The notes under the pieces were generated by a model that saw only the letters and a program-made list of their open reading frames with translations, was not told where the DNA came from and did no database searches. Positions 1 to 64,000 of a stretch of DNA of 64,000 nucleotides are shown here, piece after piece. This DNA is from Candidatus Marinacidobacterium sp. GTDB taxonomy: Bacteria; Acidobacteriota; Vicinamibacteria; Marinacidobacterales; Marinacidobacteraceae. The stretch is from contig OZ242011.1 in the NCBI GenBank assembly GCA_965204755.1, positions 320,001 through 384,000 on the forward strand. The letters are read 5' to 3'. A program made the translations under genes and the position numbers. Each line of letters begins with the position of its first letter. The first letter of the stretch is position 1.

Positions 1-721
1 TGAGGTAGGAGGCGTAACGCCAGGTCTGCATGAAGCCCACGCGTTCGGCGTCGTCGAGCCGGGCGCCCAGCCGTTCCGCCTGGAGGAGCATCGTCGCGGA
101 GAAGTTGGCCGAGGCGAGCGCCATGTGGGCGGAACTGAGCGGTATCCCGAAGGCGTCTTCGTCCCAGTCGCCCGAAGTCCGCAGGAGACGCCGGACCCGG
201 GCATGCACCAGCCGGATGCGGACCGAGAGTTTCCAGCCTTCGCCTTCCCGGTCGAGGGCGCCGGGGAGCATGATCTCGATGAAGTGCCGGGTGTTCTGCC
301 GGATGCGGCGCAGCCCGTGCTCGGTGGTGACGCGCCCGGTCCGGTAGAAGGCCTTGCTGATCAGCGTCGCCGCGTTCTGGACGGTTACCACGAAGAACGC
401 GGGAATGAAGAGGTCGGAGTAGGCGTGGAAGGCGCGGCAGCCGGGAACCGCGGCTTCCGGATCGAACCATTCGGGAGGCTCGAACCGGTCGAAGAACTCC
501 CGCAGCGGCGCCGGCGCCCGGTCGAGCGTCTCCCGGTCGCGGTCCATCCCGGCCTCGATGAAGCGGTGCACCGCCTCCGGGTCGAGGGCTTCCAGCGACT
601 CGATCGCCTCGTCGGCCACCGGGTCGCCGACGACGGTGTACTCGAGGTACTTGTCGGCGAGCGCGGGGGCGAGCGCGCGGGCTTCCTCGTAGCGCGCCCG
701 GTAGGCGGTCGGGATGGTCAT
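1..721 (-). CDS. Oxygenase MpaB/DUF2236 family protein (3' end runs off the window)
   Basis: Not in the ORF track; translated by hand from ATG at 721 (MTIPTAYRARYEEAR...GDPVAD...PEWFD...VRIRLVHARVRR...WDEDAFGIPLS...WRYASYL). The RLxHAxVR and WRY motifs fit this heme-protein family. The frame is open to the window edge. Confidence 0.8.
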   Translation of the reverse strand, partial: MTIPTAYRARYEEARALAPALADKYLEYTVVGDPVADEAIESLEALDPEAVHRFIEAGMDRDRETLDRAPAPLREFFDRFEPPEWFDPEAAVPGCRAFHAYSDLFIPAFFVVTVQNAATLISKAFYRTGRVTTEHGLRRIRQNTRHFIEIMLPGALDREGEGWKLSVRIRLVHARVRRLLRTSGDWDEDAFGIPLSSAHMALASANFSATMLLQAERLGARLDDAERVGFMQTWRYASYL

Positions 722-881
722 GGCGGCGCGTCCGCGCGGGTCGCGCCGGCGAAGGCCCGCCGTCGTCCCCGTTGGCCGAAGGAGTCCACGGCGCCCGCGC
801 GGACGGGGAAAGTGTAGTCCTGCGGGTCGCCGCCGGGCCGCCGGGCGAGCGGGAGGAGAGCCGCCGCGCCGGCGATCACCC

Positions 882-2153
882 TCAGTCCGCCGCCCCGCCG
901 CGCGCGGGTTCGCACAGGGACGGCTGCTCTCGCAGGTAGTCCCAGACCGCCTCCGCCACCCAGCGGTGCCCGGTCGGCGAGAAATGGAAGTCCCGCGGGA
1001 ATCGGGATTCCCTTACCTCTCGTCCCTTGCCGGTGATGTCTTCGTACAGGTCGATGACCGGAATCCCGCGCTCCTCGGCCAACTCCCGCATTTCGGCGAT
1101 GCGTTTCGTCCGGAACAGCCAGTGCAGCAGCACGACCAGGTGGAATCGGTCGCGAACGGCGCGCGCCTGGAACTCATCGAGCGCGAAGGCGGTGAACTCG
1201 ATCGCCTCCTCGACCACCGGCGGCGGCCGGACCCCGGTGCTTCGCGCCAGGGTCATGGTGGAGGTCATCTCCCCGGACAGCATCAACCGCTGGGGCCGCC
1301 AGCCGCGAAGGGGCGGCGTGTCCGGGGCCAGCCGCCGCCACCGCCGCCGCGCCCGCCACCGGTAGTAGTCCAGCCGGGCCTCGGAGGCGAGGTTGTGGCC
1401 GTCCATCCGGCCCCACAGGTACGACTTCTCGCGCAGCCAGGAGCGGAGCCCGCTCCGGTAGCGGTCATAGGCGCCGATCCACTCGCGAACCGCCGGGGAC
1501 GACCCGTCGGGCAGCCGCAGTCGGAGGGCCCCGTCCGCGCCGCGGGAGACCTGCGCGTACAACTCCGCGACCTGCCGACCGTAGTTCACCTCCCACCAGG
1601 CGCCGGTGTTCCCTTCGAAGTCGTTCGTCGCGGCGACGAGGACCACCACCCGCGGTTTCCGGGGCCGGACGAAGGCGTCGTAGAGCGGGATCTGCTGGAC
1701 GGTCCCGGTGCCCCGTCTCGCGTAGGCCGCGGTGGTGATGTCCAGGTCCGGCCGCTCGCGCGCCGCGAGCGCTTCGAGGGCGACCTGCATCTTGTCCGGC
1801 ACGGCGACCCCGGTCCCCTCGGTGAAGGAGTCCCCGATGAGGGCGATGTGGCAACTCGATACGGCCCGCTCCGCCGATACCGGCTCGCGGTCGAGGAAAC
1901 CGAAGCGGTTCGCCCTCGAGATCGTCCAGTAATCGCGGAGGTTCGTCCACCGCACTTCTTCGTGGGGTATCGGCAGGACGCCGACTTCCGGGACGAACCG
2001 GATCGGGTATCGGCTCGAGACGAAGGGGAAGGACCGGCGCAGCCGCACCTCGAGGACGAGCGCGACCGCGCCGACGCCGAGCAGTCCCAGCAACAGGTTC
2101 GCCGCGGCGATTCGCCCGAACCGGGCCGACCGCCCCCCGCTCCTCGGCGCCAC
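882..2153 (-). CDS. Membrane-anchored SGNH/GDSL-fold protein (AlgX/AlgJ-like esterase or O-acetyltransferase), paralogue A
   Basis: C-terminal part of ORF 882..3125. N-terminal TM (NLLLGLLGVGAVALVLEV), block I IGDSFTEG, block III ATND, block V DFHFS. GTG start at 2153 is inferred. Confidence 0.75.
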   Translation of the reverse strand: MAPRSGGRSARFGRIAAANLLLGLLGVGAVALVLEVRLRRSFPFVSSRYPIRFVPEVGVLPIPHEEVRWTNLRDYWTISRANRFGFLDREPVSAERAVSSCHIALIGDSFTEGTGVAVPDKMQVALEALAARERPDLDITTAAYARRGTGTVQQIPLYDAFVRPRKPRVVVLVAATNDFEGNTGAWWEVNYGRQVAELYAQVSRGADGALRLRLPDGSSPAVREWIGAYDRYRSGLRSWLREKSYLWGRMDGHNLASEARLDYYRWRARRRWRRLAPDTPPLRGWRPQRLMLSGEMTSTMTLARSTGVRPPPVVEEAIEFTAFALDEFQARAVRDRFHLVVLLHWLFRTKRIAEMRELAEERGIPVIDLYEDITGKGREVRESRFPRDFHFSPTGHRWVAEAVWDYLREQPSLCEPARGGAAD

Positions 2154-2188
2154 GCCGCGCCCCCTCCGATGTCCCTGCCCGGCGCCCG

Positions 2189-4717
2189 CTATTCGACGAC
2201 GCGGATCTCGGCTCTCCATACACCGTCCCCGCCGACGATGTATTGACCGGTCGCGATGCGCGAGACCGGATACTCCGGAAGCGCCGCCCGCGCCACGCAC
2301 CTCCCGTCGAAACGCCAACCCTCGTCCGCGAACCAGAAGTCCCGGTTGGCGAAGCCGTACCGCGCGCGGTCCTCCGGCAGGACCGACGCTTCGGCGTAGA
2401 GGTGCAGGAAGAACCTCGCTTCCGTGTCGGCCGGCGAGCAGGACTCCCGGAGATACAGGATCCGGTTCCCGTCGAGATAGATGTCGAACTCCGAACGGGC
2501 GCGCGCCTCCCCGGCGGCGCCGGACGCCATCCGTTCGTAGATCGGCTCGTACACCCGCCGCTTCAGCGCCTCCGGCGAGAGTTCCGCGCTCCATGCCCGC
2601 GCCGCCCCGGGGACGCCCTGGCCGGTGTGCACCTCGTCGAAGTCGTGGAGCGAGCCCGGCGCCACCGCCACGCAGGTCCCGTCCACGACCGCCCCGTAGT
2701 CCGAAAACCGGAACGGCCGATCTTCGAACGGCCGGTCCTCGAACGCAGCCGAAACCGGCGCGCCGTCCGCCCCTTCGGGCGGCGGGCGGCGAAGGCGCAG
2801 GCGGAACGCCGCCGCCACATCCGCCGGTGAGCAGGGTTCCTTCACATAGTAGAGGGACTCCCCGTCGCCGTAGAGGTCGAAAACCGAGCGGACCGCCGGT
2901 TCGCCGAAGCCGCCGGAGCGAATCGTCTCGTGGATCTTCCGCCAGCGGTCGTCGGCGGGCTCGCTCGACCGGTTCACCCGCAGGATGACGCCGTCGGATA
3001 CATCCACGAGCGGCTCGAGGCCCGGCGTCATGCCGAGGAGCGGCGGGCCGTAGCCGTAGCCCCGATTGCTCTCGGCGAAGCGGAACCAGACGACCCAGGC
3101 GCCTTCCGGGGCGTCCTCGAACCATTCCGACAATACCTGCGGCGTTACATGGCCGTCGGCGGTCGGCGCGAGGCCGCCGCGCTTCGGCAGCGGCGAGAAC
3201 CCGCGGCCGCCGGAGGTGTACAGGTATGCCAGCGCCGGCCGGTTGGAATAGATGCGAAGCGGCGTCGGCGTGTGCAGGATGAAACTCAGGGTCTCGGATT
3301 CATACGGGTAGCGCGGCGTGAAGCCGGCGCGGAAGTCCGCTTCCTCCGTTTCGAGGCGCTCGATCTCGCGGGCGCCCGGAACCGCCTGCCCGGCGACCCA
3401 CAGGGTGAGCGCCGCCATCACCGCGCGGGCCGGCCCGCTGAGCGCGTCGAACCGGTCGAGGGCGCCGGTGATACCCGCGGCCGGCGGCTCGCCGGCCGGG
3501 AGATCCAGGTCGCGGCTCGGCTCGTCCCGGAGGAACCGGTCGAAGCCGAAGGCCGCCGCGAGCACCAGGGCGAGATAGACCGGCCCGAGCAGCCCCTCTT
3601 CCGCGGCGTGGGCCGCCGCCCCGAAGCGGAACGCCAGCGCCGCGACCCCGGTATGGACCGCCGCGAACCCGAGGAACACCGGGACCGCCCGGGAGGGCGC
3701 CGCGCTCCGCGCCGGCCCGCCGGCCTTCTTCCCGGTCTTCTTCCCGGTCTTCTTCCCGGTCTTCCTTCTCGCCGCAGCGGAAACGACGAGCGCCCCGGAG
3801 GCCATCGCCGCCAGCGTGAAGACCTCCCAGCCCCCGGAAGCGGAGGGGAGGAAGTTCACTTCGGCCCAACCCGAAAAGACCCGGAGCAGCCCGCCCGGCC
3901 CCTCCGGCCGCGAGTACCAGGCCGGCGCCCCGCTCCCGGGCAGCGAGACCGCCCAGGGGAGGAGCGCAACCGCCGCGGCGCCGCCGAGAACGGCCCGCCG
4001 CGCCAGCGTCGCCCGCCGGTCGAGGAGCAGCGCGGCGCCCACCGCGCCGACCAGCGCGGCGACCCCCAGGTACTGCGTCCAGCAGGCCAGCGCGGCGAAG
4101 GCCGCCGCGCCGACGAGCGACGCCGGTCGCCCCCGCTCCAGGTACTCCTCGGTCCGGATCATGGCCAGCGCGGACAGCAGCAGGAAGAGCGGCCCCGGGA
4201 GCGCGAAGCGGGACATCTCCAGCAGCGGGAGGGCCGCCGCCAAGGCGAACGGCGCCCATACCCGCAGGAACCCGGAGTCGAGGCGCCGACCCAGGTAGCG
4301 CCCGACCACGAACACCGTGGCGCCAAACAGCGCGGCGTTCAGCCATACCGCTATCTCGACCGGGTCGATCCAGGCCGGGCTGAAGAGCGTCAGCAGGAGC
4401 GGGTAGAGCGGCGGCCCCAGCGGGACTTCCGGGGTGGCGAAGCCGACGAAGCCCGCGCCGTCCCAGTAGTTCCGGGCCGCGGAGACCAGGTGGACGGCGC
4501 GCCCGGTGAGCCCCGCGCCGTCTTCCGTCTCGCGCCAGAGGACGAGGGCGGCCCCGAGCGCGGACGCCGCGGCAGCCGGGACGCTCCGCCAGCCGGCCCG
4601 CCGCGTCGGCGATTCCCCCCCTGCGTCCTCCCCTGCAGCGGGCCGCCCTCCCGCCGGAATCCCCCCGCCGAAGTCCGACGGGGGCCCCTCCTCCGCCGCC
4701 TTTCCCGATCCTCGCAT
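2189..4717 (-). CDS. Multi-TM GT-C-type (ArnT/PMT-like) glycosyltransferase with a duplicated C-terminal extracytoplasmic module
   Basis: PPLYPLLL motif, about 11 hydrophobic segments, then two copies of an approximately 100 aa Cys-containing module. ATG at 4717 preferred over TTG at 4729. Confidence 0.65.
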   Translation of the reverse strand: MRGSGKAAEEGPPSDFGGGIPAGGRPAAGEDAGGESPTRRAGWRSVPAAAASALGAALVLWRETEDGAGLTGRAVHLVSAARNYWDGAGFVGFATPEVPLGPPLYPLLLTLFSPAWIDPVEIAVWLNAALFGATVFVVGRYLGRRLDSGFLRVWAPFALAAALPLLEMSRFALPGPLFLLLSALAMIRTEEYLERGRPASLVGAAAFAALACWTQYLGVAALVGAVGAALLLDRRATLARRAVLGGAAAVALLPWAVSLPGSGAPAWYSRPEGPGGLLRVFSGWAEVNFLPSASGGWEVFTLAAMASGALVVSAAARRKTGKKTGKKTGKKAGGPARSAAPSRAVPVFLGFAAVHTGVAALAFRFGAAAHAAEEGLLGPVYLALVLAAAFGFDRFLRDEPSRDLDLPAGEPPAAGITGALDRFDALSGPARAVMAALTLWVAGQAVPGAREIERLETEEADFRAGFTPRYPYESETLSFILHTPTPLRIYSNRPALAYLYTSGGRGFSPLPKRGGLAPTADGHVTPQVLSEWFEDAPEGAWVVWFRFAESNRGYGYGPPLLGMTPGLEPLVDVSDGVILRVNRSSEPADDRWRKIHETIRSGGFGEPAVRSVFDLYGDGESLYYVKEPCSPADVAAAFRLRLRRPPPEGADGAPVSAAFEDRPFEDRPFRFSDYGAVVDGTCVAVAPGSLHDFDEVHTGQGVPGAARAWSAELSPEALKRRVYEPIYERMASGAAGEARARSEFDIYLDGNRILYLRESCSPADTEARFFLHLYAEASVLPEDRARYGFANRDFWFADEGWRFDGRCVARAALPEYPVSRIATGQYIVGGDGVWRAEIRVVE

Positions 4718-4793
4718 CGCGGCTTCCAATGGTACCGACGAGACCCCGACGGGCGGGACTCGCGTCTTCCCGCGGCGCCCGGCGCGCCGGCGA

Positions 4794-7700
4794 TCAGCGG
4801 AAACGCGGCGCCGGTCCCCGGCCGGCCGGGGAGCGGAGGTCGGCGGCGAGGGTGAAGAGGACCGGGACGAGGATCAGCGTCACCGCCGTGGCGAACGCCA
4901 CGCCGAACGCCAGCGAAGCCGCCATCGGGACCAGGAACTGCGCCTGGACGCTCCGCTCCGCCAGCAGCGGCGCGAGTCCGGCGCAGGTGGTCAGCGTGGT
5001 CAGGACCACCGCGCGGAAGCGCCGCGGCCCGGCCCGGAGCGCGGCCTCCCGGACGCCGTCCCCCCGGCGGATCCGGCCGTTCATGAAGTGGAGCAGGACC
5101 AGCGCGTCGTTCACCACGATGCCGATGAGGGGCGCCATGCCGAAGAAACTGGTGACGCCGAGGCTCACCCCCAGCACCCAGTGCCCGAAGACCGCCCCGG
5201 CCAGCCCGAAGGGGACGGCGGCGAGGATCACGAACGGCTGGCCCCAGGACGAGAGCGGCGCGGCGAGCAGGACATAGATGAGCAGGACGGCGAGCAGCGT
5301 CTGCCGGCCGAGCGCGGCGATGGTGTCGTTCGCTTCGCCGGTGAAGCCCACCACCTCGAAGCGGAGGCCGGGGAACCGCTCCTCCCACTCGGGGAACAGG
5401 GCCTCCCGGACCTCGGCCAGGATCGCGCTGGCCGAGGCGGCCGCCGGGTCCACGCCGGCGTCCACCGTGGCCGCCCGCCGCCCGTCCACCCGGCGGATGA
5501 CCGAGTAGCCCTCTTCCCGGGCGAGGGCCGCCACTTCGCCGAGCGGCGCCCCGCCGCCCCCGGCGCGGCCCCGCACCCGCATCGAGGCGAGGCGCCCGAG
5601 GCTCCCCCGTTCGGCGGCGGCGTAGCGGAGGACGACCGGGACTTCGTCCGGGCCGCGCTGGATCCGCTGCACTTCCTCGCCGTGGAACGCCTGGCGCACC
5701 TGCCGGCCGAACTCGGCGGCCCCGATCCCCACCCCCGCCCCGCCGGGCCGCGCCCGCGCCACGAACTCGGGGGCGCCGCTCTCCAGGTCGTCCGAGACCA
5801 GGACGACGCCCGGGTACTCCCGCAGCCGGGAGCGCGCCTCGGCGGTCGCCTCGACCAGCGCGTCACCGTCATCGTCACCGCCGCTGATCCGGATCGAGAG
5901 GTCCGCCGACTCGCCGAGGAGCGAAGTCGAGACGGTGACTTCCGCGCCGCCCGGCAAGTCCCGGACCTCCGCGCGCAGCCGGTCGGCGATCCGGCGGGTC
6001 GAGACCTCCGGCCGCTCGCCGGCCGACCGGAGTTCCCAGTTGAGTTGACCCACCGAGGCGCCCTCGCGGGCCGCGTCCCCGCCCATCGCCCCGCCGGGGC
6101 CGGACGGGAGTTGCCGGCCCGCGAGCGCCGCGAGGCTGCCGTGGATCCGGACGCCGCTCCCGGTCTCGACTTCCTCCCGCACCCGGCCGACGGCCGCTTC
6201 GAGGTCCGCCATCACCCGGCGCGTCGCTTCGGCGGAAGACCCCGGGGGGAGCCGCGCCCGGACGACCACAGTGTCCCGGTCGAAGAGCGGCGCGGGCTCC
6301 ACCGGCACCCAGCCGCCCCGCGCGAGGCCGGCGGCGAGCGCCAGCCAGAGGACGAAGAGCGAAAGCGCCGCCGCCCGGTTGTCGAGGGCGAACCGGAGCG
6401 CCGGGAGATAAGCGACGCGGACCGTCGCCTCGAACAGCCCCTGCGCCCGGCCCCGGATCCGGGCCAGCAGCGGGCTGGGGCGGACGCCGAGGCCGCCGCG
6501 CGCCAGGTGGCGCGGGAGGATCCAGGCGCTTTCCAGCAGGGAGAAGGCGAGCACCGGGATCACGATCCGGGGGAGCGTCCCGATGAGTTCGCCCCAGACT
6601 CCGGGGAGGCCGAACAGCGGCGTGAACGCCGCCATCGTGGTGAGCACCCCGAAGACCACCGGCGCGAGCACCTGCCGCGCGCCCCGGACCGCCGCTTCCG
6701 CCGGGGGGCGCTTTCCCCGCTCCAGCCCCCGCCAGACATTCTCCCCGACCACGATGGCGTCGTCCACGACGATGCCGAGCGTGAGGATGAAGGCGAACAG
6801 GCTGATCATGTTCACGGTTACCGAGAGGCCGGGCATGAGCAGGAACGCCCCGAAGAACGACACCGGGAGCCCGGCGGCGGTCCAGACCGCGAGCCGGGTG
6901 GACAGCGTGAAGAAGAGCAGCAGGAAGATCAGCGCGAGCCCCTGGAGGCCGTTCCGGACGAGGACTTCCATCCGGCTCTCGAAGAGCCGCCAGGAGTTGA
7001 ACCAGGGCGTAACCGACAACCCTTCCGGGAGGGGGAACCCGGACACCCGGTCGAGCACCGCGTTCGTCGCGTCGAGCAGCCGCGCCCCCGGCGCCAGGGT
7101 GGCGCCCAGGAACACCGCCGGCTCGCCGTCGAACCGCGCCTCCCGGTCCGCGTCGGCGAAGCCGTCGGTGACCGCGGCGAGGTCGCCCACCGTCACCACC
7201 CCGCCCTCCGGCGTCGCGATCACCGGCAGCCGCTCGTAGTCGGCGGCGGTGGTCGCGCCCGCGGCGGTCCGGAGCCGGACTTCCCGATCCCCGGAGCGGA
7301 GCCGGCCGCCGGGGATGTCGGCGGATCCCGCGCGGATCGCCTCGGCCAGCCGGTCGAACCCCAGGCCGAACCGGACGAGCGCCGCCTCGGTGGTCTCGAT
7401 GGAGATCTCGTAGTCGCGGCCGCTCTCCCGCCTCACCGCCCCCACGCCGGGAACGGCGGCGACCGCTTCCTCGACCAGGCGGGCCGCTTCCCGGAGGCTC
7501 CGCTCGTCCGCCTCGCCGTGGACGGCGAGCCGCAGCAGCAGCCGCTCCGGCGAGACCTCGGAGACCACCGGGGTCTCCGCCTCCGCCGGCAGGGCGGCGA
7601 GCGCGCCCACCCGCTCCCGGACCTCGTCGCCGACGGCGCGGAGGTCGGCCCGGGAGGCCAGTTGGAGGGTGAGCGTCCCGAACCCTTCGGCGGCGACGCC

Positions 7701-8057
7701 GACCGTCTCCTCCACCCCTTCGAGCCCGGCGACCGCCTCTTCGAGGCGCAGCAGCACGCCTTCCTCCACGGCGGGGGCGCTCGCGCCGGGGAACGCCACC
7801 CGGATGGAGATCGCCGAGGAGCCGGTGTCCGGGACCAACTCCTGGGGGATGCCGCCGAGGGTGAAGAAGCCGGCGAGCGAGATCCCGAAGAACAGGAGGT
7901 TCGCCGCCACCCGGTTCTCGACGAACCAGGCGACGACTCCCTTCGGGCGCCCTGTCGGACGGGCTGTCGGACGGGCTGTCGGACGGGCTGTCGGACGGGC
8001 TGTCGGGCGGCCCCCCGCCCGGCCCGGCGGGGCGGGAGCGTCCGGGCCCGGACTCAC
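4794..8057 (-). CDS. RND efflux permease (AcrB/AcrD/AcrF family)
   Basis: AWFVENRVAANLL start, LGIVVDDAIVVGENV, GIVVNDALVL, RFRAVVLTTLTT. GTG start overlaps the upstream TGA (GTGA at 8054-8057), giving 1087 aa. Confidence 0.95.
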   Translation of the reverse strand: MSPGPDAPAPPGRAGGRPTARPTARPTARPTARPTGRPKGVVAWFVENRVAANLLFFGISLAGFFTLGGIPQELVPDTGSSAISIRVAFPGASAPAVEEGVLLRLEEAVAGLEGVEETVGVAAEGFGTLTLQLASRADLRAVGDEVRERVGALAALPAEAETPVVSEVSPERLLLRLAVHGEADERSLREAARLVEEAVAAVPGVGAVRRESGRDYEISIETTEAALVRFGLGFDRLAEAIRAGSADIPGGRLRSGDREVRLRTAAGATTAADYERLPVIATPEGGVVTVGDLAAVTDGFADADREARFDGEPAVFLGATLAPGARLLDATNAVLDRVSGFPLPEGLSVTPWFNSWRLFESRMEVLVRNGLQGLALIFLLLFFTLSTRLAVWTAAGLPVSFFGAFLLMPGLSVTVNMISLFAFILTLGIVVDDAIVVGENVWRGLERGKRPPAEAAVRGARQVLAPVVFGVLTTMAAFTPLFGLPGVWGELIGTLPRIVIPVLAFSLLESAWILPRHLARGGLGVRPSPLLARIRGRAQGLFEATVRVAYLPALRFALDNRAAALSLFVLWLALAAGLARGGWVPVEPAPLFDRDTVVVRARLPPGSSAEATRRVMADLEAAVGRVREEVETGSGVRIHGSLAALAGRQLPSGPGGAMGGDAAREGASVGQLNWELRSAGERPEVSTRRIADRLRAEVRDLPGGAEVTVSTSLLGESADLSIRISGGDDDGDALVEATAEARSRLREYPGVVLVSDDLESGAPEFVARARPGGAGVGIGAAEFGRQVRQAFHGEEVQRIQRGPDEVPVVLRYAAAERGSLGRLASMRVRGRAGGGGAPLGEVAALAREEGYSVIRRVDGRRAATVDAGVDPAAASASAILAEVREALFPEWEERFPGLRFEVVGFTGEANDTIAALGRQTLLAVLLIYVLLAAPLSSWGQPFVILAAVPFGLAGAVFGHWVLGVSLGVTSFFGMAPLIGIVVNDALVLLHFMNGRIRRGDGVREAALRAGPRRFRAVVLTTLTTCAGLAPLLAERSVQAQFLVPMAASLAFGVAFATAVTLILVPVLFTLAADLRSPAGRGPAPRFR

Positions 8058-9244
8058 CGGGCGGGCGGCTCGCCGCCCGGCGGCGGGGCCGCGGCTTCCA
8101 CGCGGACGAGCATCCCCTCGGCGACGACCGCCGGCGGCGCGGTTACCACCCGCTCCCCGTCGGCCAGCCCCGACCGGACCAGCGCGCGGCCGTCCTCGAG
8201 GGGCGTCCGGAGGGCGTCCACCGCGCGGAGGCGGAGGCGGTCGCCGCCGTCCACGACGAGGACCGCGCCGTCTTCGCGGAAGGCGCTCTCCGGGAGGGAC
8301 GCCGCGCCGGGGAACTCCCTCCCTTCGATCAGGACCTCGACCGAAGAGCCGAAGACCAGCGGCGGGCCGCCGTCCGGGGCCGGGCGGTAGGGCCGGGCGA
8401 CTTCGACGACGGCGGAGAAGAACCGGGTGGCGGGGTCCACCTCCGCCTCCACCCGGACGAGCCGGCCTTCCCGGACGCCCCGGGGCGAGGCGTCCGGCGC
8501 CCCGGAGACGGGAACCAGCCGGGCGCGGGGCCCCGGCCCCGACCGGGCGCCGCCGATCGGCGCCTCCACCAGGGCGGCGGCCTCGTCCGGCAGGGAGACG
8601 CGCACTTCGGCGGTCTCGACGGAGAGGAGTTCCACGAGCGCCCGGCCCGGCGCCGCCCACTCGCCCACTTCGACCGACCGCTCGCCGACCAGCCCGGCGC
8701 GGGGCGCGAGGACTTCGGTGCGCTCGAGGTCGCGCTCGGCGGTCGCGAGCGCGGCGCGGGCGGCGCGGAGGGCCGCTTCGGCCGCCGCGAGTTGGGGTTG
8801 CCGGAGCGCCAGCGGATCGGGATCGGCGCCGGTCTCTTCGGCCCACTCCGCCCGCGCCAGGCCGGCGGCGGCCCGCTCCCGGGCGGCGAGCAACTCGGCC
8901 TCGGCCAGGGCGCTCTCCGCCCGGGCCACCCGGAGTTCGTAGTCGAGCGGCTCGATGCGGAAGAGCGCCGCCCCGGCCTCCACCCGGGCGCCGTTCCGGA
9001 GGCCGGGGGCGGCCCAGGCGACCCTCCCGGCCACTTCGGCGGCGAGGGTGGTCCGGCGCGCCGGACGGACGACGCCGTAGGCGCGCGCGACCGGTCGGCG
9101 CGGCGCGAGCCGGACGGTCTCCACCCGGACGGCGGGCGGGAGCGGCTCGCTCCGGCCGGCGACCGGTTCGGGGCCGAGCGCGGTGAGCAGCGCGAACAGC
9201 CCGGCGGCGGCCGCCAGGATCGGGAGGAACAGGAACCGCCTCAT
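8054..9244 (-). CDS. RND periplasmic adaptor (membrane fusion protein)
   Basis: MRRFLFLPILAAAAG anchor, lipoyl halves (EVAGRV...G, TEVLAPRAGLV...VEVG), helical hairpin, VDPATR. ATGA overlap with the outer-membrane factor stop. Confidence 0.92.
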   Translation of the reverse strand: MRRFLFLPILAAAAGLFALLTALGPEPVAGRSEPLPPAVRVETVRLAPRRPVARAYGVVRPARRTTLAAEVAGRVAWAAPGLRNGARVEAGAALFRIEPLDYELRVARAESALAEAELLAARERAAAGLARAEWAEETGADPDPLALRQPQLAAAEAALRAARAALATAERDLERTEVLAPRAGLVGERSVEVGEWAAPGRALVELLSVETAEVRVSLPDEAAALVEAPIGGARSGPGPRARLVPVSGAPDASPRGVREGRLVRVEAEVDPATRFFSAVVEVARPYRPAPDGGPPLVFGSSVEVLIEGREFPGAASLPESAFREDGAVLVVDGGDRLRLRAVDALRTPLEDGRALVRSGLADGERVVTAPPAVVAEGMLVRVEAAAPPPGGEPPAR

Positions 9245-10746
9245 CGCCCCGCTCCCGGCGGGCCGGCGGCCCCCGTCGGGTCCGTCTCGCCCGTCCCGCC
9301 GGTCCCGTCCGGCTCGCCGGCGCGTTCGAAGCCGCCGCCGAGGGCCAGGAAGAGGTTCACCCGGTTGTCGAGGCGGGCGCGGCGGCGCGAGAGGTGGGCG
9401 GCCTCCGCCAGCAGCGCCGCCCGCTCGGCGTCCAGCGCCTCCCCCCGGGAAGCGAGGCCGCTCCGCCGGAGGGCCTCCGTCCGCCGGAGCGCGCGCCGGC
9501 TCTCTTCGAGCGCGGCGGCGGCGCGGTCGGCGATTTCCGCGAGCGCCGACTCCGCCGCGAGCCCGGCCTCGACTTCCTGGTAGGCGGTGAGCGCCGCGTC
9601 GGCGTACTCCGCCAGCGCGGCGCGGTCGGCGGCCTCCTCCCGCCGGATCTCCGCCCGGAGGCGGCCGCCGTGGAAGATCGGCGCGGCGATCCCGGCGAGC
9701 AGACTCCAGACCGAGAAGTCCCCGTCCACCAGTCGGCGGAGCCCGGTGGTGGCCGTGCCCACGGCGCCGGTGAGCCGGAACTGCGGGTAGCGCGCCCTCC
9801 GGGCGATGGTCGTGAACTCCCGCGAGGCCGCCAGCCGCCGCTCGGCGCGGGCCACATCCGGCCGCCGCGCGATCAGGTCCGCCGGGACGCCGGCCGGCGC
9901 CGGGGCGATCTCCCCCGGGAGGCCGGCGTCGAGCGTCCAGCCGGGCCCCGGGGCGCCGTCGGGGTAGTCGGTCACCAGGACCTCGATGGCCCGGACCGCC
10001 GCCCCGAAGGCTTCCCGGCGGACCGCCGCTTCGGCCTGCGCCTCGGCGGCGCGCGCCTCGGCGGCGTCCACCGAGGCCAGCGGGACCTCGCCGATCCGCG
10101 CCCGCCGCCGCATCCAGCGCGCGGCCTCCTCCCGGTTCGCCGCCGCCGCCCCGGCGAGGCGGGCCCGCTCCCGGGATTCCACCGCGAGGAAGTAGAGCCG
10201 CGCCGCCTGCCCGGCGAGGGAGACGCGGGCGCCCGCCGCTTCCAGCACCGCCGCCTCGAACCCGGCGTTCGCCGCCCGCGCCCGGGGCGTGGCGGAGTTC
10301 CACAGGGCCGCCTCCCAGGACAGGTCGAGCGAGAGCCCGTAGGCCACATATTCGGTGGAGAGGACTTCGCCTTCGGCGAGGCCGGGGATCGGCAGGCCGA
10401 TGAAGTTCCGCCGCTCGGCCAGCCGGGACGCGCCGGCGTCGGCGCGCGGGAACAGCGCGCTCCGCGCGGCGCCGGCTTCCGCGGCGGCCTGCGCCAGCCG
10501 CGCCGCCGCCCGTTCGAGGTCGAGGTTGCGGGCCAGCGCGCGCTCCACCACCCGGTCGAGTTCCGGTTCCCCGAAGGAAGTCCACCAGTCGGCCGGGGCG
10601 GCGCCGGGGGTCTCCGGCGCCGCCGCCGGGCTCGGCTCCGCGGCGAAGTCCAGTTCCGGTTCACTGACCGGCGCCCGGAGCCCGCCGCAGCCGGCGGCCG
10701 CCGCCGTGACCGTTGCGACGGCGAGGGCCGTTCCCGCTGCTCGCAT
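9241..10746 (-). CDS. Efflux outer-membrane factor lipoprotein (NodT/OprM family)
   Basis: Lipobox AAGC, DWWTSFGEPELDR, PADLIARRPDV, LFLALGGG; first gene of the RND trio. Confidence 0.93.
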   Translation of the reverse strand: MRAAGTALAVATVTAAAAGCGGLRAPVSEPELDFAAEPSPAAAPETPGAAPADWWTSFGEPELDRVVERALARNLDLERAAARLAQAAAEAGAARSALFPRADAGASRLAERRNFIGLPIPGLAEGEVLSTEYVAYGLSLDLSWEAALWNSATPRARAANAGFEAAVLEAAGARVSLAGQAARLYFLAVESRERARLAGAAAANREEAARWMRRRARIGEVPLASVDAAEARAAEAQAEAAVRREAFGAAVRAIEVLVTDYPDGAPGPGWTLDAGLPGEIAPAPAGVPADLIARRPDVARAERRLAASREFTTIARRARYPQFRLTGAVGTATTGLRRLVDGDFSVWSLLAGIAAPIFHGGRLRAEIRREEAADRAALAEYADAALTAYQEVEAGLAAESALAEIADRAAAALEESRRALRRTEALRRSGLASRGEALDAERAALLAEAAHLSRRRARLDNRVNLFLALGGGFERAGEPDGTGGTGETDPTGAAGPPGAGR

Positions 10747-10796
10747 ATCGCGTCGGCGGAGTGTAGTAACCGGGGGCCGCCGGCGGCGCGCTCGCG

Positions 10797-10875
10797 CGCG
10801 CCGGTTTCAGGAACGGAGGCTCAGGCCGACTCGGCCCCGAGGGGCGTCCCCGAGATGGCGCCATCGAAGATCGAA
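10797..10875. repeat. Degenerate copy of the TonB-receptor 3' end (partner at 12444-12531)
   Basis: cgcgccggtttcagRaacggaggctcaggccgac matches 33/34 between the copies and continues with ...gtccccga...gatggYgccRtcgaag. Confidence 0.85.
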
Positions 10876-12284
10876 GGCCCCGGCCGTCGCCGCGCCGCTC
10901 CGGTACCGGTTCTGTCGCTCCCGCGTCCCGTAACCGTCACGGACGCGCTTCCCCGCCGGAGCCCCCTTCCCCCGGCGCCGCGCCGTCCGGCCGTCGCGCG
11001 TCCGCACGGCGGCGGATGCTCCTCCAGATATCGCCAAAGGGCCTCCGCGACCCAGCGGTGACCCGTCGGCGTCCAGTGCCCGTCGTAGGGAAACCTCGCG
11101 TTCCGCGGATCCCCCCGGATACTGCTGATGTACTCGCGCTGTCCGATGACCGGGATTCCACGCTCGTCGGCCATGGCCCGTATGGCGGCGTCCCCGCGAG
11201 CGGCGAAACTCTCGTGCAGGAGGAGCACGAGTCGAAACCGGTCGCGCGCCGCCCGCGCAGCGAACTCGTCCAGCGCGAAGGCGGTCATCTCGAGCGCCTC
11301 CGCGAACACCGGCGGAAGGCTGCTCGCCGCCCTCGGCGCGTCGGTGATGCCGAGGACGAGGTTCCCCCACCCCAGGCGCGCGGGAGGCCGCCAACCGCGC
11401 AGCGCCGGCGCCGAGTCGGCCAGCCGCCGCCACCGCCGCCGCGACGACCAAAGGGCTTCGCGCGACAGGAAACGGCCGACGAGCGCGGTGGTTTCCCGTT
11501 CCAGGCGGCCCCACAGGTACGACTCCGAGCGCAGTTGCGCGAGGCGCCCGCCCGAGCGCCGACGCGAGGAGCGGATCCACTCGCGCGCCGCGGGGGAGGA
11601 TTCGTCAGGCAGCCGCAGCCGGACGCGTCCTTCGAGGTCCCGTTCGGCGGTCGCGTACAACTCGGCCGCCGGCGGGCCGTAGAGCACTTCCCACAGCGCG
11701 CCGGAGTTGGCCTCGTAGTCGTTCGGCGAGGCTACGAGCACGACCACCCTCGGCCGCAGCGGCCGGACGAAGGCGTCGTAGATCGGGATCTGCTGGACCT
11801 GCCCGGTTCCCGACCGCCCGAACGCCGAAGTGCTGATCTTCAAGTCCGCCCGCTCCCGCGCCGCGAGAGCCTCCAGTCGGACCTGGGACTTCCCGGACAC
11901 CTCCACTTCCGCCGCCTCGACATAGGAATCCCCGATCAGCGTGATGTGGCAACTCGGCGCGGCCGGCCCCGGCGTTGCCGGTTCCCGGTCGAGGAATCCG
12001 AGGCCGTTCGTTCTCGAGATCGTCCAGAACTCCCGGAGGTTCGTCCACCGCACTTCTTCGTTCGGTTCCAGCAGGACGCCCACTCCCGGAACGAACCGCA
12101 AGGGATACCGATGGCCGCTGAACGGTTGCGACCGGCGCAGCCATACCTCGCCGGCGATCCCCACCGCGCCCAGGCCGACGAACAGGAACAGCGCGTTCAC
12201 CCGCAGGACCCGCCAGCCGCGCCGGCGCCGGCCGCTCGGTGACCCGGATCTTCGGGAGCCCCCCCCCCCCCCTCTTATGGTCAT
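10821..12284 (-). CDS. Membrane-anchored SGNH/GDSL-fold protein, paralogue B
   Basis: IGDSYVEA, SPND, DGHWT; long identical stretches with paralogue A (EEVRWTNLR, QQIPxYDAFVRP, PTGHRWVAEA). ATG at 12284 is inferred. Confidence 0.75.
   Translation of the reverse strand: MTIRGGGGGSRRSGSPSGRRRRGWRVLRVNALFLFVGLGAVGIAGEVWLRRSQPFSGHRYPLRFVPGVGVLLEPNEEVRWTNLREFWTISRTNGLGFLDREPATPGPAAPSCHITLIGDSYVEAAEVEVSGKSQVRLEALAARERADLKISTSAFGRSGTGQVQQIPIYDAFVRPLRPRVVVLVASPNDYEANSGALWEVLYGPPAAELYATAERDLEGRVRLRLPDESSPAAREWIRSSRRRSGGRLAQLRSESYLWGRLERETTALVGRFLSREALWSSRRRWRRLADSAPALRGWRPPARLGWGNLVLGITDAPRAASSLPPVFAEALEMTAFALDEFAARAARDRFRLVLLLHESFAARGDAAIRAMADERGIPVIGQREYISSIRGDPRNARFPYDGHWTPTGHRWVAEALWRYLEEHPPPCGRATAGRRGAGGRGLRRGSASVTVTGRGSDRTGTGAARRRPGPSIFDGAISGTPLGAESA
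12259..12272. repeat. G14 homopolymer (coding strand) at codons 5-9 of SGNH paralogue B
   Basis: 14 consecutive C on the + strand. Confidence 0.95.
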
Positions 12285-12453
12285 CGCCCGGCCGAGGGCC
12301 GCGGGGCGGGCGGGACCGGGAATACCGGGAATACCGGGAATACCGGGGACACCGGGATCACCCGGGGCACCGGGATCACCCTTCCGCCGGACTCCGCGAT
12401 ACCGCGGGCGGTTGGCGGAGTGCGGCAACCGCGGGCGGCGCGCCGCGCCGGTT

Positions 12454-15400
12454 TCAGAAACGGAGGCTCAGGCCGACCTGGCCCCGGCGGGTGTCCCCGA
12501 GGCCGCTGCGGATGGTGCCGTCGAAGTTGAACAGGAGCGAGCCGACGGCGCTGTCGATGAAGTTGTCGGCGTTCGTCAGGTTGAAGACTTCGAGGACCGG
12601 CTCGACCACGAGGCCGGCGCCGACCGTGAACCGGCGCGAGGCCCGGAGGTCCCAGGAGAAGAAGGCGTTGTCCCGGCGGAGCGTGTTCCGTTCGAGGATC
12701 GAGCCGTCCGCGCAGCGGCGGTCGGTCGGCTGCGCCGCGCGCTCGCCCCGGCGGTCGCACCGCTCGGAAACCGGCGACGCCGAAAGGAACCTCACCACAT
12801 TGTTCAGCAGCACTTCCCCGGGCAGCCGGAGCAGCAGGTAACCGCTGAACTGGTGGCGCCGGTCGCGGTCCGACCAGCCGTACTCCGGGCCGAGGTCGGC
12901 GGCGCTGGCGTAGCGGAAGGTGAAGGGGTCGCGCTCGTTGTCGTCGTCGGAGCGGTCCTGCGCCAGGGTGTAGTGCGCCTCGAACGAGAGGAGCCGGCCG
13001 GGGGCGTCCGCGCCCCGGCGGAGGCCGACGGTGAGCGCCCGGTACCGGGAGCGGGCGCTGCTCTCCGCCACGGTCAGCGCGCCGATCCCCCCGCCGCCCG
13101 GATGCGTGCCGATCCCGAACGGTGAGCCGAGTTCCGGGTCGTTGCGGTTCACGAACCGGAAGAGTTGGTCGGTGCGCGCGTAGAGCGCCGAGACCGACGC
13201 CGTGACGCCCTCCCCGAGGACGCGCTCGACGCCGAGGCTGAAACTCCAGGTGCGCGGCAGTTCCAGGTCGCGGTCCGCCACCTGGATGTCCGGCAGGAAC
13301 GGGTGTTCGCGGGAGGCGTCTATCTGCTCCTCGATCGCCGGGACCGGCCCGATCCCCGGCGAAGCGCTCGCGCGGAAGAGCGTCTGCTGGAACGCGCCGT
13401 TCGTGGTGCGGTGGCCGGCGAACACCAGACTCGGGATCCGCGCCGCGTACGACCCGGCGTTCGCCCGCACCAGGGTGAGGCCGTCGCCGGCCGGATCCCA
13501 ACTGAGCCCCATTCGCGGTTGGAAGTTGTCGAGGTCGTCGGGTATCCGGCCGTTCGAAGGGAACGCCGGGTGGTCGAGGTAGGGCGCGAAGAAGGTGTCC
13601 TCGGGTTCGACGAACACTTCGGGGTTCCAGGCGCCCTCCCAGCGGAGGCCGAGGTCCAGCGTCATCGTTTCGCTCGGGTGCCAGGTGTCCTGGAGGAACA
13701 CGCCGAGTTCGGTCGTCCGGATCCGCTGCCGGCCGAGATCGCCGGGGGGTATGCCGGGGACGGTGGCGGACTGCAGGAACAGGAGCACCGGCCCGGTGAT
13801 CTCCGCTCCGGCGGGGCAGGCGCCGACGGAACTCGTGGAGCCGTCGGAACAGGAAACGAAACCGCTGCCGTGCGTGGCGAATCCGATGAAACCGTCCACC
13901 GAGTCGAAGATGTACCGGCCGTTGGCGAAACCCAGGAACCGCTGTTCGACCGCGGTGCGGTTGAACTCGACGCCCGCCTTGAACAGGTGGTCGCCGGCGG
14001 CGTAGGAAAGGGTGTCCACCACCTGCAGCCGCGTGTCGTAACCGGGGTCTATGGGCAGGAAGAACGGCAGCCCGATGCGGAAGCCGTCCGCGAAGTCCAT
14101 CCCGATGTCCGGGAACGGCCGGCCGCCGAGTTCCGCCAGCGCCGGCGCGGCGGGAGGGGCGGCGTCCGGGAGCAGCGGCCCCCGGTACTGGCGCGGGCGG
14201 TCCTCGCGCGCCCACTGGAAGCGGAGTTCGTTGAAGGCCGCGTTGCCGAACTGCGAGCGCAGGTTCGCGTTCCCGGCGTGGGAGAAGCCGCGTTCGATCC
14301 CGTTCGCCGAAGCCCCCCACGAATCCACATCGAAGGTGCCGTTCACCTGCTCCGACCAGGTGTAGTTGTATTTGGCGGAGAGTTGGTGGCGGCCGTCCAG
14401 CGTGAAGTCCGCCTTGGCGAGCAGCGAACGGGCGTCGTCGGTGCGGCGCACCGGCCCGAACTCGTCGGCGAAGAGCCCCGGCCATCTCGACTGCAGGAAG
14501 GCGTCGAGTTTCGCCAACTCCGCGGGGTTCGCCACGATCCGCTCCTGCTGTTTGGTCTCCGCCGCCGCCTGCTGGTCGTAGGCGAGGAAGAAGAACGCGC
14601 GGTCCCTCGCCAGCGGGCCGCCGAGGGTCGCGCCGGCCTGCTGCCGGCCGAAGTCCGGTTTGCCGCCGCCGCGCGAAGCCGGGAACGGGGCGGCGATCTC
14701 GTCCCACTGGCCGAAGTAGTGGGCCGAGCCGGCGAAGCGGTTCGTCCCCGACTTCGTGACCACATTCACGAAGCCGCCGGAGGAGCGGCCGAACTCCGCG
14801 GTGGCGCCCTGGCTCACCACCACCAGTTCGGCGATCGCGTCCTGGTTGAAGGTGAACGCCGCCCGCTGGCCGCCGCGCTGCTCGCCGAAGAACGGGTTGT
14901 TGAAGTCGGCGCCGTCCACGATGAAGTTGTTGAAGATGCCGCGCTGGCCGCTGATGTTGAGTTCGTCCCCGTCCGGCCCCTGCGAGATCGCGGTCCCCGG
15001 GGTCAGCAGGGTCAGGTCGAGGAAGTTGCGCCCGTTGCTCGGCAGCGAGTCCACCACTTCTTCGCTCATTCGCTGGGAGCGCGTCACATCCTCGGCGTGG
15101 AGTTCCTCCGGCAGTTGGCTGAAGACGGTGACCGTTTCGGCGGCCACCACCCGCAGCAGGACCTCGATGTCCAGCGTCTGCCCCACCCGCAGCCGCGCGC
15201 CTTCGATCCGCTCCCGGCCGAAACCGGCGGCCGGCGGCGTTACCGTGAGGTCGTACACCCCCGGGGGGAGCAGGGTGCGGTGGAAGGTCCCGCTGCCGGA
15301 GGTTTCCACGCTGGTCGCGAGGTCGGTGTCCCGGTGGCGGATCTCCACCAGCGCGCCGGCGACCGGCTGCCCGCTCGGGTCGCGGACCGCGCCGTGGATG

Positions 15401-15543
15401 ACGCCGGTGGTCGTTCCCGCCTGCGCGGCCGCTTCGGTGGGGACGAAAGCAACCAGCGCGGTGACGGCGACGACGACGGCGACGACGGCGGGGGCGGCGG
15501 CGGGGGCGGCGGCGGGGGCGAGCGCCGCCCGAACGGGAGCCAC
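12454..15543 (-). CDS. TonB-dependent receptor, Oar-type with N-terminal carboxypeptidase-regulatory-like domain
   Basis: Signal peptide, IHGAVRDPSG, LPSNGRNFLDLTLLTPG, AEFGRSSGGFVNVVTKSGTN, C-terminal Phe (GLSLRF). Confidence 0.95.
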   Translation of the reverse strand: MAPVRAALAPAAAPAAAPAVVAVVVAVTALVAFVPTEAAAQAGTTTGVIHGAVRDPSGQPVAGALVEIRHRDTDLATSVETSGSGTFHRTLLPPGVYDLTVTPPAAGFGRERIEGARLRVGQTLDIEVLLRVVAAETVTVFSQLPEELHAEDVTRSQRMSEEVVDSLPSNGRNFLDLTLLTPGTAISQGPDGDELNISGQRGIFNNFIVDGADFNNPFFGEQRGGQRAAFTFNQDAIAELVVVSQGATAEFGRSSGGFVNVVTKSGTNRFAGSAHYFGQWDEIAAPFPASRGGGKPDFGRQQAGATLGGPLARDRAFFFLAYDQQAAAETKQQERIVANPAELAKLDAFLQSRWPGLFADEFGPVRRTDDARSLLAKADFTLDGRHQLSAKYNYTWSEQVNGTFDVDSWGASANGIERGFSHAGNANLRSQFGNAAFNELRFQWAREDRPRQYRGPLLPDAAPPAAPALAELGGRPFPDIGMDFADGFRIGLPFFLPIDPGYDTRLQVVDTLSYAAGDHLFKAGVEFNRTAVEQRFLGFANGRYIFDSVDGFIGFATHGSGFVSCSDGSTSSVGACPAGAEITGPVLLFLQSATVPGIPPGDLGRQRIRTTELGVFLQDTWHPSETMTLDLGLRWEGAWNPEVFVEPEDTFFAPYLDHPAFPSNGRIPDDLDNFQPRMGLSWDPAGDGLTLVRANAGSYAARIPSLVFAGHRTTNGAFQQTLFRASASPGIGPVPAIEEQIDASREHPFLPDIQVADRDLELPRTWSFSLGVERVLGEGVTASVSALYARTDQLFRFVNRNDPELGSPFGIGTHPGGGGIGALTVAESSARSRYRALTVGLRRGADAPGRLLSFEAHYTLAQDRSDDDNERDPFTFRYASAADLGPEYGWSDRDRRHQFSGYLLLRLPGEVLLNNVVRFLSASPVSERCDRRGERAAQPTDRRCADGSILERNTLRRDNAFFSWDLRASRRFTVGAGLVVEPVLEVFNLTNADNFIDSAVGSLLFNFDGTIRSGLGDTRRGQVGLSLRF

Positions 15544-15594
15544 TTCAGGCCGCAGTCGAGTTCGGGCGACGCCGTTTATCGCGCCGGACTGCCG

Positions 15595-17688
15595 TTACTT
15601 CCCGGCTTCGGGAAGCGCCAGCGCGACATAGGACTCGGGCACCCGTCCGCGCTGCCCGGTCTGCACCACGATGAACTGCCGGCCTTCGTGGAGGTAGGTC
15701 ATCATCCCGTACATCCCCGGCGCCGGAAGTTTCAAACTGCCCACCTTCTCGCCGGTCTTCTTGTCGTGGGCGTTCAACACCGGCGGCCCGGCCATTCCCT
15801 CGGTCGTGAGCAGCAGGTCGCCGCTGACCATCAGGATCGCCCGGCCCTGCCCGCCGACCCCGGTGAGGTCCACGCCTTCGAGCGCCGGATGGTTCTTGAT
15901 CCGGTCGTTCGGCTCGCCCACCGGCTTCCACCAGAGATGCTCGCCGGTGTTCATGTCGATCGCGGTGACCCGGCTGTACGGCGGCTTGTAGATCGGCAGC
16001 CCCTGCGGCCCCGGAACGCCGATGGTGCGGAAGTTCACCCAGTCGGAAACGGTTTCGCCGATGGTCGTGCACTTGCCGCCCGGCGAAGTGCAGTCGTGCT
16101 CCGGTTGGTCGGCGTCCACGCCCGGCTGCACCATGCGGCCCGAACAGGACGGCCCGGAGGACTGGTAGAGGATCCCGGTGGTCGGGTCGAGCGCCGCCGG
16201 GTGGGTGATGTTCACGCCGGCGGTGCTCCCGCAGGCGATCCACCCCTTGTTCTCGTCATACCCCTTCGGGACGGGAGGCATGTACGGCCCGCCGATCCGG
16301 TACTGGCCGGTGATCTCGAGCGCCTCCTGGTGGAGTTCGGGGGTATAGGCGATCAGGTTCTCCGGGGAGAGGTCGAGCGGCTCGAGCGGCTCGGGAACCG
16401 TCGGCCAGGGCTGGGTTTCGGCGAGTTTCTCGCCGGGCACGATGGACTCGGGCGCTTCGCGTTCCTCGATGGGCCAGACCGGCTCGCCGGTGTCCCGGTG
16501 GAAGGCGAAGGTGAACCCCTGTTTCGTGGTCTGGATCGCCATCGGCACGGACTCGCCGTCCACGGTTACATCCGCCAGGATCGGGACATTGGGGAGGTCG
16601 TAGTTCCAGATGGGGTGGTGCGTCGTCTGGAAGTGCCAGACCCGTTCGCCGGTGTCGGCGTCGAGCGCGATGACGCTGGTGCCGAACAGGTTGTCCCCCG
16701 GACGGAATCCGCCGTAGAAGTCGATCGTCGGCGCGTTCGTCGGGATGTACACGATCCCGCGGTCGAGGTCGGCGGAGAGCGGCGCCCACGACGAAACATC
16801 CCCGGTCCACCGCCAGGCGTCGTTCTCCCAGGTGTCCATCCCGAACTCCTCTTCGGAGCGGGGAATCACATGGAACTTCCACTTGTGTTCGCCGGTCTTC
16901 GCGTCGTAGCCGAGGATGTCGCCGGGGATGTTCTCGATGCGGGTCTGGTGGTAACCCTGCGCGTGCGAGTTGCCGACGACCACGGTCCCGTTCACCACGA
17001 TGGGCGGCGAGGAACTGGTGATGTATCCGACCGTCGGCGGAAGCCCCTCGTAGGGATCGTAGTTGTGGCCGAAGTCGGCGAGCAGGTCCACCACGCCGGT
17101 CTTCGGGAAACCGGGAATGTCCACCGGCTTCCCGAAACCCTCGAGGTGGTCGCCGGTGAGGCCGTCGAGGGCGTGGAGGAAGAACGCCGGGCTGATCACA
17201 TAGATGACGAGGCGGCCGTCCACCATCGCGTGCCCCACGCCCTTGCCGTAACTGGAGCGCATGGACTCTTCCCAGCGGCGGGTGGCGGGTTCGCGGTAGG
17301 TCCAGACCGTTTCGCCGGTCGCCGGATCCATGGCGACCACCGTCCGCCGGTAGCCGACGACGGTGTAGAGCAGTCCGCCGATGTAACTCGGCGTGGACTT
17401 GGAGAGGAAACTGGGTTTCGGCCCGTAGTTGTCGCCGCGCCACATCCAGGCGATTTCCAGGTCCTCGAAGTTCCCCGCGTCCACCTGGTCGAGCGTCGAG
17501 GAGCGCGTGCCCCAGGCGTCGCCGCTCTGGTACCGCCACTCGCCTTCCGGGTTGCCCCGGTCCTGGGCGGACGCGGCCGGCGCGAACGCGCCCGCGGACA
17601 GCCCGAGGAAGAGGAGCGCGGCGGCGGCGGAGGCGAAGGACCGCCGGGAGGCCGTCCGGGCCGGAAACAACATCGGGGGGATCGTCAT
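15595..17688 (-). CDS. Periplasmic PQQ-dependent dehydrogenase (quinoprotein glucose dehydrogenase-like beta-propeller)
   Basis: C-terminal 697 aa of ORF 15595..21639: signal peptide, GEWRY..GD, ALDADTGERVWHFQTTHHPIWNYD, KPPYSRVTAIDMNTGEHLW. Confidence 0.9.
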   Translation of the reverse strand: MTIPPMLFPARTASRRSFASAAAALLFLGLSAGAFAPAASAQDRGNPEGEWRYQSGDAWGTRSSTLDQVDAGNFEDLEIAWMWRGDNYGPKPSFLSKSTPSYIGGLLYTVVGYRRTVVAMDPATGETVWTYREPATRRWEESMRSSYGKGVGHAMVDGRLVIYVISPAFFLHALDGLTGDHLEGFGKPVDIPGFPKTGVVDLLADFGHNYDPYEGLPPTVGYITSSSPPIVVNGTVVVGNSHAQGYHQTRIENIPGDILGYDAKTGEHKWKFHVIPRSEEEFGMDTWENDAWRWTGDVSSWAPLSADLDRGIVYIPTNAPTIDFYGGFRPGDNLFGTSVIALDADTGERVWHFQTTHHPIWNYDLPNVPILADVTVDGESVPMAIQTTKQGFTFAFHRDTGEPVWPIEEREAPESIVPGEKLAETQPWPTVPEPLEPLDLSPENLIAYTPELHQEALEITGQYRIGGPYMPPVPKGYDENKGWIACGSTAGVNITHPAALDPTTGILYQSSGPSCSGRMVQPGVDADQPEHDCTSPGGKCTTIGETVSDWVNFRTIGVPGPQGLPIYKPPYSRVTAIDMNTGEHLWWKPVGEPNDRIKNHPALEGVDLTGVGGQGRAILMVSGDLLLTTEGMAGPPVLNAHDKKTGEKVGSLKLPAPGMYGMMTYLHEGRQFIVVQTGQRGRVPESYVALALPEAGK

Positions 17689-17795
17689 CGGGAAGGTCCT
17701 CTCTCGCGCGGGCCGCCCGCCTCCCCCGCGGAGGGCGGCGGCGGGCGGCGAGCGCGGAATCCTACCGCCCGGCGCCCCGGCCGAGCCGTCCGGGC

Positions 17796-19994
17796 TCACC
17801 GCAGGACGAGGAACAGGTTCGAGTAGTCGTCCGTCCAGCGGTAGGCCTCTCCCGGCTCGGCGGCCTCCCCGGAAAACGGCCGGGCGCGGGAGAGGACGCT
17901 CGGGTCGGTGACGAAGTCGGAAGACCAGGTGATGAGCGCCCAGGTGGTCTCGTAGCGGTAGGCCTCCGGGTCCGGCTCGGTCTCGGTGAGCAGGGAGATG
18001 GCGCCGAGCGCGAGCGCCTGCGCCCGGATTACCGGCGCCAGGTCCACATGGCGGTTGGAGATGTGGGCGGCGATCACGCCGCCGGGGGCCAGCCGCCGCC
18101 GGTAGAGGTCGAACGCCTCGGCGGTGAGCAGGTGGACCGGGACGGCGTCCCCGGTGAAGGCGTCGAGGACGAGGACATCCCAGGGCGCCTCCCCGGCGGC
18201 TTCCTCCCGCTCGAGGCTGAGCCGCCCGTCGCCGAGGACGACCTCGACTTCCCCGGCGGCGTCGTCCAGATAGGTGAAGTAGCGGCGGGCCACCCGTTCG
18301 ACCTGCGGGTCGAGTTCGTAGAAGCGGAACCGGTCGCCGCTCCGGGAGCGCGCCGCCAGCGAACCGGCGCCGAGCCCCAGGATCCCCACCGAGAGCGGCT
18401 GCCCGGCGCGCCGCTTCGGGTGGCGGTCGAGCGCCGTCTTCACCCCGGTGCCCTCGTAGTAGTAGAGCATCGGCTCCCGACGGCGCCCCGGCGCGAGGCG
18501 CTGCGACCCGTGGCCGATCCCGCCGTGCCAGAGGTCGCGCCGCCACTCCGGGGTGTCCGGCGAGTCTTCCATCACCCGCACCGCGCCGTAGAAGTTCCGG
18601 CTGGCGTGGAGCGGCCTCCGGTGCTCCAGCCAGGTTACGGCGAGCGCCAGCCCGGCCACCCCGGCGAGGGCGCCCCGGAGCGCGGCGCGGGGCAGGCTCC
18701 GGGAGGTCGAGGCCGCGCCGGCGAACGGGGCGGCGGCGCCGAGGACCAGGGCGAGCGGGTATTCCCAGGTGTTCGGGAACAGGAGCGGGCTCAGCAGCGA
18801 GGCGGAGAGCCCGCCCGCCGCGCCCCCGGCGGTGAGGGAGAGGTAGAAGCCGGTCAGCCGGGCCGGCGCCGGGCGCCGCCGGGCGATCTCGGCGTGGGCG
18901 GTCCAGCCGGCGGCGAACAGGAAGGCGAGGCCGGCGGCGGCGTGCGAGAGGAGCGGCCGGTCGAGCCCGGTGGTGATGTCCGCGAGCCAGACCAGCAGGC
19001 AGGCGGCGGCGAGCAGGAAGACCGCCGGGGTCAGCGCGCGCCGCGGGAAGCGGTCCGGCGCGCCGAAGGCGAGGACGAAGGTGACCAGGTACACCGCGAG
19101 CGGGGCGATCCAGAGGAACGGCGCGGCGGCCACATCCCGGGTCAGATGGGTGGTTACGGAGACCAGGGCGAAGGACGCCGCGGCCGCGAGGAGGGCGGGC
19201 GCGAGGCGGGCGGCGAGGCGGGGCCGGGCCGGGGGCGGCGGGTCGGCGGCGGGGTCGGCGGGCGGGGGCGGTGTTCCGGCGGCTGGGTCTGGGGCCGGGG
19301 GCGGCGAGTCGGCGGCGGCCGTCGGTGGCGTTCCGGCGGCCGGGGCGGCGGCCGGGGGCGGCGGGTCGGCGGCGCGGCGGGTGAGCAGCGCGCCGGCGCC
19401 GACGGTGGCCGCGCCGAGGAGGGCGAATCCGGCCGTCCACCAGCCGGCCTGGGCGGCGACGCCGAGGAACGGCTCCACCGCGACCGGGTAGAGCAGGAGG
19501 CCGAGGAGCGAACCGGTGTTCGAGACCGCGAAGAACCGGTAGGGCGAACCGGAGGTCCCCTTGCGTCCGCCGCCCCCGGCCAGCCAGGCGGAGACCAGCG
19601 GGGTGGTCGCCGCGCCGAGGACGAAGGGCAACCCCGGCCCGGCGAGCAGGGTGAGCAGGATCCGCGGCCCCGGCGCCTCGCCGCCCGCCGGCGCCCACCC
19701 GGCGGCCGGCAGCGGGGGGAGGAAGAACAGGAGGGCGGCGACGACGAGCGCGGCGTGGACGGCCACCTGGCGGCGCCGCGGGACGCGCGTGGCGAGCAGG
19801 TGCGCGTAGAGGTAGCCGCCGAGCAGGGCGGTCTGGAAGAAGAACAGCGCCACCGCCCAGACCATCGGCGCCCCGCCGTACCAGGGCAGCAGCGCCCGGG
19901 CGGCGAGCGGCTGCACGGAGAAGAGCAGGAACGCCCCGAGGAAGATCGCCCCCCCGGCCAGCCACCGCGCCCCCCGGAGGGGGTCGATCCTCAA
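17796..19994 (-). CDS. Fused membrane protein/spermidine synthase-like SAM-binding protein (5' end uncertain, open into the repeat array)
   Basis: FLGAFLLFSVQP...FFQTALLGGYLYAH, PYRFFAVSNTGS, LGLGAGSL, YELDPQV, GDGR, VLDAFTGDAVPVHLLT, HISNR, WTDDYSNL. The coordinate given is the last in-frame TTG before the conserved body. Confidence 0.88.
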   Translation of the reverse strand: MRIDPLRGARWLAGGAIFLGAFLLFSVQPLAARALLPWYGGAPMVWAVALFFFQTALLGGYLYAHLLATRVPRRRQVAVHAALVVAALLFFLPPLPAAGWAPAGGEAPGPRILLTLLAGPGLPFVLGAATTPLVSAWLAGGGGRKGTSGSPYRFFAVSNTGSLLGLLLYPVAVEPFLGVAAQAGWWTAGFALLGAATVGAGALLTRRAADPPPPAAAPAAGTPPTAAADSPPPAPDPAAGTPPPPADPAADPPPPARPRLAARLAPALLAAAASFALVSVTTHLTRDVAAAPFLWIAPLAVYLVTFVLAFGAPDRFPRRALTPAVFLLAAACLLVWLADITTGLDRPLLSHAAAGLAFLFAAGWTAHAEIARRRPAPARLTGFYLSLTAGGAAGGLSASLLSPLLFPNTWEYPLALVLGAAAPFAGAASTSRSLPRAALRGALAGVAGLALAVTWLEHRRPLHASRNFYGAVRVMEDSPDTPEWRRDLWHGGIGHGSQRLAPGRRREPMLYYYEGTGVKTALDRHPKRRAGQPLSVGILGLGAGSLAARSRSGDRFRFYELDPQVERVARRYFTYLDDAAGEVEVVLGDGRLSLEREEAAGEAPWDVLVLDAFTGDAVPVHLLTAEAFDLYRRRLAPGGVIAAHISNRHVDLAPVIRAQALALGAISLLTETEPDPEAYRYETTWALITWSSDFVTDPSVLSRARPFSGEAAEPGEAYRWTDDYSNLFLVLR

Positions 19995-21757
19995 AGCGCC
20001 GATCCGCAAGCGCCCGCTCCGAAGGGGGTCGATCCGCAAGGGGCTCGATCCGTGGGGTGTCGATCCACGAGGGGGTCGATCCGTAGGGGCTCGACCCACA
20101 TGGGGGTCGATCCAGAAGGGGGTCGATCCGTCGGGGGTCGATCCGCAATGGCTCGATCCGTCGGGGGTCGATCCGCAAGGGCTCGATCCGTCGGGGGTCG
20201 ATCCGCAAGGGCTCGATCCGTCGGGGGTCGATCCGTAGGGTTCTCGATCCGTAGGGGTTCGATCCACAAGGGGGTCGATCCAGAAGGGGCTCGATCCGAA
20301 GGGCTCTCGATCCGTAGGGGCTCGACCCAGAAGGGGGTCGATCCGAGGGGGCTCGATCCGAAGGGGGTCGATCCGAGGGGGCTCGATCCGAAGGGGCTCG
20401 ATCCGAAGGGGCTCGATCCGAAGGGGCTCGATCCGAAGGGGCTCGATCCGTAGGGGGCTCGATCCGTAGGGGGCTCGATCCGAAGGGGCTCGATCCGTAG
20501 GGGGCTCGATCCGAAGGGGGTCGATCCGCAGGGGTCGCGATCGGCAGGGTCTCGACCCGTCGAGGCTCGATCCGCAGGGGGTCGATCCGCAAGGGTCGCG
20601 ATCCGCAAGGGGCTCGATCCGCAGAGGTCTCGATCCGAAGGGGGTCGATCCGCAAGGGTCGCGGTCCACAAGGGGCTCGATCCGCGGGGGGTCGAACGGC
20701 AAGGGGCTCGATCCGCAGGGGGCTCGATCCGAAGGGGCTCGATCCGTCGGGGGTCGATCCGTCGAGGGTCGATCCGTCGAGGGTCGATCCGTAGGGTTCT
20801 CGATCCGTAGGGGCTCGATCCACGGGGGGCTCGATCCACAAGGGGGTCGATCCGTAGGGGCTCGATCCGTAGGGGCTCGATCCGTAGGGGCTCGATCCGT
20901 AGGGGCTCGATCCGTAGGGGCTCGATCCGTAGGGGTCTCGATCCGAAGGGGGTCGATCCGCATGGGTCGCGATCCGCAGGGTCTCGATCGGTAGGGTCTC
21001 GATCGGCAGGGTCTCGATCGGCAGGGTCTCGATCGGCAGGGTCTCGATCCGTGGAGGCTCGATCCGCAGGGGGTCGATCCGCATGGGTCGCGATCCGCAA
21101 GGGGCTCGATGTGTGGAGGCTCGATCCGCAGAGGTCTCGATCCGAAGAGTGTCGATCCGCAAGGGTCGCGGTCCACAAGGGGCTCGATCCGCGGGGAGTC
21201 GAACGGCAAGGGGCTCGATCCGCAGGGGGCTCGATCCGTAGAGGCTCGATCCGGAGGGGGTCGATCCGCCGAGTTTCGACCCGCAGGGGGCTCGATCCGT
21301 GGGGTGTCGATCCGAAGGGGGTCGATCCGAAGGGGGTCGATCCGAAGGGGGTCGATCCGCGGAGTCTCGACCAGCAAGGGGTTCGATCCGCCGGGGCTCG
21401 ATCCACTTGGGCCTCGATCCGCAGGGGTCTCGATCCGCAAGGGGGTCGATCCGCCGGGGTCTCGATCCGCAAGGGGCTCGATCCGCAAGGGGCTCGATCC
21501 GTGGGGGCTCGATCCGTCGGGGCTCGATCCACAGGGGCTCGATCCGCCGGGGCTCGATCCACGAGGGGGTCGATCCGAAAAGGCTCGATCCACGAGGGGG
21601 TCGATCCGCAGGGACTCGATCCGTAGGGGCTCGATCCAAGGGATCGATCCGACGAAACGCGACTCGTAAGGACTCGATCCGCAGGGGCTCGATCCGTAGG
21701 GGCTCGATCCAGAAGGGGGTCGATCCGAGGGGGCTCGATCGGCAGGGGGCCGATCCC
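19979..21757. repeat. Satellite-like tandem array of 14-16 bp units, consensus GGGG(C/G)TCGATCCG(T/A/C)A(G)
   Basis: Visible directly. About 115 units estimated from length divided by period, with an internal higher-order duplication (about 20563-20730 versus 21053-21238). Confidence 0.97.
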
Positions 21758-21867
21758 GCGCACCGCCGCTTCGGCGAACCGCCGCCGTCGGGCGGCGCTT
21801 TCCCGCAGGCCTTCCCGCGCGCCGCCGAGGGCGCTTCCGCTCATCCCTTCACGCTCCTCCCGCTGCG

Positions 21868-21874
21868 TAGAATA
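21868..21874. promoter_or_regulatory. Overlapping divergent -10 hexamers (TAGAAT on +, TATTCT on -)
   Basis: The only AT-rich patch between divergent ATGs at 21844 (-) and 21886 (+); GGAGGAG follows on the minus strand. Confidence 0.5.
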
Positions 21875-21885
21875 CGGGCCGCGCC

Positions 21886-22473
21886 ATGCCGAAACCCAAG
21901 TCCCGCCCCTCCCGTCCGCCCGCCGCTTCCGCCCCGCGTCCCGGCCCGAAACCGCCGGCGAAACGGCCCGCCGAGCCGACCGGCCGGGGGAGCGGCGCGC
22001 TGCTGCTCGTCGCCGGCCTCCTCGCCCTCGGCGGCGCGGTCTTCTTCATCTCCGCGTTCGAGGACGACACCACCGAGACCGCCTCCGCGATCTCGTACGA
22101 CACGCCGACAACGGAAGCGACCCAGGCGGCCGTCAAGACCTTCCCCTACTACGACAGCGCCGACGAAGCCAAGCCCTTCCCGGTGACGCTGCCCCCCTCG
22201 TCCTACAGCAACGAAACCCTGCAGCGCGCCTACGGCCTCGCCAAGGAGATCCCGGAAGTGCTCGCGCAACTCCCGTGTCTGTGCGGCTGCCACATGCAGG
22301 CGGAGGATCACGGCAGCCTGCTCGACTGCTATGTGGACGACCACGCCGCCACTTGAAGCACCTGTCTCCAGGAGGTCCTCCTGGCCAAGCAGATGCACGA
22401 CGACGGCGAAGAACCGGAAGCGATCCGCGAAGCGATCTACCGCCACGACTTCACGGACATCCCCCTCCGCTGA
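21886..22473 (+). CDS. PCYCGC-motif family membrane-anchored protein, predicted selenoprotein (Sec at TGA 22354-22356; 195 aa)
   Basis: TM anchor and LAQLPCLCGC...DHGSLLDCYVDDHAAT-TGA-STCLQEVLLAKQMHDDGEEPEAIREAI. Family-like sequence continues in frame after the TGA to a stop at 22471-22473. Confidence 0.82.
22368..22384 (+). promoter_or_regulatory. Bacterial SECIS-like hairpin
   Basis: CCAGGAG-GTC-CTCCTGG: perfect 7-bp stem, G-containing apical loop, starting 11 nt after the in-frame TGA. Confidence 0.75.
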
Positions 22474-22529
22474 CCTGACCGCGCCGAAGGGCGCCACCCC
22501 GCCGCCGACCGGCGGGTAACACCGACGGG

Positions 22530-22598
22530 TAACGACCGGCCGGCAACAACTGGCCGGCAACAACTGGCCGGCAACGACTGGCCGGTAACGACTGGCGG
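22530..22598. repeat. About five copies of a 14-bp tandem repeat (caacRactggccgg)
   Basis: Visible directly, at the left edge of the STAND island. Confidence 0.85.
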
Positions 22599-22745
22599 GC
22601 CGCCGCCCGCGGCGGCCGGGACGGGCAAGGCGGCCCCGCCCGATCGGGGCGGGATTCACGCCGACAGTCGAGCCGCCTCGAAGAGTCCTGCGGCCGACCG
22701 CGAGTGCCGGTCGTTATCGCAACTCGGCGCGTAGCGAAACCGGAC

Positions 22746-23609
22746 TCACCGCACCGACCGGAGTTCGGCGAGTTCCGCGAGGAGGTCCTCGATCGTCTCG
22801 TCGCCCGGCCATGCGCCTTTCAGCGCGTCCCGGTCGAAGTTCCTCGCTCGCTCGACGACTCCGGGAGGAATCGCCGCGGCGCCGGGAACATGGCCGCAAG
22901 GCGTTCGGTCGAACGCCTCATGCCGGTCGACCCGCGGCATCATGTGTCGAGCCAGCATCGCGCGCGGGCTTCCGTCGGCCCGGAAATGCACGACCCCGGT
23001 CACCGTGGCGTCCGTGCCCCACAGCGAACGCAACGCCTCTCGATCCACGGCCCCGGCGTCGAGTTGCCCGGGAAGGAAACTGCCGTCCTTCAGCCGGAGG
23101 AGGAACCGCCCGTCGTCGTGTTCGATGCCGTCGAGCCGACCGGTCACGATGAATCCCCTCGCCGGCGGGAGCATCCCGAGTCGCGCTTCGGCGCGGGCGG
23201 CCGCCGCTCGATCCCAGGCGAAGCCCCGCCCCCCGGCCTCGTCCGGCGTCAGCGCATACCCGGCGTCGGGATACCCGGCCGCCCGACCGAAGGCGAGCAT
23301 CGCTTCGAGTACGCCCCGGTCGTCGCACATACCGGGCGCCGTCTCCGATTCCCCGGTAACCGACCGAACGGCCTCCCCCACCAAGTCGAGCGCGGTGTCC
23401 TCGAGATCCACTCGTTCGCGCCCCTTCCGGAGCGGCGAGTACACGAACCGGTCGCGGGCGGTCTCGACCAGGCAGAACGCCCGAAAGCCGATCGAACCGG
23501 CGCCGAACCCGGTGATCGCGAAAGCCAGCGTCTCTTCGAGCCACTTCGGGCGCGCGCCGCGGGCGGTCGAGATCCCGGTGGCCCGGAGGCGCGTGACGCG
23601 TTCGGCCAA
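22746..23609 (-). CDS. Hypothetical protein, possible OB-fold C-terminal region; true 5' end probably near 23715
   Basis: Protein-like composition; ends WPGDETIEDLLAEL. The frame stays open and plausible upstream of the TTG (YTLRVDGLDARGGEIPKATLTKIVGALRR). Confidence 0.65.
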   Translation of the reverse strand: MAERVTRLRATGISTARGARPKWLEETLAFAITGFGAGSIGFRAFCLVETARDRFVYSPLRKGRERVDLEDTALDLVGEAVRSVTGESETAPGMCDDRGVLEAMLAFGRAAGYPDAGYALTPDEAGGRGFAWDRAAAARAEARLGMLPPARGFIVTGRLDGIEHDDGRFLLRLKDGSFLPGQLDAGAVDREALRSLWGTDATVTGVVHFRADGSPRAMLARHMMPRVDRHEAFDRTPCGHVPGAAAIPPGVVERARNFDRDALKGAWPGDETIEDLLAELAELRSVR

Positions 23610-23837
23610 GCGCCGCAGGGCGCCGACGATCTTCGTGAGCGTTGCCTTCGGTATCTCGCCGCCGCGCGCGTCGAGCCCATCGACCCGGAGGGTGTAACCG
23701 CGTGTCTTCGAGAACTCGCCGATCTCCTTCGGCGGGCGCCGCCCCCTCGCGCCGACCGTCCGTCTTGCCCCGTCCGCCGTCCCGAACCATAGCGGCGGAC
23801 GGAGACCAGGCGCGGGAGCGGCCCCGGGACGGGGCGG

Positions 23838-26800
23838 TCAGCCTGCCTCCGCCTCGGCGCGGCGGGCGGCCGGCGGTCTCACATCCAGCACGCGCACTTC
23901 GACGCGATCCCGTTCCTCGGGAGTCAGGTTCTCGACCAGTCGGCGGTGCAACTGCTCGCGCGTCTCCGGGCGGATCCCCTTCGGAGGGCGCGCGATAGGT
24001 CGTGAGGCGCCGGAAACTCCGAACCACAGGACGAGGTAGATGCCTCGCCCCATCGCTTCCGGCATGGCCGCGTACTTGGGAATCAATTGCTCCCGTACGG
24101 CGGTCCAGAGATCGCGATGCCACTGGCGCTTGATCTCGATCGGTATGGCGAACCCGTCGCAGCGCACCAGCAGGTCCGACCGCGCGCCCCCGGCGTGGCG
24201 CGCCTCCGGCGCGATCGGGCAAGCGCTTCCCAGCCGCCCGCGCAGCGCGCCGAGCAGCGCGTCGCGACACGATTCCTCGGGTTTCGGTTCGACCGCGCCG
24301 CCATGCGAGTCCTCGTTCCAGAACGGCCGCCACGCGTTCTCGTCACTTCCGGCGAACTCCGCGGCCAGGTCGTCGAGATGGTCGGCGACGAACGCGGAGA
24401 GGTCCGCCGCGTTCGCCGGACGCCCCCCGCGCAGGGCCTCGGCGACGCGATCGGCGGAAGCGTGGCGGAAGCCGACATCGGCCACGGTCCGCCGCCGGCG
24501 ATCCCGGGCCGCCTCCAAGCGAGGGCGCCACCGGGACAGCGCCCGATCGGCGATGAGGGATTCGAGCGCCCTTCCGGCGTCGGCTCCCGCGGAGCGGCCG
24601 AGTCGGCGAATGAAGTCCGCGATCCGTTCGGGGGCCCGGTCGGCCAACCCCAGGACCCTGGCTTCGTAAGGCTCCTCCGGCCGGAACATGGCGCCGAAAC
24701 GGGTGACCAGCAGGCGGAGGGTGACCGGGTCCATCCCCTCGTCCGGAACACGCGCATCCAAGTCGGGGCACAGGAACACGGCGGCCTCCCGCGCGGCTTC
24801 CTCGTCCCGCGTCAGGGTTTCGAAGCGGTCACGGTAGGCGTCGGGCGCCGCCGCGAGACCCGCAGCCACCCAGTGCGGCCGCTGGGCCACGGTCATGCTC
24901 TTCGATGCCGCCTTTCGCGCGACAACGCGAAGCAACCCGTCCCGGTCGGCGTGGGCGATCGCAGCCCAGAGGAGCAGGTCGAGAACCTGCAGTTGACCGC
25001 CCAGACCGCGCACGGGAAAGCCGCTGAGCAGCGGCAGGGCCGCCTGGCGCGCTACGCCGGCGTATTGCCGGTCTCCCACCAGCAGGTCGAGGTGTACCCG
25101 ACTCTCGCTGCCTTTCGCGATCTCCGCCTTCGCCCAACGGACGAGAACTCTCGCCGTGAGTTCGGGTCGCGAGCGAGCGAGTTCCCGATACCAGGGCGGC
25201 GGCTCCAGGCGGTTCGTCGGGGCGGTGAAATAGAAGGCGAGCGCCCGAAGCCACTGATCGTCGCCCAGCGTCTCCAGGCGCTCGGGACACTCCCTCTCCA
25301 TGACTTCGAGACCGGCGAGGAACGGCCACGCGAGCGAGTGGATCCCCGAACTCGCGTGGAAATCGAAGATCGCGTCCTCGTCCGGGACATCGTCGCGCCA
25401 CGGCGCGCGCGCCAGGGCGCCGACGACCACCCGGCGCAGGGCCGGATCGGAGAGGCGCCAGCCCCGGCCCGGCGCGCTCAGGTACTCCTCGAGCGATCCC
25501 AGGTATTCCCAGGCGAGGCGGCGGAGCAGCGCCGGCGAGGCCCGGTTCTCGCGGAACGCCTCGAGTTCGTCCTCGATCCGTCGAGCCATCGCCGAGTCCC
25601 TCCTCCGCCGCTCCTCGACGAATGGCCGTTCCTGCTCGCGCAAGTCGAGATACCCGGCGGGGAGATCGGTCTTGAGCAACCGGCGGAAACGGGCCGCCAT
25701 TCCGCGACGGAAAGCCCGGCCAATCAGTTCCTTCGCGCGGATCCTTTCCGCGCCGGCCCTTTCGACCGCCCGTTCCAGCAACCAGTCCGCGAGAAGCGGT
25801 CGAGCGATCGCCATCTCGACCGCCAGGGAGAGGCAGAAGCGACCGAAGCCTTCGGGCGGGCGGGCGATTCCCAGGGTCGCCGCCACTTCCCGAACCGCCG
25901 GGTCGAAGTCCTCGGTTTCCGGACACCGCTCCCATCCTTCGCGCCAGAGTTCGACCAGTCGCTGCGGACGCGCTTCCAGCCACTTTCGGACCCGGAGCAC
26001 CGCTCCGTCCGAGCCGACGGTCGAGCGCTGCCGGCTTTCCCGGCCGAGGCGAAGCCAATCGTAGATCTCGGTAGTGGAAGCGCCATCGCCATGCTCCTCC
26101 ATACCCTGCGTCACCAACTCCAGCGGGAGGTGGGCGAGGAACCGATTCTCGAGCGCGGCCCAATGGTCGGGCAAACGAACCCGCAGCGCGGCGAGCAGCC
26201 CCGGAAGGCGCCCGGAGTGTTCGGCCTTCGTCAGGCTCCGGAGCCAGAAGCCGTCGTACCTCCCGACCAGTTGTTCCGGCTGGTCGAGCAGGTAGTCCCA
26301 GACCTGCTCGGGGGTGATCTCCTCCGGATACATCCGTCCCAGCAGAGTCCCCAACAGTTCGCGATAGTGATCGCTAACGACGCCGCTTCGAATGTCTCCC
26401 GCCAGTCGCCGAAGTTCGGCGCGCCGTCTCTTTTCGTCGACGCAGTTGTGGATGAAGGCGTCGAGCGCGTAACGGGTGACTTCGTACCATCTCGTCCCGT
26501 CGCGGGCGACTTCCATGAGTCGGTCGGCAAACGCGGGCATCGGCCGGCCGAGGCTCAGGGCCCGCGCCGCGATTCCGGCGAGTACTTGCGCCGAACGGCC
26601 GCGATCGGCGGATTCGAGTTCGGCGCGGAGCGTCGGCGCCATTTCGGGAACCGCCAGCAGTCGGAGGAAGTCCGCGGGGAAGCGGTGCGCGCCGAGTTCC
26701 GGCGCCGTCGCGCGCATCTCGCGGAGCAACCGGCGCTTGTCGGTCGGGGTGAAGTCGTGGATGTCGCCGTAGGCCGCGATCCCCACCGGATCCCGAACGA

Positions 26801-27893
26801 GGAGATGGGGCCGCGCCTTCGCCGAATGCGCGGCCAACCAGGCAGCCAAGCCGCGGAGCGGCGACGGAATGGCCTCCTTGTCGGTGCTCAACAGCGCGAG
26901 GACGCGGCCCACCGGCAAACCCTCCTCGATCCGGCGAGCCAGGTACCGCGCACCCAGGAACTCCGCCACTTGCCGGTGCGCCGGGGAGAACCGCTCGCTT
27001 CCTCCGTCGGAAGTGAAGAGCCCCGCGCCGAGCGCCGCCCGAGCCGCGAAGTCGGACGACGGCGCCAGGGAGTCGATCGCCGGCCAATCGTCGGTCGCGT
27101 CCTTCGCGTACCGCGAGCACCCCTCGGCGCCGGCGAGCAGGAGCGCCGCGTCGAGTTCACCGGCCGCATCCACCAGCGCGGCGGCGGCGAACCGTTCCTG
27201 CCCGGAGTGGAGATGCTCGTCGTTGTATTCGCCGGTCAGGCGCTCACAGGCCGCTTCCAGGACTTCGCGATAACTGTCCTGCCAAGTCCCGCCGGAGGCG
27301 GCGAAAGCGCGGATGGAATTCAGGAGGGCGAGCGGGTTCCGCAGCCACGCATGGAACCCCCGCGCTCTCGCCGCCTTCAGGAAACCGTCCGCCTCGGTCG
27401 AAGCCGGCGTCGAGGCAGGCAGGGAGCGGACGAACCGCTCGATCTCGAAGTCCCGAAGCGGTTCGAGCCGCAACACCTTCACTTCTCCCCCGGGCGCGGC
27501 CTCTTCCAGCGGGGTGACATCCGTCCGCCCGAACCAGTCCGCGGCGCGGCACGAAAGCCGGAACCGGCGGCGGCCCAAGGCGCGAAGGCGCTGCACCACC
27601 CGGTCGAGCGGCTCGCGCGGATCGCCGGACGCCGCGCGCACCTCGTCGAGCCCGTCGATGAAGAGCGTTCCCTCGCCGACCGGCTCTTCGGCCGGCAACC
27701 GCAGGAACTCGCGCGCCGAAAAGTACCGGGCGGCGTCGCCGAGCGCCTCCGCTTCCCGCCGGAACTCGAAGGTCTTGCCCGAACCGGGGTCGCCGAGCAG
27801 GACGAAGGCGGCCTCGCTTCGGAACGCGGACAGCGGCCGCGCCCCGCGGGCGGCATTCGCCGCTTCGGTGACCGTCCGTACGATCGGCTTCAT
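23838..27893 (-). CDS. NACHT/STAND-type NTPase with helical central region and C-terminal PD-(D/E)xK nuclease-like domain (1351 aa)
   Basis: Walker A FVLLGDPGSGKT, Walker B LFIDGLDE, LSCRAADW, RNPLAL, HRQVAEFLGARYL; C-terminus E...RSDL...IPIEIK...QL...Y...GIYLVLWFG. ATGA overlap with the upstream gene. Confidence 0.85.
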   Translation of the reverse strand: MKPIVRTVTEAANAARGARPLSAFRSEAAFVLLGDPGSGKTFEFRREAEALGDAARYFSAREFLRLPAEEPVGEGTLFIDGLDEVRAASGDPREPLDRVVQRLRALGRRRFRLSCRAADWFGRTDVTPLEEAAPGGEVKVLRLEPLRDFEIERFVRSLPASTPASTEADGFLKAARARGFHAWLRNPLALLNSIRAFAASGGTWQDSYREVLEAACERLTGEYNDEHLHSGQERFAAAALVDAAGELDAALLLAGAEGCSRYAKDATDDWPAIDSLAPSSDFAARAALGAGLFTSDGGSERFSPAHRQVAEFLGARYLARRIEEGLPVGRVLALLSTDKEAIPSPLRGLAAWLAAHSAKARPHLLVRDPVGIAAYGDIHDFTPTDKRRLLREMRATAPELGAHRFPADFLRLLAVPEMAPTLRAELESADRGRSAQVLAGIAARALSLGRPMPAFADRLMEVARDGTRWYEVTRYALDAFIHNCVDEKRRRAELRRLAGDIRSGVVSDHYRELLGTLLGRMYPEEITPEQVWDYLLDQPEQLVGRYDGFWLRSLTKAEHSGRLPGLLAALRVRLPDHWAALENRFLAHLPLELVTQGMEEHGDGASTTEIYDWLRLGRESRQRSTVGSDGAVLRVRKWLEARPQRLVELWREGWERCPETEDFDPAVREVAATLGIARPPEGFGRFCLSLAVEMAIARPLLADWLLERAVERAGAERIRAKELIGRAFRRGMAARFRRLLKTDLPAGYLDLREQERPFVEERRRRDSAMARRIEDELEAFRENRASPALLRRLAWEYLGSLEEYLSAPGRGWRLSDPALRRVVVGALARAPWRDDVPDEDAIFDFHASSGIHSLAWPFLAGLEVMERECPERLETLGDDQWLRALAFYFTAPTNRLEPPPWYRELARSRPELTARVLVRWAKAEIAKGSESRVHLDLLVGDRQYAGVARQAALPLLSGFPVRGLGGQLQVLDLLLWAAIAHADRDGLLRVVARKAASKSMTVAQRPHWVAAGLAAAPDAYRDRFETLTRDEEAAREAAVFLCPDLDARVPDEGMDPVTLRLLVTRFGAMFRPEEPYEARVLGLADRAPERIADFIRRLGRSAGADAGRALESLIADRALSRWRPRLEAARDRRRRTVADVGFRHASADRVAEALRGGRPANAADLSAFVADHLDDLAAEFAGSDENAWRPFWNEDSHGGAVEPKPEESCRDALLGALRGRLGSACPIAPEARHAGGARSDLLVRCDGFAIPIEIKRQWHRDLWTAVREQLIPKYAAMPEAMGRGIYLVLWFGVSGASRPIARPPKGIRPETREQLHRRLVENLTPEERDRVEVRVLDVRPPAARRAEAEAG

Positions 27894-29161
27894 CGGTCCG
27901 GCTCCACCCAGTATCCCGCCGGAGCAGAGAGGAACTCCCCCAACGACATGCCGTCCGGGCCGACCAACACCTCGCTCGCGTGCGGGTAGCGCTCCCGGAA
28001 CGCCGCCAGACCTCGATGACGGGGCCCCCGCCTCCGGATGGTGACTTCGATGGCCGCGAGTTTGGGGCCCCGTTCGACGACGAAGTCCACTTCGAGCGCG
28101 CCTTCCCGCCAGTAGCGGACCCGCTCCCCGATCTCCCGGGTGTTCAGCAGGTGCGCCCCCACCGCGCTCGCCGCCAGCCGGCCCCAGAAGGTCCGATCGG
28201 CCCGCGCTTCCTCGAACGAACGCCCCGAGTCGAAAGTCATCAGGGAAGTGTCGAGGACATTGAGTTTGGGGCTCGAAGGCCGCATCGAGAACGGTCCGGC
28301 GTACTGTTCGAGCCCGGCGACGAGGCCGATGCGTTCGAGGAGGTCGAGATAACGGGCGAGCGTGGTCGTGTTCGACTTGTCCGCCAACTGGCCGCGCATC
28401 TTGTTGTAGGAGAGGATCTGCCCCGACAGGCCCGCGGAGAACTCGAAGAGCCGGGTCAGGAGCGCCGGCCGGTCGATCCGCGCCCTGGCGATCAGGTCGC
28501 GCTCGAGGCTCGCGTCCACCACCGATCGGCGGATGCAGGCGCGCCACGACCGGGGATTCGCCTCGTCCGGCCGGGCGCCCGGATAGCCGCCGAAGAACAG
28601 GAACCGGTCGAGGTCCACGCCGAAGGCCGCCTTCATCTCCCCGAAGGACCACGGGCCGGTCTCGATCATGTCCAACCGGCCCATGAGACTCCCGCCCGAG
28701 CCGTGCTGCATCATCAGCGGCGACGAACCCGAAATCACGACCCGCAACGGGCAGTCCCGAAAGCGGTCCGCGTCCCAGAGCCCTTTCACGGTTCGGGACC
28801 AGTGGGGCACGCCCTGGATTTCGTCGAGGGCGAGAACGAACCCCCGAGGATCGTTCTCCGCCTGTTCGCGCGCCCACTGCCAGATCTCCGCCAGCCAGTT
28901 CGCGTCCCGAACCACCAGCGGCGCGAACGGCGCACCCGGAAGGTCCGGCAGGTCCGGCGCCCGGTCGCGGTGGGCGGTCGACCCCATCCGGCCCAACGCG
29001 ACCAGGCCCGATGGCAACCCGCAACGCCCCAACGCCTGGCGAATGATGGTCGTCTTCCCCGTCCGGCGAGGCCCGAAGACCGCCTGGACCCGCTCCGGCG
29101 CCTCCACCAGCCGCTCCCGCAGGACCGCCACCTGCTCCCGCTCGAACTCCTGCCGCCGCAT
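27890..29161 (-). CDS. AAA_14 ATPase with DUF4143 C-terminal domain
   Basis: GPRRTGKTT, LDEIQ, SGSS, FFGGYPG, SSPKLNVLD, YWREGALEVDFVV, AIEV. Confidence 0.92.
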   Translation of the reverse strand: MRRQEFEREQVAVLRERLVEAPERVQAVFGPRRTGKTTIIRQALGRCGLPSGLVALGRMGSTAHRDRAPDLPDLPGAPFAPLVVRDANWLAEIWQWAREQAENDPRGFVLALDEIQGVPHWSRTVKGLWDADRFRDCPLRVVISGSSPLMMQHGSGGSLMGRLDMIETGPWSFGEMKAAFGVDLDRFLFFGGYPGARPDEANPRSWRACIRRSVVDASLERDLIARARIDRPALLTRLFEFSAGLSGQILSYNKMRGQLADKSNTTTLARYLDLLERIGLVAGLEQYAGPFSMRPSSPKLNVLDTSLMTFDSGRSFEEARADRTFWGRLAASAVGAHLLNTREIGERVRYWREGALEVDFVVERGPKLAAIEVTIRRRGPRHRGLAAFRERYPHASEVLVGPDGMSLGEFLSAPAGYWVEPDR

Positions 29162-29167
29162 GACGGG

Positions 29168-29173
29168 ATTATG
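29168..29173 (-). promoter_or_regulatory. -10-like hexamer CATAAT 6 nt before the ATG (leaderless start)
   Basis: AT-rich patch at 29168-29208; no Shine-Dalgarno sequence before ATG 29161. Confidence 0.5.
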
Positions 29174-29331
29174 ACGATTTGTTCCATTTTGGGCTACTTC
29201 GTAATATCGAGGGACGGCGGTGGCGCCGTTCTCCGGGATCGAGAGAAGCCCGACCCCGCGGGGTACTCCCGGCGCCGCACGGTGGCGGTCCCCGCCGCTC
29301 GGTCGACCGAACCGGTTCCGCCGTCTCCCGG

Positions 29332-30930
29332 CTACCGGAGAGGCCGCCGGGAGCGCGCGGATCCGGCCCCGGCGGCGCGCGCCTCGCCGGCGACGCGGAC
29401 GCGGACCCGGCGGGCGTCACCGGGGAGGTAGGCGAGCGGGAGGTCCTCGCGTTCGACCACTTCCGGCGAGCCCTCGACCGCTCCCGCGGCGACGGCGCGG
29501 CGCCCGGCCTCCTCGGTCGCTTCGCGGAAGGCCTCCTCGCGGGTGGCGCCGTGGAACACCCGGTCCACCTCGCCGCCCACCCGCGCCACCGCGGCGCCGA
29601 CCGCGTTCGCCACCTCGCCGTGCGGCGGCCGCTCGACGCGGGAGATCCCCGGCAACTCCGCCGGGAGCAGGAACGCGCCGCCGCCGACCGCCAGCAGCGG
29701 GAGGTCGCGCGCGTCCGGCTTCATCCGGTCCACCGCCTCCCCGAGCCGCTCGGCGAGTGATCCGGCGAACCGGCGGAGCGCGCCGGCGCGGAGCCCGCGG
29801 ACCGCCGCCCGGTCGCCGAGCCCGACCCATCCCGCCGCCACCGCCGCGTCGGTGGCGGTCAGCGTCGTCCCGCCGAAGACCAGCGCCGACTGCTCGAGGC
29901 GGAACCCCACGCTCGACGGGCCGACCGCGGCGCCGTCCGGGGACACGACGCTCCCGCCGCCGATCGCCAGCGACAGCAGGTCCGGCATCCGGAACAGCGT
30001 CCGCACGCCGCCGATCTCCACTTCCCGCGGCGCTTCGCGGGGGAACCCGGCGGCGAGGCAGCCGATGTCCGTCGTGGTGCCGCCCACATCCACGACGACC
30101 GCGTCGCGGAGGTCGGAGAGGAACGCCGCGCCGATCATGCTGTTCGTGGGGCCCGAAGACAGGCAGAGGACCGGCGTTTCGGCGGCGGCGGAGACTTCCG
30201 CCACCGTGCCGTCGTTTCGCGCGAGGAACAGCGGCGCGGCGATGCCGCTCGCTTCGAGCGCGCGGCGGAAGGACGAGAACACCCGGCGGGCGAGCGGGCC
30301 GAGCGCGGCGTTCAGGAGGCCGGCGTTCTCCCGGCCCAGCAGGCCGAGGCGGCCGAGGCGCCGGGACTGGGTGATCCGGGCGTCCGGGTGGACTTCCGCG
30401 AGGATCCCGGCGGCGCGTTCCTCCGCGGAGCCCTCGATCGGGGCGAACACCGACGAGAGCGCGATCTCCCGAATCCCGGCGGCGCGGATTTCCCGGCCGG
30501 CGCGGGCGACTTCCCGCTCGTCGAGCGGCGCGATCGGCCGCCCGTCGCACTCGGCGCCGCCTTCCACGGAGAACACCGGGCCGCGCACCCGGTCGGCGAG
30601 GCGGGGCGGCCAGTCGCAGAACGGGGGCAGCGAGGCGCTCGCCGGAAGCCCCACCCGGACCGCCGCGACCCGCGCCAGGCCGTCGCCGGTGACCACCGCG
30701 TTCGTGAAGTGCGTCGTGCCGATGACCACCCGCCGCACCGCCGACTCCTCGCCGGCGGCGGCTTCGCGGAGGGCGCGGGCGATGCCGCCGGTCACCTCCG
30801 GGGTGGTCGGCGTCTTGACGGCGCGGCGGACGGCGCCGTCCGCCATGAGCGCGGCGTCGGTGTGCGTGCCGCCGACATCCACGCCGACATCGAAGACGGC
30901 CGGCGGACCGGCGGCCGTCCCCGAGGTCAC
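29332..30930 (-). CDS. Hydantoinase/oxoprolinase family protein (subunit A-like)
   Basis: VGVDVGGTHTDA, IGTTHFTNAV, SSGPTNSM, VVDVGGTTTDIG, EVANAVGAA. GTGA overlap with the DUF917 gene. Confidence 0.92.
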   Translation of the reverse strand: MTSGTAAGPPAVFDVGVDVGGTHTDAALMADGAVRRAVKTPTTPEVTGGIARALREAAAGEESAVRRVVIGTTHFTNAVVTGDGLARVAAVRVGLPASASLPPFCDWPPRLADRVRGPVFSVEGGAECDGRPIAPLDEREVARAGREIRAAGIREIALSSVFAPIEGSAEERAAGILAEVHPDARITQSRRLGRLGLLGRENAGLLNAALGPLARRVFSSFRRALEASGIAAPLFLARNDGTVAEVSAAAETPVLCLSSGPTNSMIGAAFLSDLRDAVVVDVGGTTTDIGCLAAGFPREAPREVEIGGVRTLFRMPDLLSLAIGGGSVVSPDGAAVGPSSVGFRLEQSALVFGGTTLTATDAAVAAGWVGLGDRAAVRGLRAGALRRFAGSLAERLGEAVDRMKPDARDLPLLAVGGGAFLLPAELPGISRVERPPHGEVANAVGAAVARVGGEVDRVFHGATREEAFREATEEAGRRAVAAGAVEGSPEVVEREDLPLAYLPGDARRVRVRVAGEARAAGAGSARSRRPLR

Positions 30931-32033
30931 GGGGACTCCCCGGGGAAGACGGAGACGAAGTCGAGGTCGTAGCCGAAGGCGCGCGGCCCCACCGCGCGGA
31001 GTCCGGCTTCGGTCTTCAGCGCCGGCGGGACATCCAGCGCGATGACCCGGACCCGCTGGCCGTAGGCGATCACCTCCGTTCCCAGCGCTTCGCCGGTGGC
31101 CGAGTCCACCACGCAGAGGATCTCCGGGGTCATCGCCAGCGGCTCGCCGTCCCGCAGGGCCAGCGTGAACTCGTTTTGGAAGTGGAGCGCGAGTTCGGCT
31201 CCCCGGTCCGGCCCCAGCCCGGCGATGCGGGCGGTCCCGCGCAGGAAGCCGCGGGTCGTCCGCCGATCCATGTCGCTGACCTTGCCGGTGAAGAGGAGGA
31301 GGCCTCCTTCGGAGTCGAGCACCGCCGCCACCGGGTCGGCCTTCCGCTCGCGGGCCGAGCGAACCGCCGCGCCGATGCGGAGGGCGCGGGTGACCGAGCC
31401 GCGCACCGCCCAGCGCCGCACTTCCGCCCCGGTCCGGGGCGCCTTGCAGGTGGCGGCGATGGAGCCCACTTCGGTGACGGCGGCCCGGCCCAGCCGCTCC
31501 TGCCACTTCCAACTCGCGGCGCGTTCGACGACCACGATGTTGTCCCGGATGTCCGCCAGGCAGAAGGGGTAGTTGCGGAGACCGGCGATGGCGAAGGTGG
31601 TCATCTGGGCTTCGGGGAACGCCCGGCCCATGCAGTCGGCGTCGAGCACCGGGAGTCCGGTGCGGGCGGCGACGAGGAAGCCCTGGAGCGAGTTCGCGCC
31701 GCCGATCTCCAGCGGCATGACCGCCCGGAACTTCCGGCCGAGGCGCTCCTCCATGAAGCGGACCGGGCGGGCGGCGACCTCCGGGTCGGGGAGGCGCTCC
31801 TCCGAGACCAGCGGGGCGCCCATGGTGGAAACCACCGCGACGAGGTCGTCGTCGGCCACCGCGTCCGCCGGGAGGAGGCGCGGGCGGAACCCGGCGGCGC
31901 ACTCCGCGCGCAGGTTCAGCAGCGAGTGCCGGGGATTCCCGCCGCCGCCCGCGCCGAGGATCCAGGCGCCGACCGCGAGGGCCTCCAGGTCCTCCGGCGA
32001 GAGTTCCCGTCCGCCGGGAAGGGCCCCGTCCAT
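30927..32033 (-). CDS. DUF917 family protein
   Basis: GAWILGAGGGG, MGAP, EIGGANS, DADCMGRAFPE, FQNE, VGPRAFGY. Confidence 0.92.
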   Translation of the reverse strand: MDGALPGGRELSPEDLEALAVGAWILGAGGGGNPRHSLLNLRAECAAGFRPRLLPADAVADDDLVAVVSTMGAPLVSEERLPDPEVAARPVRFMEERLGRKFRAVMPLEIGGANSLQGFLVAARTGLPVLDADCMGRAFPEAQMTTFAIAGLRNYPFCLADIRDNIVVVERAASWKWQERLGRAAVTEVGSIAATCKAPRTGAEVRRWAVRGSVTRALRIGAAVRSARERKADPVAAVLDSEGGLLLFTGKVSDMDRRTTRGFLRGTARIAGLGPDRGAELALHFQNEFTLALRDGEPLAMTPEILCVVDSATGEALGTEVIAYGQRVRVIALDVPPALKTEAGLRAVGPRAFGYDLDFVSVFPGESP

Positions 32034-32205
32034 GCCGCGGCGATGCTACCGGCCCGCGGGGAGGGCGCCCCGCCCCCGCTCCCGCTTGCCGACCGCGCCG
32101 CGGAGGGGCGAACCGCCCGTTCGCGAGCCTTCCCGCCGGCGCCCCGCTCCCCCTTCCCGACCGCGGCGGCGCCTCTCCCGGTGGCGGGTACGCTCACCGC
32201 CGCCC

Positions 32206-32958
32206 GTGCCGACCCTCCACCTGCTGACGATCGGGCAGGCGCCGCGTGGGGACATCACGCCCGAAATCGCCGGGTGGATCGGCGATTGGCCCGGTCTCGA
32301 AGTCCGCGAAGCCGGGGCGCTGGACGGCCTCTCGCGGGCGGAGATCGAGCGGGCCGGCCGCGCCGGGAACGCCGACGGCGGCCCGCCGCTCGTGTCCCGC
32401 CTCCGGGACGGTTCGGAGGTCGTCGTCCCGGCCGGGTTCGTCGAGCCCCGCCTGCTGTGGCTGGCGGAGGCGGTTCCGCCGGGGGACCTCGGCGCGATCC
32501 TCTGCACCGGGCGGTTCGAGGGCGCCCCAGCCCGGATCGTCCCCCGGATGGTCCGGGCGGACGCGGCGTTCGAGGAGGCGCTCGCACTCGCCGCCCCGCG
32601 CGGGGCGGCCGTCGGCGTCCTCGTTCCCCACGAACGCCAACTCGGGGACGCCCTGAGCCGGGTCCCCCCGGGACGGCGCGCCCTCGCCGCCGCCTGGTCC
32701 CCCTACGGGCCGGCGGAGACCCGGCGGGCCTCGCTGCTCGAAGTCGTCGAGCGGCGGTTCGCCGGCGCGGGGCTCATCGGGCTGAACTGCCTCGGCTACA
32801 CCGGGGCGGACGCGCAGGCGGTCGAGGCCGCGACCGGGACGCCGGTAACGCTCGCGCGCCGGGCGCTGGCGGACGCCGTCCGCGCCCGCCTCGCGGAGGC
32901 CGCGAACCCGCGCCGCGCCGGAATCCCCGACCGCCGCCGGGCGGCGGCGCTCCCCTGA
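32206..32958 (+). CDS. AroM family protein
   Basis: LTIGQAPRGDI, LVSRLRDGSEV, LCTGRF, WSPY, LNCLGYT. GTG start at 32206. Confidence 0.85.
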   Translation: MPTLHLLTIGQAPRGDITPEIAGWIGDWPGLEVREAGALDGLSRAEIERAGRAGNADGGPPLVSRLRDGSEVVVPAGFVEPRLLWLAEAVPPGDLGAILCTGRFEGAPARIVPRMVRADAAFEEALALAAPRGAAVGVLVPHERQLGDALSRVPPGRRALAAAWSPYGPAETRRASLLEVVERRFAGAGLIGLNCLGYTGADAQAVEAATGTPVTLARRALADAVRARLAEAANPRRAGIPDRRRAAALP

Positions 32959-34559
32959 CCGGCCCCGGAGCGGCGCCCGCGCGGCGCCACCCCACGCTGT
33001 TCGAGTCGGGCGGGCTCGTCCTCCTCGCCGCCGCGGTCGCCCTGCTCGGCGCGGTCGTCGGCATGGAACTCCTCACCCGCGTGGGGATCACGCCCAACAG
33101 TTCCGTCATCGGCGCCGCGCTCGCCATCGCGGTGTCCCGGCTGCCGCTCGCCGCCGCCCGGCGCCTCCGCAGCCTCGAGCGGCAGAACCTGCTCCAGACG
33201 GTGATCTCCGCCGCCACCTTCGGCGGCGCTAACGCCGTGCTCCTCCCCGCCGGGGCGGTGTGGCTGTTCGGACGCCCCGACCTGGTCCCGGTGATGGTGC
33301 TCGGCGCGCTGGCCGGGGCGCTGGTGGACCTCCTGCTGCTGTTCCGCCTGTTCGGGAGCCGCCTCTTCCCCGCCGAGGGGCTTTGGCCGGCGGGCGTGGC
33401 CACCGCCGAGTGCCTGCGGGCCGGGGACGAGCGGGGGGCGCGCGCCCGGCTGCTCGGGCTCGGCGCGCTGCTCGGCGGGGGCGGCCGGCTGCTGGGGATC
33501 CCGACGGACATCGTGGGGATCTGCTGGATCGGGAACGAGGCGGCGCTCACCGCCTTCGGGCTGGGGCTGGTGCTCCGGGCGCACGCGCCGGACTGGTTCG
33601 GGGCGGACCTGGCCGCGCTCCATGCGCCCCACGGCGTGATGATCGGCGCGGGGGCGGTCGCGCTGTGGCAGATGGGCGCCGCGCTCCGCTCCCGGCGGCG
33701 GCCCGCCGGGGCGGCTCCGACGGAGGCGGACGGCGGCGCTCCGGCGGTCGGCCTGCCGGTGTTCGCCTGGGGATTCGCCGCGTTCGCGGCGGCCGCGGCG
33801 GCGGTCGCGGTCTTCGGCGGGCTCGCCGCCGGGATGGGCGCCCTCGGCGTCCTCGCCTTCGCGCTCTTCGCCGCGGCGGCGGCGCTGGTCTCGGAACTCC
33901 TGGTGGGGCTCTCGGCGATGCACGCCGGGTGGTTCCCCGCCTTCGCCACTTCGCTGATGTTCCTCCTCGTCGGGATGGCGCTCGGGTTCCCGCCGCTCGC
34001 GCTGGTGCTCCTCGCCGGGTTCGTCTCCGCCACCGGCCCGGCGTTCGCGGACCTGGGCTACGACCTCAAGGCCGGGTTCCTCCTGCGCGGCGAGGGGCGC
34101 GACCCGGCCCGGGAAGCGGAGGGCCGCCGGGCGCAGCGCAGCGCGGAAGTCTTCGGCCTGCTCGTCGCCTCGCTGCTCGTCCTGCTCACCTACGGGTGGT
34201 ACTTCGAGCGCGGGCTGTTCCCTCCCTACGACCGGGTGATCGTGGCGGTCGTCTCCGCCGGCCGGGAACCCGGCCTCGCGACCGCGCTCCTCGGCTGGGC
34301 GGTCCCGGGGGCGCTGCTCCAGGTCCTCGGCGGCCGGGGCCGGCAACTCGGCGTGCTCGCCGCCACCGGGCTGCTCATCCCCAGCGCGGCCGCCGGCTGG
34401 ACCGCGCTAGCCGCCCTCGCCGCGCGCCGGCTCCTCCGGCGGCGGTTCGAGGAGAGCGGCGGCGCCCGCCAGGTGCTGGCCGGAGGGCTCATCGCCGGCA
34501 GCGCGCTGGCCGGCTTCGCGGGCGGAGCGGCGGCCGGCTGGTTCCGGGGGCGGGGATGA
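32955..34559 (+). CDS. OPT/YSL family transporter
   Basis: GITPNSSVIGA, QNLLQTVISAATFG, MHAGWFPAFA, TGPAFADLGYDLKAG. Start is either CTG at 32955 (overlapping the aroM-family stop) or ATG at 33063. Confidence 0.85.
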   Translation: MTGPGAAPARRHPTLFESGGLVLLAAAVALLGAVVGMELLTRVGITPNSSVIGAALAIAVSRLPLAAARRLRSLERQNLLQTVISAATFGGANAVLLPAGAVWLFGRPDLVPVMVLGALAGALVDLLLLFRLFGSRLFPAEGLWPAGVATAECLRAGDERGARARLLGLGALLGGGGRLLGIPTDIVGICWIGNEAALTAFGLGLVLRAHAPDWFGADLAALHAPHGVMIGAGAVALWQMGAALRSRRRPAGAAPTEADGGAPAVGLPVFAWGFAAFAAAAAAVAVFGGLAAGMGALGVLAFALFAAAAALVSELLVGLSAMHAGWFPAFATSLMFLLVGMALGFPPLALVLLAGFVSATGPAFADLGYDLKAGFLLRGEGRDPAREAEGRRAQRSAEVFGLLVASLLVLLTYGWYFERGLFPPYDRVIVAVVSAGREPGLATALLGWAVPGALLQVLGGRGRQLGVLAATGLLIPSAAAGWTALAALAARRLLRRRFEESGGARQVLAGGLIAGSALAGFAGGAAAGWFRGRG

Positions 34560-36319
34560 CCCGCGGCGGGCCTTCGCCCCGGTCCCGGCGCTGCCGGTAC
34601 CTTTACGCGGCCATGCGACGCGCGACCGACCGGCCCCGGTTCCCGCCGCCGCGTTCCGCGCTCGCCGCCCCCGCGCTCCTCCTCCTCGGCCTCGCCGCCT
34701 GCGGCCCCGGCGAACCCGCGGCCTCCCGGCCCAACATCCTCGTCCTGGTCGCGGACGACCTCGGCTACACCGACCTCGGCGCCTTCGGGGGTGAGATCCG
34801 CACCCCGAACCTGGACGCGCTCGCCGCCGAAGGGCTCCGCTTCTCGAGTTTCTACGCCGCCGCCACCTGCTCCCCCACCCGGGCGATGCTCCTCTCCGGG
34901 GTGGACCACCACCGCGCCGGCCTCGGCGGGATGGCCGGCCTCATGGGGGGTGACCTCGAAGGCCGGATCGGCTACGAGGGCTTCCTGAACGACCATGTGT
35001 TCCACCTGCCGGCGGTGCTCCGGGAGGCCGGCTACTTCACCGGGATCGCCGGGAAGTGGCACCTCGGCCAGGGGGAGGGAGAGAGTCCCCGCGCCCGGGG
35101 CTTCGACCGGAGTTTCGCGCTGCTCACCGGCGCGGCCAGCCACTTCGAGGACGCCGCGCCGGTGGACCGGCTGGACGACATCCGCTACCGGCGGGACGGC
35201 GAAGTCGTCCCCTCCCTGCCCCCCGGGTTCTACTCGACCCGCGCCTACACCGACGAACTCCTCGGCTACCTGGCGGAAGCGGACGCCGCCGGCAAGCCGT
35301 TCTTCCTGCTCGGGACCTACACCGCCCCGCACTGGCCGCTGCAGGTCCCCGACGAGCACCTCGACCTCTACGCCGGGGCCTACGACGACGGCTGGGACGA
35401 ACTGGCGCGGCGCCGGGTCGCCGGGGCGAAGCGCGCCGGCGTCCTGCCGCCGGAGGCGGAAGCGCCGGAGCGGCCCCGCTACGCCCGGGTCTTCGCCGAC
35501 CTCCCGGAGGAGGAGCGCCGCCGGGAGTCCCGGAAGATGGAGATCTACGCGGCGATGGTCGAGCGGCTCGACCACCACATCGGGCGGCTCCTCCGGGAGT
35601 TGGAAGCGCGCGGCCGGCGGGAGGACACGCTCATCCTGTTCTTCTCGGACAACGGCGGCGCCGGGGAGGATGTGACCGGGATCCCCGGGAACGAGACCTT
35701 CCTCGCGGAAACCTTCGACTCTTCCTACGGGGAGATGGGGCGCATCGGCTCGTTCGCCTGGCTCGGCCCGGAGTGGGCGCACGCGCAGACCGCCCCCTTC
35801 CGCTACTTCAAGCAGTTCAACCACGAAGGCGGCATCCGGGTCCCCGGTTTCGCGGTCGCCCCGCCGGCGTGGGCCGGGACCCGCCCCGGCGCGGTGAGCG
35901 GGTCGTTCGCGCAGGTGACCGACCTGTTCCCCACCTTCCTCGAACTCGCCGGGGCGGAACTCCCGCCGCCGGACGGGGCCGATACCCGCGCCCGCCCCAC
36001 CGGGGTCTCGCTCCTCCCGCTGCTGACCGGCGAAGCGGAGGCGGTCCGCCCGGAGCCGACCGCCGGCTGGGAACTCTTCGGACGCCGGGCGTTCCGCCGG
36101 GGGCGGTTCAAGATCGTCTGGCTGGCGCCGCCGCTCGGGAGCGGCGAGTGGGCGCTCTACGACCTCGAAGCGGACCCCGGGGAGCAGACCGACCTCGCGG
36201 CCGAGCGGCCCGGGGTCCTCGCCGACCTGCTCGCCGGCTGGGAGCGGTATGTCGAGGAGAACGGGGTGATCGTCGTGGAGGACGACCGGGCGTTCGGCCC
36301 GCCGCCGATCCTCCGCTGA
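34556..36319 (+). CDS. Arylsulfatase (formylglycine-type, Cys), probable lipoprotein
   Basis: RPNILVLVADDLGY, CSPTR, GKWHLG, APHWPLQ, FFSDNG, EGGIRVP; lipobox LAAC. Start could be 34613. Confidence 0.95.
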   Translation: MTRGGPSPRSRRCRYLYAAMRRATDRPRFPPPRSALAAPALLLLGLAACGPGEPAASRPNILVLVADDLGYTDLGAFGGEIRTPNLDALAAEGLRFSSFYAAATCSPTRAMLLSGVDHHRAGLGGMAGLMGGDLEGRIGYEGFLNDHVFHLPAVLREAGYFTGIAGKWHLGQGEGESPRARGFDRSFALLTGAASHFEDAAPVDRLDDIRYRRDGEVVPSLPPGFYSTRAYTDELLGYLAEADAAGKPFFLLGTYTAPHWPLQVPDEHLDLYAGAYDDGWDELARRRVAGAKRAGVLPPEAEAPERPRYARVFADLPEEERRRESRKMEIYAAMVERLDHHIGRLLRELEARGRREDTLILFFSDNGGAGEDVTGIPGNETFLAETFDSSYGEMGRIGSFAWLGPEWAHAQTAPFRYFKQFNHEGGIRVPGFAVAPPAWAGTRPGAVSGSFAQVTDLFPTFLELAGAELPPPDGADTRARPTGVSLLPLLTGEAEAVRPEPTAGWELFGRRAFRRGRFKIVWLAPPLGSGEWALYDLEADPGEQTDLAAERPGVLADLLAGWERYVEENGVIVVEDDRAFGPPPILR

Positions 36320-36341
36320 CCGCCGCCCGCCGGGGGACCGG

Positions 36342-37811
36342 CTACTCGAGGAAACCGGACGCGCCCAGTTTCCGGGCGAGGGCGACCGACCAGGACGGGC
36401 GGCCGAGGGGCGCGGCGGACTCGGGGCGGTCCCGGACGAGGAACCGGCCGCTGCCGGGCTCGGCGCAGGGCGCCCCGTCCCGCGCCACGACTTCCCCCCG
36501 GCGGAGGACGACCTCCGGGTAGCCGCGGAGGCGCCGCCCCTCGTAGGGCGTGTAGCCCACCCGGTCGTGGAGGTCGGCCCAGCGCACCACCACTTCGCGG
36601 TCGGGGTCCCAGACCGCGAGGTCGGCGTCGCTTCCCGGGGCGATCGTCCCCTTCCGGGGGTAGAGCCCGAACAGCCGCGCCGGGTTCTCGCAGGCGACCG
36701 CCACCAGCCGCTGCAGCGAGATCCGTCCCGCGCCGACGCCTTCGGTGTAGAGCAGCGGCAGGCGGAGTTCCACGCCGGGGACGCCGTTGCAGATCTTCGA
36801 GAACGGCGGCCGGGGCCCCGCCGCCAACTTCCCCCGCTCGTCGAAGGAGTAGGGGGCGTGGTCCGAACTCACCACATCGAAGACCCCGTCGCGGATCCCC
36901 TCCCAGAGCGCCTGCTGGGCGTCCTCGTCCCGGGGGGAGGGGCTGCAGCACCACTTCGCGCCTTCCATCCCCGGCCGGTCGAGGTCTTCCGCGGTGAGGA
37001 GCAGGTACTGCGGGCAGGTCTCGGCGAAGACCTTGAGCCCGCGCCCCTGCGCGGCGGCGATTTCCGCGGCCGCCTCCCGCGAGGAGACATGGACCACATA
37101 GAGCGGGGCGTCGGTGAGTTCGGCGAGGTCGATCGCCCGCCCGGTGGCTTCCTTCTCCGCGAGGAGCGGGTGGCTGGCGGCGTGGTACTTCGGCGCGGTG
37201 TACCCGGCGGTCTCCAGCCGGTTCGAGAGCCAGGAGATCATCTCGTGGTTCTCGGCGTGGACCATCGTGAGCGCCCGCCGCCGCCGGGCCGCTTCGAGCA
37301 CATCGAGGAACTGGGCGTCGTCGAGGCGCACCAGGTCGTAGGTCATGTAGATCTTGAAGGAGGTCACGCCCTCCGCCACCAGCCGGGGGATCTCGAGTTC
37401 GAGGGCGTGGGGCGTCGGGTCGGTGACGATGAGGTGGAACCCGTAGTCGGAGACCGCCTTCGGGCGGGCCGCCCGGTGGTAGGCGGCGACGACCTCCGCC
37501 GGGGACTCGCCCCGCCCCTGGACGGCGAAGGAGAGGACGGTGGTGGTCCCGCCGCAGACCGCCGAAGTGGTGCCCGACCGGTAGTCGTCGGCGCACATCA
37601 GCCCCATCGAGGAGCGCTGCTCGATGTGGGTGTGGGCATCCACCCCTCCCGGCAGGACGAGTTTCCCGGCGGCGTCGATCTCTTCCTTCCCCGGCGGGAG
37701 GCCCGGCGCGACGGCGGCGATCTTCCCGCCGACGATTCCCACATCCGCCTCGCGGACTTCGGCGGCGGTGGCCACCCGGCCCCCGCGCGCGACCAGGTCG
37801 AATTCGGCCAT
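36342..37811 (-). CDS. hydA: Dihydropyrimidinase / D-hydantoinase
   Basis: PGGVDAHTH, GGTTT, GVTSFKIYMTY, VHAEN, ETCPQYL, SSDHAPY, GSDADLAVWDP. ATG at 37811 lies 7 nt after TATCAT. Confidence 0.93.
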   Translation of the reverse strand: MAEFDLVARGGRVATAAEVREADVGIVGGKIAAVAPGLPPGKEEIDAAGKLVLPGGVDAHTHIEQRSSMGLMCADDYRSGTTSAVCGGTTTVLSFAVQGRGESPAEVVAAYHRAARPKAVSDYGFHLIVTDPTPHALELEIPRLVAEGVTSFKIYMTYDLVRLDDAQFLDVLEAARRRRALTMVHAENHEMISWLSNRLETAGYTAPKYHAASHPLLAEKEATGRAIDLAELTDAPLYVVHVSSREAAAEIAAAQGRGLKVFAETCPQYLLLTAEDLDRPGMEGAKWCCSPSPRDEDAQQALWEGIRDGVFDVVSSDHAPYSFDERGKLAAGPRPPFSKICNGVPGVELRLPLLYTEGVGAGRISLQRLVAVACENPARLFGLYPRKGTIAPGSDADLAVWDPDREVVVRWADLHDRVGYTPYEGRRLRGYPEVVLRRGEVVARDGAPCAEPGSGRFLVRDRPESAAPLGRPSWSVALARKLGASGFLE

Positions 37812-37892
37812 GCGCCCGATGATATTCCGGCGAACGGCCCGCCCGGGCCTTCCGCGGCTCGAGACGCCGCCGGTCACGCCCGGTCGGCGGGC

Positions 37893-38245
37893 GAATTGTG
37901 TATAGCTCGCCAGCCGAATTGTGTATAGGCGGCGAGCGAATTGTGTATAGGCGGCGAGGAATTGTGTATAGCTCGCCGGGGAATTGTGTATAGCTCGCCG
38001 GGGCGGCGGCGCGCCCCGCGCCACCCGTCGGTTCCGTCGGCCGGGAGCCCCCGGAATGCGCCTCGGAGGGCTCGGAGGGGCGTATATGGCGCACGGAAGG
38101 GGCGCCGGAGGCCGCCCGCGGGCGGGGATGCATCGAGTCCGGCCGCTCCCGGATCCGGCCCGGAGGGGCCGAATTGTGTATAGCTGCCCGGAATTGTGTA
38201 TAGCTCCGGGGAATTGTGTATAGCTCCGGGGAATTGTGTATAGCT
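37893..38245. repeat. Two phased clusters of GAATTGTGTATAG (5 + 4 copies)
   Basis: Copies start at 37893, 37916, 37938, 37959, 37981 and at 38171, 38191, 38211, 38231. Confidence 0.97.
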
Positions 38246-38261
38246 GAGCCGGATCGCAGCC

Positions 38262-38353
38262 GGAGGTTGCCCCGCTTTCGTGGACGGGTCGTAGTTCGGG
38301 TTCTGCTGTCGAGTGACACCGACTTTTACGCAGTTGGGGGACACGAACCCTTA
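38262..38353. mobile_element. Probable IS-end remnants, no transposase
   Basis: GAGGTTGCCCCGCTTTCGTGGAC resembles IS3-family terminal inverted repeats; GGGGGACACGAACCC-TTA resembles an IS5-type end; locally lower GC. Recognised from memory, not searched. Confidence 0.45.
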
Positions 38354-38399
38354 CGCGCCCGGGGCCGGCGGGGAGTCCCGGCGCCGGGGGGAGTCCGGC

Positions 38400-38894
38400 T
38401 CAGTCCGCGAGGGGTGAGATCGAGCCGAGCATGAAGCCGGAGACCGCGCCGTGGCGCCAGGTTCCGGCATAGCGGTCGCCGTGGAACAGGATCGTGGCCC
38501 CGAAGTCCTCGCCGACGCCGGGGAGGTCGGCGTCCACCAGGTGGATCATCGGGACTTCCCCGGCCCAGAGGACCGGCACGACGACCGGGACGGTGAGGTC
38601 GAGGCCGCCATAGACGATCCGGGCGTCGAACCGCCAGCGGTCGCCGTCCAGTTTGCGGACGCCGGCGATCTCGTAGCGGTCCTCGGAGAAGCCCTCCCGC
38701 CGCTCCGGGGCCTCCACGGTGAACCGCCCGTCGAGGACGACGCCGCGCATCCGCTCGGTGAAGGCCCGCTCCCGCTCGGAGAGCGAGGCCGGGGGCGCCG
38801 TCCGGCCGCCCCCGACCGCCGACCAGAGCCAGCCGGCGCCGAAAGCGGCCGCGAGCAGCGCGGCCGCGGCGATGGCGATCAGTACCCTGCGCAT
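38400..38894 (-). CDS. Hypothetical exported or membrane-anchored protein (164 aa)
   Basis: MRRVLIAIAAAALL anchor and a beta-rich body (EDRYEI...WRFDARIVYG...YAGTW). Confidence 0.75.
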   Translation of the reverse strand: MRRVLIAIAAAALLAAAFGAGWLWSAVGGGRTAPPASLSERERAFTERMRGVVLDGRFTVEAPERREGFSEDRYEIAGVRKLDGDRWRFDARIVYGGLDLTVPVVVPVLWAGEVPMIHLVDADLPGVGEDFGATILFHGDRYAGTWRHGAVSGFMLGSISPLAD

Positions 38895-39014
38895 GGAAAC
38901 GAGTCCTCCCGGAAACGGGCGAAAGTAGCAGCAGCCCCCGTTTCCCCCCCGTTTCCCCCCTGTTTCCCTCCCGTTTCCGCCGGTTTCCTCCCGCCTCGTC
39001 CTCTTCGTCCCCCG

Positions 39015-40244
39015 TTGACCGGCCCGTTCACGCCCCCGACGGAGGCGGAAGCCGCCGAGGCGCGGGAGCACCTTCGCCGGGCGGAGGGCGCGGCGCTCGC
39101 CTCGCGGCGGATCCCGGAGGGCGCCGAAGGGCGCGAAGTGGATTCCGCGGCGGTCGTCGGGTTCGGCGTGATGGGGCGCGGGATCGCCCTCTCCTTCGCC
39201 GGGGCCGGCATCCCGGCGGCGGTGTTCGAGCCCTCCGACGCGGCCTGGGCCGCCGGCGTCCGCGCCGTGGAAGGGACGCTCGCCCGGGCGGCGGCGAAGG
39301 GGCGGATCGGGGAAGCGGACGCCGCGGCCCGCCGCCGGCGGATCCGGCGGGCGGAGCGGATGGAGGACCTCTCCGGGGCGGACTTCTTGGTGGAGGCGGT
39401 GTTCGAGGACTACGAGGCGAAGGCCCGCGTCTTCCGGGAGTTGGACCGGGTCGCCCCGCCGGGCGCGGTCCTCGCGACGAACACCTCGTCGCTCGATGTG
39501 GACCGGCTGGCCGCCGCGACGAAGCGGCCCGAAGCGGTGCTGGGAACCCACTTCTTCAGCCCGGCGCAGGTGATGCGGCTCCTCGAAGTGGTCATCGCCG
39601 ACCGGACTTCCGGGGAGACCGCCGCCACCGCGATGCGGCTCGGGCGCCGGCTGGGGAAGGCTCCGGTGCCGGTCGGCGTCGCCGACGGGTTCGTGGGCAA
39701 CCGGATGCTCTACGCCTACCGCCGCGAGGCGGACCGGCTGCTGCTCGAAGGCTCGCTCCCCGAAGAGGCGGACCGGGCGCTCCGCGAGTTCGGGTTCGCC
39801 ATGGGCCCCTACGAGGTCGCGGACCTGGCCGGGCTCGACATCGGCGCCGCGGTGCGGAAGCGGCAGTCGGAGGAAGCGCGGCGCCGGGGCCTCCCCGCCC
39901 CGCCGCCCGCCGTGGCCGACCGCCTGGTGGAGCAGGGCCGGCTGGGCCAGAAGACCGGGCGCGGCTTCTACCGCTACGCCCCCGGCGACCGGACGCCCCG
40001 CCCCGACCCGTCGGTCCGGGTGGTCATCGGCTCCTCCTCGACGACGGCGGGGTACCGGCGCCGTCGGGTCTCCGCGGAGGAGATCCGCCGGCGGTGCCTC
40101 GCCGCCCTGGTCCGCGAGGGGGAAGCGGTGCTGGAGGCGGGGATCGCCGAACGCCCCGGCGATGTGGATGTGATCTGGACGCTGGGCTACGGCTTCCCGG
40201 CGGACCGGGGCGGCCCGATGTACTGGGCCGGCATTCGGGATTGA
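39015..40244 (+). CDS. 3-hydroxyacyl-CoA dehydrogenase (no enoyl-CoA hydratase domain)
   Basis: GFGVMGRGIA, VEAVFED, LATNTSSL, GTHFFSPA, GFVGNRML, GQKTGRGFY, RGGPMYW. TTG start is inferred. Confidence 0.9.
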   Translation: MTGPFTPPTEAEAAEAREHLRRAEGAALASRRIPEGAEGREVDSAAVVGFGVMGRGIALSFAGAGIPAAVFEPSDAAWAAGVRAVEGTLARAAAKGRIGEADAAARRRRIRRAERMEDLSGADFLVEAVFEDYEAKARVFRELDRVAPPGAVLATNTSSLDVDRLAAATKRPEAVLGTHFFSPAQVMRLLEVVIADRTSGETAATAMRLGRRLGKAPVPVGVADGFVGNRMLYAYRREADRLLLEGSLPEEADRALREFGFAMGPYEVADLAGLDIGAAVRKRQSEEARRRGLPAPPPAVADRLVEQGRLGQKTGRGFYRYAPGDRTPRPDPSVRVVIGSSSTTAGYRRRRVSAEEIRRRCLAALVREGEAVLEAGIAERPGDVDVIWTLGYGFPADRGGPMYWAGIRD

Positions 40245-40326
40245 TCGGGCGGGACTGATGGGGCGGGATTGATCGGGCGGGACTGACCGGGACTGGAGAC
40301 AGGGGGCCGCCCGCCCGCCGGGGCCG

Positions 40327-41157
40327 CTACGGCGGCGGGGCGAGGAAGTCGGCGAGCGTCCACCAGTTCGCCTCGGTCCGCCCCCGGGCGCCGTCGCCCG
40401 GCCCGAACGCCAGGGCCAGGTCGTAGGGGACGCCCTCGTAGTCCCGGATCTCGGCGGTGAGGAAGAGGGCCGGCTCGGCGGCCGGGAGTTCGGCGCAGCG
40501 GCCGCCGGAGAACGCCGCCGCGTAGAGGGAGGCGGCCCGCGCCGGGTCGCCGGCGAGCGCCGCCTCGACCACCGCCGCCGCGTCCTCCGGGTCGGAGCAG
40601 CCGGCCGCCGGAACCTCCTCGAGCGCGCCGGCGAGGCTCGTCGAGCCGTCGGCGAAGACGACCCGCTCGCCGGGGGCGAACCGCGCGAACACCCGGTGCT
40701 CCGCCTCCGCCGGCAACGCCGGGACCCGGATGTCCACCGGGACGCCCCCGACGCTGAGGCTGCCTCCGGAGGAGAACGCCAACTCCCCTTCCGGGACGCT
40801 GATCCCGTCGCCGTCGTAGTCCCCCCGGCGGATCGAGTAGCGGAACTCCAGCCGCTCTCCCGAGGTCTCCGCCAGCGACGCCGCGAGGCGCGAGAGCCCG
40901 AGGTCGAAGCGGAGGGACACCTCGCCGGAGGCCTCCACCGGCAACCCGCTGGTGAGCCAGACGCCGATCGAGACCTCCTCCCCGGCCAGGTAGGTCCGGC
41001 CGGTCGCCGGCTGCGAGACGACCTCGATCCGCGCGATCCCGGCGGCGGCGTCCGGCCGGGGCGCGGTCGGCGAGTCCGCCCCCTCCCCCCCGCAGCCGGC
41101 GAGCGCCGCCGCGCCCGCCCCGGCGAGGAGCCCGGCGAGAAGGGCGCGCCGCGTCAT
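40327..41157 (-). CDS. Hypothetical lipoprotein with an Ig-like surface-protein module
   Basis: MTRRALL...LAGC lipobox; TYLAGEEV...LEFRYSIRRGDYDGDGISV module. Confidence 0.65.
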   Translation of the reverse strand: MTRRALLAGLLAGAGAAALAGCGGEGADSPTAPRPDAAAGIARIEVVSQPATGRTYLAGEEVSIGVWLTSGLPVEASGEVSLRFDLGLSRLAASLAETSGERLEFRYSIRRGDYDGDGISVPEGELAFSSGGSLSVGGVPVDIRVPALPAEAEHRVFARFAPGERVVFADGSTSLAGALEEVPAAGCSDPEDAAAVVEAALAGDPARAASLYAAAFSGGRCAELPAAEPALFLTAEIRDYEGVPYDLALAFGPGDGARGRTEANWWTLADFLAPPP

Positions 41158-42702
41158 TCAGCCCGGGGAGGAGACCCCCCGGCGGGCGTAGGCGCGGGCG
41201 AGGTCCACCTGGCGGGCGCCCTCCGGAGGGGGCCGGGTCAGCAGGCTGACGACGACCGCCGCGAGGAAGCCGGCGGCGAAGCCGACCACCATCTCGAACA
41301 ACTCGAAGAACACCGGCTTCCCGTAGAGGAACCAGAGGACGGAGGCGGAGAACCCGCAGACCATCCCGGCGACCGCCCCCGGCAGCGTCATCCGCCGCCA
41401 GCAGATGCCGAGGATCGCCACCGGGGCGAAGGCGCAGCCGAGCCCGGACCAGGAGAACAGGACGAAGAAGAACACCACCCGGACCTCGGGGAGCGCCACC
41501 GCGATCCCCACCAGACCCAGGAGCAGCGTCACCCCCTTCCCGTACCGCGACAGCCGGCGCTCGTCGGCGGCGAGGCGGGCGGCGGCGCCGCGAACGCCGG
41601 GCGCCGCCGGGTCGGCGAACCGCCGGCCGAGCAGTTTCTGGAAGAAGTCGCGGACGACGGTCGAAGACGCGAGGAGCAGCACCGAGTCCGCGGTGGACAT
41701 GATCGCGGCGAGCACGGCGACCAGGAACAGCCCGGTGACCACCGGCGGCATGAGTTCGGACGCCAGCAGCGGCAGGATCCCCTCGGCGTCCTCGATCCGC
41801 GGGTGGAGGGCCCGGCCGGCCATCCCGGTGAGCACCGCCCCGAGGTCGAAGAGCACGATCACGCCCGCCGCCATGACGCCGCCGTCGGAGAGCGTCTTCC
41901 GGTCCTTCGAGGCCATGAACCTCACCAGGAGTTGCGGGGCGCCGAGGAACGCGAGGCCCACCCCCAGGTGGCTCGCCACATCGAAGTAGCCGCGGGCCGT
42001 GCCGCCGGCGGCGCCGAGCGGCGAGAGGAGGGCCGGCTCGATCGCGGCGAGGCGTTCCGCGAGCGCGCCGAGCCCGCCCAGTTCCCGGATCGCCACCAGC
42101 GGCAGCGCGACCAGCGCCGCCGCCATCAGCGTGGCCTGCAGGAGGTCGCTCCAGGCCACCGCCTTGAGGCCGCCGAAGGCGGTGTAGAACAGGATGACCG
42201 CCGCGCCGAGGAGGACGCCGGTCTCGTAGGGGATTCCGAGGAACGACCCGAAGGCCTTGCCCGAAGCCGTGAGTTGGGCGGCCATGTAGGTGCCGGCCAT
42301 CACCAGCACCACCCCGGAGCCGAGGATCCGCAGGACCTGGCGGGTGTCGCCGAACCGCTCCTCCAGCCAGTCGGCGACGGTGATCGCCCGGTAGCGGTCG
42401 GCGAGCCCCTTGAACCGGGGCCCGACGAAACTCCAGGCCACCGCGGTGGCGACGACCTCGCCGAGGACGATCCAGAGCGCGTTGGCCCCGAGCAGGTAGC
42501 CCATCCCGGTGAGGCCGAGCAGCAGCCAGGCGCTCTCGCCGGTGCTCGCGGCGGAGAACCCCACCACCGCCGCCGGGAGGCGCCGCCCGGCCAGGTAGTA
42601 GCCGGCGAGGTCGCCGGTGCTCCGGGAACTCCAGACCGCCAGCCCGAAGAGGAACGAGAGGTAGGCGGCGAGGACCGCCCAGAGCGGCCAGTTCTCCGGC
42701 AC
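41158..42702 (-). CDS. Sodium:solute symporter (PutP-like sodium/proline symporter family)
   Basis: YYLAGRRL, ESAWLLLGLTG, YTAFGGLKAVAWSD, PQLLVRFM, AAIMSTADS. Confidence 0.93.
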   Translation of the reverse strand: MPENWPLWAVLAAYLSFLFGLAVWSSRSTGDLAGYYLAGRRLPAAVVGFSAASTGESAWLLLGLTGMGYLLGANALWIVLGEVVATAVAWSFVGPRFKGLADRYRAITVADWLEERFGDTRQVLRILGSGVVLVMAGTYMAAQLTASGKAFGSFLGIPYETGVLLGAAVILFYTAFGGLKAVAWSDLLQATLMAAALVALPLVAIRELGGLGALAERLAAIEPALLSPLGAAGGTARGYFDVASHLGVGLAFLGAPQLLVRFMASKDRKTLSDGGVMAAGVIVLFDLGAVLTGMAGRALHPRIEDAEGILPLLASELMPPVVTGLFLVAVLAAIMSTADSVLLLASSTVVRDFFQKLLGRRFADPAAPGVRGAAARLAADERRLSRYGKGVTLLLGLVGIAVALPEVRVVFFFVLFSWSGLGCAFAPVAILGICWRRMTLPGAVAGMVCGFSASVLWFLYGKPVFFELFEMVVGFAAGFLAAVVVSLLTRPPPEGARQVDLARAYARRGVSSPG

Positions 42703-42717
42703 GGCGCCTCGGCGGGA

Positions 42718-42885
42718 TCAGCGGCCCGGCGGCCGAGTTCCGCCGGACTCCGGGCGGGACTCCGGGCGGGACTCCGCCTCGGCGAGCATCCGGCGGACGC
42801 GCCGCGCGTTCCAGAGGGCGAGCGCCATCCCCGGCGCCACCGAGACGACCACCAGCGCCCAGGTGTCCGCGGGGAAGCCGAACAT
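42718..42885 (-). CDS. Small single-TM protein (55 aa) upstream of the symporter
   Basis: MFGFPADTWALVVVSVAPGMALALWNARR; TGATG overlap with the amidohydrolase stop. Confidence 0.65.
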   Translation of the reverse strand: MFGFPADTWALVVVSVAPGMALALWNARRVRRMLAEAESRPESRPESGGTRPPGR

Positions 42886-45800
42886 CAGCGGCCCCCGGGC
42901 CCGTCGGGACGGTCGGCCCCGTTCGGACGGATCGGCCGGTCGTCCTCGCGGTACATGGTCTCGTCGAGCCACGGGTAGCCGCCGTACGGCCGCGCCTCCG
43001 GCCAGATCTCGTCCAGCGTGTCCCCGTCGTACACCCGCCCGTCCTTCACCACATAGCGGATGTCGGCGGTGGCCCGGATGTCCTCCAGCGGGTTGCGGTC
43101 GAGCACCACCAGGTCCGCCAACTTCCCGACTTCGATGGTTCCGGTCTGGTGCTCGAGGCCCAGGAACGCCGCGCCCTGCCGGGTCGCCAGGTCGAGCGCC
43201 CCCTCCGCCCCCAGCGCCGACTCCGCCATCCAGATCTCCCAGTGCGAGCCGATCCCGTGGTGCTGGCCGTGCGCCCCGATGGCGCCGGAGCCGCCCTCGG
43301 CGATCACCTCGGCGAGCCCCTGCGCCAGGAGCGGGAAGGAGTAGTCGGTGGCCTCGCGCAGCGGACGCCGCCGGGTGTGCGGGACCAGCATCCGCCAGGG
43401 CAGGAACCGCCGCTGCTTCGGGTCGCGCCAGTTCGCCGTCTCCTGCCAGAAGAACTCCTCGTTCCAGACGGTGGGGCCGCCCACGACGAAGGTGATCGAA
43501 TAGACCGCCTTCGTCCGCCCGAAGAACTTCGCCGCGTCCCCGTAGAGAGGCACATAGGTCAGCGGGTGCTCCCAGCCGGTCTGGCCGTCGAGCATCAGCC
43601 CGAGGTTGTAGGAGAGGCTGCCGCCCTCGCCGGTCAGCATCAGCCCCCGCTCGCGGGCGATCTCCGCGATCCACTGCCGCTGGTCGCGGCGCGGCTGCAT
43701 GTAGGACTTGATCGCGGTGGCGCCCCACGAAACCAGCCGCTCGATGTTCGCTTCGGCGTCCTCGTAACTGCGGATGTCGTTCTGCCGGGGGCCGTCGCCG
43801 TTGTACATCGGGTCGCCGGTGCTGAACATCCGCGGCCCGACCATCTCGCCCGCTTCCACCAGTTCGGCGGCGGAGAAGACATTCTGCGACCACTGCGAGT
43901 TGTCGAGCGTGGTGGTCATCCCGTAGGCGAGATAGACCGCCGCCTCCCAGTTGCGCCGGGGCAGGACGCCGGTGTGGTCCCGGTGGTGGTGGGCGTGCAT
44001 GTCGATGAGGCCGGGGATGAGCGTCTTCCCGGAGACCTCCACGACCCGGTCCGCCGGTTCCGCCGGGCACTCGCCGACGCAGGCGATCCGGCCGTCCACG
44101 ATCCGGACGCTCCCCCGGGACACCGTGCCCGGTTCGCCCAGGGTGACCAGCCGGCCGCCCTCGAAGACCAGCGAGCCGGAAGCGCGGGCGCGCGGCAGGC
44201 GGAGGTCCACCGGGTGGTGGACCGCTTCGCCGCCGGCGTCGGGGTCATAGACCGTGATCCGGGGGCCGCTGCCCAGGTAGAGCGTCCCGTCCGGGGTCCA
44301 CCGCGGGAACATCCCGCCGTCCTTCGTCACTTCGCGGATCGGGAGGGCGGCGCGGCGGCGCTCGATGTGCGGCGGGCCGCCCCCCGCGCCCGGCCAGGGC
44401 AGCGCCGTCAGATAGACATTGTCGCCCTCGGCGAAGGCCACGAAGCGGCCGTCCGGGGAGGGCGCCGCCTCGTCGGCGTAGGGGAAGGTGAGGTGCACCC
44501 GCCGGTCGGAACCGTCCGGCCGGACCGAGACCAACTTCGTGACTTCCTCGCTCCGGCCGTCCCGCTCGCGGGCGGTCTGCTCCGGGAAGAAGAGCCGGCC
44601 CTCCGGCCCGAAGGAGGGGGCGACGATCTGCCGCCGGGGCATCAGCGGGCGGCCGGCGTTGTAGGGGCGGAGCGTCCGGGTGATGAACTCCGGTTCGCCG
44701 CCGGCCGCGGGGAAGCGCACCAGGTCGTAGTGGAGGTTCTGCGACCAGGAGCGCCCGCGCTGCGTCGCGCCGCTGCCCCGCGCCGCGACGATCCCGGAAC
44801 CGTCCGGCGTCCATACCGGGTGGAGGTACTCGCCCGGCGTCCGGCTGACCCGCGTGGGGGCGCCGCCCGCCGCCGGAACCGTCCACAGGTGCCCTTCGGT
44901 GTCCGCCCAGGAGACATAGGCGACCGTCCGGCCGTCCGGCGAAAACGCCGGCGCGAGTTCGTAGGCCTCTTCGTAGGCCCCTTCGTAGGCCTCGCCGCCG
45001 GCGACCAGCCGCGTCGGCTGCCCCCCCGGCAGGGTCATCCGGTAGAGCCTCCCGGCGGCGTGGAAGACCGCCGAGCCGCCGTCGGGGGCGAGCGCCGGCC
45101 AGCGGAGCATCCGCGCCCGGAACGAGTCGGCGGAAATGTCCAGCCGCGCCCGCGCCTGCCCGGAGACGCGGCGCTTCACGGCGGCCGTGAACGGGACTTC
45201 CTCGACTTCGCCGGTCGCGGCCTCCACCCGGATGATCCGCCCGCCCCGCGTCGCGTAGAGGCGGCGCGAGTCGGCGGTCCAGGCGTAGCCGGGCAGGACC
45301 CGGTCGGTCTTCATCCCCTCGGCGGCGTCCGTTTCGATCGGGTCGGCGAGCAGCCGCTCGGCGCCGGTCTCGAGGTCGCGCAGGAAGAGCGCGGTCCGGG
45401 GCCCGAAGCGGTGTCCCTTCCAGGAGATCGTGCCGCCGGGGATCCGGCGCGCGAAGGCCAGGTAGCGGCCGTCCGGGGAGGGTTCCGGGGCGATGGCGCC
45501 GCCGCTCGACCCTTGGTACTGCTGCTGCGACTGCCCGGCGGTCACTTCCCGGACTTCGCCGGTCTCGAGGTCGAGCCGCCGGACCTGCATCGCGCCCCGC
45601 ACCGGGTCGCGTTCGCGGGACGGGGCGAAGTGGAAGTAGAGGCTCCGGCCGTCCGGCGAGGGCGCCGGCCAGCCGGCCCGCGGGAAGTCGCCGCCGACGA
45701 GTTCCACGCCGCTCCCCCCTTCGGGGTGGAAGAGGTAGAGGCCGGAACTCCGGGGGCGGGAGAGGGTGAAACGGCGGGCCACGATGCCGCGGCCGTCGGG

Positions 45801-46274
45801 GAGCCACGCCGGGGTCGCGACCCGGGACTCGCCGTCCTCATGCACCGGGCGCGGGTCGGATCCGTCCGCGTCCATCAGCCAGAGGTTCGACTGCCCGCCC
45901 CGGTCGGAGACGAAGGCGACGGTCTCCCCGTCCGGGGAGAACCGGGGGTGGGCGTTGATCGCGGCCCCGCTGTCCTGGGTGAGGCACTCGGCGCGGCCGC
46001 CTTCCGCCGGCAGCCGGTAGATGTGGCCGAGCAGGTCGAAGACCAGGGTGGCGCCGTCGGGGGAGACATCCACCGAGAGGAAGGTGCCCTCGGAAGTCTC
46101 GAACTCCAGGTCCCAGGCGTCGCCCCGCGCCAGGGTGGTGTCCCAGCCGGAGTCGTCGGTGCGCCCGGATCCCTGGCCGAAGGCGGCGCCGGCGGCGAGG
46201 GTCGCGAAGAAGGCCGCGGGCGCCGCGGCCCGGGCCGGACGGCGGCTGCGGAGGGGTCTCGGGGCATCTCTCAT
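42885..46274 (-). CDS. Exported amidohydrolase with N-terminal TolB-like (PD40) beta-propellers
   Basis: Repeated SPDG blades; PGLIDMHAHH, GAHG, GTIEVGKLADLVVLDRNPLEDI. ATG at 46274. Confidence 0.9.
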   Translation of the reverse strand: MRDAPRPLRSRRPARAAAPAAFFATLAAGAAFGQGSGRTDDSGWDTTLARGDAWDLEFETSEGTFLSVDVSPDGATLVFDLLGHIYRLPAEGGRAECLTQDSGAAINAHPRFSPDGETVAFVSDRGGQSNLWLMDADGSDPRPVHEDGESRVATPAWLPDGRGIVARRFTLSRPRSSGLYLFHPEGGSGVELVGGDFPRAGWPAPSPDGRSLYFHFAPSRERDPVRGAMQVRRLDLETGEVREVTAGQSQQQYQGSSGGAIAPEPSPDGRYLAFARRIPGGTISWKGHRFGPRTALFLRDLETGAERLLADPIETDAAEGMKTDRVLPGYAWTADSRRLYATRGGRIIRVEAATGEVEEVPFTAAVKRRVSGQARARLDISADSFRARMLRWPALAPDGGSAVFHAAGRLYRMTLPGGQPTRLVAGGEAYEGAYEEAYELAPAFSPDGRTVAYVSWADTEGHLWTVPAAGGAPTRVSRTPGEYLHPVWTPDGSGIVAARGSGATQRGRSWSQNLHYDLVRFPAAGGEPEFITRTLRPYNAGRPLMPRRQIVAPSFGPEGRLFFPEQTARERDGRSEEVTKLVSVRPDGSDRRVHLTFPYADEAAPSPDGRFVAFAEGDNVYLTALPWPGAGGGPPHIERRRAALPIREVTKDGGMFPRWTPDGTLYLGSGPRITVYDPDAGGEAVHHPVDLRLPRARASGSLVFEGGRLVTLGEPGTVSRGSVRIVDGRIACVGECPAEPADRVVEVSGKTLIPGLIDMHAHHHRDHTGVLPRRNWEAAVYLAYGMTTTLDNSQWSQNVFSAAELVEAGEMVGPRMFSTGDPMYNGDGPRQNDIRSYEDAEANIERLVSWGATAIKSYMQPRRDQRQWIAEIARERGLMLTGEGGSLSYNLGLMLDGQTGWEHPLTYVPLYGDAAKFFGRTKAVYSITFVVGGPTVWNEEFFWQETANWRDPKQRRFLPWRMLVPHTRRRPLREATDYSFPLLAQGLAEVIAEGGSGAIGAHGQHHGIGSHWEIWMAESALGAEGALDLATRQGAAFLGLEHQTGTIEVGKLADLVVLDRNPLEDIRATADIRYVVKDGRVYDGDTLDEIWPEARPYGGYPWLDETMYREDDRPIRPNGADRPDGPGGR

Positions 46275-46384
46275 GGCGCGTTGCTTCCTCCCGGTCGGCC
46301 GCCGATGCGAGCGGCGGGAACGCCCGTTCCGGCGGAGGCCCGGGCGGGCCGGTCCCCGGAACGGACGCCCATAGTATCGGGGGG

Positions 46385-47440
46385 ATGGACGCCCCGGCGC
46401 CGCGCGGACCGCAGGAAGACGGCGGCCGGTCGGGCGGCGCGCCCCCGCCGGCGGTGGCGCCGCCGACATTCGCCGAGGCCGAGGAGGCCGCCGCGCGGCT
46501 GCGCCGCGAGTTCGCGCCGACGCCGCTCTTGCCCGCCGACCCGGCCCTCGCCCCCGACCTGCTGCTCAAGGTCGAGACGCTCCTCCCCACCCACTCCTTC
46601 AAGGTGCGCGGCGTCGGCTACGCCGCCTTCGCCTTCGGCCGGGAGCGGGCGCGCGCCGGGCTCTCCACGGTGAGCGCCGGGAACACCGCCTTGGCGCTGG
46701 CCTGGGCCGCGTCGCGGCTGGGCGTTACCGCCCGCTCGCTGCTGCCGGACACCGCGCCCGCCGCCAAGTCGGAGGCGTTCCGCGCCGCCGGCGGGATTCC
46801 CCGCCCGGTCCCGGTCCCCGAGTTGTTCCGCTTCCTCCGGGAGCGCCGCTTCGAGGCGGAGCCGTTCGCCTTCGTGCATCCCTGGATCGAGCCGCTCGTC
46901 CACCGGGGGCACGCCAGCCTCGCGGTGGAGATACTGGCGGCGGCGCCCGACCTCGAGTCCCTCTTCGTCCCGGTGGGCGGCGGCGGGCTGCTGACCGGCG
47001 TCGCCGGGGCGCTCAAGGATCGGCGCCCCGCCCTGCGGGTGTTCGCGGTCGAGCCCGCCGGCTGCTGCGCGCTGCGGGCGAGTCTGGCCGCCGGGCGGGC
47101 GGTCGCCGTCCCCTGCGAGACGATCTGCGACGGGGCCGCCGTCCCCTACCTGACCGAGGCCCTCTACCCGGCGCTCGCCGCGTTGGTGGACGAGACCGCG
47201 GTGGTCAGCGACGAGGAGACGCTCGCCGCCTCCCGGGACCTGCTCCTCACGCAGAAACTGGTCACGGAACCCTCCGGCGCGCTGGCCGTCGCCGGGGCCC
47301 GGAAGACCCCGCCGGCGGAGCGGGGCCGGAGCGTCGCCCTGGTGACCGGGGCGAACCTCGGCGCTCCCGGCCTCCGGCGCCTGCTGGCCCCGGGCGAGCC
47401 GTCCGCCGACGAGTCCGCCGACGAGTCCGCCGCCCGGTAG
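46385..47440 (+). CDS. PLP-dependent serine/threonine dehydratase family enzyme
   Basis: SFKVRG PLP lysine, SAGN, VPVGGGGL, EPSGA, VTGAN. Confidence 0.88.
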   Translation: MDAPAPRGPQEDGGRSGGAPPPAVAPPTFAEAEEAAARLRREFAPTPLLPADPALAPDLLLKVETLLPTHSFKVRGVGYAAFAFGRERARAGLSTVSAGNTALALAWAASRLGVTARSLLPDTAPAAKSEAFRAAGGIPRPVPVPELFRFLRERRFEAEPFAFVHPWIEPLVHRGHASLAVEILAAAPDLESLFVPVGGGGLLTGVAGALKDRRPALRVFAVEPAGCCALRASLAAGRAVAVPCETICDGAAVPYLTEALYPALAALVDETAVVSDEETLAASRDLLLTQKLVTEPSGALAVAGARKTPPAERGRSVALVTGANLGAPGLRRLLAPGEPSADESADESAAR

Positions 47441-47517
47441 AATTCGGGAATTCTCCCGCCGTCGGCCGAGCCGCGGCCGGGAACGGGAGCCGGATCCGGG
47501 GAGGCCGCGACCAAGAC

Positions 47518-48342
47518 ATGGGCATGTGGGGCACGCTGATCGGCGGCGCGCTGGGGTTCACCTTCGGCGGCCCGCTGGGCGCGCTGCTGGGCGCGGCCAT
47601 CGGCTCCGGCGTGGGCGGCGGCAGCGCGCGGGACCCCGGGCCGCAGGGGCGCCGGCCCCCGCCGCCTCCGCCGCCGACCGGCGCCCCGGGCCCCGACCCG
47701 CTGGAGGAGCGCCGGATCGCCTTCTTCGTGGCCACCTTCGGCGTGATGGGCCACATCGCCAAGGCGGACGGCCGGGTGAGCCCGGAGGAAGCGGAGTTCG
47801 CCCACGCGGTGATGGAGGGGCTGGGGCTCGACGCCCGGGACCGCAGCCTCGCCGCCCGGATCTTCGCCGAGGGCAAGTCCCCGGACTTCCATCTCGACGC
47901 CGCCCTCGGCCAACTCCTCCGGGTGGTCGGGCGCCGGCGGAACCTCCTCCGCAGTTTCCTGGAGATCCAGTTCAAGGCGGCCTGGGCCGACGGGTTCGTC
48001 CACCCGGCGGAGCGGGCGATCCTGGAGCACATCGGCGCGGTCCTGGGCTTTTCCGCCCGCGAACTGGAGCAGATGGAGCGCCTCGCGGCGGCGGACTTCG
48101 CCCCCCGCCGGGTCTCGGAAGAGGAGCAACTGGCCGCCGCCTACGGCGTCCTCGGCCTCGACCCCTCCGTCGGCGACGAGACCCTGCGCGCCTCCTACAA
48201 GCGGCTCATGCTCCAGCACCACCCGGACCGGCTGGCGGCGCAGGGGCTCCCGGCGGAGATGAAGGACGAGGCGACCCGCCGCACCCAGGAGATCCAGCGC
48301 GCCTACCAGACCATCCGCGACGCGAGGAAGAAAGCCGCCTGA
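47518..48342 (+). CDS. djlA: Co-chaperone DjlA
   Basis: Gly-rich N-terminal anchor, MGHIAKADGRVS (TerB-like), C-terminal J domain with HHPDRL. Confidence 0.9.
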   Translation: MGMWGTLIGGALGFTFGGPLGALLGAAIGSGVGGGSARDPGPQGRRPPPPPPPTGAPGPDPLEERRIAFFVATFGVMGHIAKADGRVSPEEAEFAHAVMEGLGLDARDRSLAARIFAEGKSPDFHLDAALGQLLRVVGRRRNLLRSFLEIQFKAAWADGFVHPAERAILEHIGAVLGFSARELEQMERLAAADFAPRRVSEEEQLAAAYGVLGLDPSVGDETLRASYKRLMLQHHPDRLAAQGLPAEMKDEATRRTQEIQRAYQTIRDARKKAA

Positions 48343-48556
48343 GACGGGCGATTCCCGAACGGGAATCGGACGGGAATCCCACGGCGTCGCGGGGCCGAGT
48401 CCCCGGTAGAATTCCCGGTTCGGGCCGGCGGCGCCGCCGCGAGCGGCCGCCCGCCCCCTGCGGCATGAGAAGGGCCCCGAGGCCCGGGCCCGCCTCCGGC
48501 GGATCGCGCCGGCGGACGACCCCTTCCACCGACCCGGAGATCGGGAGGACGCGCTC

Positions 48557-50605
48557 TTGGAAACCACCTACCTGTACCTGACCCCCGCGTTCGGCGCGGT
48601 GGCGCTGCTGTTCGCGCTCACCCGGGCGCGGTTCGTCGGCCGCCAGGACGCCGGCACCGACCGCATGAAGGAGATCGCGGCGGCGATCCGCGAAGGCGCG
48701 ATGGCGTTCCTCCGCCGCGAGTACTCGGTGCTCGCCGGGTTCGCGCTCGTCGTCGCGGTCGTCCTCTACCTGGCGAACCTCGGTTCCGGCAACCAACTGG
48801 TGGGGCTGTCGTTCCTCATCGGCGCGGGGTGTTCCGCTTTGGCCGGGCTCTTCGGGATGCGGGTCGCCACCGCCGCCAATGTCCGGACCGCGAGCGCGGC
48901 CCGCCGGTCCATCGCCCCGGCGCTCCGGGTGGCCTTCGCCGGCGGCTCCGTGATGGGGATGTCCGTGGTGGGGCTCGGCGTGATCGGGCTCTCCGGCCTC
49001 TTCCTGCTCTACGGCGGCCTCTTCGGCACCACCGCGGAGGCCCTGCAGGGACAGGTGCTGCAGGTGCTCTCCGGGTTCAGTCTGGGCGCTTCCTCGATCG
49101 CGCTGTTCGCCCGGGTCGGGGGCGGCATCTACACGAAGTCCGCCGATGTGGGCGCCGACCTGGTCGGCAAGGTGGAAGCCGGGATCCCGGAGGACGACCC
49201 CCGGAACCCGGCGGTCATCGCCGACAATGTGGGCGACAATGTGGGCGATGTCTGCGGGATGGGCGCGGACCTGTTCGAGTCCTATGTGGGGGCGATCATC
49301 GGCGGCATGGTGCTCGGCGTCGCCTACGCCGAGTCCATCGGGGCGGCCCCGCTGCGGCTGGTGGTGCTGCCGCTCGCGCTCGCCGGGTTCGGCATCGCGG
49401 CCAGCGTCCTCGGGACCTTCGCGGTGCGCACCCGGGAGGGCGGCAACCCGCAGACGGCGCTGAACCTGGGCACCCTGCTCGCCGGGGTGATCATGCTGGG
49501 CCTCGCCTGGCCGGTCATCGGCGCGCTGGCGCCCGAAGCGCAGGGCGCGCTCTACGGCTGCCTGGTCTGCGGGCTGGCGGTCGGCGCGGCCATCGGGCTC
49601 ATCACCGAGTACTACACCTCGGACGCCCGGAAGCCCGCGCAGGCGGTCGCCGCGGCCTCGGGCACCGGCTCGGCCACCAACATCATCGCCGGGCTGGCGC
49701 TGGGGATGCGCTCGACCGCGCTCCCGCTGCTGCTCATCGCCGGGGCGATCGCCCTCGGCTACGAACTCGCCGGGCTCTACGGCATCGCCGTCGCCGGGCT
49801 GGGGATGCTCGCCACGGTGGGGATCCAGTTGGCGGTGGACGCCTACGGGCCCATCGCCGACAACGCCGGCGGCATCGCCGAGATGAGCGAACTGCCGGGC
49901 GAAGTCCGCGAGCGCACCGACAAGTTGGACGCGGTCGGCAACACCACCGCGGCGATCGGCAAGGGTTTCGCCATCGGCTCCGCGGCGCTTGCGGCGATGG
50001 CGCTCATGGCCGCCTTCCAGCAGCAGGCGGGAGTCGGCGCGCTCGGGCTCTCGCTCGGCAACCCGGTCGTCCTCGCCGGGCTGCTCATCGGCGGGATGGT
50101 GCCGTTCCTGTTCTCCTCGATCGCCATGAAGGCGGTCGGCGAAGCCGCCTTCGACATGATCCGGGAAGTCCGCCGGCAGTTCCGGGAGATTCCCGGCCTG
50201 CTCGAAGGGAAGCCCGGCGCGAAGGCGGACAACGCCCGCTGCGTGGACATCGCCACCGCCGCCGCGCTCCGCCGGATGGTCGCTCCGGGACTGCTCGCGG
50301 TGCTCATCCCGGTCGCGGCCGGCTTCGTCGTCGGCAAGTACTTCCTCGCCGGGCTGCTCGCCGGCGCGCTGGTGAGCGGGGTGCTGCTCGCCATCTTCAT
50401 GGCGAACGCCGGCGGCGCTTGGGACAACGCCAAGAAATACATCGAGGGCGGCAGCCACGGGGGCAAGGGCAGCGAAGCGCACAAGGCCGCGGTGGTCGGG
50501 GACACCGTCGGCGACCCGTTCAAGGACACCGCCGGCCCGGCCATCAACATCCTGATCAAACTCATGTCGGTGGTGGCCCTGGTCATCGCGCCGCTCATCC
50601 GGTAA
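48557..50605 (+). CDS. hppA: Membrane-bound ion-translocating pyrophosphatase, K+-dependent signature (probably Na+-PPase)
   Basis: [30 protein letters not shown] (Ala marks K+ dependence), [10 protein letters not shown]. Confidence 0.95.
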
Positions 50606-50672
50606 GCCGGAGGGCCGGAGGGCCGGGAGCGGCGGCGCCCCCGGCCTCCGAGTCAGTCCATGCCGGCTCCCG

Positions 50673-51461
50673 TCAGGGCGCGGCGTCTTCCGGCGGCAGC
50701 ACCCGGAGGGAAACCGCTTCGTCGTCCCCGAGGAAGCCGCCGTCGTCGTTCCAGTACCAACTCCGCTTCGCCGGCAGCCGCAGCCCGCCGCCGGCGACTT
50801 CGCCGCTCAGCAGGATGTACTCGCCGTCGTTCTTCTCTTCGTCGTGGTGGAAGCGGTAGCCGAGCAGCCGCGCGCTCTCCGGGTCGAAGAAGAAATACCA
50901 GGTGTCCCCGCCGACTTCGGGGTCGTAGGTCACGCGGACCCGCAGCGCCTCCTGCCCCTCCCAAGTGTCCGGGACCGCTTCCTCGAAGAAGATCGCGCCG
51001 GGGTCGCGCAGTTTCATCGGCAGCCCCCAGAGATACAGGTAGTAGTTCCGGAGGCGCAGCACGCCCTCTTCCGAGAGGCCGCGCTCGGCGAACGCCTCTT
51101 CGTCGAGGTCGGTCTCGCCGTCCACTTCCCGGAGGACGACCCGGTCTCCCGCCGTCTCGAACCGGGTGGACTCCCCCTCGATCGCCCGCGTGACGCTGAC
51201 CAGCCCGTTCCCGGCGTCCATCCGGATCTCCGTCGTCCGGTCGGGCCGGTCCGGCCGCGACTCCACGAGCCGCAGTTCCACCGCCGCCGAGTCCCACACC
51301 CCGCCGGGGTCGTGGTAGGCGATGGACCTCTCGACGACGGCCCGCGCCGACTCCCGCGGCTCCTCGGGCGCCGGAGGAGGCGCGGAGCAGGAGAGGGCGA
51401 AAGCGGCGGCGGCCGCACCGACGGCGGCGGCGCGACGGTTCCGGGAAGCGGGGATCGGCAT
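50673..51461 (-). CDS. DUF6503-like lipoprotein
   Basis: Lipobox ALSC, SIAYHDP, RNYYLYLWGLPMKLRDPG, VTYDPEVGGDTWYFFFD. Confidence 0.75.
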   Translation of the reverse strand: MPIPASRNRRAAAVGAAAAAFALSCSAPPPAPEEPRESARAVVERSIAYHDPGGVWDSAAVELRLVESRPDRPDRTTEIRMDAGNGLVSVTRAIEGESTRFETAGDRVVLREVDGETDLDEEAFAERGLSEEGVLRLRNYYLYLWGLPMKLRDPGAIFFEEAVPDTWEGQEALRVRVTYDPEVGGDTWYFFFDPESARLLGYRFHHDEEKNDGEYILLSGEVAGGGLRLPAKRSWYWNDDGGFLGDDEAVSLRVLPPEDAAP

Positions 51462-51522
51462 GGGCGGGTGGACCTCGAAGGCGCCGGAGCGTATCCGTTC
51501 GCCCGGACCGCCCGCTGCGGGC

Positions 51523-51751
51523 GTCAGCCGCCCGCGGAGAAAGTCCCGGGGAGCACTCGTCGGCGCGAAGCGCCGACCGGGGAGGGGTGCGGGGAGGGGG
51601 TGGCCCCCTCCCCGCGAACGATGGCGGGGGGAATCGCGCAGCGATTCGCGCCGCCGGCCCGTGGGAAGAGCGCCCCGCCGCGAGACCGAACGGAGACTTG
51701 GCGCCCTCGCGTCGAGGAGTGGACGGCGGGGCGCTTTTTCCACGGGCTGAC
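51523..51751. mobile_element. MITE-like palindromic element
   Basis: Imperfect terminal inverted repeats gtcagcc(gcc)cgcggagaaag / ctttttccacgggctgac enclosing several strong hairpins; no credible ORF. Confidence 0.55.
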
Positions 51752-51794
51752 TGTTACACTCGCCGCCCGGCGCGCGCCTGCATCAGTTTTCGCC

Positions 51795-52667
51795 TTGCAC
51801 CTCTCCCGCGGCGTTCCGCAGCGCCGGTTCCCGAGGGTTTGCGTCCCCGCCGCCGCCCTCGCCCTCGCGGCGTTCCCGGCCGCCGGCGCCCCCCCCGTCG
51901 AGGAAGCGGAACTCCGCTACCCGGTGGATGTGGCGGTCTCCGCCGACGGGGAGATCTTCGTGGCCGACATCGAGGCGGCTTCGCTGCTGAAGTGGGCGGG
52001 AACCGGCTTCGAGGTGGTCGCCGCCGGCGAAGGGCTGCCCCGCACACCGCTGTTCGGCATCCGGCACATCGCCCCGGACGACACCGGCGGCGCCGGGAGC
52101 ATCGTCGCCAGCGACCCGGCGACCATGGCGCTCTACCGGCTCTCCGCCGAAGGCGCCATCGAGAAGATCCCCGACGACGACCGCTTCGTGACCCCCTGGG
52201 GCGTGGCGGTCCTGCCCGGCGGGGAGATCCTCGCGGCGGACCGGGTGACCCGGCGGCTGCGCCGGGTCGGCCCGGACGCCGAGGTCGAGGATGTCCTCGA
52301 CATCACCGCGCCGCGGGCCATCCTGGCGGAGCCCGACGGCGCGCTCCACATCCTCACCGACCGGAACCTGCTGCGGGTGGAGAACGGCGCCGCCGAGCCG
52401 CTGATCCAGTCGCCGCCGTTCGAGTTCCCCCACGACTTCGCCCGCGCGGCGGACGGCTCGTTCTTCGTTACCGACGGCTACGCCCGCTGCGTCTGGCGGG
52501 TGAGCCCCGAGGGGCGGGTCTCCGTCCTCACCGAAGGGGAGCCGCTTCGCAGCCCCCAGGGAATCGCCGCCGACGCGGGCGGCGAGTTGCTGGTGGCGGA
52601 CGCGCAGGTTCCCGCGATTTTCCGGATCTCCCCGGACACCGGGGAAGTCCGCCGGCTCGGCGAATGA
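51795..52667 (+). CDS. Exported NHL-repeat beta-propeller protein
   Basis: Repeats YPVDVAV..DGEIFVAD, TPWGVAV, FPHD..DGSFFVTD, SPQGIA..GELLVAD; signal-like segment. Start uncertain. Confidence 0.8.
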   Translation: MHLSRGVPQRRFPRVCVPAAALALAAFPAAGAPPVEEAELRYPVDVAVSADGEIFVADIEAASLLKWAGTGFEVVAAGEGLPRTPLFGIRHIAPDDTGGAGSIVASDPATMALYRLSAEGAIEKIPDDDRFVTPWGVAVLPGGEILAADRVTRRLRRVGPDAEVEDVLDITAPRAILAEPDGALHILTDRNLLRVENGAAEPLIQSPPFEFPHDFARAADGSFFVTDGYARCVWRVSPEGRVSVLTEGEPLRSPQGIAADAGGELLVADAQVPAIFRISPDTGEVRRLGE

Positions 52668-52698
52668 GCCCGCTCCGGGCCGAGGAGTACCGAACACC

Positions 52699-54060
52699 AT
52701 GAGAGAAGACCGCGGAAGTTGGGGGTCGAGCCCCGGCTTCATCCTCGCCGCGACCGGTTCCGCGGTGGGACTGGGAAATGTCTGGGGCTTCCCGACCCGC
52801 GTCGGGCAGGAAGGCGGCGCCGCCTTCGTCCTCGTGTACCTGATCGCCGTGGTCTTCGTCTGCGCGCCGATCCTGCTCGGCGAGATCCTGGTCGGACGGC
52901 ACAGCCAACTCGGCCCCGCCGGCGCGGTGCGGCGAATCGCCCCCTCCGGCGGCTGGTGGATCATCGGCCTGCTCGCCATCGCCTGCGGGACCTTCATCCT
53001 GTCCTTCTACTCGGTGATCGCCGGCTGGACGATCCAATACCTCTGGCTCGCGCTGACCGGCGGCCTCGCCGCCGACGCCGAAGGCTCGAGCGCGCTGTTC
53101 GGGAGCGTCGCCGGCGCGGGAACGCGCAATGTGGTCGCCACCCTCCTCTTCCTGGTGGCCACCGGCTGGTGCGTGAACCGCGGCATCCGGAACGGCATCG
53201 AGGCCGCGTCGCGGCTGATGATGCCCTTCCTGTTCCTCCTGCTGGTGGTCCTGGCGGTCCGTTCGGTGACCCTTCCCGGCGCCGCCGAAGGGCTCGCCTA
53301 CTACCTGAGCCCGGACTGGAGCCAGGTCTTCGAGCCGGATGTGATGGTCGCGGCGCTCGGCCAGGCGTTCTTCTCCCTGAGTCTGGGCATGGGGGCGCTC
53401 ATCACCTACGGCAGTTACCTCCACCGTTCCCAACCGGTGCGCAAACCGGGCATGGCGATCGTCGGCATAGACACGGCGATCGCGCTGCTCGCCGGTTTCA
53501 TCATCTTCCCGGCCGGTTTCTCCATCGCCGGTTTCGACCCGACCGCCAGCGGCCCCGGCCTCATCTTCGCGGTCCTGCCCCAGTTGTTCGCCACGCTCCC
53601 CGGGGGCCTGCTGTTCGGCGCGGCGTTCTTCGTGCTCCTGTCGGTCGCCGCGTTCACTTCCACGATCTCGCTGCTCGAGGTTCCGACTTCGCACGCGATC
53701 GACCAATGGAAGTGGCCCCGGCGGAAGGCGGTCGCGGTCATCACCGGATTCACCTTCCTGTTCTCCATACCGTCGGCGCTGTCGCTCGGCGCCTGGCCGT
53801 CGTTGACGGACCTTCCCGGCATCGGCGGCAGTTTCCTCGACCTGATGGCGAACATCTGGAACGAAGCCGCGCTCCCCATCGGCGGGCTCCTGCTGAGCCT
53901 GTTCATCGGCTGGAAGTGGGGCGCCCGGGCCGCCGCCGAGGAAATGCGCCGCGACGGGCAGGGTTTCCCCAGCCCGGCGCTTTGGGGATTCCTCATCCGG
54001 TTCGTCTCGCCGGCCGCCATCCTCTTCGTCATCATCAGCCAGGTCCGCGGCTGGTTCTAG
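52699..54060 (+). CDS. Sodium-dependent transporter (NSS/SNF family)
   Basis: GSAVGLGNVWGFP, GGAAF, FYSVIAGW, GQAFFSLSLG, GPGLIF. Confidence 0.95.
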   Translation: MREDRGSWGSSPGFILAATGSAVGLGNVWGFPTRVGQEGGAAFVLVYLIAVVFVCAPILLGEILVGRHSQLGPAGAVRRIAPSGGWWIIGLLAIACGTFILSFYSVIAGWTIQYLWLALTGGLAADAEGSSALFGSVAGAGTRNVVATLLFLVATGWCVNRGIRNGIEAASRLMMPFLFLLLVVLAVRSVTLPGAAEGLAYYLSPDWSQVFEPDVMVAALGQAFFSLSLGMGALITYGSYLHRSQPVRKPGMAIVGIDTAIALLAGFIIFPAGFSIAGFDPTASGPGLIFAVLPQLFATLPGGLLFGAAFFVLLSVAAFTSTISLLEVPTSHAIDQWKWPRRKAVAVITGFTFLFSIPSALSLGAWPSLTDLPGIGGSFLDLMANIWNEAALPIGGLLLSLFIGWKWGARAAAEEMRRDGQGFPSPALWGFLIRFVSPAAILFVIISQVRGWF

Positions 54061-54141
54061 CCCCCGCGCCGCCAACCCCGCCGCCCCCGCCATCCCCGCC
54101 GCCGCCATCCCCGCCGCCGCCGCCGGACCTCGGAGACCGAA

Positions 54142-55527
54142 ATGACCGCCTTCACCGAATTCATCGCCTGGGCCTCGAACGCCATCTACCAGTGGTACGC
54201 CCTGCCCCTGCTCCTCGTCGTCTGCGGCCTCTACCTGACGATACGAACCGGTTTCGTCCAGGTCCGCGGTTTCGGCGCGGGACTGCGCCGCGTCGTCGCC
54301 GGCATGTCGCACGACCAGCACGGCGCCGAAGGGGAGATCACCCCGTTCCAGGCGCTCTCGACGGCGCTCGCCTCCACGGTCGGCAACGGGAACATCGGCG
54401 GCGTCGCCACCGCCATCCTGGTGGGCGGCCCCGGCGCGATCTTCTGGATGTGGATCACCGCGCTGTTCGGGATGGCCACCAAGTACTCGGAAGCGGTGCT
54501 CGGCGTCACCTACCGGGTGAAACGGGAGTCGGGCCACTTCGCGAGCGGCCCGATGTACTACATCGTCCAGGGCGTGAAGAACCCGGGGCTCGGCAAGGGC
54601 CTCGCGATCATGTTCTGCGTCTTCGGCGCCGCCACCGCGCTGCTCGGCACCGGGAACATGGCGCAGTCGAACACCATCGTCCGCACCTTCGTGAACGCCG
54701 CCGAGCAGTTCGGCATGACGGTATCGCCCTGGGTTCCGGGAGTCCTCATCACGGTCCTGGTGGGCGCGGTGCTGCTCGGCGGCATCAAGCGGATCGCATC
54801 GGTGGCCGAGAAACTGGTCCCGACGATGCTCGTCATCTACCTGGGAATGGCGCTGACTTTCCTGCTGCTCAACATCAGCGCGCTTCCCGGCGTGTTCGCG
54901 GTCATCTTCGAGCACGCGTTCTCGCCGCACGCCGCCGCCGGCGGATTCCTCGGCGTCACCGTGCGCCAGGCCATCGCCGCCGGCATCAGCCGCGGCGTGC
55001 TCTCCAACGAAGCCGGTCTCGGCAGCGCGCCGATCGCCCACGGCGTCGCGCAGGTGAAACATCCTTCCGACCAGGGACTGGTCGGCGTCTTCGAAGTCTT
55101 CGTGGACACCATCGTGGTCTGCACCATGACCGCGTTCGCCATCATCTCCTCCGGCCTCTGGCAGGCCGCCGAGTACCAGAACGCGAGCGGCGACCTGACG
55201 GCGGCGGCCTTCGCGACCACCTTCGGGATCGGTCCGGTGGTGATCGCGATCTCGTCGTTCCTCTTCGGCTTCTCCACGATCATCGGCTGGTACTACTACG
55301 GGGAGACCTGCTGGGAGTACATGTTCGGCTCGAAGGGACTCGTCCCCTACCGCATCCTCTATGTGGCGCTGCTGCTCATCGGCGGACTGGTCACCGTGGA
55401 GACGGTATGGAATGTGGGCACGCTGCTCAACGGCTTCATGGCCTTCCCCAACCTGATCGGGATGCTGTTCCTCGGCGGCGTGGTCGCGCAGAAGACCAAG
55501 GAACACTACGCGTCGGCGCGGCGTTAG
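54142..55527 (+). CDS. Alanine/glycine:cation symporter (AGCS family)
   Basis: TVGNGNIGGVATAI, GGPGAIFWMW, SNEAGLGSAPIAH, DTIVVCTMT. Confidence 0.95.
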   Translation: MTAFTEFIAWASNAIYQWYALPLLLVVCGLYLTIRTGFVQVRGFGAGLRRVVAGMSHDQHGAEGEITPFQALSTALASTVGNGNIGGVATAILVGGPGAIFWMWITALFGMATKYSEAVLGVTYRVKRESGHFASGPMYYIVQGVKNPGLGKGLAIMFCVFGAATALLGTGNMAQSNTIVRTFVNAAEQFGMTVSPWVPGVLITVLVGAVLLGGIKRIASVAEKLVPTMLVIYLGMALTFLLLNISALPGVFAVIFEHAFSPHAAAGGFLGVTVRQAIAAGISRGVLSNEAGLGSAPIAHGVAQVKHPSDQGLVGVFEVFVDTIVVCTMTAFAIISSGLWQAAEYQNASGDLTAAAFATTFGIGPVVIAISSFLFGFSTIIGWYYYGETCWEYMFGSKGLVPYRILYVALLLIGGLVTVETVWNVGTLLNGFMAFPNLIGMLFLGGVVAQKTKEHYASARR

Positions 55528-55587
55528 CGCCCGGGCGGAGAGAGCGCCCCGGCGCGTTGCCGCCGACGGGCGCTCCCGCCGGCGCTC

Positions 55588-55610
55588 GCCGCGGCCGTTA
55601 CGGCCGCGGC
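55588..55610. terminator. Hairpin between convergent genes
   Basis: gccgcggccg-tta-cggccgcggc, perfect 10-bp stem; weak U-tract. Confidence 0.45.
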
Positions 55611-55632
55611 ATTTACGGCCGGGGCCGGTTCG

Positions 55633-56037
55633 TCAGCGCCAGACGGACAGCAGGATCGCCTGGCCGGCGAGGGCGACGAAGTTGTAGCCGAGGGTCAGCC
55701 AGAAGAGTCCGGTCTTCCGCTTCTCGAACGCGACGCCCTGGTGGCCGACCGGGAGGACGAACCCGACCACCGCGAGCAGGGCCACATGCACGCCGGCCAT
55801 GACGCCGGCGCCGCCGGCCCCGTGCAGCAACTGCGAGAGGACGAAGGCGGTGACCAGCGCGAGCAGGAAAGAGACGCCGTAGGTCTTGAGCGGGTCGAAG
55901 TCCTTCCGGATTTCCTCCTCGGTGAGCCCCATCAGGCCCAGCCAGGTCTTGCCGAAGATCGGCCCGTACCAGAGCGCGCCCACGATCATGGGAACGAAAC
56001 CGGCGACGAGGACGGCGAGGAAGTTGGCGTCGTGCAT
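55633..56037 (-). CDS. DUF1761 family membrane protein
   Basis: NFLAVLVA...GALWYGPIFGKTW; four TM segments. Confidence 0.85.
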   Translation of the reverse strand: MHDANFLAVLVAGFVPMIVGALWYGPIFGKTWLGLMGLTEEEIRKDFDPLKTYGVSFLLALVTAFVLSQLLHGAGGAGVMAGVHVALLAVVGFVLPVGHQGVAFEKRKTGLFWLTLGYNFVALAGQAILLSVWR

Positions 56038-56041
56038 CGGG

Positions 56042-57406
56042 TTACCTGGGCGCGGAGTCAGCGCCCGAATCGCCGGCGGGGGAATCCCCGTCGGAATTCC
56101 CGTCCCGCGGAACTTCGATGCCGGCCTCGCCCAGTTCCCACAGGACGGCGTCGGCGAACTGGTCGAGCGACGGCACCCGCCGGCCGTTGATGAAGATCGT
56201 CGGCGTCCCGGTAACGCCGAGCCGCATCGCTTCGGCGATGTCGGCGGCGACCGCGGCTTCGGCTTCCGGCGAGTCGAGGCAAACCCGGAACTCGTCGGCG
56301 TCGAGCCCGGCGACTTCCGCGATGCGGACCACATCGTCCGCGGTCGGCTCGACCGGCGGCGCCAGGTACACCCGGTCGTGGTATTCCCAGAAACGGTCCT
56401 GGCGCGCCGCGCAGGCCGCGCCGCGCGCGACCTCGCACGCTCCGGGGTGGAGCGCCCGGGGCAGGTGCGCCGCGCAGTCGTTGTCGAGGGGATAACTGCG
56501 GTAGTAGAGCGCGACATGCGGCCCGGTCGGCCCTTCGGCGTACTGGTCGAACGCCAGCGCGAATCGCCGGCACGACGGACAGAGGAAGTCCGAGAAGGTA
56601 ACGATCTCGACCGGCGCGCCGGCGGCGCCGCGGAACGGCACGCCGTCGAGCGGGATCTCCCGCACCGGCTGCTGCTGGAACGGCGGCACGCGCCACTGCG
56701 GCGGCGAAACGGGAGCGGTTGACGCCGGAAGGAGCCCGGCCGCCTTCACCGGCGCCTCCTCCGGCGCGGCGGAGCGGGCGGAGCGGACGCCGAGCAGGGA
56801 GAGGTCGGGGCCGGAGGACTCGGCCCGGACGCCCAGCCCCCGGTCGAAGAACAGCACCGCGGCGGCCACCACCGACGCCACCACCCAGAACGCCGGCGCG
56901 GCGCGGTCCCAGAGCGGCCTCACCGATGCCGCGGCGGGAAGCGGCGAGCGATCGCGGAACCCGGCGGGAAGGAGCCCGGCGAAGGCGGCGGCGTTCGCCG
57001 CGTAGGTCCAAAGGCAGAGCGAGCAGTACGCCCCGATGGAGAACGCCTGGACGCCGAACAGGAAGAGGTCGACCAGGAGCGCCAGGGCGACGAGCCGCAG
57101 CGCGAGCCGGCCCGGCCGCGAGCGGAGCGGCGCGCCGACCGCGAGCGAGAACCCGAGCAGGAGCGCGAGGGAGGCGAAGAACGCCAGCCCGACCGCGGCG
57201 AGCGGCACCCCGAACGCCGCCGACCAGTCGCTGGCCGCGACCGCCTCGCAGCCGGAATTCGAGGGGTCGCAGACCGCCGCGCCGAGCGCGCCGGCGTCGA
57301 GCCCGTGGTGCCGCAGCAGCAACACGAACGAAAGCGCGCCGCCGAAGAGCGCGGCGGCGAGCGCCCCGCCGAGGCGAAGGGTGTCTTTCGCCGGGCGGCC
57401 CGCCAT
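56042..57406 (-). CDS. Vitamin K epoxide reductase (VKOR)-DsbA fusion
   Basis: VKOR loop CDPSNSGC, SDWS, YCSLC; DsbA FSDFLCPSC and GVTGTPT. ATG at 57406 follows TAGAAT; the track start at 57499 is also possible. Confidence 0.88.
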   Translation of the reverse strand: MAGRPAKDTLRLGGALAAALFGGALSFVLLLRHHGLDAGALGAAVCDPSNSGCEAVAASDWSAAFGVPLAAVGLAFFASLALLLGFSLAVGAPLRSRPGRLALRLVALALLVDLFLFGVQAFSIGAYCSLCLWTYAANAAAFAGLLPAGFRDRSPLPAAASVRPLWDRAAPAFWVVASVVAAAVLFFDRGLGVRAESSGPDLSLLGVRSARSAAPEEAPVKAAGLLPASTAPVSPPQWRVPPFQQQPVREIPLDGVPFRGAAGAPVEIVTFSDFLCPSCRRFALAFDQYAEGPTGPHVALYYRSYPLDNDCAAHLPRALHPGACEVARGAACAARQDRFWEYHDRVYLAPPVEPTADDVVRIAEVAGLDADEFRVCLDSPEAEAAVAADIAEAMRLGVTGTPTIFINGRRVPSLDQFADAVLWELGEAGIEVPRDGNSDGDSPAGDSGADSAPR

Positions 57407-57495
57407 GGAACGCCCGATTCTACCGCCGGGAACGGCCGCCCCCGCCGCCGCCGAGCCGCCGGAACGAGGGGCCTTCACCCCCGGTCGAGGCCGGT

Positions 57496-58179
57496 TCACG
57501 ATGTCTCCTCCCCGCCGGTCGGACGCCGGTAGCGGAGCGCGTAACCCGGAGTCGGGATCCCCGCCGCGAGGTCCGGCGCGGGTTCGGGAACGCCGTACGC
57601 GCTGCCCACGGGAACCACGCCGGCCCAGACGGACAGCGCGAGGTCCTCCTCGTCGTCCGCCGGCGGCCCGCTCCGCGCCTTCGCCGTGGCCTCGTCCAAC
57701 GGGAACGCCGCCACCGCGGTCGCCCGCAACTCGCGGGCGTCGGGCGGGCGGGCATCCGGCCCCCGCCCCGGAACGAGCCGGTCGAGGAGCACATCCAGGC
57801 AGCGGCGCTTCTCCGCCTCGTCTTCGACCGGCGTCGCCCGCCCCAAGGCGACCACCGACCGGTAGTTCATCGAGTGGTGGAACGCCGAACGGGCCAGGAC
57901 CAGGCCGTCGAGCAGCGTCACCGTGACGCAGGCCTCCACGCCGCCCGCGAGCAGCCGCAGGGCGCGGCTCGCCGCCGAACCGTGGAGCAGGAGCCGGTCG
58001 CCGTCGCGGGCGTACCCCATCGGGACCACGAACGGCGCGCCCCCGTCCGAGAACCCCACATGGGCGACCAGGCCCTCGTCGAGGATGCGCCGGATCACCT
58101 CCGGATCGTGCGAGCCGCGCCCCGGAATCCTCCGCACCCGGCTGCGGGGCGTCGGCGCGGACGAGCGCTCCGCCGTCAT
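57496..58179 (-). CDS. Pyridoxamine 5'-phosphate oxidase family flavin-binding protein
   Basis: ILDEGLVAHVGF, LHGSAASR, DGLVLARSAFHHSMNYRSVV, WAGVVP. Confidence 0.92.
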   Translation of the reverse strand: MTAERSSAPTPRSRVRRIPGRGSHDPEVIRRILDEGLVAHVGFSDGGAPFVVPMGYARDGDRLLLHGSAASRALRLLAGGVEACVTVTLLDGLVLARSAFHHSMNYRSVVALGRATPVEDEAEKRRCLDVLLDRLVPGRGPDARPPDARELRATAVAAFPLDEATAKARSGPPADDEEDLALSVWAGVVPVGSAYGVPEPAPDLAAGIPTPGYALRYRRPTGGEETS

Positions 58180-58193
58180 GCGGAGGGACGCCC

Positions 58194-59393
58194 TCAGATC
58201 TCGGCCCGGAGCGCGAGCCGCTTCAGCAGCGCGTCGTGGGTCACCACGCCCACGAGCCGCCCCTCGTCGAGCACCGCGATCGCCGGGAGGCCATCGAGCA
58301 GCGGCGCGACCACCCGGATGGCGGCGTCGCCGGGGCTCAGGGTCTTCTCCAGGATGTCCGGCTTCATCAACTGCCGGGCGGTGAGGTCGTCCCAACCCGG
58401 CCGCGACCGGTCGGCGATGTCCTCGAGCCGCACCGCGCCCACCAGCCGCGCCTCGTCGAGCACCGGGATCACCCCGACCGGGGCGTCCGGCTCCATCGCG
58501 GCCAGGTCCGGCGCCCGCGCGCCCTGCTGGACGGAATGCACCCGGTAGTCCAGCAGGTGCCCGACGGTGACGCCGCGGAGCGTCTCCGCCAACCAGACAT
58601 ACCGGGTCACATCCATCGCCGCGCGGCGCAGGTGGACCCCCACGAACACGAACCAGCCGCCGAGGACGATCCGGGCGACCCCGGAGGCGCCGCTTTCCAC
58701 GCCCAGCAGCGCGAGCACCCCGAACGCGATGAGGAGCAGCCCGAAGGAGCGTCCGGTGGCGGCGGCGGCGCGGGTGGCGGCCGCCTGTTTGCCCCAGATG
58801 GCCCAGAGCGCGGCGCGCAGGAGCCGGCCGCCGTCGAAGGGGATCGCCGGAATCAGGTTCACGGCGAGGAGGAGGGCGTTCATGAGCGCCGCGTAGGTCG
58901 CCACCTGCGCCCCGGCGGGCGGGAGCGGCGTGGCCCCCGGCCAGCCGGCGGCGAGGAAGAGGAGGCCCATCGCCAAGGTGGCCAGCGGCCCGGCGGCGGC
59001 GATCCGGAATTCGATTCCCGGCCGCTGCGGCTCGGAGGCGAGTTCGGTCCTCCCGCCGAAGACCTTGAGGTTGATCGCCGCGACCCGGATGCCGGAGCGG
59101 AGCGCGGCGAAGGCGTGCGCCAGTTCGTGGACGATCACCGAAACGAGGAGGCACACCGCGGTCAGGACGCCGAGGCCCACCGCCGCCGGCGCGCCGACCG
59201 GCGCGTCGCCGCGCGTGTAGATAACCGCGAAACTCGCGGAGAGGAGCGCGGCGAGCGGCAGCCAGGAGGCGTGGATGCGGAGCGGGATCCCCAGCAGCCG
59301 CCCGAGCCCCTGCGACCCGACCGCCCCGCCGCCGGGCGCGCGGCCGGGGCCCGTCCCGCCGCCCTCCGGCGGGGAAGAGGCGTTCGCGGTCAT
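58194..59393 (-). CDS. Site-2 protease (M50) with CBS domains
   Basis: HELAH, IAAAGP, NLIPAIPFDGGR, C-terminal CBS pair. Confidence 0.92.
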   Translation of the reverse strand: MTANASSPPEGGGTGPGRAPGGGAVGSQGLGRLLGIPLRIHASWLPLAALLSASFAVIYTRGDAPVGAPAAVGLGVLTAVCLLVSVIVHELAHAFAALRSGIRVAAINLKVFGGRTELASEPQRPGIEFRIAAAGPLATLAMGLLFLAAGWPGATPLPPAGAQVATYAALMNALLLAVNLIPAIPFDGGRLLRAALWAIWGKQAAATRAAAATGRSFGLLLIAFGVLALLGVESGASGVARIVLGGWFVFVGVHLRRAAMDVTRYVWLAETLRGVTVGHLLDYRVHSVQQGARAPDLAAMEPDAPVGVIPVLDEARLVGAVRLEDIADRSRPGWDDLTARQLMKPDILEKTLSPGDAAIRVVAPLLDGLPAIAVLDEGRLVGVVTHDALLKRLALRAEI

Positions 59394-61045
59394 CGGCGGG
59401 GCCGCCGGCCGGAGTCCGACTCCGGGGCCTGTGCCTTGGCCGGGGCCGGGGCCGGGTTCCCGGCGCCGGGGCCCCCGGAAGGCGCCGGTTCGCGGCGGGC
59501 GACCAGGAGGAGGTCCCCGGGCGCGGCCGGCCGGTCGAGCCGGCCCCGGTTCAGTTCGCGGAGGACGAAGACCGGCACATCGCTCTCCCCGCCGCGGGCG
59601 AACGCCTCCAGCGCCTCCAGCGCCCCGATCGCCTCCAGCGCCCCGAGCGCCGACCCCGGCCGGGGAACCCGCGCGGCGCGGAGCCGCAGCCATCCCGGCG
59701 CCGCTCCGCTCCGGTAGGGAGCGGCGCTCCGCAGCATCGCCATGAAGGAATTCTCGCACGCGGCGAGCGGCCGCCGGCCGCAGTCGAAGCGGACCTCCAC
59801 GAGCCCGCGGGGAGCGTCCAGGAGCGCCAGGTAGCCGCGGGCCGCGCCGATCGGGCCGGCTGGGCCGCCTGGGCCGACTGGGCCAACTGGGCCGCGTCCG
59901 GCGTCCGCGCGGAGTCCGCCGAGCCGCGCCGCCGCCCCCCGGACGCCGCGCCCCCGCACCGCTTCGACGAACTCGACCGGCCTCTCCCCCGCCCTTTCGA
60001 GGATCTTCCCGGCGAGTTCCCGCAGGCGCCGCCGCTGCTCGCGCGCCCCCTCGGCGTGGAAGACCCCGTCCGTCCCGACCCTCGTTTCGACCGTCGTTTC
60101 GACCCTCGTTTCGACCGTCGCCCCGACCGGCTCCCCGACCGTCTCCCCGACGGTCTCCAAAGCCGGCGCCGGAAGCGCGTCCGCGTCCCCGGGTTCGAGT
60201 TCCTCCACGACGAGGTCCGGCCGGAGGCCGCGCGCCGCCCGATGCCGGCCCTCCGCGCCCGGGGCGAAGAGGTAGCCGGGGGGCGCCCGCAACCGGAGCC
60301 CGGCCCGCGGCAGGTACAGGTCGCGTCCGCGGGCGCCGCCGCGCTCCGGCGGCTCCCCGTAGGCGAGTCCGTCCAGCAGGGCGATCCACGGCTCGTCCCC
60401 GGACTCCCCGGGCGATGCCGCGGCGGCGCCCGGTGTCGCCGAATCGGCGCCGGGGCTTCCTTCGCGGGGAAGCGGCACCGGTATCGGCTGCGGGAGCAGC
60501 GAACCGTCCGCCCCCCGGAAGGAGCGGTCGGCGTACCGGGCCGCGGCGCCGCGGAAGAGTTCGCCCAGCGACCGTTCACCGCCGAGAACGGCGAGCGCGC
60601 CCCGGGTGAGGAACACCGAACCGTCGGCGAACAGGAACGCCTCCGGCGCCGCGTCGTCGGTCACGACGAAGCGCCACCCTTCGGGCCCCGCCGCCGGGCC
60701 GGCGCCCCCGCCCGCTCCGCCCGTCGCCTCCGGCGGCAGCGCGACCGCCGGGTAGTCCTCCCCAAAGTGTTCGCCGTAGTGTTCGCCGTAGTGTTCGCGC
60801 ACCGCGCCCCGGCCGACTTCCTCGACCCGCGCGGCGAGTTCCGCGGCGGGCTCCGCGGCCGTTTCATCGCCGGCGCCGTACGGTCGGCGCGCCTTCTCGA
60901 ACTCCGCCCGCGCGCGGGCGCCGGCTTCGACCGCCGCCGCGTCCGGGAACGCCGGCCGACCGGAGCGCCCCCCGAACGCGATCCCGCCGGCGGCGCAGCC
61001 CAACGCCGCGCCCGCCGCCGGGGAGAGCAGTCCGCCGACCAGCAA
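59390..61045 (-). CDS. Degenerate M48 metalloprotease-like protein lacking HExxH
   Basis: WRFVVTDDAAPEAF..DGSVFLTRGAL and LDGLAYGEPPERG follow the M48 pattern; no HExxH; 5' end uncertain. Confidence 0.6.
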   Translation of the reverse strand: MLVGGLLSPAAGAALGCAAGGIAFGGRSGRPAFPDAAAVEAGARARAEFEKARRPYGAGDETAAEPAAELAARVEEVGRGAVREHYGEHYGEHFGEDYPAVALPPEATGGAGGGAGPAAGPEGWRFVVTDDAAPEAFLFADGSVFLTRGALAVLGGERSLGELFRGAAARYADRSFRGADGSLLPQPIPVPLPREGSPGADSATPGAAAASPGESGDEPWIALLDGLAYGEPPERGGARGRDLYLPRAGLRLRAPPGYLFAPGAEGRHRAARGLRPDLVVEELEPGDADALPAPALETVGETVGEPVGATVETRVETTVETRVGTDGVFHAEGAREQRRRLRELAGKILERAGERPVEFVEAVRGRGVRGAAARLGGLRADAGRGPVGPVGPGGPAGPIGAARGYLALLDAPRGLVEVRFDCGRRPLAACENSFMAMLRSAAPYRSGAAPGWLRLRAARVPRPGSALGALEAIGALEALEAFARGGESDVPVFVLRELNRGRLDRPAAPGDLLLVARREPAPSGGPGAGNPAPAPAKAQAPESDSGRRPRR

Positions 61046-61114
61046 CAGCCGCCGCGCCGACGCCCCCGGAGGGCGCCGGGCGGCGCGCCCCGGCGACCGC
61101 GTCAGTGGACTTAC

Positions 61115-61220
61115 GGGGAAACCGACAGCGGAACCGGCAGGGAAACCGACAGGGAAACCGCCGGGGAAACCGGGAGGGAAACCGATGCGGAAACCGGTCG
61201 GGGAACCGATGGGGAAACCA
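61115..61220. repeat. About nine copies of a 12-bp tandem repeat (gggaaaccgNNN)
   Basis: Visible directly; intergenic. Confidence 0.85.
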
Positions 61221-61250
61221 CGCGTTCGGCGCCCGAACGGCGGGGCGCCG

Positions 61251-61508
61251 TCAGGCGTAGAACGCGGTGTTGATTTCCCGGTACCCGGCCCACTCGTCCG
61301 GCAACTCTTCGTCCGGGAAGATGGCCGTCACCGGGCACGCCGGCTCGCAGGCGCCGCAGTCGATGCAGACCTCGGGGTCGATGAAGAGTTGCTTCGCCTC
61401 CTCGAACCCGTCCTCGTCGCTGGTGGGGTGGATGCAGTCCACCGGACAGACATCCACGCAGGCCGTGTCCTTGGTCCCGATGCAGGGCTCCGCGATCCAG
61501 TACGACAT
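61251..61508 (-). CDS. Dicluster (7Fe-type) ferredoxin
   Basis: CIGTKDTACVDVCPVDCI and CIDCGACEPACP. Confidence 0.95.
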   Translation of the reverse strand: MSYWIAEPCIGTKDTACVDVCPVDCIHPTSDEDGFEEAKQLFIDPEVCIDCGACEPACPVTAIFPDEELPDEWAGYREINTAFYA

Positions 61509-61566
61509 TCGATGCGCGCCTCCTACAGCACGAGTGATGCGTCCCGCCGGTTCGTCCGTCCGCCCG

Positions 61567-63051
61567 TCAACCCAAGTCCAGCAACTGCCGGGAGATTTCG
61601 GTGAAACGGTCGAGCGAACCCCAGAACACCAGTCCGAGAATGTTAGGAACCGCCAGCAGGAAAAGCAAACCGGCGTCGAGCCGCGCGAGACCGAAAGCGG
61701 GGCTCGGCGCCGCCTCCGGGTCCACGACCATGATCCGCAGCACCTTGATGTAGTAGAAGGCGGCGACGGCGCTGTTCAGCACCCCGACGACGGCGAACCA
61801 GCCGAGACCGGCGCGGATGACCGCGGCGAACACATAGTACTTGGCCAGGAAGCCCGCGAACGGCGGGATCCCCATGAGCGAGAAGAGGAAGATGCCCATG
61901 GCGATCGTGAGCATCGGCGACCGCTTCCAGAAACCGGCGTAGGAGGACAACTCGAAACTGCCGGTGACCCGGTGCGCGAGGATGACCACGAAGAACGCGC
62001 CCAGGTTCATGAACAGGTAGATCACCAGGTACGCCGCCACCGCCTGGATTCCCTGGAGGGAGAGCGCGGCCGCGCCCATGAGGATCGTCCCGGCGTGCGC
62101 GATGGAGGAGTAGGCCAGCAGGCGCTTGATGTTCGTCTGCAGCAGCGCCGCCACATTCCCCAGCGTCATGGTCGCAACCGACAGCGCGATCACCAGCGTC
62201 CGCCAGTCGGCGCCGCCTACCGGGTCGAACCCGCCCGCCCCGGAAGTCTCGGCGAGTCCGGAGTAGAAGAACCGGAGCAGCACGGCGAAACCCGCCGCCT
62301 TCGGGCCGACGGAGAGGAAAGCGGTCACCGGCGTCGGCGCGCCGGTATAGACATCCGGACACCAGAAGTGGAACGGCGCCGCGGCGATCTTGAAACCGAA
62401 TCCCGCTACCACGAGGACGAGCGTCAGCAGGAGCGCCGGGCCGGGGGTCCCCTCGGCCAGCGCCGCGCGGATGCCGTAGAGGTCGAGCGTCCCGGTCAGG
62501 CCGTAGAGCAGCGAGAGGCCGAACAGCATCGCGCCGGTCGAAACCGCGCCGAACAGGATGTACTTGAGCGAGGCCTCGTTGGACAGCCGGTCGGAACTGA
62601 GATAGCCGACCATCAGGTAGGAGGCGATGGACACCGTCTCGAGCGACAGGTAGATCATCACCAGGTTCACCGAACCGGCCATCCACATCAGCGCGGCGGT
62701 GACGGTGAGCAGGAGCGCCACCATCTCGCCCATCCGGACGCCGTCGAGTTCCTTCGACCGGAGCGTGAACAGCAGCACCAGGATCGAGGACAGCGCGAAG
62801 AGCGGCCGGAGCACGGCGAGCAGGCCGTCGTCGGCGAGCATCGAGGCGAACAGCGTCCCGTTTCCGGGTGAGCCGAACGAAGCGGCGAACGCCAGCAGGA
62901 GGCCCGCGAGGGTGACGCCGACCAGCAGCCGCCGGCCTTCCGCCGGGGGCCGGGACTGGGTGAGGAGGTCCACCAGGATGACGACCGCCAGGGCCCCCAC
63001 CAGGATGAGTTCGGGGACGAACCGGGCGAGGCTGGCGAGGGCGTCGGACAC
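61567..63051 (-). CDS. nuoN: NADH-quinone oxidoreductase subunit N
   Basis: EASLKY, GFKIAAAPFHFWCPDVYTGAPTPV, KRLLAYSSIAH, GIPPFAGF. Confidence 0.95.
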   Translation of the reverse strand: MSDALASLARFVPELILVGALAVVILVDLLTQSRPPAEGRRLLVGVTLAGLLLAFAASFGSPGNGTLFASMLADDGLLAVLRPLFALSSILVLLFTLRSKELDGVRMGEMVALLLTVTAALMWMAGSVNLVMIYLSLETVSIASYLMVGYLSSDRLSNEASLKYILFGAVSTGAMLFGLSLLYGLTGTLDLYGIRAALAEGTPGPALLLTLVLVVAGFGFKIAAAPFHFWCPDVYTGAPTPVTAFLSVGPKAAGFAVLLRFFYSGLAETSGAGGFDPVGGADWRTLVIALSVATMTLGNVAALLQTNIKRLLAYSSIAHAGTILMGAAALSLQGIQAVAAYLVIYLFMNLGAFFVVILAHRVTGSFELSSYAGFWKRSPMLTIAMGIFLFSLMGIPPFAGFLAKYYVFAAVIRAGLGWFAVVGVLNSAVAAFYYIKVLRIMVVDPEAAPSPAFGLARLDAGLLFLLAVPNILGLVFWGSLDRFTEISRQLLDLG

Positions 63052-63055
63052 CGGG

Positions 63056-63361
63056 CTACCCCTTCAACTCCGAGGCCCGGTCGAGGTTCACATTCTTCGC
63101 CACCCGGTAGAGCGACATGACGATGGCCAGGGCCACCGCCGCCTCGCAGGCGGCCACCACGATCACCAGCAGGGCGAAGACCTGCCCGCCGAGCGCCCCT
63201 TCCACGAACCGCGAGAACGCCACCAGGTTGATGTTCGCCGAGTTGAAGATCAACTCGATGGACATGAGCACATTGACCGCGTTCCGCCGCGTGAGCACCC
63301 CGAAGACGCCGAGGCAGAACAGCGCCGCCGAGATGTAGAGGTAGTGCTCGAGCGGAATCAC
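63056..63361 (-). CDS. nuoK: NADH-quinone oxidoreductase subunit K
   Basis: LMSIELIFNSANIN, VAACEAAVALA. Confidence 0.96.
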   Translation of the reverse strand: MIPLEHYLYISAALFCLGVFGVLTRRNAVNVLMSIELIFNSANINLVAFSRFVEGALGGQVFALLVIVVAACEAAVALAIVMSLYRVAKNVNLDRASELKG

Positions 63362-63855
63362 GACCCGGACCTCCGGCGCACCAGCATCGCCGCCCCCATC
63401 AGCGCGATCAGCAGGAGGACCGAGGCGATCTCGAACGGCAGCAGGTAGTCGCCCACCAGCAGGCGCCCGATGGACTCGCTGGTCGGCCCGGGGTCCCCGG
63501 TGTCCATCGCCCGCCAGTCCACGCCCCGGATGATGCCGACGAGGAGCGCGAACAGCAGCCCGGAGGCGACGGCGCCGGGAACGACCTGCACCGCGCCGGT
63601 GCGCAGGTTCAGGTCGAAGATCCGGTGGGTCAGCATCACCCCGAACAGGAGGAGCGTCAGGATGGCGCCCACATAGATGAGCACCTGCGCCCCGGCGAGG
63701 AAGTCCGCGCCGAGATAGACATAGAACACCGCGATCCCGAAGAACGCCGCCACGAGCGCGAACGCCGAGTGCACCAGGTTGCGGCCGAGCACGACGAGCA
63801 ACGCCGCCCCGAGCACCATCGCCGCGGTGGCGTAGAAGATGAGTTGCGAGGCCAT
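63358..63855 (-). CDS. nuoJ: NADH-quinone oxidoreductase subunit J
   Basis: RNLVHSA, QVLIYVGAI, LPFEIASVLLL. Confidence 0.95.
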   Translation of the reverse strand: MASQLIFYATAAMVLGAALLVVLGRNLVHSAFALVAAFFGIAVFYVYLGADFLAGAQVLIYVGAILTLLLFGVMLTHRIFDLNLRTGAVQVVPGAVASGLLFALLVGIIRGVDWRAMDTGDPGPTSESIGRLLVGDYLLPFEIASVLLLIALMGAAMLVRRRSGS

Positions 63856-64000
63856 TCCGCTGACGGTCTCTTTCGAAGTGCCTGCCGCGCGTCAGTGGTG
63901 GAGGAGTGTCTTCGCTGGCCCGGGCGCCGGACTCCCGCTCAGGCCGAAGCCCCGCCGCCCGGGGCGGGGGCCGGGGGCGCCGGCGCCGGCGGCGGGGTGC

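Follow-up and report, generated by a model that had tools for sequence, protein, structure and literature searches.

A species-specific, stop-free tandem array between a putative bidirectional promoter and a spermidine-synthase fusion gene: a possible translated leader in an acidobacterium

Background

How can a bacterial gene carry almost two kilobases of tandem repeats between its start signals and its conserved coding sequence? The question is raised by a gene for a fused MFS/spermidine synthase in Candidatus Marinacidobacterium sp., a sponge-associated acidobacterium. The window analysed is a stretch of 64,000 nucleotides (contig OZ242011.1, positions 320,001 to 384,000), and all coordinates below count from its first letter. 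A sequence-only reading of the locus had proposed that the array is a three-state frameshift switch, in which gain or loss of 14- or 16-nt units would turn the gene ON or OFF or provide it with a repeat-coded N-terminus. Here we examine this locus together with its counterparts in related species, with other arrays of the same genome and with contigs from other studies. The elements concerned are the following:

17796..19994, minus strand: body of the gene for the fused MFS/spermidine synthase, 732 aa counted from TTG 19994 (NCBIfam NF037959)
19991..19994, minus strand: TTGA, in which the leader stop TGA 19993-19991 overlaps the in-frame body codon TTG 19994-19992 (-4 stop/start overlap)
20007..20020, minus strand: GGAG (20020-20017), followed after 7 nt by TTG 20009-20007 of the body frame, a candidate independent start
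19974..21756, minus strand: tandem array that comprises about 115 units of 15/16 nt
19991..21844, minus strand: leader ORF, 617 codons, from ATG 21844 to TGA 19993-19991
21854..21861, minus strand: Shine-Dalgarno-like GGGAGGAG, 9 nt before ATG 21844, read directly from the sequence
21868..21874, no strand assigned: symmetric, putatively bidirectional -10 element TATTCTA within the conserved pattern CAT-N9-13-TAT-NN-TA
21886..22473, plus strand: CYCXC-family selenoprotein gene, ATG 21886, TGA=Sec 22354-22356, stop 22471-22473

Results

Anatomy of the locus

TRF describes the array as a period of 15 with 116 copies and 77% matches, about 1.78 kb long. Cutting at GATCG yields 58 pieces of 15 nt, 32 of 16 nt, one of 13 nt and 12 double units (30-32 nt). 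Splitting more finely resolves 115 units, namely 67 of 15 nt, which are frame-neutral, 45 of 16 nt, which shift the frame, and one each of 14, 13 and 30 nt. Of the two unit lengths on which the proposed switch relied, 16 nt is common and 14 nt rare (1/115). The unit, GATCGA[G/C][C/A]CCC[T/G/C][A/G/T]CG, makes the sense strand of the enzyme gene C-rich (40% C, 28% G), and its variation is restricted to 4 positions, whatever the frame. Unit starts are spread over the three pentapeptide registers (43, 37 and 35 times), so that no single peptide repeat is preserved. Block duplications at shifts of 507 and 432 nt are visible inside the array. Its terminal units are the most degenerate; they contain the GGAG, TTG and TTGA motifs and abut the start codon of the enzyme. 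Around it, no flanking direct repeats, target-site duplications or terminal inverted repeats were seen.

Upstream of the array, minus-strand TATTCT (21874-21869) lies 24 nt before ATG 21844, and plus-strand TAGAAT (21868-21873) lies 12 nt before the divergent ATG 21886. The pattern CAT-N9-13-TATNNTA occurs in 25/25 loci examined, and the enzyme gene stands back to back with the CYCXC selenoprotein gene in all 25 related loci. This conservation, from which the -10 assignment is drawn, points to a promoter between the two genes; a sigma-70 scan requiring a -35 box found nothing. The earlier reading described TATTCT as a -10-like hexamer on the minus strand; it would be one half of a symmetric, bidirectional -10 element. 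A promoter and start downstream of the array would have told against the proposed switch: no promoter-like or -10-like site was found inside or after the array by promoter scan and sequence reading; the terminal units offer the candidate start GGAG-TTG 20009. The array is real and probably lies within the transcription unit, downstream of the only recognisable enzyme promoter and upstream of the conserved enzyme body, as had been claimed.

The divergent gene, syntenic with the enzyme in all 19 family loci, encodes a selenoprotein with the Sec context T-U-S-T-C and a Pfam PCYCGC match. Its score against NCBIfam NF041379 (62.8 bits) falls below the 90-bit cutoff because the query ended at the TGA; read-through of TGA as U adds 38 residues that match the sister species.

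The enzyme itself matches NCBIfam NF037959 at residues 388-651 (61.7 bits, cutoff 40), and no Pfam domain scored above threshold. Among 711 homologues, the distant ones (670-695 aa) have their first residue about 10 positions ahead of WLAGGAIFL, and in the six that were read (P0020, P0021, P0029, P0048, P0057, P0064; 670-694 aa) the N-terminus lies 4-20 residues ahead of the first transmembrane helix. A 732-aa form predicted from TTG 19994 fits this family N-terminus and leaves the array outside the conserved family length. In four close relatives (P0001, P0002, P0003, P0005) the gene calls start at the equivalent of TTG 20009, with MRIGALRID.... A search for homologues of at least 1282 residues returned none, and so no longer fused form, which is weak evidence.

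Reading frames and start signals

The array, TATTCT, GGAGGAG and ATG 21844 were all reproduced, as were the remaining sequence observations of the sequence-only reading. All three minus frames are free of stops between 21843 and 19993, against 21 stops on the plus strand. Arrays rebuilt by resampling unit columns had a mean of 3.5 stops and were stop-free in 2.4% of cases; random substitution of the consensus (n=2000) gave a mean of 20.8 stops and 0/2000 stop-free arrays. The span 21844-17796 measures 4049 nt, with remainder 2 modulo 3, and each frame has its own outcome:

frame 0: an extension of about 617 aa fused to the enzyme
frame 2 (as assembled): a stop at TTGA, on the body TTG
frame 1: an out-of-frame run, open from 21843 to 15597

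As assembled, the frame of ATG 21844 begins with 29 unique codons and continues through the array in all three pentapeptide registers (reading ...PIEPPRIDPL...). It runs for 1851 nt without a stop, which then falls exactly on the body TTG 19994; the next stop of this frame past 19991 is 837 nt further on, at 19156. The 617-aa product has no protein-database match, weak evidence for a low-complexity sequence. The body frame stays open between TGA 21851 and 17796, a stretch of 1350 codons from stop to stop that reaches 21848, and leaves the array as RIDPLRGARW. It contains the starts previously listed (GTG 21593, GTG 20099, TTG 19994) and 11 others. TTG 20009, inside the degenerate terminal units, is the sole one among the in-frame starts examined with GGAG 7 nt upstream; TTG 19994 is not preceded by a Shine-Dalgarno sequence. 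The gene need not be OFF as assembled, since both the TTGA overlap and GGAG-TTG 20009 offer a restart.

The same site in other genera and in a sister species

In most other genera the enzyme ATG/GTG follows the -10 element by 9-20 nt, and the divergent start codons are 3-60 nt apart. Among the genera compared, only this one has tandem repeats between the -10 element and the start. Orthologues lacking the MSGSALGG leader had been named as an outcome that would refute the earlier reading; orthologues in other genera have neither leader nor array, which tells against the leader as a conserved part of the protein. Seven loci (L015, L017, L032-L036) carry inserts of 100-250 nt, bearing terminal inverted repeats, between the -10 element and an unchanged body-proximal ATG, and thus show that the site tolerates a long leader without translation.

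The sister species (G001) has about 290 bp of repeats in the gap, compared with 1.78 kb here. Its -10 element is followed by 10 nt, ATG AGC and then 396 nt in frame, and its repeat periods (24, 15, 21 and 69) are all multiples of 3. Codon 68 of 133 is the last canonical start in frame, so that translation must include at least 65 codons, mostly repeat, ahead of the body. The repeat tract of this lineage differs in length between strains, and of seven proteins read (P0011, P0012, P0015-P0019; 794-901 aa), five reach the promoter-proximal leader region and two start within the repeats. A repeat-coded N-terminus thus exists in the sister species, in frame and at least partly translated.

Strain variation and assembly support

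Array length modulo 3 across strains had been put forward as a check of the switch. Our comparison used contigs, none of which spans the array and which leave rare variants beyond reach; among the well-supported differences in these contigs no frame-changing length polymorphism was found. Run X11 shows three such differences (-15, -15 and -60 nt), all frame-neutral, and leaves the TTGA site unchanged, with a contig covering 19730-20122 without gaps. Run X7 contains one frame-changing joint, in which 182 nt are skipped with 1 letter between; it comes from one contig, one side of which measures 40 nt, and is doubtful. Unit order is mostly kept across four studies, with many pieces at least 99% alike, which argues that the tract is not hypervariable. 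The region was found in none of the RNA runs.

The same contigs bear on the suggestion that a G-run sequencing error created the frame offset. Of the 1854 nt from 19991 to 21844, about 1592 (summed over the listed pieces) were matched without a frame-changing gap by pieces from four runs in four studies; about 262 nt, made up of homogeneous runs of units among which are two of 16 nt, lie outside these pieces. The +2 offset looks real, and a +/-1 assembly error could still reside in the 262 uncovered nucleotides.

A family of arrays with the same core

The 12-nt core GGATCGA[G/C][C/A]CCC builds at least seven arrays in the genome, including that of the enzyme gene, which is the only one made of tandem core-only units; the sister arrays have 28-33 nt per core. 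Outside the enzyme-gene array the core occurs 146 times in 26 clusters, against an average of 1.7 for shuffled 12-mers. A longer motif is found 105 times here, never in the sister species and at most twice in each of 29 other relatives (these include an unpublished genome, G033, with 1 match, on which the result does not depend). The enzyme-gene array (A0) and the five others tested (A1-A5) have no stops on the motif strand. Since A1-A5 are equally stop-free, this is a property of the repeat family rather than of the enzyme locus, and it does not support the proposed switch. In 5/5 arrays examined the downstream gene is encoded in the same orientation as the motif strand. Arrays A1 and A2 lie outside any ORF, upstream of the putative promoters of their genes, and about 110-250 nt separate A1, A3 and A4 from the starts of the genes below them. 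The -4 stop/start overlap was found only at the enzyme-gene array and was not seen at A2.

Discussion

The reading that we consider the most likely, at a probability of roughly 0.45, is that the array serves as a leader ORF translationally coupled to the enzyme. With the same tentative weight, we regard it as a species-specific stop-free minisatellite that has expanded within the short stretch separating a near-leaderless bidirectional promoter, conserved in the family, from the first transmembrane helix of the enzyme. Transcription would still begin at the old promoter (TATTCT 21874-21869), making the array the first 1.8 kb of the mRNA. Ribosomes would initiate at the Shine-Dalgarno-led ATG 21844, read through the array as an ORF of 617 codons whose peptide is not conserved, and terminate at TGA 19993-19991, on the body TTG. 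The repeat-free enzyme would then arise by termination-reinitiation at TTG 19994, the coupling being suggested by the TTGA overlap, or by independent initiation at GGAG-TTG 20009. A translatable leader may in addition shield the long C-rich RNA from premature termination. What weakens this reading is that TTG 19994 has no Shine-Dalgarno sequence and reinitiation would have to occur at a TTG after 617 codons; that stop-freeness is not specific to the locus; that inserts are tolerated at this site elsewhere; and that no leader protein appears in the database.

Several of these points favour an alternative that we consider unlikely, in which the array is a neutral or selfish satellite inserted passively into the 5' untranslated leader, or the gene possesses an unrecognised promoter within the terminal units, so that the ORF from ATG 21844 has no role and the enzyme starts by itself at GGAG-TTG 20009 or TTG 19994. 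Besides the inserts that keep a body-proximal ATG in other lineages, the equally stop-free arrays outside ORFs and the missing database match, it accounts for unit variation that ignores the frame, for the mixed registers without a conserved peptide and for the gene calls from TTG 20009 in the four close relatives. Long C-rich untranslated leaders are, however, prone to premature termination by Rho, which would be expected of this one at 1.8 kb, and a Shine-Dalgarno-led ATG 24 nt past a conserved -10 element would be expected to let ribosomes into the array. Also against passive insertion, the stop of the ATG frame lands exactly on TTG, and the tract of the sister species must be translated. 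That last point, with five of seven proteins of its lineage in frame from the promoter-proximal start region, speaks instead for a gene running from 21844 to 17796 and coding for about 1349 aa, of which 617 would form a proline-rich and disordered cytoplasmic extension; the +2 offset would then be a C-run assembly indel or the minority state. To join the two frames, one 1-nt change at any point of the 1.85 kb would suffice, the body frame is open for its full 1350 codons, and the uncovered 262 nt leave room for such a change. Yet we hold this to be less probable still: most of the tract is matched gap-free by contigs of four studies, the homologue search (weak evidence) returned no protein of such length, the close relatives are called from the TTG 20009 equivalent, and 45/115 units of 16 nt in mixed registers differ from the multiple-of-3 periods of the sister species.

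Least probable of these is the heritable switch, whereby gain or loss of 16-nt (or 13/14-nt) units would make the population alternate between frame 0 (fused), frame 2 (coupled or truncated) and frame 1 (out-of-frame read-through, OFF) and so phase-vary the enzyme. The three frames do have three distinct fates, 16-nt units are frequent, runs of identical units indicate active slippage, and all frames are stop-free, as a frame-changing tract would need. On the other hand, no evidence of actual switching was found: 3/3 well-supported strain differences are multiples of 15, the exception in X7 rests on one contig, unit order is largely kept, stop-freeness belongs to the family, and we see no reason for phase variation of this enzyme. 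Equally improbable is a scheme in which a young, species-specific satellite family settles 5' of genes in sense orientation, the 617 codons form a translated 'ribosome-delivery' leader in front of a formerly near-leaderless gene, the balance of 15- and 16-nt units toggles three enzyme states, and the sister species independently filled the same gap, a recurrent repeat hot spot, with an unrelated in-frame repeat. The three states would be an enzyme fused to a long disordered extension, a coupled and extension-free enzyme, and one silenced by out-of-frame read-through.

Comparison with known systems

Several known systems share features with this locus. MIRU-VNTR elements are dispersed in intergenic regions, often in tandem, with a frame open toward the adjacent gene; at start codons their internal ORF is coupled to the gene by a -4 nt overlap (PMC12548453, PMC3184786). 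They are defined by a unit of about 40-100 bp and by signs of transposition, with direct repeats at filled sites (PMC3184786). The 26 core clusters, the constant sense orientation (5/5) and the TTGA overlap at the body start resemble them; units of 15/16 nt, or 28-33 nt for each core of the sister arrays, are shorter, and three frames are open instead of one. Neither target-site duplications nor terminal inverted repeats were seen, the host is of another phylum, and the overlap was found only at the enzyme-gene array and not at A2, with A1, A3 and A4 at some distance (about 110-250 nt) from their genes. MIRU-VNTR tracts typically hold few copies, whereas about 115 are found here in one tract.

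In simple-sequence contingency loci, for instance of Haemophilus and Neisseria, a change in unit number can alter the frame (PMC2651432, PMC5084427); such tracts have uniform units of 1-9 nt and frequent frame-changing polymorphism (PMC2651432, PMC5084427). The tract here likewise lies between a start codon (ATG 21844) and a functional body (19994), but its main unit of 15 nt preserves the frame, a shift comes with the 16-nt variant alone, and the well-supported strain differences are neutral. Translational coupling through a stop and a start codon that overlap (ATGA, TGATG) has been described (PMC6728339, PMC12548453). The 4-nt overlap is alike, with the differences that the start is TTG instead of ATG, that the ORF upstream consists of a 617-codon repeat lacking a conserved product, and that coupling here is a prediction from sequence. 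Pseudo-symmetrical bidirectional bacterial promoters have one -10 region with a hexamer on both strands (PMC12825309, PMC10268837), as would TATTCT/TAGAAT, offset by 1 nt between divergent genes and recognised by its conservation at 25/25 loci. Staphylococcal SD-repeat proteins are in-frame coding minisatellites (PMC3324548); the sister-species tract, with periods in multiples of 3, strain-variable length and translation, is similar, in contrast to the enzyme-gene array, where 45/115 units are of 16 nt and no peptide register is kept.

Conclusions

The locus carries a warning for annotation, as one base decides whether gene calls return an enzyme of 732 aa, a fusion of 1349 aa or an artefact of 2000 aa. 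The species-specific array family calls for an explanation of its own, and its invariant GATCGA..CCC core could mark it for a DNA- or RNA-binding factor. If the leader-ORF reading is true, the array would represent a MIRU-like solution outside mycobacteria and on a far larger scale. A satellite could then sit at the start of a gene without silencing it, being translatable in all frames and ending on the start codon, and the locus would provide a testable case of near-leaderless genes gaining long translated leaders and new starts.

Anatomy of the array and its reading frames

The genome that holds the window is a single contig of 3.98 Mb with 72% G+C. Around the array, which separates a start-like ATG from the conserved part (the body, 19994 to 17796, minus strand) of a fused MFS/spermidine synthase gene, lie the following features:

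21874-21869, minus: TATTCT, read from the sequence
21861-21854, minus: GGGAGGAG, SD-like, before ATG 21844, read from the sequence
21844 to 19993-19991, minus: leader ORF, ATG to TGA, 617 codons
19974-21756, minus: tandem array (TRF: period 15, 116 copies, 77% matches)
21848 to 17796, minus: body frame, open by frame analysis
as far as 15597, minus: third frame, open by frame analysis
21886 to 22473, plus: CYCXC-family selenoprotein gene, starting with ATG (family match and TGA read-through)

Successive GATCG sites in the array are 15 nt (58 cases), 16 nt (32) or 13 nt (1) apart, besides 12 double units whose GATCG anchor has degenerated. A finer split yields 115 units totalling 1782 nt. Most measure 15 nt (67) or 16 nt (45), and lengths of 14, 13 and 30 nt occur once each. 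The unit is GATCGA[G/C][C/A]CCC[T/G/C][A/G/T]CG, with positions 1-6, 9-11 and 14-15 near-invariant and free variation at four positions. The array leader is 40% C and 28% G. Its three peptide registers account for 43, 37 and 35 units, and unit variation is blind to codon position.

The span 21844-17796 is 4049 nt, which leaves a remainder of 2 modulo 3. The frame of ATG 21844 runs for 1851 nt to its first stop, TGA 19993-19991, and the next stop lies 837 nt beyond. The body frame contains 14 starts, among them GTG 21593, GTG 20099 and TTG 19994, the last overlapped by the leader-ORF stop (TTGA, 19994-19991); TTG 20009 is the only in-frame start with an SD-like GGAG, 7 nt upstream. The three terminal units of the array, which are its most degenerate, hold GGAG (20020-20017), TTG 20009 and the TTGA, precisely what a restart of translation would require. 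All sequence statements of the sequence-only reading (signals, frames, span and in-frame GTG/TTG starts) could be reproduced.

Two simple roles for the array were discarded. A GATC sink of the Dam/SeqA type is ruled out, as the genome shows no avoidance of GATC (24976 observed vs 10247 expected), and so is helical phasing (15+16=31), since units of 15 nt and 16 nt follow no alternating order. Rfam models, SECIS included, gave zero matches over 19800-22700 at E up to 1, and no intrinsic terminator was found over 19800-22000.

An ordinary enzyme gene behind the array

The product from TTG 19994 has 732 aa and matches NCBIfam NF037959 (fused MFS/spermidine synthase) with 61.7 bits (cutoff 40); a protein search with the enzyme found 711 homologues. 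Distant homologues of 670-694 aa (P0020, P0021, P0029, P0048, P0057 and P0064) have 4-20 residues ahead of their first helix, WLAGGAIFL, so the conserved protein begins at the end of the array. Among relatives with 90-98% identity, the four protein sequences read out of P0001-P0008 (P0001, P0002, P0003 and P0005) are called from the equivalent of TTG 20009 (MRIGALRID...), and the called starts of P0009 and P0010 are equivalents of 19994/19997. The enzyme gene is an ordinary member of its family. No protein with a longer fused form (1282-3660 aa) appeared in the protein search, and the 617-aa leader ORF used as a protein query had zero matches, both being weak evidence. A metagenome scan for close relatives returned only relatives of 55-63% identity, none with an array. 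Within the enzyme, a proline/alanine-rich low-complexity linker (19180-19396, minus strand; TRF periods 33, 11 and 3) lies between the membrane halves, and its length and sequence vary among P0001-P0010 (702-736 aa).

A probable promoter shared with a divergent selenoprotein gene

In all 19 family loci fetched, the enzyme gene has the CYCXC-family gene as its divergent neighbour. In the window, the in-frame TGA of this neighbour (22354-22356) corresponds to U157 in the motif T-U-S-T-C, with 38 conserved residues beyond it; in the sister species G001 (locus L029), the orthologue has an equivalent TGA read-through. Between the two starts, CAT-N9-13-TAT-NN-TA is found in 25/25 loci, namely the window (21868-21874), the 19 family loci and 5 metagenome loci (L010-L028 and L032-L036 plus the window). 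This element reads as a -10 hexamer on either strand (TATCGT/TACGAT, TATCTT/TAAGAT; here TATTCT/TAGAAT). In most other genera, the enzyme ATG/GTG follows 9-20 nt past it and the neighbour's ATG about 10-13 nt from it, with the divergent start codons 3-60 nt apart.

From this conservation, the element would be a compact pseudo-symmetrical bidirectional promoter producing near-leaderless mRNAs. Since both start codons lie about 9-20 nt from the element in most loci, such an arrangement is suggested for the whole family. Promoters of this pseudo-symmetrical kind are known, as passages of PMC12825309 and PMC10268837 describe. TATTCT, noted as -10-like from the sequence alone, is real but makes up one half of a two-way element. 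A sigma-70 scan requiring a -35 found no promoter over 19800-22000. Among the 25 loci, L026 (G007:C158) carries two copies of the promoter element together with the opening codons of the enzyme gene, about 350 nt apart, suggesting that the divergent start region was duplicated locally.

The gap between promoter and start in relatives

At seven loci of other genera (L015, L017 and L032-L036, the last five near-identical to one another), an insert of 100-250 nt follows the -10, ahead of an ATG that keeps its place next to the body. These inserts are bounded by terminal inverted repeats, e.g. ..CCTGTGG....CCACAGG.., the L015 insert lying at about 620-860. The promoter-to-ATG gap is a recurrent insertion target, a hot spot.

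G001 presents another filling of the same gap: the element is followed by 10 nt, ATG AGC, and 396 nt that stay in frame as far as the body; about 290 bp of this is repetitive, with periods of 24, 15, 21 and 69. The last in-frame ATG/GTG/TTG of G001 is the 68th of 133 codons, so translation there must cover at least 65 codons ahead of the body, most of them repeat. Of seven proteins of this lineage (P0011, P0012 and P0015-P0019; 794-901 aa), five extend to the promoter-proximal leader region and two start within the repeats. As to orthologue N-termini, which the sequence-only reading had named as a check, distant homologues begin close to the first helix, and G001 keeps its repeats in frame. 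The G001 unit is unrelated to the array unit and local to its site (4/7 pattern matches in the tract, the other three scattered singles), so that two sister species have independently filled one gap with different repeats. The alignment of the two leaders is ambiguous: the G001 ATG pairs with AGG within GGAGGAG or, if a 14-nt insertion is allowed, with ATG 21844.

The frame offset in public sequencing runs

Parts of the region are contained in 19 runs from 7 studies, with sponge and marine metagenomes among them and no RNA run. We compared Logan contigs of four runs from four studies (X1, X3, X7 and X11). No contig crosses the whole array in these runs. About 1592 of the 1854 nt of 19991-21844 are covered without a frame-changing gap (summed over the listed contig pieces); the other 262 nt fall in runs of identical units, two 16-nt units among them. 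Relative to the window, X11 has deletions of 15 nt at 21228 and at 21306 and a 60-nt skip (20122 to 20183), every length difference being a multiple of 15. An X11 contig (19730-20122) crosses the array-body junction with 10 substitutions and no gap, and hence retains the TTGA and TTG 20009. The leader (21757-21885) shows one listed substitution across X3, X7 and X11, at 21800. A joint in X7 (182 nt skipped, 1 letter between) would change the frame but is doubtful, standing in a single contig with a 40-nt side. In X1, a joint from 19752 to 22014 (2261 nt skipped) was set aside because its side is only 20 nt, too short to count as reliable, and loose ends with extra letters near 21344-21522 are uninterpretable.

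Two blocks inside the window are duplicated, with shifts of 507 and 432 nt, each a multiple of 3, which is weak evidence as the chance probability is about 1 in 9. Together with the gap-free coverage, the frame-neutral differences of X11 and the lack of homologues of at least 1282 residues, these shifts indicate that the +2 offset is probably real, and not the product of sequencing error that had been cautioned against, with the 262 uncovered nt as the remaining margin. The contigs of X1, X3, X7 and X11 show no sign of frame switching; contigs cannot reveal rare variants.

A species-specific family of arrays

The tandem core-only layout is unique in the genome, with 44/44 matches inside the array. 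Among other species' genome contigs, tandem pairs of array units gave 9 single chance matches and no arrays. The 12-nt core GGATCGA[G/C][C/A]CCC has 146 copies outside the array in 26 clusters, against an average of 1.7 for shuffled 12-mers. In a 15-nt version, the motif has 105 copies in this genome, none in G001, and at most two in each of 29 other relatives; one of these, the unpublished G033, has 1 match, and species-specificity is independent of it.

Core-sharing arrays elsewhere on the contig G000:C1 (gene assignments for A2 and A4 from Pfam)
A1: 2587862-2589875; 58 cores, about 30 nt per core, 121-nt super-unit
A2: 2780786-2782382; 39 cores, ends 47 nt before the selB ATG
A3: 2161994-2162720
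A4: 1840215-1840521; period 33, upstream of a TP_methylase gene and divergent from an epimerase gene
A5: 755752-756265
A6: 245489-245757

In A1-A6, the spacers between cores measure 14-20 nt and recur in fixed cycles; a CRISPR-like reading is ruled out, as these 'spacers' return in fixed 4-unit cycles. In 5/5 arrays examined, the gene downstream points the same way as the C-rich motif strand, and the four arrays outside the window each lie 5' of that gene. Sequence richer in AT and resembling a promoter separates A1 from an ATPase gene (TTGACA and other motifs) and A2 from selB (TACAAT, 8 nt before the ATG); both arrays lie outside the ORFs of these genes.

The window's array (A0) and A1-A5 contain zero stops in all three motif-strand frames, A6 (245489-245757) being outside this test. 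Under column resampling, arrays average 3.5 stops and 2.4% have zero; under random substitution, the average is 20.8. Three-frame openness is beyond simple nulls, yet it is a family-wide property and no adaptation of this locus.

Other repeats were seen in the same genome. Intergenic short-motif arrays stand beside core-family arrays, with GAATTGTGTATAG about every 20 nt or GACACATG about every 12-20 nt (G000:C1 755990-756400 and 245540-245700; also 3494440, 2045492 and 1659915). Giant tandem arrays, presumably genes for giant repeat proteins, occupy 850503-958533 (108 kb) and 513168-538331 (25 kb), both with period 387 nt, and 3527219-3544943 (17.7 kb, period 351 nt).

Possible modes of expression

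Upstream of the array stands the sole recognisable promoter, with an SD-led ATG 24 nt further on, and in G001 the tract is translated; all this points to an array that is transcribed and entered by ribosomes. The most likely reading, to which we give a probability of about 0.45, is a leader ORF with coupled restart. Transcription from the upstream promoter would place the array within the mRNA; ribosomes would enter at ATG 21844 and, as assembled, halt at TGA 19993-19991, overlapping TTG 19994 as TTGA; the enzyme would then be restarted from the signals of the terminal units. Coupling at overlapping stop and start codons is presented as a general phenomenon in passages of PMC6728339. Leader translation might also shield the 1.8-kb C-rich leader against Rho-type termination. 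The leader peptide itself is unlikely to matter, given the even use of its registers and variation blind to codon position.

A passive, untranslated insertion, with the enzyme initiating independently at TTG 20009, is the foremost rival and itself unlikely. In its favour, that start, with its GGAG, is the one called in four close relatives; against it, an SD-led ATG stands 24 nt after the conserved -10. We consider it improbable that a real in-frame protein of 1349 aa is masked by an indel, for which the uncovered units would leave room; against it, as weak evidence, no homologue reaches 1282 residues. Slightly less probable still is the heritable three-state switch of the sequence-only reading, in which gain or loss of units turns the enzyme on or off. 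The X11 differences are all multiples of 15, and no frame-changing polymorphism is supported in the contigs compared.

Relation to known repeat systems

The array does not fit a classical contingency locus, as its main unit is frame-neutral and frame-changing polymorphism was not seen in the contigs compared. In its presumed working, it most resembles VNTRs of the MIRU type (mycobacterial interspersed repetitive units), from which it differs in unit size, in signs of transposition and in a host from another phylum. A literature search on fused MFS/spermidine synthases and on tandem repeats in sponge Acidobacteriota found no description of the array. Three aspects are unusual: the scale of the array, with about 115 units and 617 codons; a promoter-to-start gap filled independently in two sister species; and a species-specific, stop-free array family built on an invariant core.

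Follow-up and report, generated by a model that had tools for sequence, protein, structure and literature searches.

Bacterial minisatellites, or variable-number tandem repeats (VNTRs), of which the mycobacterial MIRU-VNTR loci are one example, consist of intergenic units of 10-100 bp present in a few to tens of copies. The short tandemly repeated repetitive (STRR) arrays of cyanobacteria are built from 7-bp units without a variable part and have no assigned function; we know of no higher-order structure or gene association in them. Partition and replication site arrays, such as sopC (12 x 43 bp), parC and iterons, place 5-20 sites beside a par or rep gene on the replicon. In eukaryotes, centromeric satellites combine a conserved site of the CENP-B-box type in variable monomers with higher-order repeats and concerted evolution, and to our knowledge satellite DNA is not expected on bacterial chromosomes. 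Borg tandem repeats are described, in the cited part of the source, as pervasive, short in unit, lineage-specific and fast-evolving, with genic copies creating disordered protein regions, and they are reported there to arise independently with unrelated units (PMC9879509).

The DNA considered here is a window of 64,000 nucleotides from the 3,975,858-bp (3.98-Mb) genome of a Candidatus Marinacidobacterium species, G000, which is one contig without N. The window contains array A (19974..21756, + strand), one copy of a repeat for which the name TCGATCC-core satellite is coined here, the core being approximately GGNTCGATCCG. Array A, its higher-order repeats and its flanking genes are given in window coordinates, and arrays B-F in genome coordinates. 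Array A is real and non-coding, and it belongs to a family of arrays found across the chromosome, all centred on a single short conserved site. According to Tandem Repeats Finder (TRF), the unit list and the per-position table, it comprises about 114-116 head-to-tail units of 15 or 16 bp, with the motif TCGATCC-G-NN(N)-GGGG-(C/G) as written on the + strand. TRF reports a period of 15, 116.1 copies, 77% matches, 4% indels and a score of 1532 (a second row, with a period of 31, is the same array), while a finer decomposition gives 114 units, namely 69 of 15 bp, 43 of 16 bp, one of 13 bp and one of 30 bp. These counts agree with the first-pass annotation, which had described some 115 units with a near-invariant core. 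Between 19960 and 21770, TCGATCC occurs 93 times, TCGATC 98, TCGA 109 and GATC 105 times. Under a first-order Markov model, TCGATCC is expected about 652 times per strand genome-wide and about 0.3 times in 1.8 kb, against the 93 observed. The spacing between TCGAYC cores (n=102) is 15 bp in 60 cases and 16 bp in 31; the remaining 11 comprise one 13-bp unit and spacings two or three units long in which a core is degenerate.

The constraint on array A is position-specific and site-like. Among its 112 units of 15 or 16 bp, which include 61 distinct sequences, positions 2-3 (CG) are conserved in 112/112, and conservation at positions 4-6 is 86-100% for both unit lengths, the lowest value being that of position 5 in 16-bp units (37/43). 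CGATC is nearly invariant, whereas a stretch of 2-3 nt is hypervariable; positions 9-11 have an entropy of 0.4-1.7 bits. Identical units also form runs, such as 6 x TCGATCCGTAGGGGC at 20847-20936, which bears out the earlier description of homogeneous sub-variant runs. The higher-order duplication of about 170 bp, noted earlier together with the rare variants that it carries, was recovered as two segments on the + strand: copy 1 (20563..20730) has 11 units with the rare variants GTCGCGGTCCACA and GTCGAACGGCA, and copy 2 (21053..21238) has one additional 15-bp unit. They are identical in 164/168 columns, and the pair ranks best of 3307 unit-registered comparisons (score 140, median 83). The regular pattern is broken at 21631..21673 (+), where the unit list shows a 13-bp unit followed by 30 bp without a regular core. 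Read directly, the left end (19984..20028, +) holds degenerate units that contain the TGA stop of an open reading frame (ORF) spanning the array.

Short-period arrays are difficult to assemble, and the first-pass annotation had named mis-assembly as a finding that would undo its description. Array A was compared with contigs of runs X1, X3, X7 and X11, which come from four studies and carry the array at the identical locus. No single contig spans it, a point in favour of an artefact or of a collapsed or expanded repeat. However, contigs of all four runs reach into the array from both flanks, and interior pieces show 0-3% differences, matching with 0-5 differences, 16-bp units included. The genome itself is one contig without N, and equivalent arrays are present in G001, the closed and independently assembled genome of a sister species in the same genus. 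Mis-assembly is accordingly disfavoured, and we regard it as scarcely credible. Where the flanks of strains diverge by about 3%, the unit variants still follow one another in the same order, and the arrays are distinguished by indels of whole units, 15 or 60 bp long: 15 bp are missing at 21228 (X11) and at 21306 (X7, X11), and 60 bp are skipped from 20122 to 20183 (X11). This shows that arrays persist at a locus among strains and that they expand and contract by whole units through slippage or unequal exchange. Near-identical strains of the host turn up in runs labelled as sponge and marine metagenomes.

On its left side, array A abuts the 5' end of a conserved, multi-pass membrane protein gene (17796..19994, - strand) without a Pfam match, the C-terminal half of whose product presumably resembles spermidine-synthase-like methyltransferases. 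An ortholog is found in 28/28 genomes of the family, with alignments beginning at query residues 1-7. The whole array is crossed by a 617-aa ORF (19994..21844, -), which has an ATG at 21844 with GGAGG 10 nt upstream and a TGA (19993-19991, minus strand) that overlaps a candidate TTG start of the membrane protein (19994-19992) as TTGA. These features speak for a transcribed leader: if the membrane-protein mRNA began in the divergent promoter region near 21850, it would carry a C-rich, unstructured leader of 1.85 kb with about 110 CGGAUCGA repeats. The leader could load Rho or titrate an RNA-binding protein, or translation of the ORF could give a leader peptide, either coupling or phase-variable. 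In agreement with this, the minus-strand RNA is far less structured than shuffled sequences (z = +4.19; 100/100 shuffles fold at least as well), and the corresponding position in the sister species has a conserved ATG-AGC that stays in frame with the membrane protein across repeats of 15 and 24 bp. We nevertheless consider a transcribed leader improbable. The membrane protein of 26 other genomes in the family has no extension and begins at the array-proximal end (open frames of 673-832 aa), and other arrays of the satellite lie in both orientations to their neighbours, and between convergent or tandem genes. Moreover, the frame of the 617-aa ORF rotates because a third of the units are 16 bp, cycling through GSSPx, DRAPx and RIEPL peptides, and no peptide is therefore conserved. 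The ORF has only a sub-threshold Pfam match to Extensin_1 (98 bits, cut-off 105), and no homolog was found among 8000 candidates scored, a search that did not return the ORF itself either. It is probably not a selected coding sequence. A coding tandem repeat was rejected in view of the 15/16-bp mixture, the rotation among three pentapeptides and the 121-bp period of arrays B and C.

To the right, 130 bp from the array, lies a divergent gene for a PCYCGC-motif protein (21886..22356, +; Pfam PF13798, 24.3 bits, just below the cut-off of 25), with a TAGAAT 13 nt upstream of its ATG that is conserved in the sister species. Beyond it, a 363-aa ORF of unassigned family (22749-23837) adjoins a large STAND/NACHT-like NTPase (23841..29024, -) with the P-loop GDPGSGKT. 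The NTPase region has no Pfam or PADLOC match; Atlas feature matches of 0.99 to NACHT/DUF8371 clusters serve as a lead only. The sister species carries at this position a gene that appears by eye to be a phage head-morphogenesis (Mu F-like) gene, which marks the locus as a variable island. Array A is thus a 'solo' copy between the conserved membrane-protein start and the divergent PCYCGC gene, beside a NACHT-type island. The earlier statement that no nearby gene explains the array holds for function at this locus only, since the membrane-protein start, the 617-aa ORF and the island adjoin or span it.

Several repeat classes were considered for array A, and a coding role, a structured RNA, a G-quadruplex and CRISPR are all disfavoured. 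The array has the features of a minisatellite or VNTR, with head-to-tail units within 10-100 bp, whole-unit copy-number differences and a predicted non-coding nature. The last point rests on 43/112 units that are not a multiple of 3, on the ORF without a homolog and on the flanking protein, which in 26 further genomes of the family begins right at the array edge. CRISPR, which the first-pass annotation had already dismissed, was rejected: the conserved part is only 8-15 bp, against CRISPR repeats of about 23-50 bp with unique spacers of comparable length, spacers are missing from array A, those 'spacers' that arrays B and C seem to have recur within a 121-bp higher-order unit, and no Cas family was found among the flanking ORFs scanned with Pfam and PADLOC. 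REP/BIME elements, which are imperfectly palindromic over 20-40 bp, number hundreds of scattered copies and often form inverted pairs, were set aside because the unit is not palindromic beyond TCGA/GATC, inverted pairs occur in array C only and 54 single copies look coding. A structured RNA was rejected on folding z-scores of +0.69 (+ strand) and +4.19 (- strand), and the window has no Rfam match.

Array A could also be a structural element of the chromosome, either a G-quadruplex tract or a nucleoid-organising or partition-type binding array that marks several chromosome positions. The G-runs on one strand noted in the first-pass annotation are present (80 runs of at least G4 on the + strand, against 6 of at least C3), with a spacing of 15-16 nt, and six arrays in G000 and at least 12 in G001, many of them 1.1-3.0 kb long, are spread round the chromosome. 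The loops of a G-quadruplex, however, would be 11-12 nt, and the G4 runs are not conserved in G001, where units carry GGTGG or ATCGG. Because GGTGG is found in the main unit of the sister species, the G-quadruplex is not supported as a selected feature. Nor do the arrays show a consistent orientation to dnaA or GC skew, and their positions are not conserved between G000 and G001. The suggested partition-like site fared no better, given that each chromosome carries 6-12 arrays and that the flanking ORFs scanned include nothing resembling a par or rep gene; iterons and partition sites were rejected for arrays A-F and the G001 arrays alike. A structural role is, in our judgement, very improbable.

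A search for the unit elsewhere in the genome and in relatives, as had been proposed, revealed that array A belongs to a genome-wide family, which the first-pass annotation had missed. In G000, the core GGNTCGATCCG builds five further arrays, with spacings of 30-33 bp or irregular ones. Array B (2587848-2589887) has a 121-bp higher-order unit made of 4 x [motif + ~16 bp], and array C (2780725-2782400) is inverted, with a 121-bp unit homologous to that of array B. Array D lies at 2161900-2163150, array E, with a 33-bp spacing, at 1840214-1840521 and array F at 755750-756000; a small TCGATCC cluster is located at 245470-245990. Outside the arrays, the 54 single copies of the core look like chance hits in coding sequence. 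G001 contains at least 12 arrays of the core with different flanks and periods of 15-32 bp, so that the satellite amounts to about 7 kb in G000 and about 20 kb in G001, and traces of the core occur in two other genera. Across 23 array segments from four genomes and three genera (G000, G001, G007 and G041), TCGATCC(G) with GG(N) in front of it is retained, but the flanks differ and so do the periods (15, 16, 19 and 29-33 bp). Reversed-pattern controls gave no match in 55 genomes, and at least eight closed genomes of other genera have no such arrays.

Other repeat families are found in the same genome. Two arrays of a second motif family, GAATTGTGTATAG(C/G), lie at 37884..38245 (+) with a 20-22 bp period and 5.4 and 3.8 copies, and this motif recurs at about 10 loci in G000. 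Close to them, at 38265..38289 (+), is a conserved element, GAGGTTGCCCCGCTTTCGTGGACGGGT, with eight copies in the genome, six of which are immediate neighbours of arrays; these arrays belong to three motif families and include TCGATCC array F. The array families of the genome other than the TCGATCC one have ACACAG, ACACAT or ACACAA cores, and TRF loci in G000 number 1266 and cover 74 kb.

Comparison of G000 with G001 shows that arrays have been gained, lost or moved as blocks and that they occupy intergenic DNA at the edges of variable or defence regions. This behaviour is compatible with the main rival explanation, a functionless neutral or selfish satellite, in which slippage or unequal crossing-over multiplied a seed sequence and inter-array recombination distributed it, the core being retained through common descent and concerted evolution, and the defence neighbours merely sharing recombination hot spots. 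Higher-order structure, whole-unit indels, the absence of array A at the orthologous locus of the sister species, the position of arrays at indels and synteny breaks, the abundance of tandem repeats in the genome, the lack of a common neighbour gene among the G000 arrays and the array-free closed genomes of other genera all agree with it. A purely neutral model, however, predicts neither the retention of the same 8-11 bp core in otherwise different units at about 71% amino-acid identity of the flanking protein, nor the strongly position-specific variation within the array, nor the placement of 6/6 hmaB-adjacent arrays at the 5' end of the gene. These points count against neutrality, which we consider a serious but rather unlikely explanation. 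Judged from sequence, a core that both species retain amid drift elsewhere in the unit is the hallmark of a site recognised by a protein, although it could instead persist by common descent with concerted evolution, or by exchange between co-resident species.

The reading that we tentatively favour, at slightly less than an even chance, is that TCGATCC-core arrays are a lineage-specific non-coding satellite that works as DNA, offering dense sites to a sequence-specific reader. Of the ideas put forward in the first-pass annotation, a site array acting as DNA is the one that best fits the position-specific constraint and the recurrence of the core in the 23 segments. Unit length ranges from 15 to 33 bp among arrays; each unit places one invariant site, approximately GGNTCGATCCG, beside a short hypervariable stretch, and would serve as the recognition site of a sequence-specific protein. 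With about 100 such sites packed densely together, an array would then act locally as a sink, a mark or a sensor. The most promising candidate for the reader may be a component of methylation-based defence, either an N6-adenine methylase of the HmaB/DUF1156 type or a DISARM-type methylase, because TCGA and GATC both lie within the core and arrays are coupled to hmaB paralogs in the sister species.

In G001, six of the 12 arrays found lie 85-290 bp upstream of HmaB (DUF1156) adenine methylase paralogs, corresponding to 6/13 hmaB loci with an array at that distance from the 5' end. This gives circumstantial support to the methylation-site array suggested earlier. A further array lies 3 kb from hmaB; of two others, one adjoins an hmaB fragment and the other a Type I HsdR. 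A G001 hmaB gene scores 1463 bits to PADLOC HmaB and 2.8e-31 to DUF1156. At 4.19 Mb in G001, hmaB and its array alone fill an intergenic gap that measures 88 bp in G000, with hmaA and hmaC absent from the inserted block, and at least two of the six hmaB-adjacent arrays look like two-part cassettes. In G000, array F heads an operon of DrmD and a DrmMI/type-IIG-like gene. On the other hand, arrays A, C, D and E have no adjoining methylase, the three hmaB loci of G000 have no large array upstream, and unit orientation relative to hmaB is mixed (four one way, two the other). The seven hmaB loci examined in five other genera of the family have no TCGATCC array, so that a methylase can do without one. 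Since arrays lie in recombination-prone regions and G000 is rich in tandem repeats, their proximity to defence genes could be a by-product. In the cited parts of the sources, Class 1 DISARM motifs in Serratia are ACACAG (m6A) and MTCGAK (5mC) (bioRxiv 10.1101/2021.12.28.474362), and HmaB tested in Halomonas had no R-M-like methylase effect (PMC11232893). MTCGAK fits 64/99 array A units (as CTCGAT) and none of the 19-bp units of G001, all of which read GTCGAT.

A bolder proposal, which we hold to be unlikely, is that the TCGATCC and ACACA(G/T/A) arrays together are a new chromosomal element: kilobase blocks of sites for Hma- or DISARM-like methylases that move with orphan methylase genes as two-part cassettes and act epigenetically. 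Such blocks might provide a self-mark, a sink for holding the defence machinery or turning it off, or a methylation sensor controlling adjacent genes. If the reader is a defence methylase, the arrays would point to a new form of chromosomal organisation for methylation-based immunity in the host and offer a direct handle on HmaB/DUF1156 function, and the question would become testable. Even without a function, they mark rearrangement breakpoints and defence-gene insertion sites and are usable as strain markers for the organism in sponge and marine metagenome runs.

Two closed genomes of one genus with about 7 kb and 20 kb of satellite, in arrays of 1-3 kb around one common short site, are unusual for bacteria, and each known system resembles them only in part. 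With CRISPR they share regularly spaced direct repeats, arrays B and C resembling 15-bp repeats with 15-bp 'spacers'. Centromeric satellites offer an analogy only: a conserved site in variable monomers, higher-order repeats and several arrays per genome recur, while the domain of life, scale and function differ. As in sopC, parC and iterons, tandem units would each carry one protein-binding site, but an array here has about 100 sites, a chromosome bears many arrays, and the neighbours scanned include no par or rep gene. The Class 1 DISARM motifs, as given in the part of the Serratia report cited above, share TCGA with the core, CTCGAT fits MTCGAK, ACACAG-type cores occur elsewhere in the genome and array F precedes a DrmD and DrmMI-like operon; the Serratia motifs, in contrast, are dispersed rather than arrayed, and the GTCGAT units of G001 do not fit MTCGAK. 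The in-frame 15/24-bp repeats at the orthologous gene start in the sister species recall Borg repeats as portrayed in the cited part of that work, but independent TCGATCC arrays share one core and the units of array A are not multiples of 3. Like STRR arrays, the satellite is a lineage-specific short tandem-repeat family at many intergenic loci, from which it differs in its variable part, higher-order structure and gene association. With MIRU-VNTR it has in common head-to-tail intergenic units, whole-unit differences between strains and several loci per genome, and it is set apart by the roughly 115 copies in array A, arrays of 1-3 kb, an 8-11 bp core in diverged units, a period that varies among arrays and the coupling to methylase genes in the sister species.

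The tandem array at window 19974-21756 (array A) contains the TCGATCC units that the first-pass annotation had described, and Tandem Repeats Finder (TRF) resolves it into 116.1 copies with a period of 15, 77% matches and 4% indels. It holds 93 copies of TCGATCC, 109 of TCGA and 105 of GATC. Under a Markov-1 model, TCGATCC is expected about 652 times per strand over the whole 3.98-Mb genome, and hence about 0.3 times in this stretch. Core-to-core spacing is 15 bp in 60 of 102 cases and 16 bp in 31 of 102; of the units themselves, 69 measure 15 bp, 43 measure 16 bp and two are irregular. Those of regular length, 112 in number, comprise 61 distinct sequences, with strongly position-specific variation. 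C2 and G3 are invariant (112/112), A4, T5 and C6 are conserved at 86-100% in either length class, the G-run is conserved at 80-100%, the base preceding the next core is C or G, and entropy reaches 1.7 bits at the two to three bases 3' of TCGATCCG. The higher-order duplication of about 170 bp, also reported earlier, is real: 164 of 168 columns are identical, with one inserted unit, and it ranks top of 3307 registered comparisons within the array. Mis-assembly, against which the first-pass annotation had cautioned, is ruled out, since contigs of four sequencing runs from four studies enter array A from both flanks, and such length differences as they show correspond to whole units (21228 and 21306, 15 bp each; 20122-20183, 60 bp). 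Their interior pieces match with 0-3% differences and none spans the full array; unit-variant order is kept within the species.

Array A occupies the gap between two divergent genes. To its left, on the minus strand, lies a conserved multi-pass membrane protein gene with no Pfam match; 130 bp to its right is a small PCYCGC-motif gene, followed by a 363-aa ORF without assigned function and a 1728-aa P-loop protein, which the protein Atlas groups with NACHT/DUF8371 clusters (a lead only). The membrane protein has an ortholog in every one of 28 genomes from the family. Its open frame measures 673-832 aa in 26 other genomes, whereas it reaches 1350 aa here and 1093 aa in the sister species; because those shorter frames are accompanied by alignments that begin at query residues 1-7, the protein normally starts at the end of array A, and a TTG at 19994 is compatible with such a start. 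On the minus strand, every reading frame stays open across the array (three of three), and a 617-aa ORF on that strand has an ATG at 21844, GGAGG 10 nt upstream and a TGA stop overlapping the TTG (TTGA). Since one third of the units are 16 bp long, the peptide read from this ORF alternates between GSSPx, DRAPx and RIEPL as the frame shifts, and no homolog at E <= 0.001 was found among 8000 scored candidates, restricted to lengths of 339-1080 residues. Folding gave no RNA structure signal in array A (z = +0.69 plus strand, +4.19 minus strand), no Rfam family was found in the window, and scans of 19600-22100 for sigma-70 promoters and intrinsic terminators returned 0 and 0 sites. Array A is a real, old, non-coding minisatellite.

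The closed genome of the sister species (G001) has the orthologs of the membrane-protein and PCYCGC genes in the same divergent arrangement, with a spacer of only ~430 bp. This spacer has no TCGATCC array, so array A is specific to the present species; the spacer carries other repeats instead (15 bp x 4.7 and 24 bp x 8.3), whose frame, counted from a conserved ATG-AGC, is that of the membrane protein. These repeats, at L085 7410-7817 (G001:C1:3537409-3537816), would encode a 130-aa Gly/Arg-rich N-terminal extension with VAGGVGRR-type repeats, which may be a repeat-made disordered region. By eye, the gene after PCYCGC in G001 resembles one for phage head morphogenesis (Mu F-like). The shared gene pair with differing surroundings places array A where conserved genes give way to a variable island.

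A tandem-repeat scan of the whole present genome (G000; one contig, no N) revealed further arrays with this core. Array B (genome 2587848-2589887) has a 121-bp higher-order unit of four AAGGGG(C/G)TCGATCCG segments, each with ~16 bp; array C (2780725-2782400) has a homologous 121-bp unit, inverted and with a hairpin-forming pair; array D (2161900-2163150) contains the variants GGGTGTCGATCCGCG and AAGTGTTCGATCCGCG; array E (1840214-1840521) is 33 bp x 9.4; array F lies at 755750-756000, and a small cluster at 245470-245990. Core variants in the family are TCGATCC, TCGATCGG and TCGATATCC. Outside the arrays the motif is rare, with 54 single copies of GGNTCGATCCG that look like chance occurrences within coding sequence. 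A common neighbouring gene was rejected; the flanks of arrays A-F are membrane protein/PCYCGC, DUF4143 ATPase, SelB, ARPP-1, TP_methylase/epimerase and DrmD. A replichore rule was likewise rejected, because the orientations (+,-,+,+,+,-) fit none; dnaA maps to 1.824 Mb, and cumulative GC skew has a broad minimum. Arrays B and C are each bordered on the left by the sequence TGTCC(C)ACTTTT (genome 2587790-2587815 and 2780670-2780715; L086, L087), which is upstream of minus-strand genes that start there, and the similar GACACCGACTTTT occurs at window 38297-38309.

The family extends beyond this species. Across 55 genomes of the organism's family, a triple-core pattern gave 179+38 matches in G000, 88+465 in G001 and hardly any elsewhere (0-3 in closed genomes of the remaining genera); the reversed-pattern control gave none in 55 of 55. 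The closed 4.48-Mb G001 carries at least 12 array loci of 0.6-3.0 kb, together ~20 kb, a floor value obtained from one BLAST query and TRF on fetched loci. Its units are mostly 19 bp, (A/G)AGGTGGTCGATCCG-NNN, with others of 15/16 bp (TATCGGCTCGATCCG) and 29-32 bp. In two other genera, a contig end of G007 opens with a 29-bp array containing GGGTTCGATCCGCG, and G041 contains GGATCGAT in an array of 32 bp x 17.8. GG(N)TCGATCC(G) is common to 23 array segments from the four genomes, while periods and flanks vary. Public collections, from which the window's own genome may be absent, yielded no large array: a triple GGGGNTCGATCC pattern matched 29 loci of unrelated taxa in genome_contigs (1-3 matches each), a triple TCGATCCG pattern matched 62 loci in viral_contigs (IMG/VR; at most 2), and metagenome_contigs (JGI metagenomes) gave at least 121 loci, none of those listed being a large array or exceeding 4 matches. 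A literature search outside subscription journals found no description of such arrays or of repeats beside hmaB, the gene for the putative HmaB/DUF1156 adenine methylase. Array A belongs to a family that spans several loci and several species and has a conserved, site-like core.

By blastn, flanks of G001 arrays map to array-free positions in G000, which indicates block-wise gain, loss or movement of arrays. The 1.9-kb array at 209 kb falls between G000 1487439 and 1487674, the block at 4.19 Mb between 785989 and 786077, and the block at 512 kb between 2205584 and 2205064. Arrays at 869 kb and 1596 kb connect regions distant from each other in G000 and, judged from these alignments, some arrays mark rearrangement points. 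Array length changes by units, and arrays are gained and lost block-wise at variable or defence regions. A functionless satellite, its similarity kept by descent and concerted evolution, is the main rival reading of the family and accounts for these dynamics. It leaves unexplained the position-specific constraint and the retention of the core despite ~71% protein identity between the species.

The functionless-satellite reading also leaves unexplained the placement of arrays at the 5' end of hmaB. In blastn, six of the G001 arrays lie directly beside a 2.9-kb gene present in many copies, whose G000 homolog (241962-244979, 1006 aa) matches DUF1156 at 2.8e-31, the D12 adenine-methylase family weakly and PADLOC HmaB at 1463 bits. 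G001 has 13 high-identity hmaB loci, 7 in one piece and 6 split; 6 of the 13 have a TCGATCC array upstream of where the match begins at its 5' end, at a distance of 85-290 bp, and a seventh has one 3 kb away. Among the 12 arrays, one more adjoins an hmaB fragment and one a Type I HsdR, and 3 of 12 have no PADLOC-positive neighbour. The inserted block at 4.19 Mb consists of hmaB and array, nothing else. Arrays are physically coupled to hmaB in the sister species, but several observations speak against a simple rule. Unit orientation relative to hmaB is mixed, no TCGATCC array accompanies the two split hmaB loci of G000 or the 7 loci in five other genera, and in G000 no methylase gene neighbours array A, C, D or E. 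Canonical TCGATCC, moreover, makes up 40-60% of units in hmaB-adjacent arrays (L104, L106, L109, L110, L112), which have many TCGATATC(G/C) and TCGATCGG units, versus 80-98% in solo arrays (L103, L105, L111, L113). Array B of G000 adjoins a PDC-S01 ATPase. After array F come a conserved 50-bp element and then genes for DrmD (650 bits) and for a DrmMI/type-IIG-like methylase (1333 and 396 bits), a run within a larger defence island. That island (L134, genome 732500-752400, and L090) shows DrmD, a DrmMI/type-IIG methylase-nuclease, a short pAgo-like ORF, an RmrA-like HTH-peptidase and a DruE-like helicase, with PDC-M02B across the array. Six hmaB paralogs carry a perfect (CT) or (AG) x 12-40 tract exactly at the tblastn frame split (genome 2134976-2135000 and 2149853-2149898; in G001, L125 3052-3129, L126 6013-6044, L127 5351-5405 and L128 5327-5405), a pattern suggestive of phase variation by strand slippage in a defence methylase.

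We infer that the core would be recognised by a protein, which would make the array a dense tract of recognition sites; that its reader might be a defence methylase is much less certain. HmaB is an uncharacterised putative methylase, for which work in Halomonas showed no R-M-like effect (PMC11232893).

Other repeats occur in the same genome. A second array family, GAATTGTGTATAG(C/G), has a 20-22 bp period, 4-10 copies per array and ~10 loci, and its complement contains ACACAA (window 37884-38003 and 38171-38245; genome 755990-756400, 1208234, 1659915, 2895469, 2895738, 2971019, 3119121, 3119469 and 3494440). A third, AAAGACACAGGCTCC / GACACATGC (genome 245520-245990, 587946, 3356797), also adjoins TCGATCC arrays in G001 (L105, L106, L124). 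The conserved ~50-bp element, GAGGTTGCCCCGCTTTCGTGGACGGGT(T/C)G(T/C)AGTT, has 8 copies (window 38265-38289, followed by the GACACCGACTTTT stretch; genome 245995, 422247, 755719, 1207895, 1902657, 2895833 and 2970736), 6 of them directly after an array of one of the three motif families. Genes downstream are mixed (DrmD, 3-hydroxyacyl-CoA dehydrogenase, DUF4143 ATPase, HTH-M78 regulator), and the element could be a promoter or leader module. Short clean tandem repeats of 9-14 bp units x 4-9 lie at window 7952-8010, 12315-12380, 22538-22600 and 38935-38993, with further ones at 40236-40291, 60066-60158 and 61115-61219; genome-wide, TRF finds 1266 loci totalling 74 kb, 351 with periods that are not multiples of 3. 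A 387-bp repeat with ~276 copies covers 108 kb (genome 850503-958533), and other stretches span 25 kb (513168-538331) and 18 kb (3527219-3546639); presumably these three are giant repetitive surface-protein genes. The window's tRNA-Arg(CCG) at 57195-57292 (ARAGORN) is 98 nt, unusually long for a bacterial tRNA-Arg.

A comparison can be drawn with the class 1 DISARM methylation motifs of Serratia, ACACAG (m6A) and MTCGAK (5mC) (10.1101/2021.12.28.474362). CTCGAT of the TCGATCC arrays fits MTCGAK in 64 of 99 units of array A and in none of the G001 19-bp units, every one of which has G before TCGAT, so MTCGAK was rejected as a conserved feature there and the parallel serves as a lead rather than a test. 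The other multi-locus array families of G000 carry ACACAG, ACACAT and ACACAA, and the resemblance between array cores and DISARM motifs is, as an analogy, suggestive.

Follow-up and report, generated by a model that had tools for sequence, protein, structure and literature searches.

An in-frame UGA in an acidobacterial CYCXC-family gene is very probably read as selenocysteine with the help of a conserved downstream hairpin

The closest described relatives of the gene analysed here are the CYCXC family (seleno)proteins, which NCBI curates as the equivalog family NF041379 (OS_HP4_CYCXC). In the available part of a 2022 review (PMC9312934) the family stands as 'Hypothetical protein OS_HP4' with a UxxC motif, and the section available from a 2026 review (PMC13188914) lists it as CYCXC family protein, PF13798, with UxxC and one selenocysteine (Sec). 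In these sections both reviews name Zhang and Gladyshev 2007 (PMC1976440, Olavius symbiont) as the source of OS_HP4. The accessible main text of PMC1976440 names OS_HP1-3 only and has no OS_HP4, and the name may originate in a supplement to that paper. OS_HP4 was not found in the accessible portion of the 2008 GOS paper, and the accessible main texts of BSepDB and of the 2016 ISME J paper make no mention of Acidobacteria or of the CYCXC family. A PF13798/PCYCGC protein from a Firmicute (Parageobacillus) is described in the available part of PMC13068155 as a lipoprotein of unknown function. For the phylum Acidobacteriota, table 2 of PMC12013277, the part of that source at hand, gives Occallatibacter riparius as a Sec user with three selenoproteins.

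The RNA signal used for comparison was that of E. coli K-12 fdhF. The order of its elements is UGA-CACGGCCCAUC-GGUUGCAGGUCUGCACC, with 11 nt between the UGA and the upper stem-loop. The upper stem of this minihelix contains an unpaired U, and this bulged U matters for E. coli SelB.

The window, that is the whole 64-kb stretch of DNA that was analysed, has a G+C content of 73%. On its + strand an ORF opens with ATG at 21886 and ends in a plain ORF call at TGA 22354-22356, giving a protein of 156 aa. The frame beyond this TGA is open up to another TGA at 22471-22473, and translation of TGA 22354 as U results in a protein of 195 aa with Sec at residue 157, in the setting DDHAAT-U-STCLQEVLLAKQMHDDGEEPEAIREAIYRHDFTDIPLR. 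The DNA around the Sec codon reads GAC GAC CAC GCC GCC ACT TGA AGC ACC TGT CTC CAG GAG GTC CTC CTG G. An earlier sequence-only reading of this stretch had placed the end of the ORF at TGA 22354 and the open frame up to 22473; its coordinates and strings were right, and the tail that it quoted stopped at REAI. The residues M1 and K3 are nearly invariant in the protein alignment of homologues. When the window was scanned for in-frame TGA codons with coding-type composition on both sides (GC3 >= 0.85 and GC2 <= 0.62), 22354 was the only site found, and as no other TGA in the window has this two-sided coding signal the genetic code is not reassigned. A promoter and terminator scan of 21600-22800 found no site.

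The translation scored 100.6 bits with NF041379 (cut-off 90, E 3.7e-29), residues 99-187 matching profile positions 2-88 of 90. The Pfam family PF13798 (PCYCGC) matched residues 108-185 with 39.4 bits, above its gathering threshold of 25. The protein shares with the NF041379 family the CxCxC ... H ... C ... H ... UxxC layout and the Sec position paired with Cys, and nothing essential sets it apart; particular to the window copy are a long Pro/Lys/Arg-rich N-terminal tail and a genome of 73% G+C. The Cys forms of PF13798 have PCYCGC, whereas the window protein has PCLCGC and carries Sec in place of the first Cys of the distal CxxC, and the Pfam score is modest. In the alignments of 33 and 87 sequences P130, C131, C133 and C135 are conserved and G134 is nearly invariant. 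The invariant residues are P99, L102, Y116, A119, P123, L126, Q128, P130, C131, C133, C135, H142, L145, C148, H153 and A154. Relatives have already been named 'CYCXC family (seleno)protein' by NCBI. The assignment to the PCYCGC/PF13798 proteins with a downstream H...CxxC, first made from sequence alone, was borne out by the Pfam match and the alignment, and the accompanying guess that Sec-containing members may already be catalogued proved right in view of NF041379 and the available sections of the two reviews. The features of the gene are collected in Table 1.

Table 1. Features of the CYCXC-family gene and its predicted product, in positions of the window.
Feature	Position	Strand	Basis or remark
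Full-length CYCXC-family selenoprotein gene (predicted)	21886..22473	+	195 codons + stop; NF041379 and PF13798 scores
N-terminal tail, residues 1-35, 9 K/R, 1 D/E	21886..21990	+	Charge count; probably cytoplasmic
Hydrophobic helix, residues 36-59, ALLLVAGLLALGGAVFFISAF	21991..22062	+	AF2 helix; putative membrane anchor
CLCGC motif (C131, C133, C135), family CxCxC signature	22276..22290	+	Columns invariant in 33 and 87 aligned sequences
UxxC: TGA (Sec157) AGC ACC TGT (Cys160)	22354..22365	+	Codon alignment of homologues; model
C-terminal translated part after UxxC, LQEVLLAKQMHDDGEEPEAIREAIYRHDFTDIPLR	22366..22470	+	Fixed stop in clade; Cys-form alignment; pLDDT
SECIS-type hairpin CCAGGAG-GUC-CUCCUGG	22368..22384	+	7 bp, loop GUC; codes L-Q-E-V-L-L-A

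A scan of species-representative genomes gave 333 confirmed loci, the best 80 of which, with 81 gene copies, were kept. These 80 loci are all from Acidobacteriota MAGs, and the closest are from Vicinamibacteria or Candidatus Marinacidobacterium. At the codon homologous to TGA 22354 the 81 copies have TGA (48), TGC (27) or TGT (6), and TAA or TAG was found in none of them though the search pattern admitted both. Pairing of Cys with TGA among homologues had been suggested as a check on the gene, and within these best 80 of 333 loci it was found as 48 TGA vs 33 TGC/TGT. The protein collection contained 122 relatives at E <= 0.001. Among the 120 that were listed, 47 end one residue before the Sec position and finish ...H-A-[AS]-T, 72 run through H-A-S-T-C-x-x-C to the C-terminus like the window read-through, and one is an odd variant; the expectation that standard callers truncate the gene is thus seen in 47 of the 120 database representatives, which stop exactly before this position. 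The closest relatives of the window protein are 75-92% identical to it among the matches listed. In the protein alignment the Cys forms have a Cys at the position of the window's TGA, and their C-termini align with the segment that follows it in the window.

A quick maximum-likelihood tree was built from 82 copies on an alignment of only 104 columns, the hairpin-encoded ones included; in it the window fell in a Sec-only clade of 27 members (SH-aLRT 95), with a Cys-only clade of 14 adjoining it. The tree needs six Sec/Cys changes, and its starred branches force at least two. In all 27 genes of the Sec clade the true stop lies exactly 38 codons past the TGA (TAG in 17, TGA in 7 and TAA in 3). 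Over these 38 codons, the columns that vary within the clade number 22, 19 and 31 for codon positions 1, 2 and 3, respectively. Amino acid identity to the window past the TGA (0.79-0.84 in close relatives) is about the same as that before it. The fixed stop, the excess of third-position changes and the equal identity cannot be explained by a real stop, a pseudogene or a sequencing error.

In several Acidobacteriota genomes CYCXC genes of the Sec and of the Cys type occur together. Locus L047 has the two forms in tandem, at 6397 and 6995, about 600 nt apart. They are on the same contig in L051/L067, and in the same assemblies in L024/L055, L029/L054 and L028/L068. That the Sec and Cys forms are kept together suggests that they are not simply interchangeable.

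The hairpin lies inside the coding sequence, 11 nt past the A of TGA 22354. Perfect 7-bp hairpins with loops of 3-6 nt are frequent in the window, with 100 on each strand, and 15 of its 716 TGA trinucleotides (8 of 360 on the + strand and 7 of 356 on the - strand) have such a hairpin beginning 8-20 nt downstream. The local fold of 81 nt had a z-score of -1.70, and 12 of 200 shuffles folded equally well. Taken alone, the window hairpin is within chance, and its significance comes from comparison with the relatives and not from the window sequence alone.

Among the best 80 of the 333 loci, together with the window, the hairpin occurs at one and the same offset in all 49 TGA copies; 47 of them form all seven Watson-Crick pairs and two form six. 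The same columns in the 33 Cys copies of these loci form 2-6 of the 7 pairs, and the hairpin is absent. Within the 49 TGA copies, pair 2 is C:G in 33 and A:U in 16 and is never mismatched; its change couples CAG (Gln) or AAG (Lys) to the synonymous CTG or CTT (Leu) two codons on. Pair 1 is C:G or U:A and pair 7 is G:C or A:U, each with four double changes, and compensatory changes therefore occur at three of the seven stem pairs (1, 2 and 7). In the 41 distinct rows of the alignment 99.3% of the cells are paired, vs 35-58% after a shift of the 3' partner by 1-3 columns. These rows contain 23 double-change cells, and their covariation score was reached by none of 500 shuffles. RNAalifold, run on the alignment, predicted de novo exactly the helix 22368-22384. 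The loop nucleotides G22 and U23, counted from the U of UGA, are invariant in the 49 sequences. The longer lower stem of the minimum free energy fold of the window is not conserved (66.6% of the cells paired). Rfam gave nothing at gathering level for the whole window, and for 21800-22700 at E <= 10 it gave no SECIS match and only non-SECIS hits at chance level. The proposed hairpin 11 nt after the UGA was in this way found to be conserved and covarying, and to be present in the TGA forms only.

The window hairpin resembles the fdhF minihelix in several respects. Counted from the U of UGA, both occupy nt 15-31; they lie immediately 3' of the UGA within the ORF, and both have GGUC at the loop, at nt 22-25 in fdhF and nt 21-24 in the window. 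A loop G and U at a fixed distance from the UGA, as in the E. coli type, are thus found here, and the fdhF likeness claimed earlier, in the 11 nt between UGA and upper stem and in the GU of the loop, holds against the E. coli K-12 DNA. The two differ in the size of the loop, which is 4 nt in fdhF and 3 nt in the window. They also differ in the stem: whereas the fdhF upper stem has an unpaired U, that of the window is a perfect 7-bp stem with no bulge, and the bulged U of the E. coli-type minihelix is replaced by a bulge-free perfect stem in 47 of the 49 copies. A counterpart to the longer lower helix of fdhF is not conserved in the CYCXC genes.

Cys/TGA pairs among homologues, a conserved 3' stem-loop and a conserved translated frame past the UGA, the marks of a bacterial selenoprotein gene, were all found at this locus, and TGA 22354 almost certainly encodes Sec. 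Searches for the Sec machinery gave no hits in the regions covered. ARAGORN called a tRNA-Sec neither in the window nor in any of the 48 TGA loci, Pfam reported no Sec-synthesis family among its matches to the 199 stop-to-stop ORFs of at least 150 aa in the window, and tblastn with E. coli SelA, SelB and SelD gave nothing at E <= 1e-3 in the window and 887,898 bases of flanks from the 80 loci. As sel genes need not be linked, their absence from the window and flanks does not count for or against the Sec reading. ARAGORN also called a 98-nt 'tRNA-Arg (ccg)' at 57195-57292 (- strand). This call falls within the VKOR-coding part of a VKOR-DsbA fusion gene (56045-58222), had no Rfam tRNA match even at E <= 10, and is probably a false positive. 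A similar call of 95 nt with a 4-base anticodon was seen in locus L018 at 9365-9459.

The arrangement of the predicted protein was examined by charge, conservation and modelling. Residues 60-95, which follow the hydrophobic helix, contain 1 K/R and 8 D/E. By the positive-inside rule the C-terminal domain would face outward, and the basic tail and single predicted helix are consistent with the membrane-anchored, probably extracytoplasmic protein proposed by the sequence-only reading. An extracytoplasmic place would be shared with PF13798, as the Parageobacillus member is a lipoprotein and the window protein has a putative membrane anchor. The AF2 model is all-helical with a mean pLDDT of 75.3, rising to 88-94 over residues 150-195, and it places U157 directly before a helix of residues 158-172. 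The start of a helix is the usual place for a redox-active CxxC.

Structure and profile searches gave little further information. Foldseek found nothing in the PDB at E <= 0.001 (best E 2.5), and in the same search no structural relative of the Cys3-His2-Cys-Sec-Cys domain was detectable. The sequence-profile search of the PDB gave a single hit with E 0.051, to the low-complexity N-terminus. With a natural Cys homologue, the best score in the ESM Atlas was 0.77, below the level of a lead. Longer fused forms were searched for and none was found, which the tool itself labels as weak evidence. The N-terminal domain of CcmH (PDB 2kw0) is, like the window protein as predicted here, small, helical, membrane-tethered, periplasmic and of CXXC type. 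It ranked second in Foldseek with E 4.6, a Foldseek probability of 0.14 and TM 0.21/0.45, and was kept as a lead only and not as a family assignment. Significant fold or sequence similarity to thioredoxin-fold or CcmH-like oxidoreductases was not found.

The neighbourhood of the gene was compared by all-vs-all BLAST of 2,839 flanking ORFs, many of which are shadow ORFs. In a Vicinamibacteria-like clade, synteny in divergent orientation is kept for both Sec and Cys forms (window 15598-19991, - strand; L002 1739-5973, - strand). Directly upstream of the CYCXC gene is a divergent gene of about 690 aa that resembles a fused MFS/spermidine synthase (NF037959, 61.7 bits), and behind it is a gene for a PQQ-dependent dehydrogenase. 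Genes resembling RlpA and DinB are found further downstream of the CYCXC gene in relatives. The conserved neighbours point to no function for the CYCXC protein.

Two tandem repeats lie close to the gene. The divergent intergenic space immediately upstream is filled by an array of 1.78 kb (19974-21756) with about 116 copies of a 15-nt unit at 77% matches. On both strands several frames run open through the array, and adjacent ORF calls are inflated to 1265-2014 aa. At no more than two mismatches, the array contains 55 matches to the unit, with one further match outside it (23535, - strand). Only about 30 nt separate the two divergent genes in relatives such as L002-L004, and L001 has only short unrelated repeats. 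The other repeat, at 22538-22600, has 4.5 copies of a 14-nt unit (91% matches) and begins 65 nt past the true stop of the gene. Further on, the - strand carries a large NACHT-type ATPase gene at 23841-27899 whose product resembles the antiphage protein EruA (NF058535); nearly the whole profile is covered, with a score of 750.8 bits, under the cut-off of 1000 bits. Adjoining it at 27893-29416 (- strand) is an AAA_14/DUF4143 ATPase gene. The region 23841-29416 looks like a defence-type island, and it breaks the synteny seen in relatives.

In the mechanism that we propose, the hairpin 22368-22384 would act as a bacterial SECIS during translation and recruit SelB with Sec-tRNA(Sec) to the ribosome paused at the UGA. 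Sec would be inserted at position 157, and the ribosome would continue to the true stop at 22471. The product would be a 195-aa CYCXC (OS_HP4 / PCYCGC, PF13798) selenoprotein with a basic cytoplasmic tail, one membrane helix and a helical domain outside. This domain has eight conserved Cys/His/Sec positions, C131-x-C133-x-C135, H142, C148, H153 and U157-x-x-C160. U157xxC160, at the N-terminus of a helix, may form a redox-active selenenylsulfide centre in the periplasm, and the other six Cys/His may hold a metal ion or structural disulfides. As a whole, the reading of UGA 22354 as Sec through a hairpin SECIS, in a 195-aa CYCXC member with a domain predicted to face outward, appears very probable to us.

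Other explanations of the UGA were weighed against the same evidence. If TGA 22354 were a genuine stop, the gene would encode a 156-aa protein, and the downstream similarity and hairpin would have another cause, for example a terminator or regulatory stem. This would agree with the callers that end the ORF here in 47 of 120 listed representatives and with a hairpin that is within chance when taken alone. However, the reading frame past the TGA is conserved over 38 codons, with its stop at a fixed position in all 27 clade members, and this segment can be aligned to the C-terminal ends of the Cys forms. A truncated protein would also lose the conserved CxxC. In addition, 21600-22800 contains no terminator-like site, and in the best 80 of 333 loci the position holds TGA but never TAA or TAG. 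We regard a genuine stop as highly improbable. Since TGA is one base away from TGC and TGT, it could also have arisen from one of these by sequencing error or by a recent pseudogenising mutation, but 48 loci, assembled independently and drawn from many Acidobacteriota lineages, share this TGA, and each of them has the hairpin. The window also sits in a Sec-only clade of 27 (SH-aLRT 95), and we give an error or recent mutation a negligible chance. SelB-dependent insertion of Cys at UGA has been proposed for some bacteria. The UGA could in a similar way be recoded via the hairpin for another residue, such as Cys, by a variant tRNA or SelB; the evidence from sequence shows recoding but not the residue inserted, and no machinery or tRNA was seen in the window or flanks. 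Against this, the Cys forms use plain TGC/TGT and have lost the hairpin, so that a costly recoding system merely for Cys would be odd, and the family is curated as a selenoprotein. Insertion of a residue other than Sec is in our view very unlikely.

With Sec as the inserted residue, the role of the protein could be another one than redox chemistry. It may bind or chaperone a metal such as Cu, Zn or Hg, with U157 and C160 joining the CxCxC and His residues as ligands. The crowding of the eight conserved Cys/His/Sec positions within about 30 residues is in line with such a role, as are the available parts of the reviews PMC9312934 and PMC13188914, which list UxxC or UxxU in metal-handling selenoproteins, with a cation-transporting ATPase, a CobW-like protein and a putative mercuric reductase as examples. 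The Firmicute PF13798 lipoprotein adjoins an Fe3+ binding protein, according to the section of PMC13068155 at hand. On the other side, the conserved neighbours in the best 80 of 333 loci include no metal transporter or resistance gene, and no known metal-binding fold was matched in the Foldseek comparison with the PDB. Metal handling is a serious possibility that we nevertheless consider rather less than even. The assignment of U157/C160 as an extracytoplasmic selenol/thiol redox centre, which we prefer, is speculative, and because the neighbours and the structure searches were uninformative we commit to this redox role only tentatively and somewhat short of an even chance. That the Cys3-His2-Cys-Sec-Cys domain is a new periplasmic Se-dependent module for redox or metal handling in aerobic Acidobacteriota seems unlikely.

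The observation is real, and the interpretation first made from sequence alone is supported. The gene belongs to a selenoprotein family that had been described before, and it is typical of those missed in annotation. Its entry should read as a 195-aa selenoprotein, as gene callers cut it at codon 157. The locus adds little new biology, because curation already covers the CYCXC family and the Sec in its UxxC motif. What remains of interest is the function of the CYCXC protein and an unusually clean SECIS covariation, which gives for Acidobacteriota the covariation-backed consensus YMAGGAR-GUN-YUCCUKR, 11 nt after the UGA. The Sec forms of CYCXC are spread across several acidobacterial classes, and the side-by-side Sec and Cys paralogues hint at different jobs for the two forms. 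The CYCXC protein is a small and tractable selenoprotein, and probably a periplasmic one.
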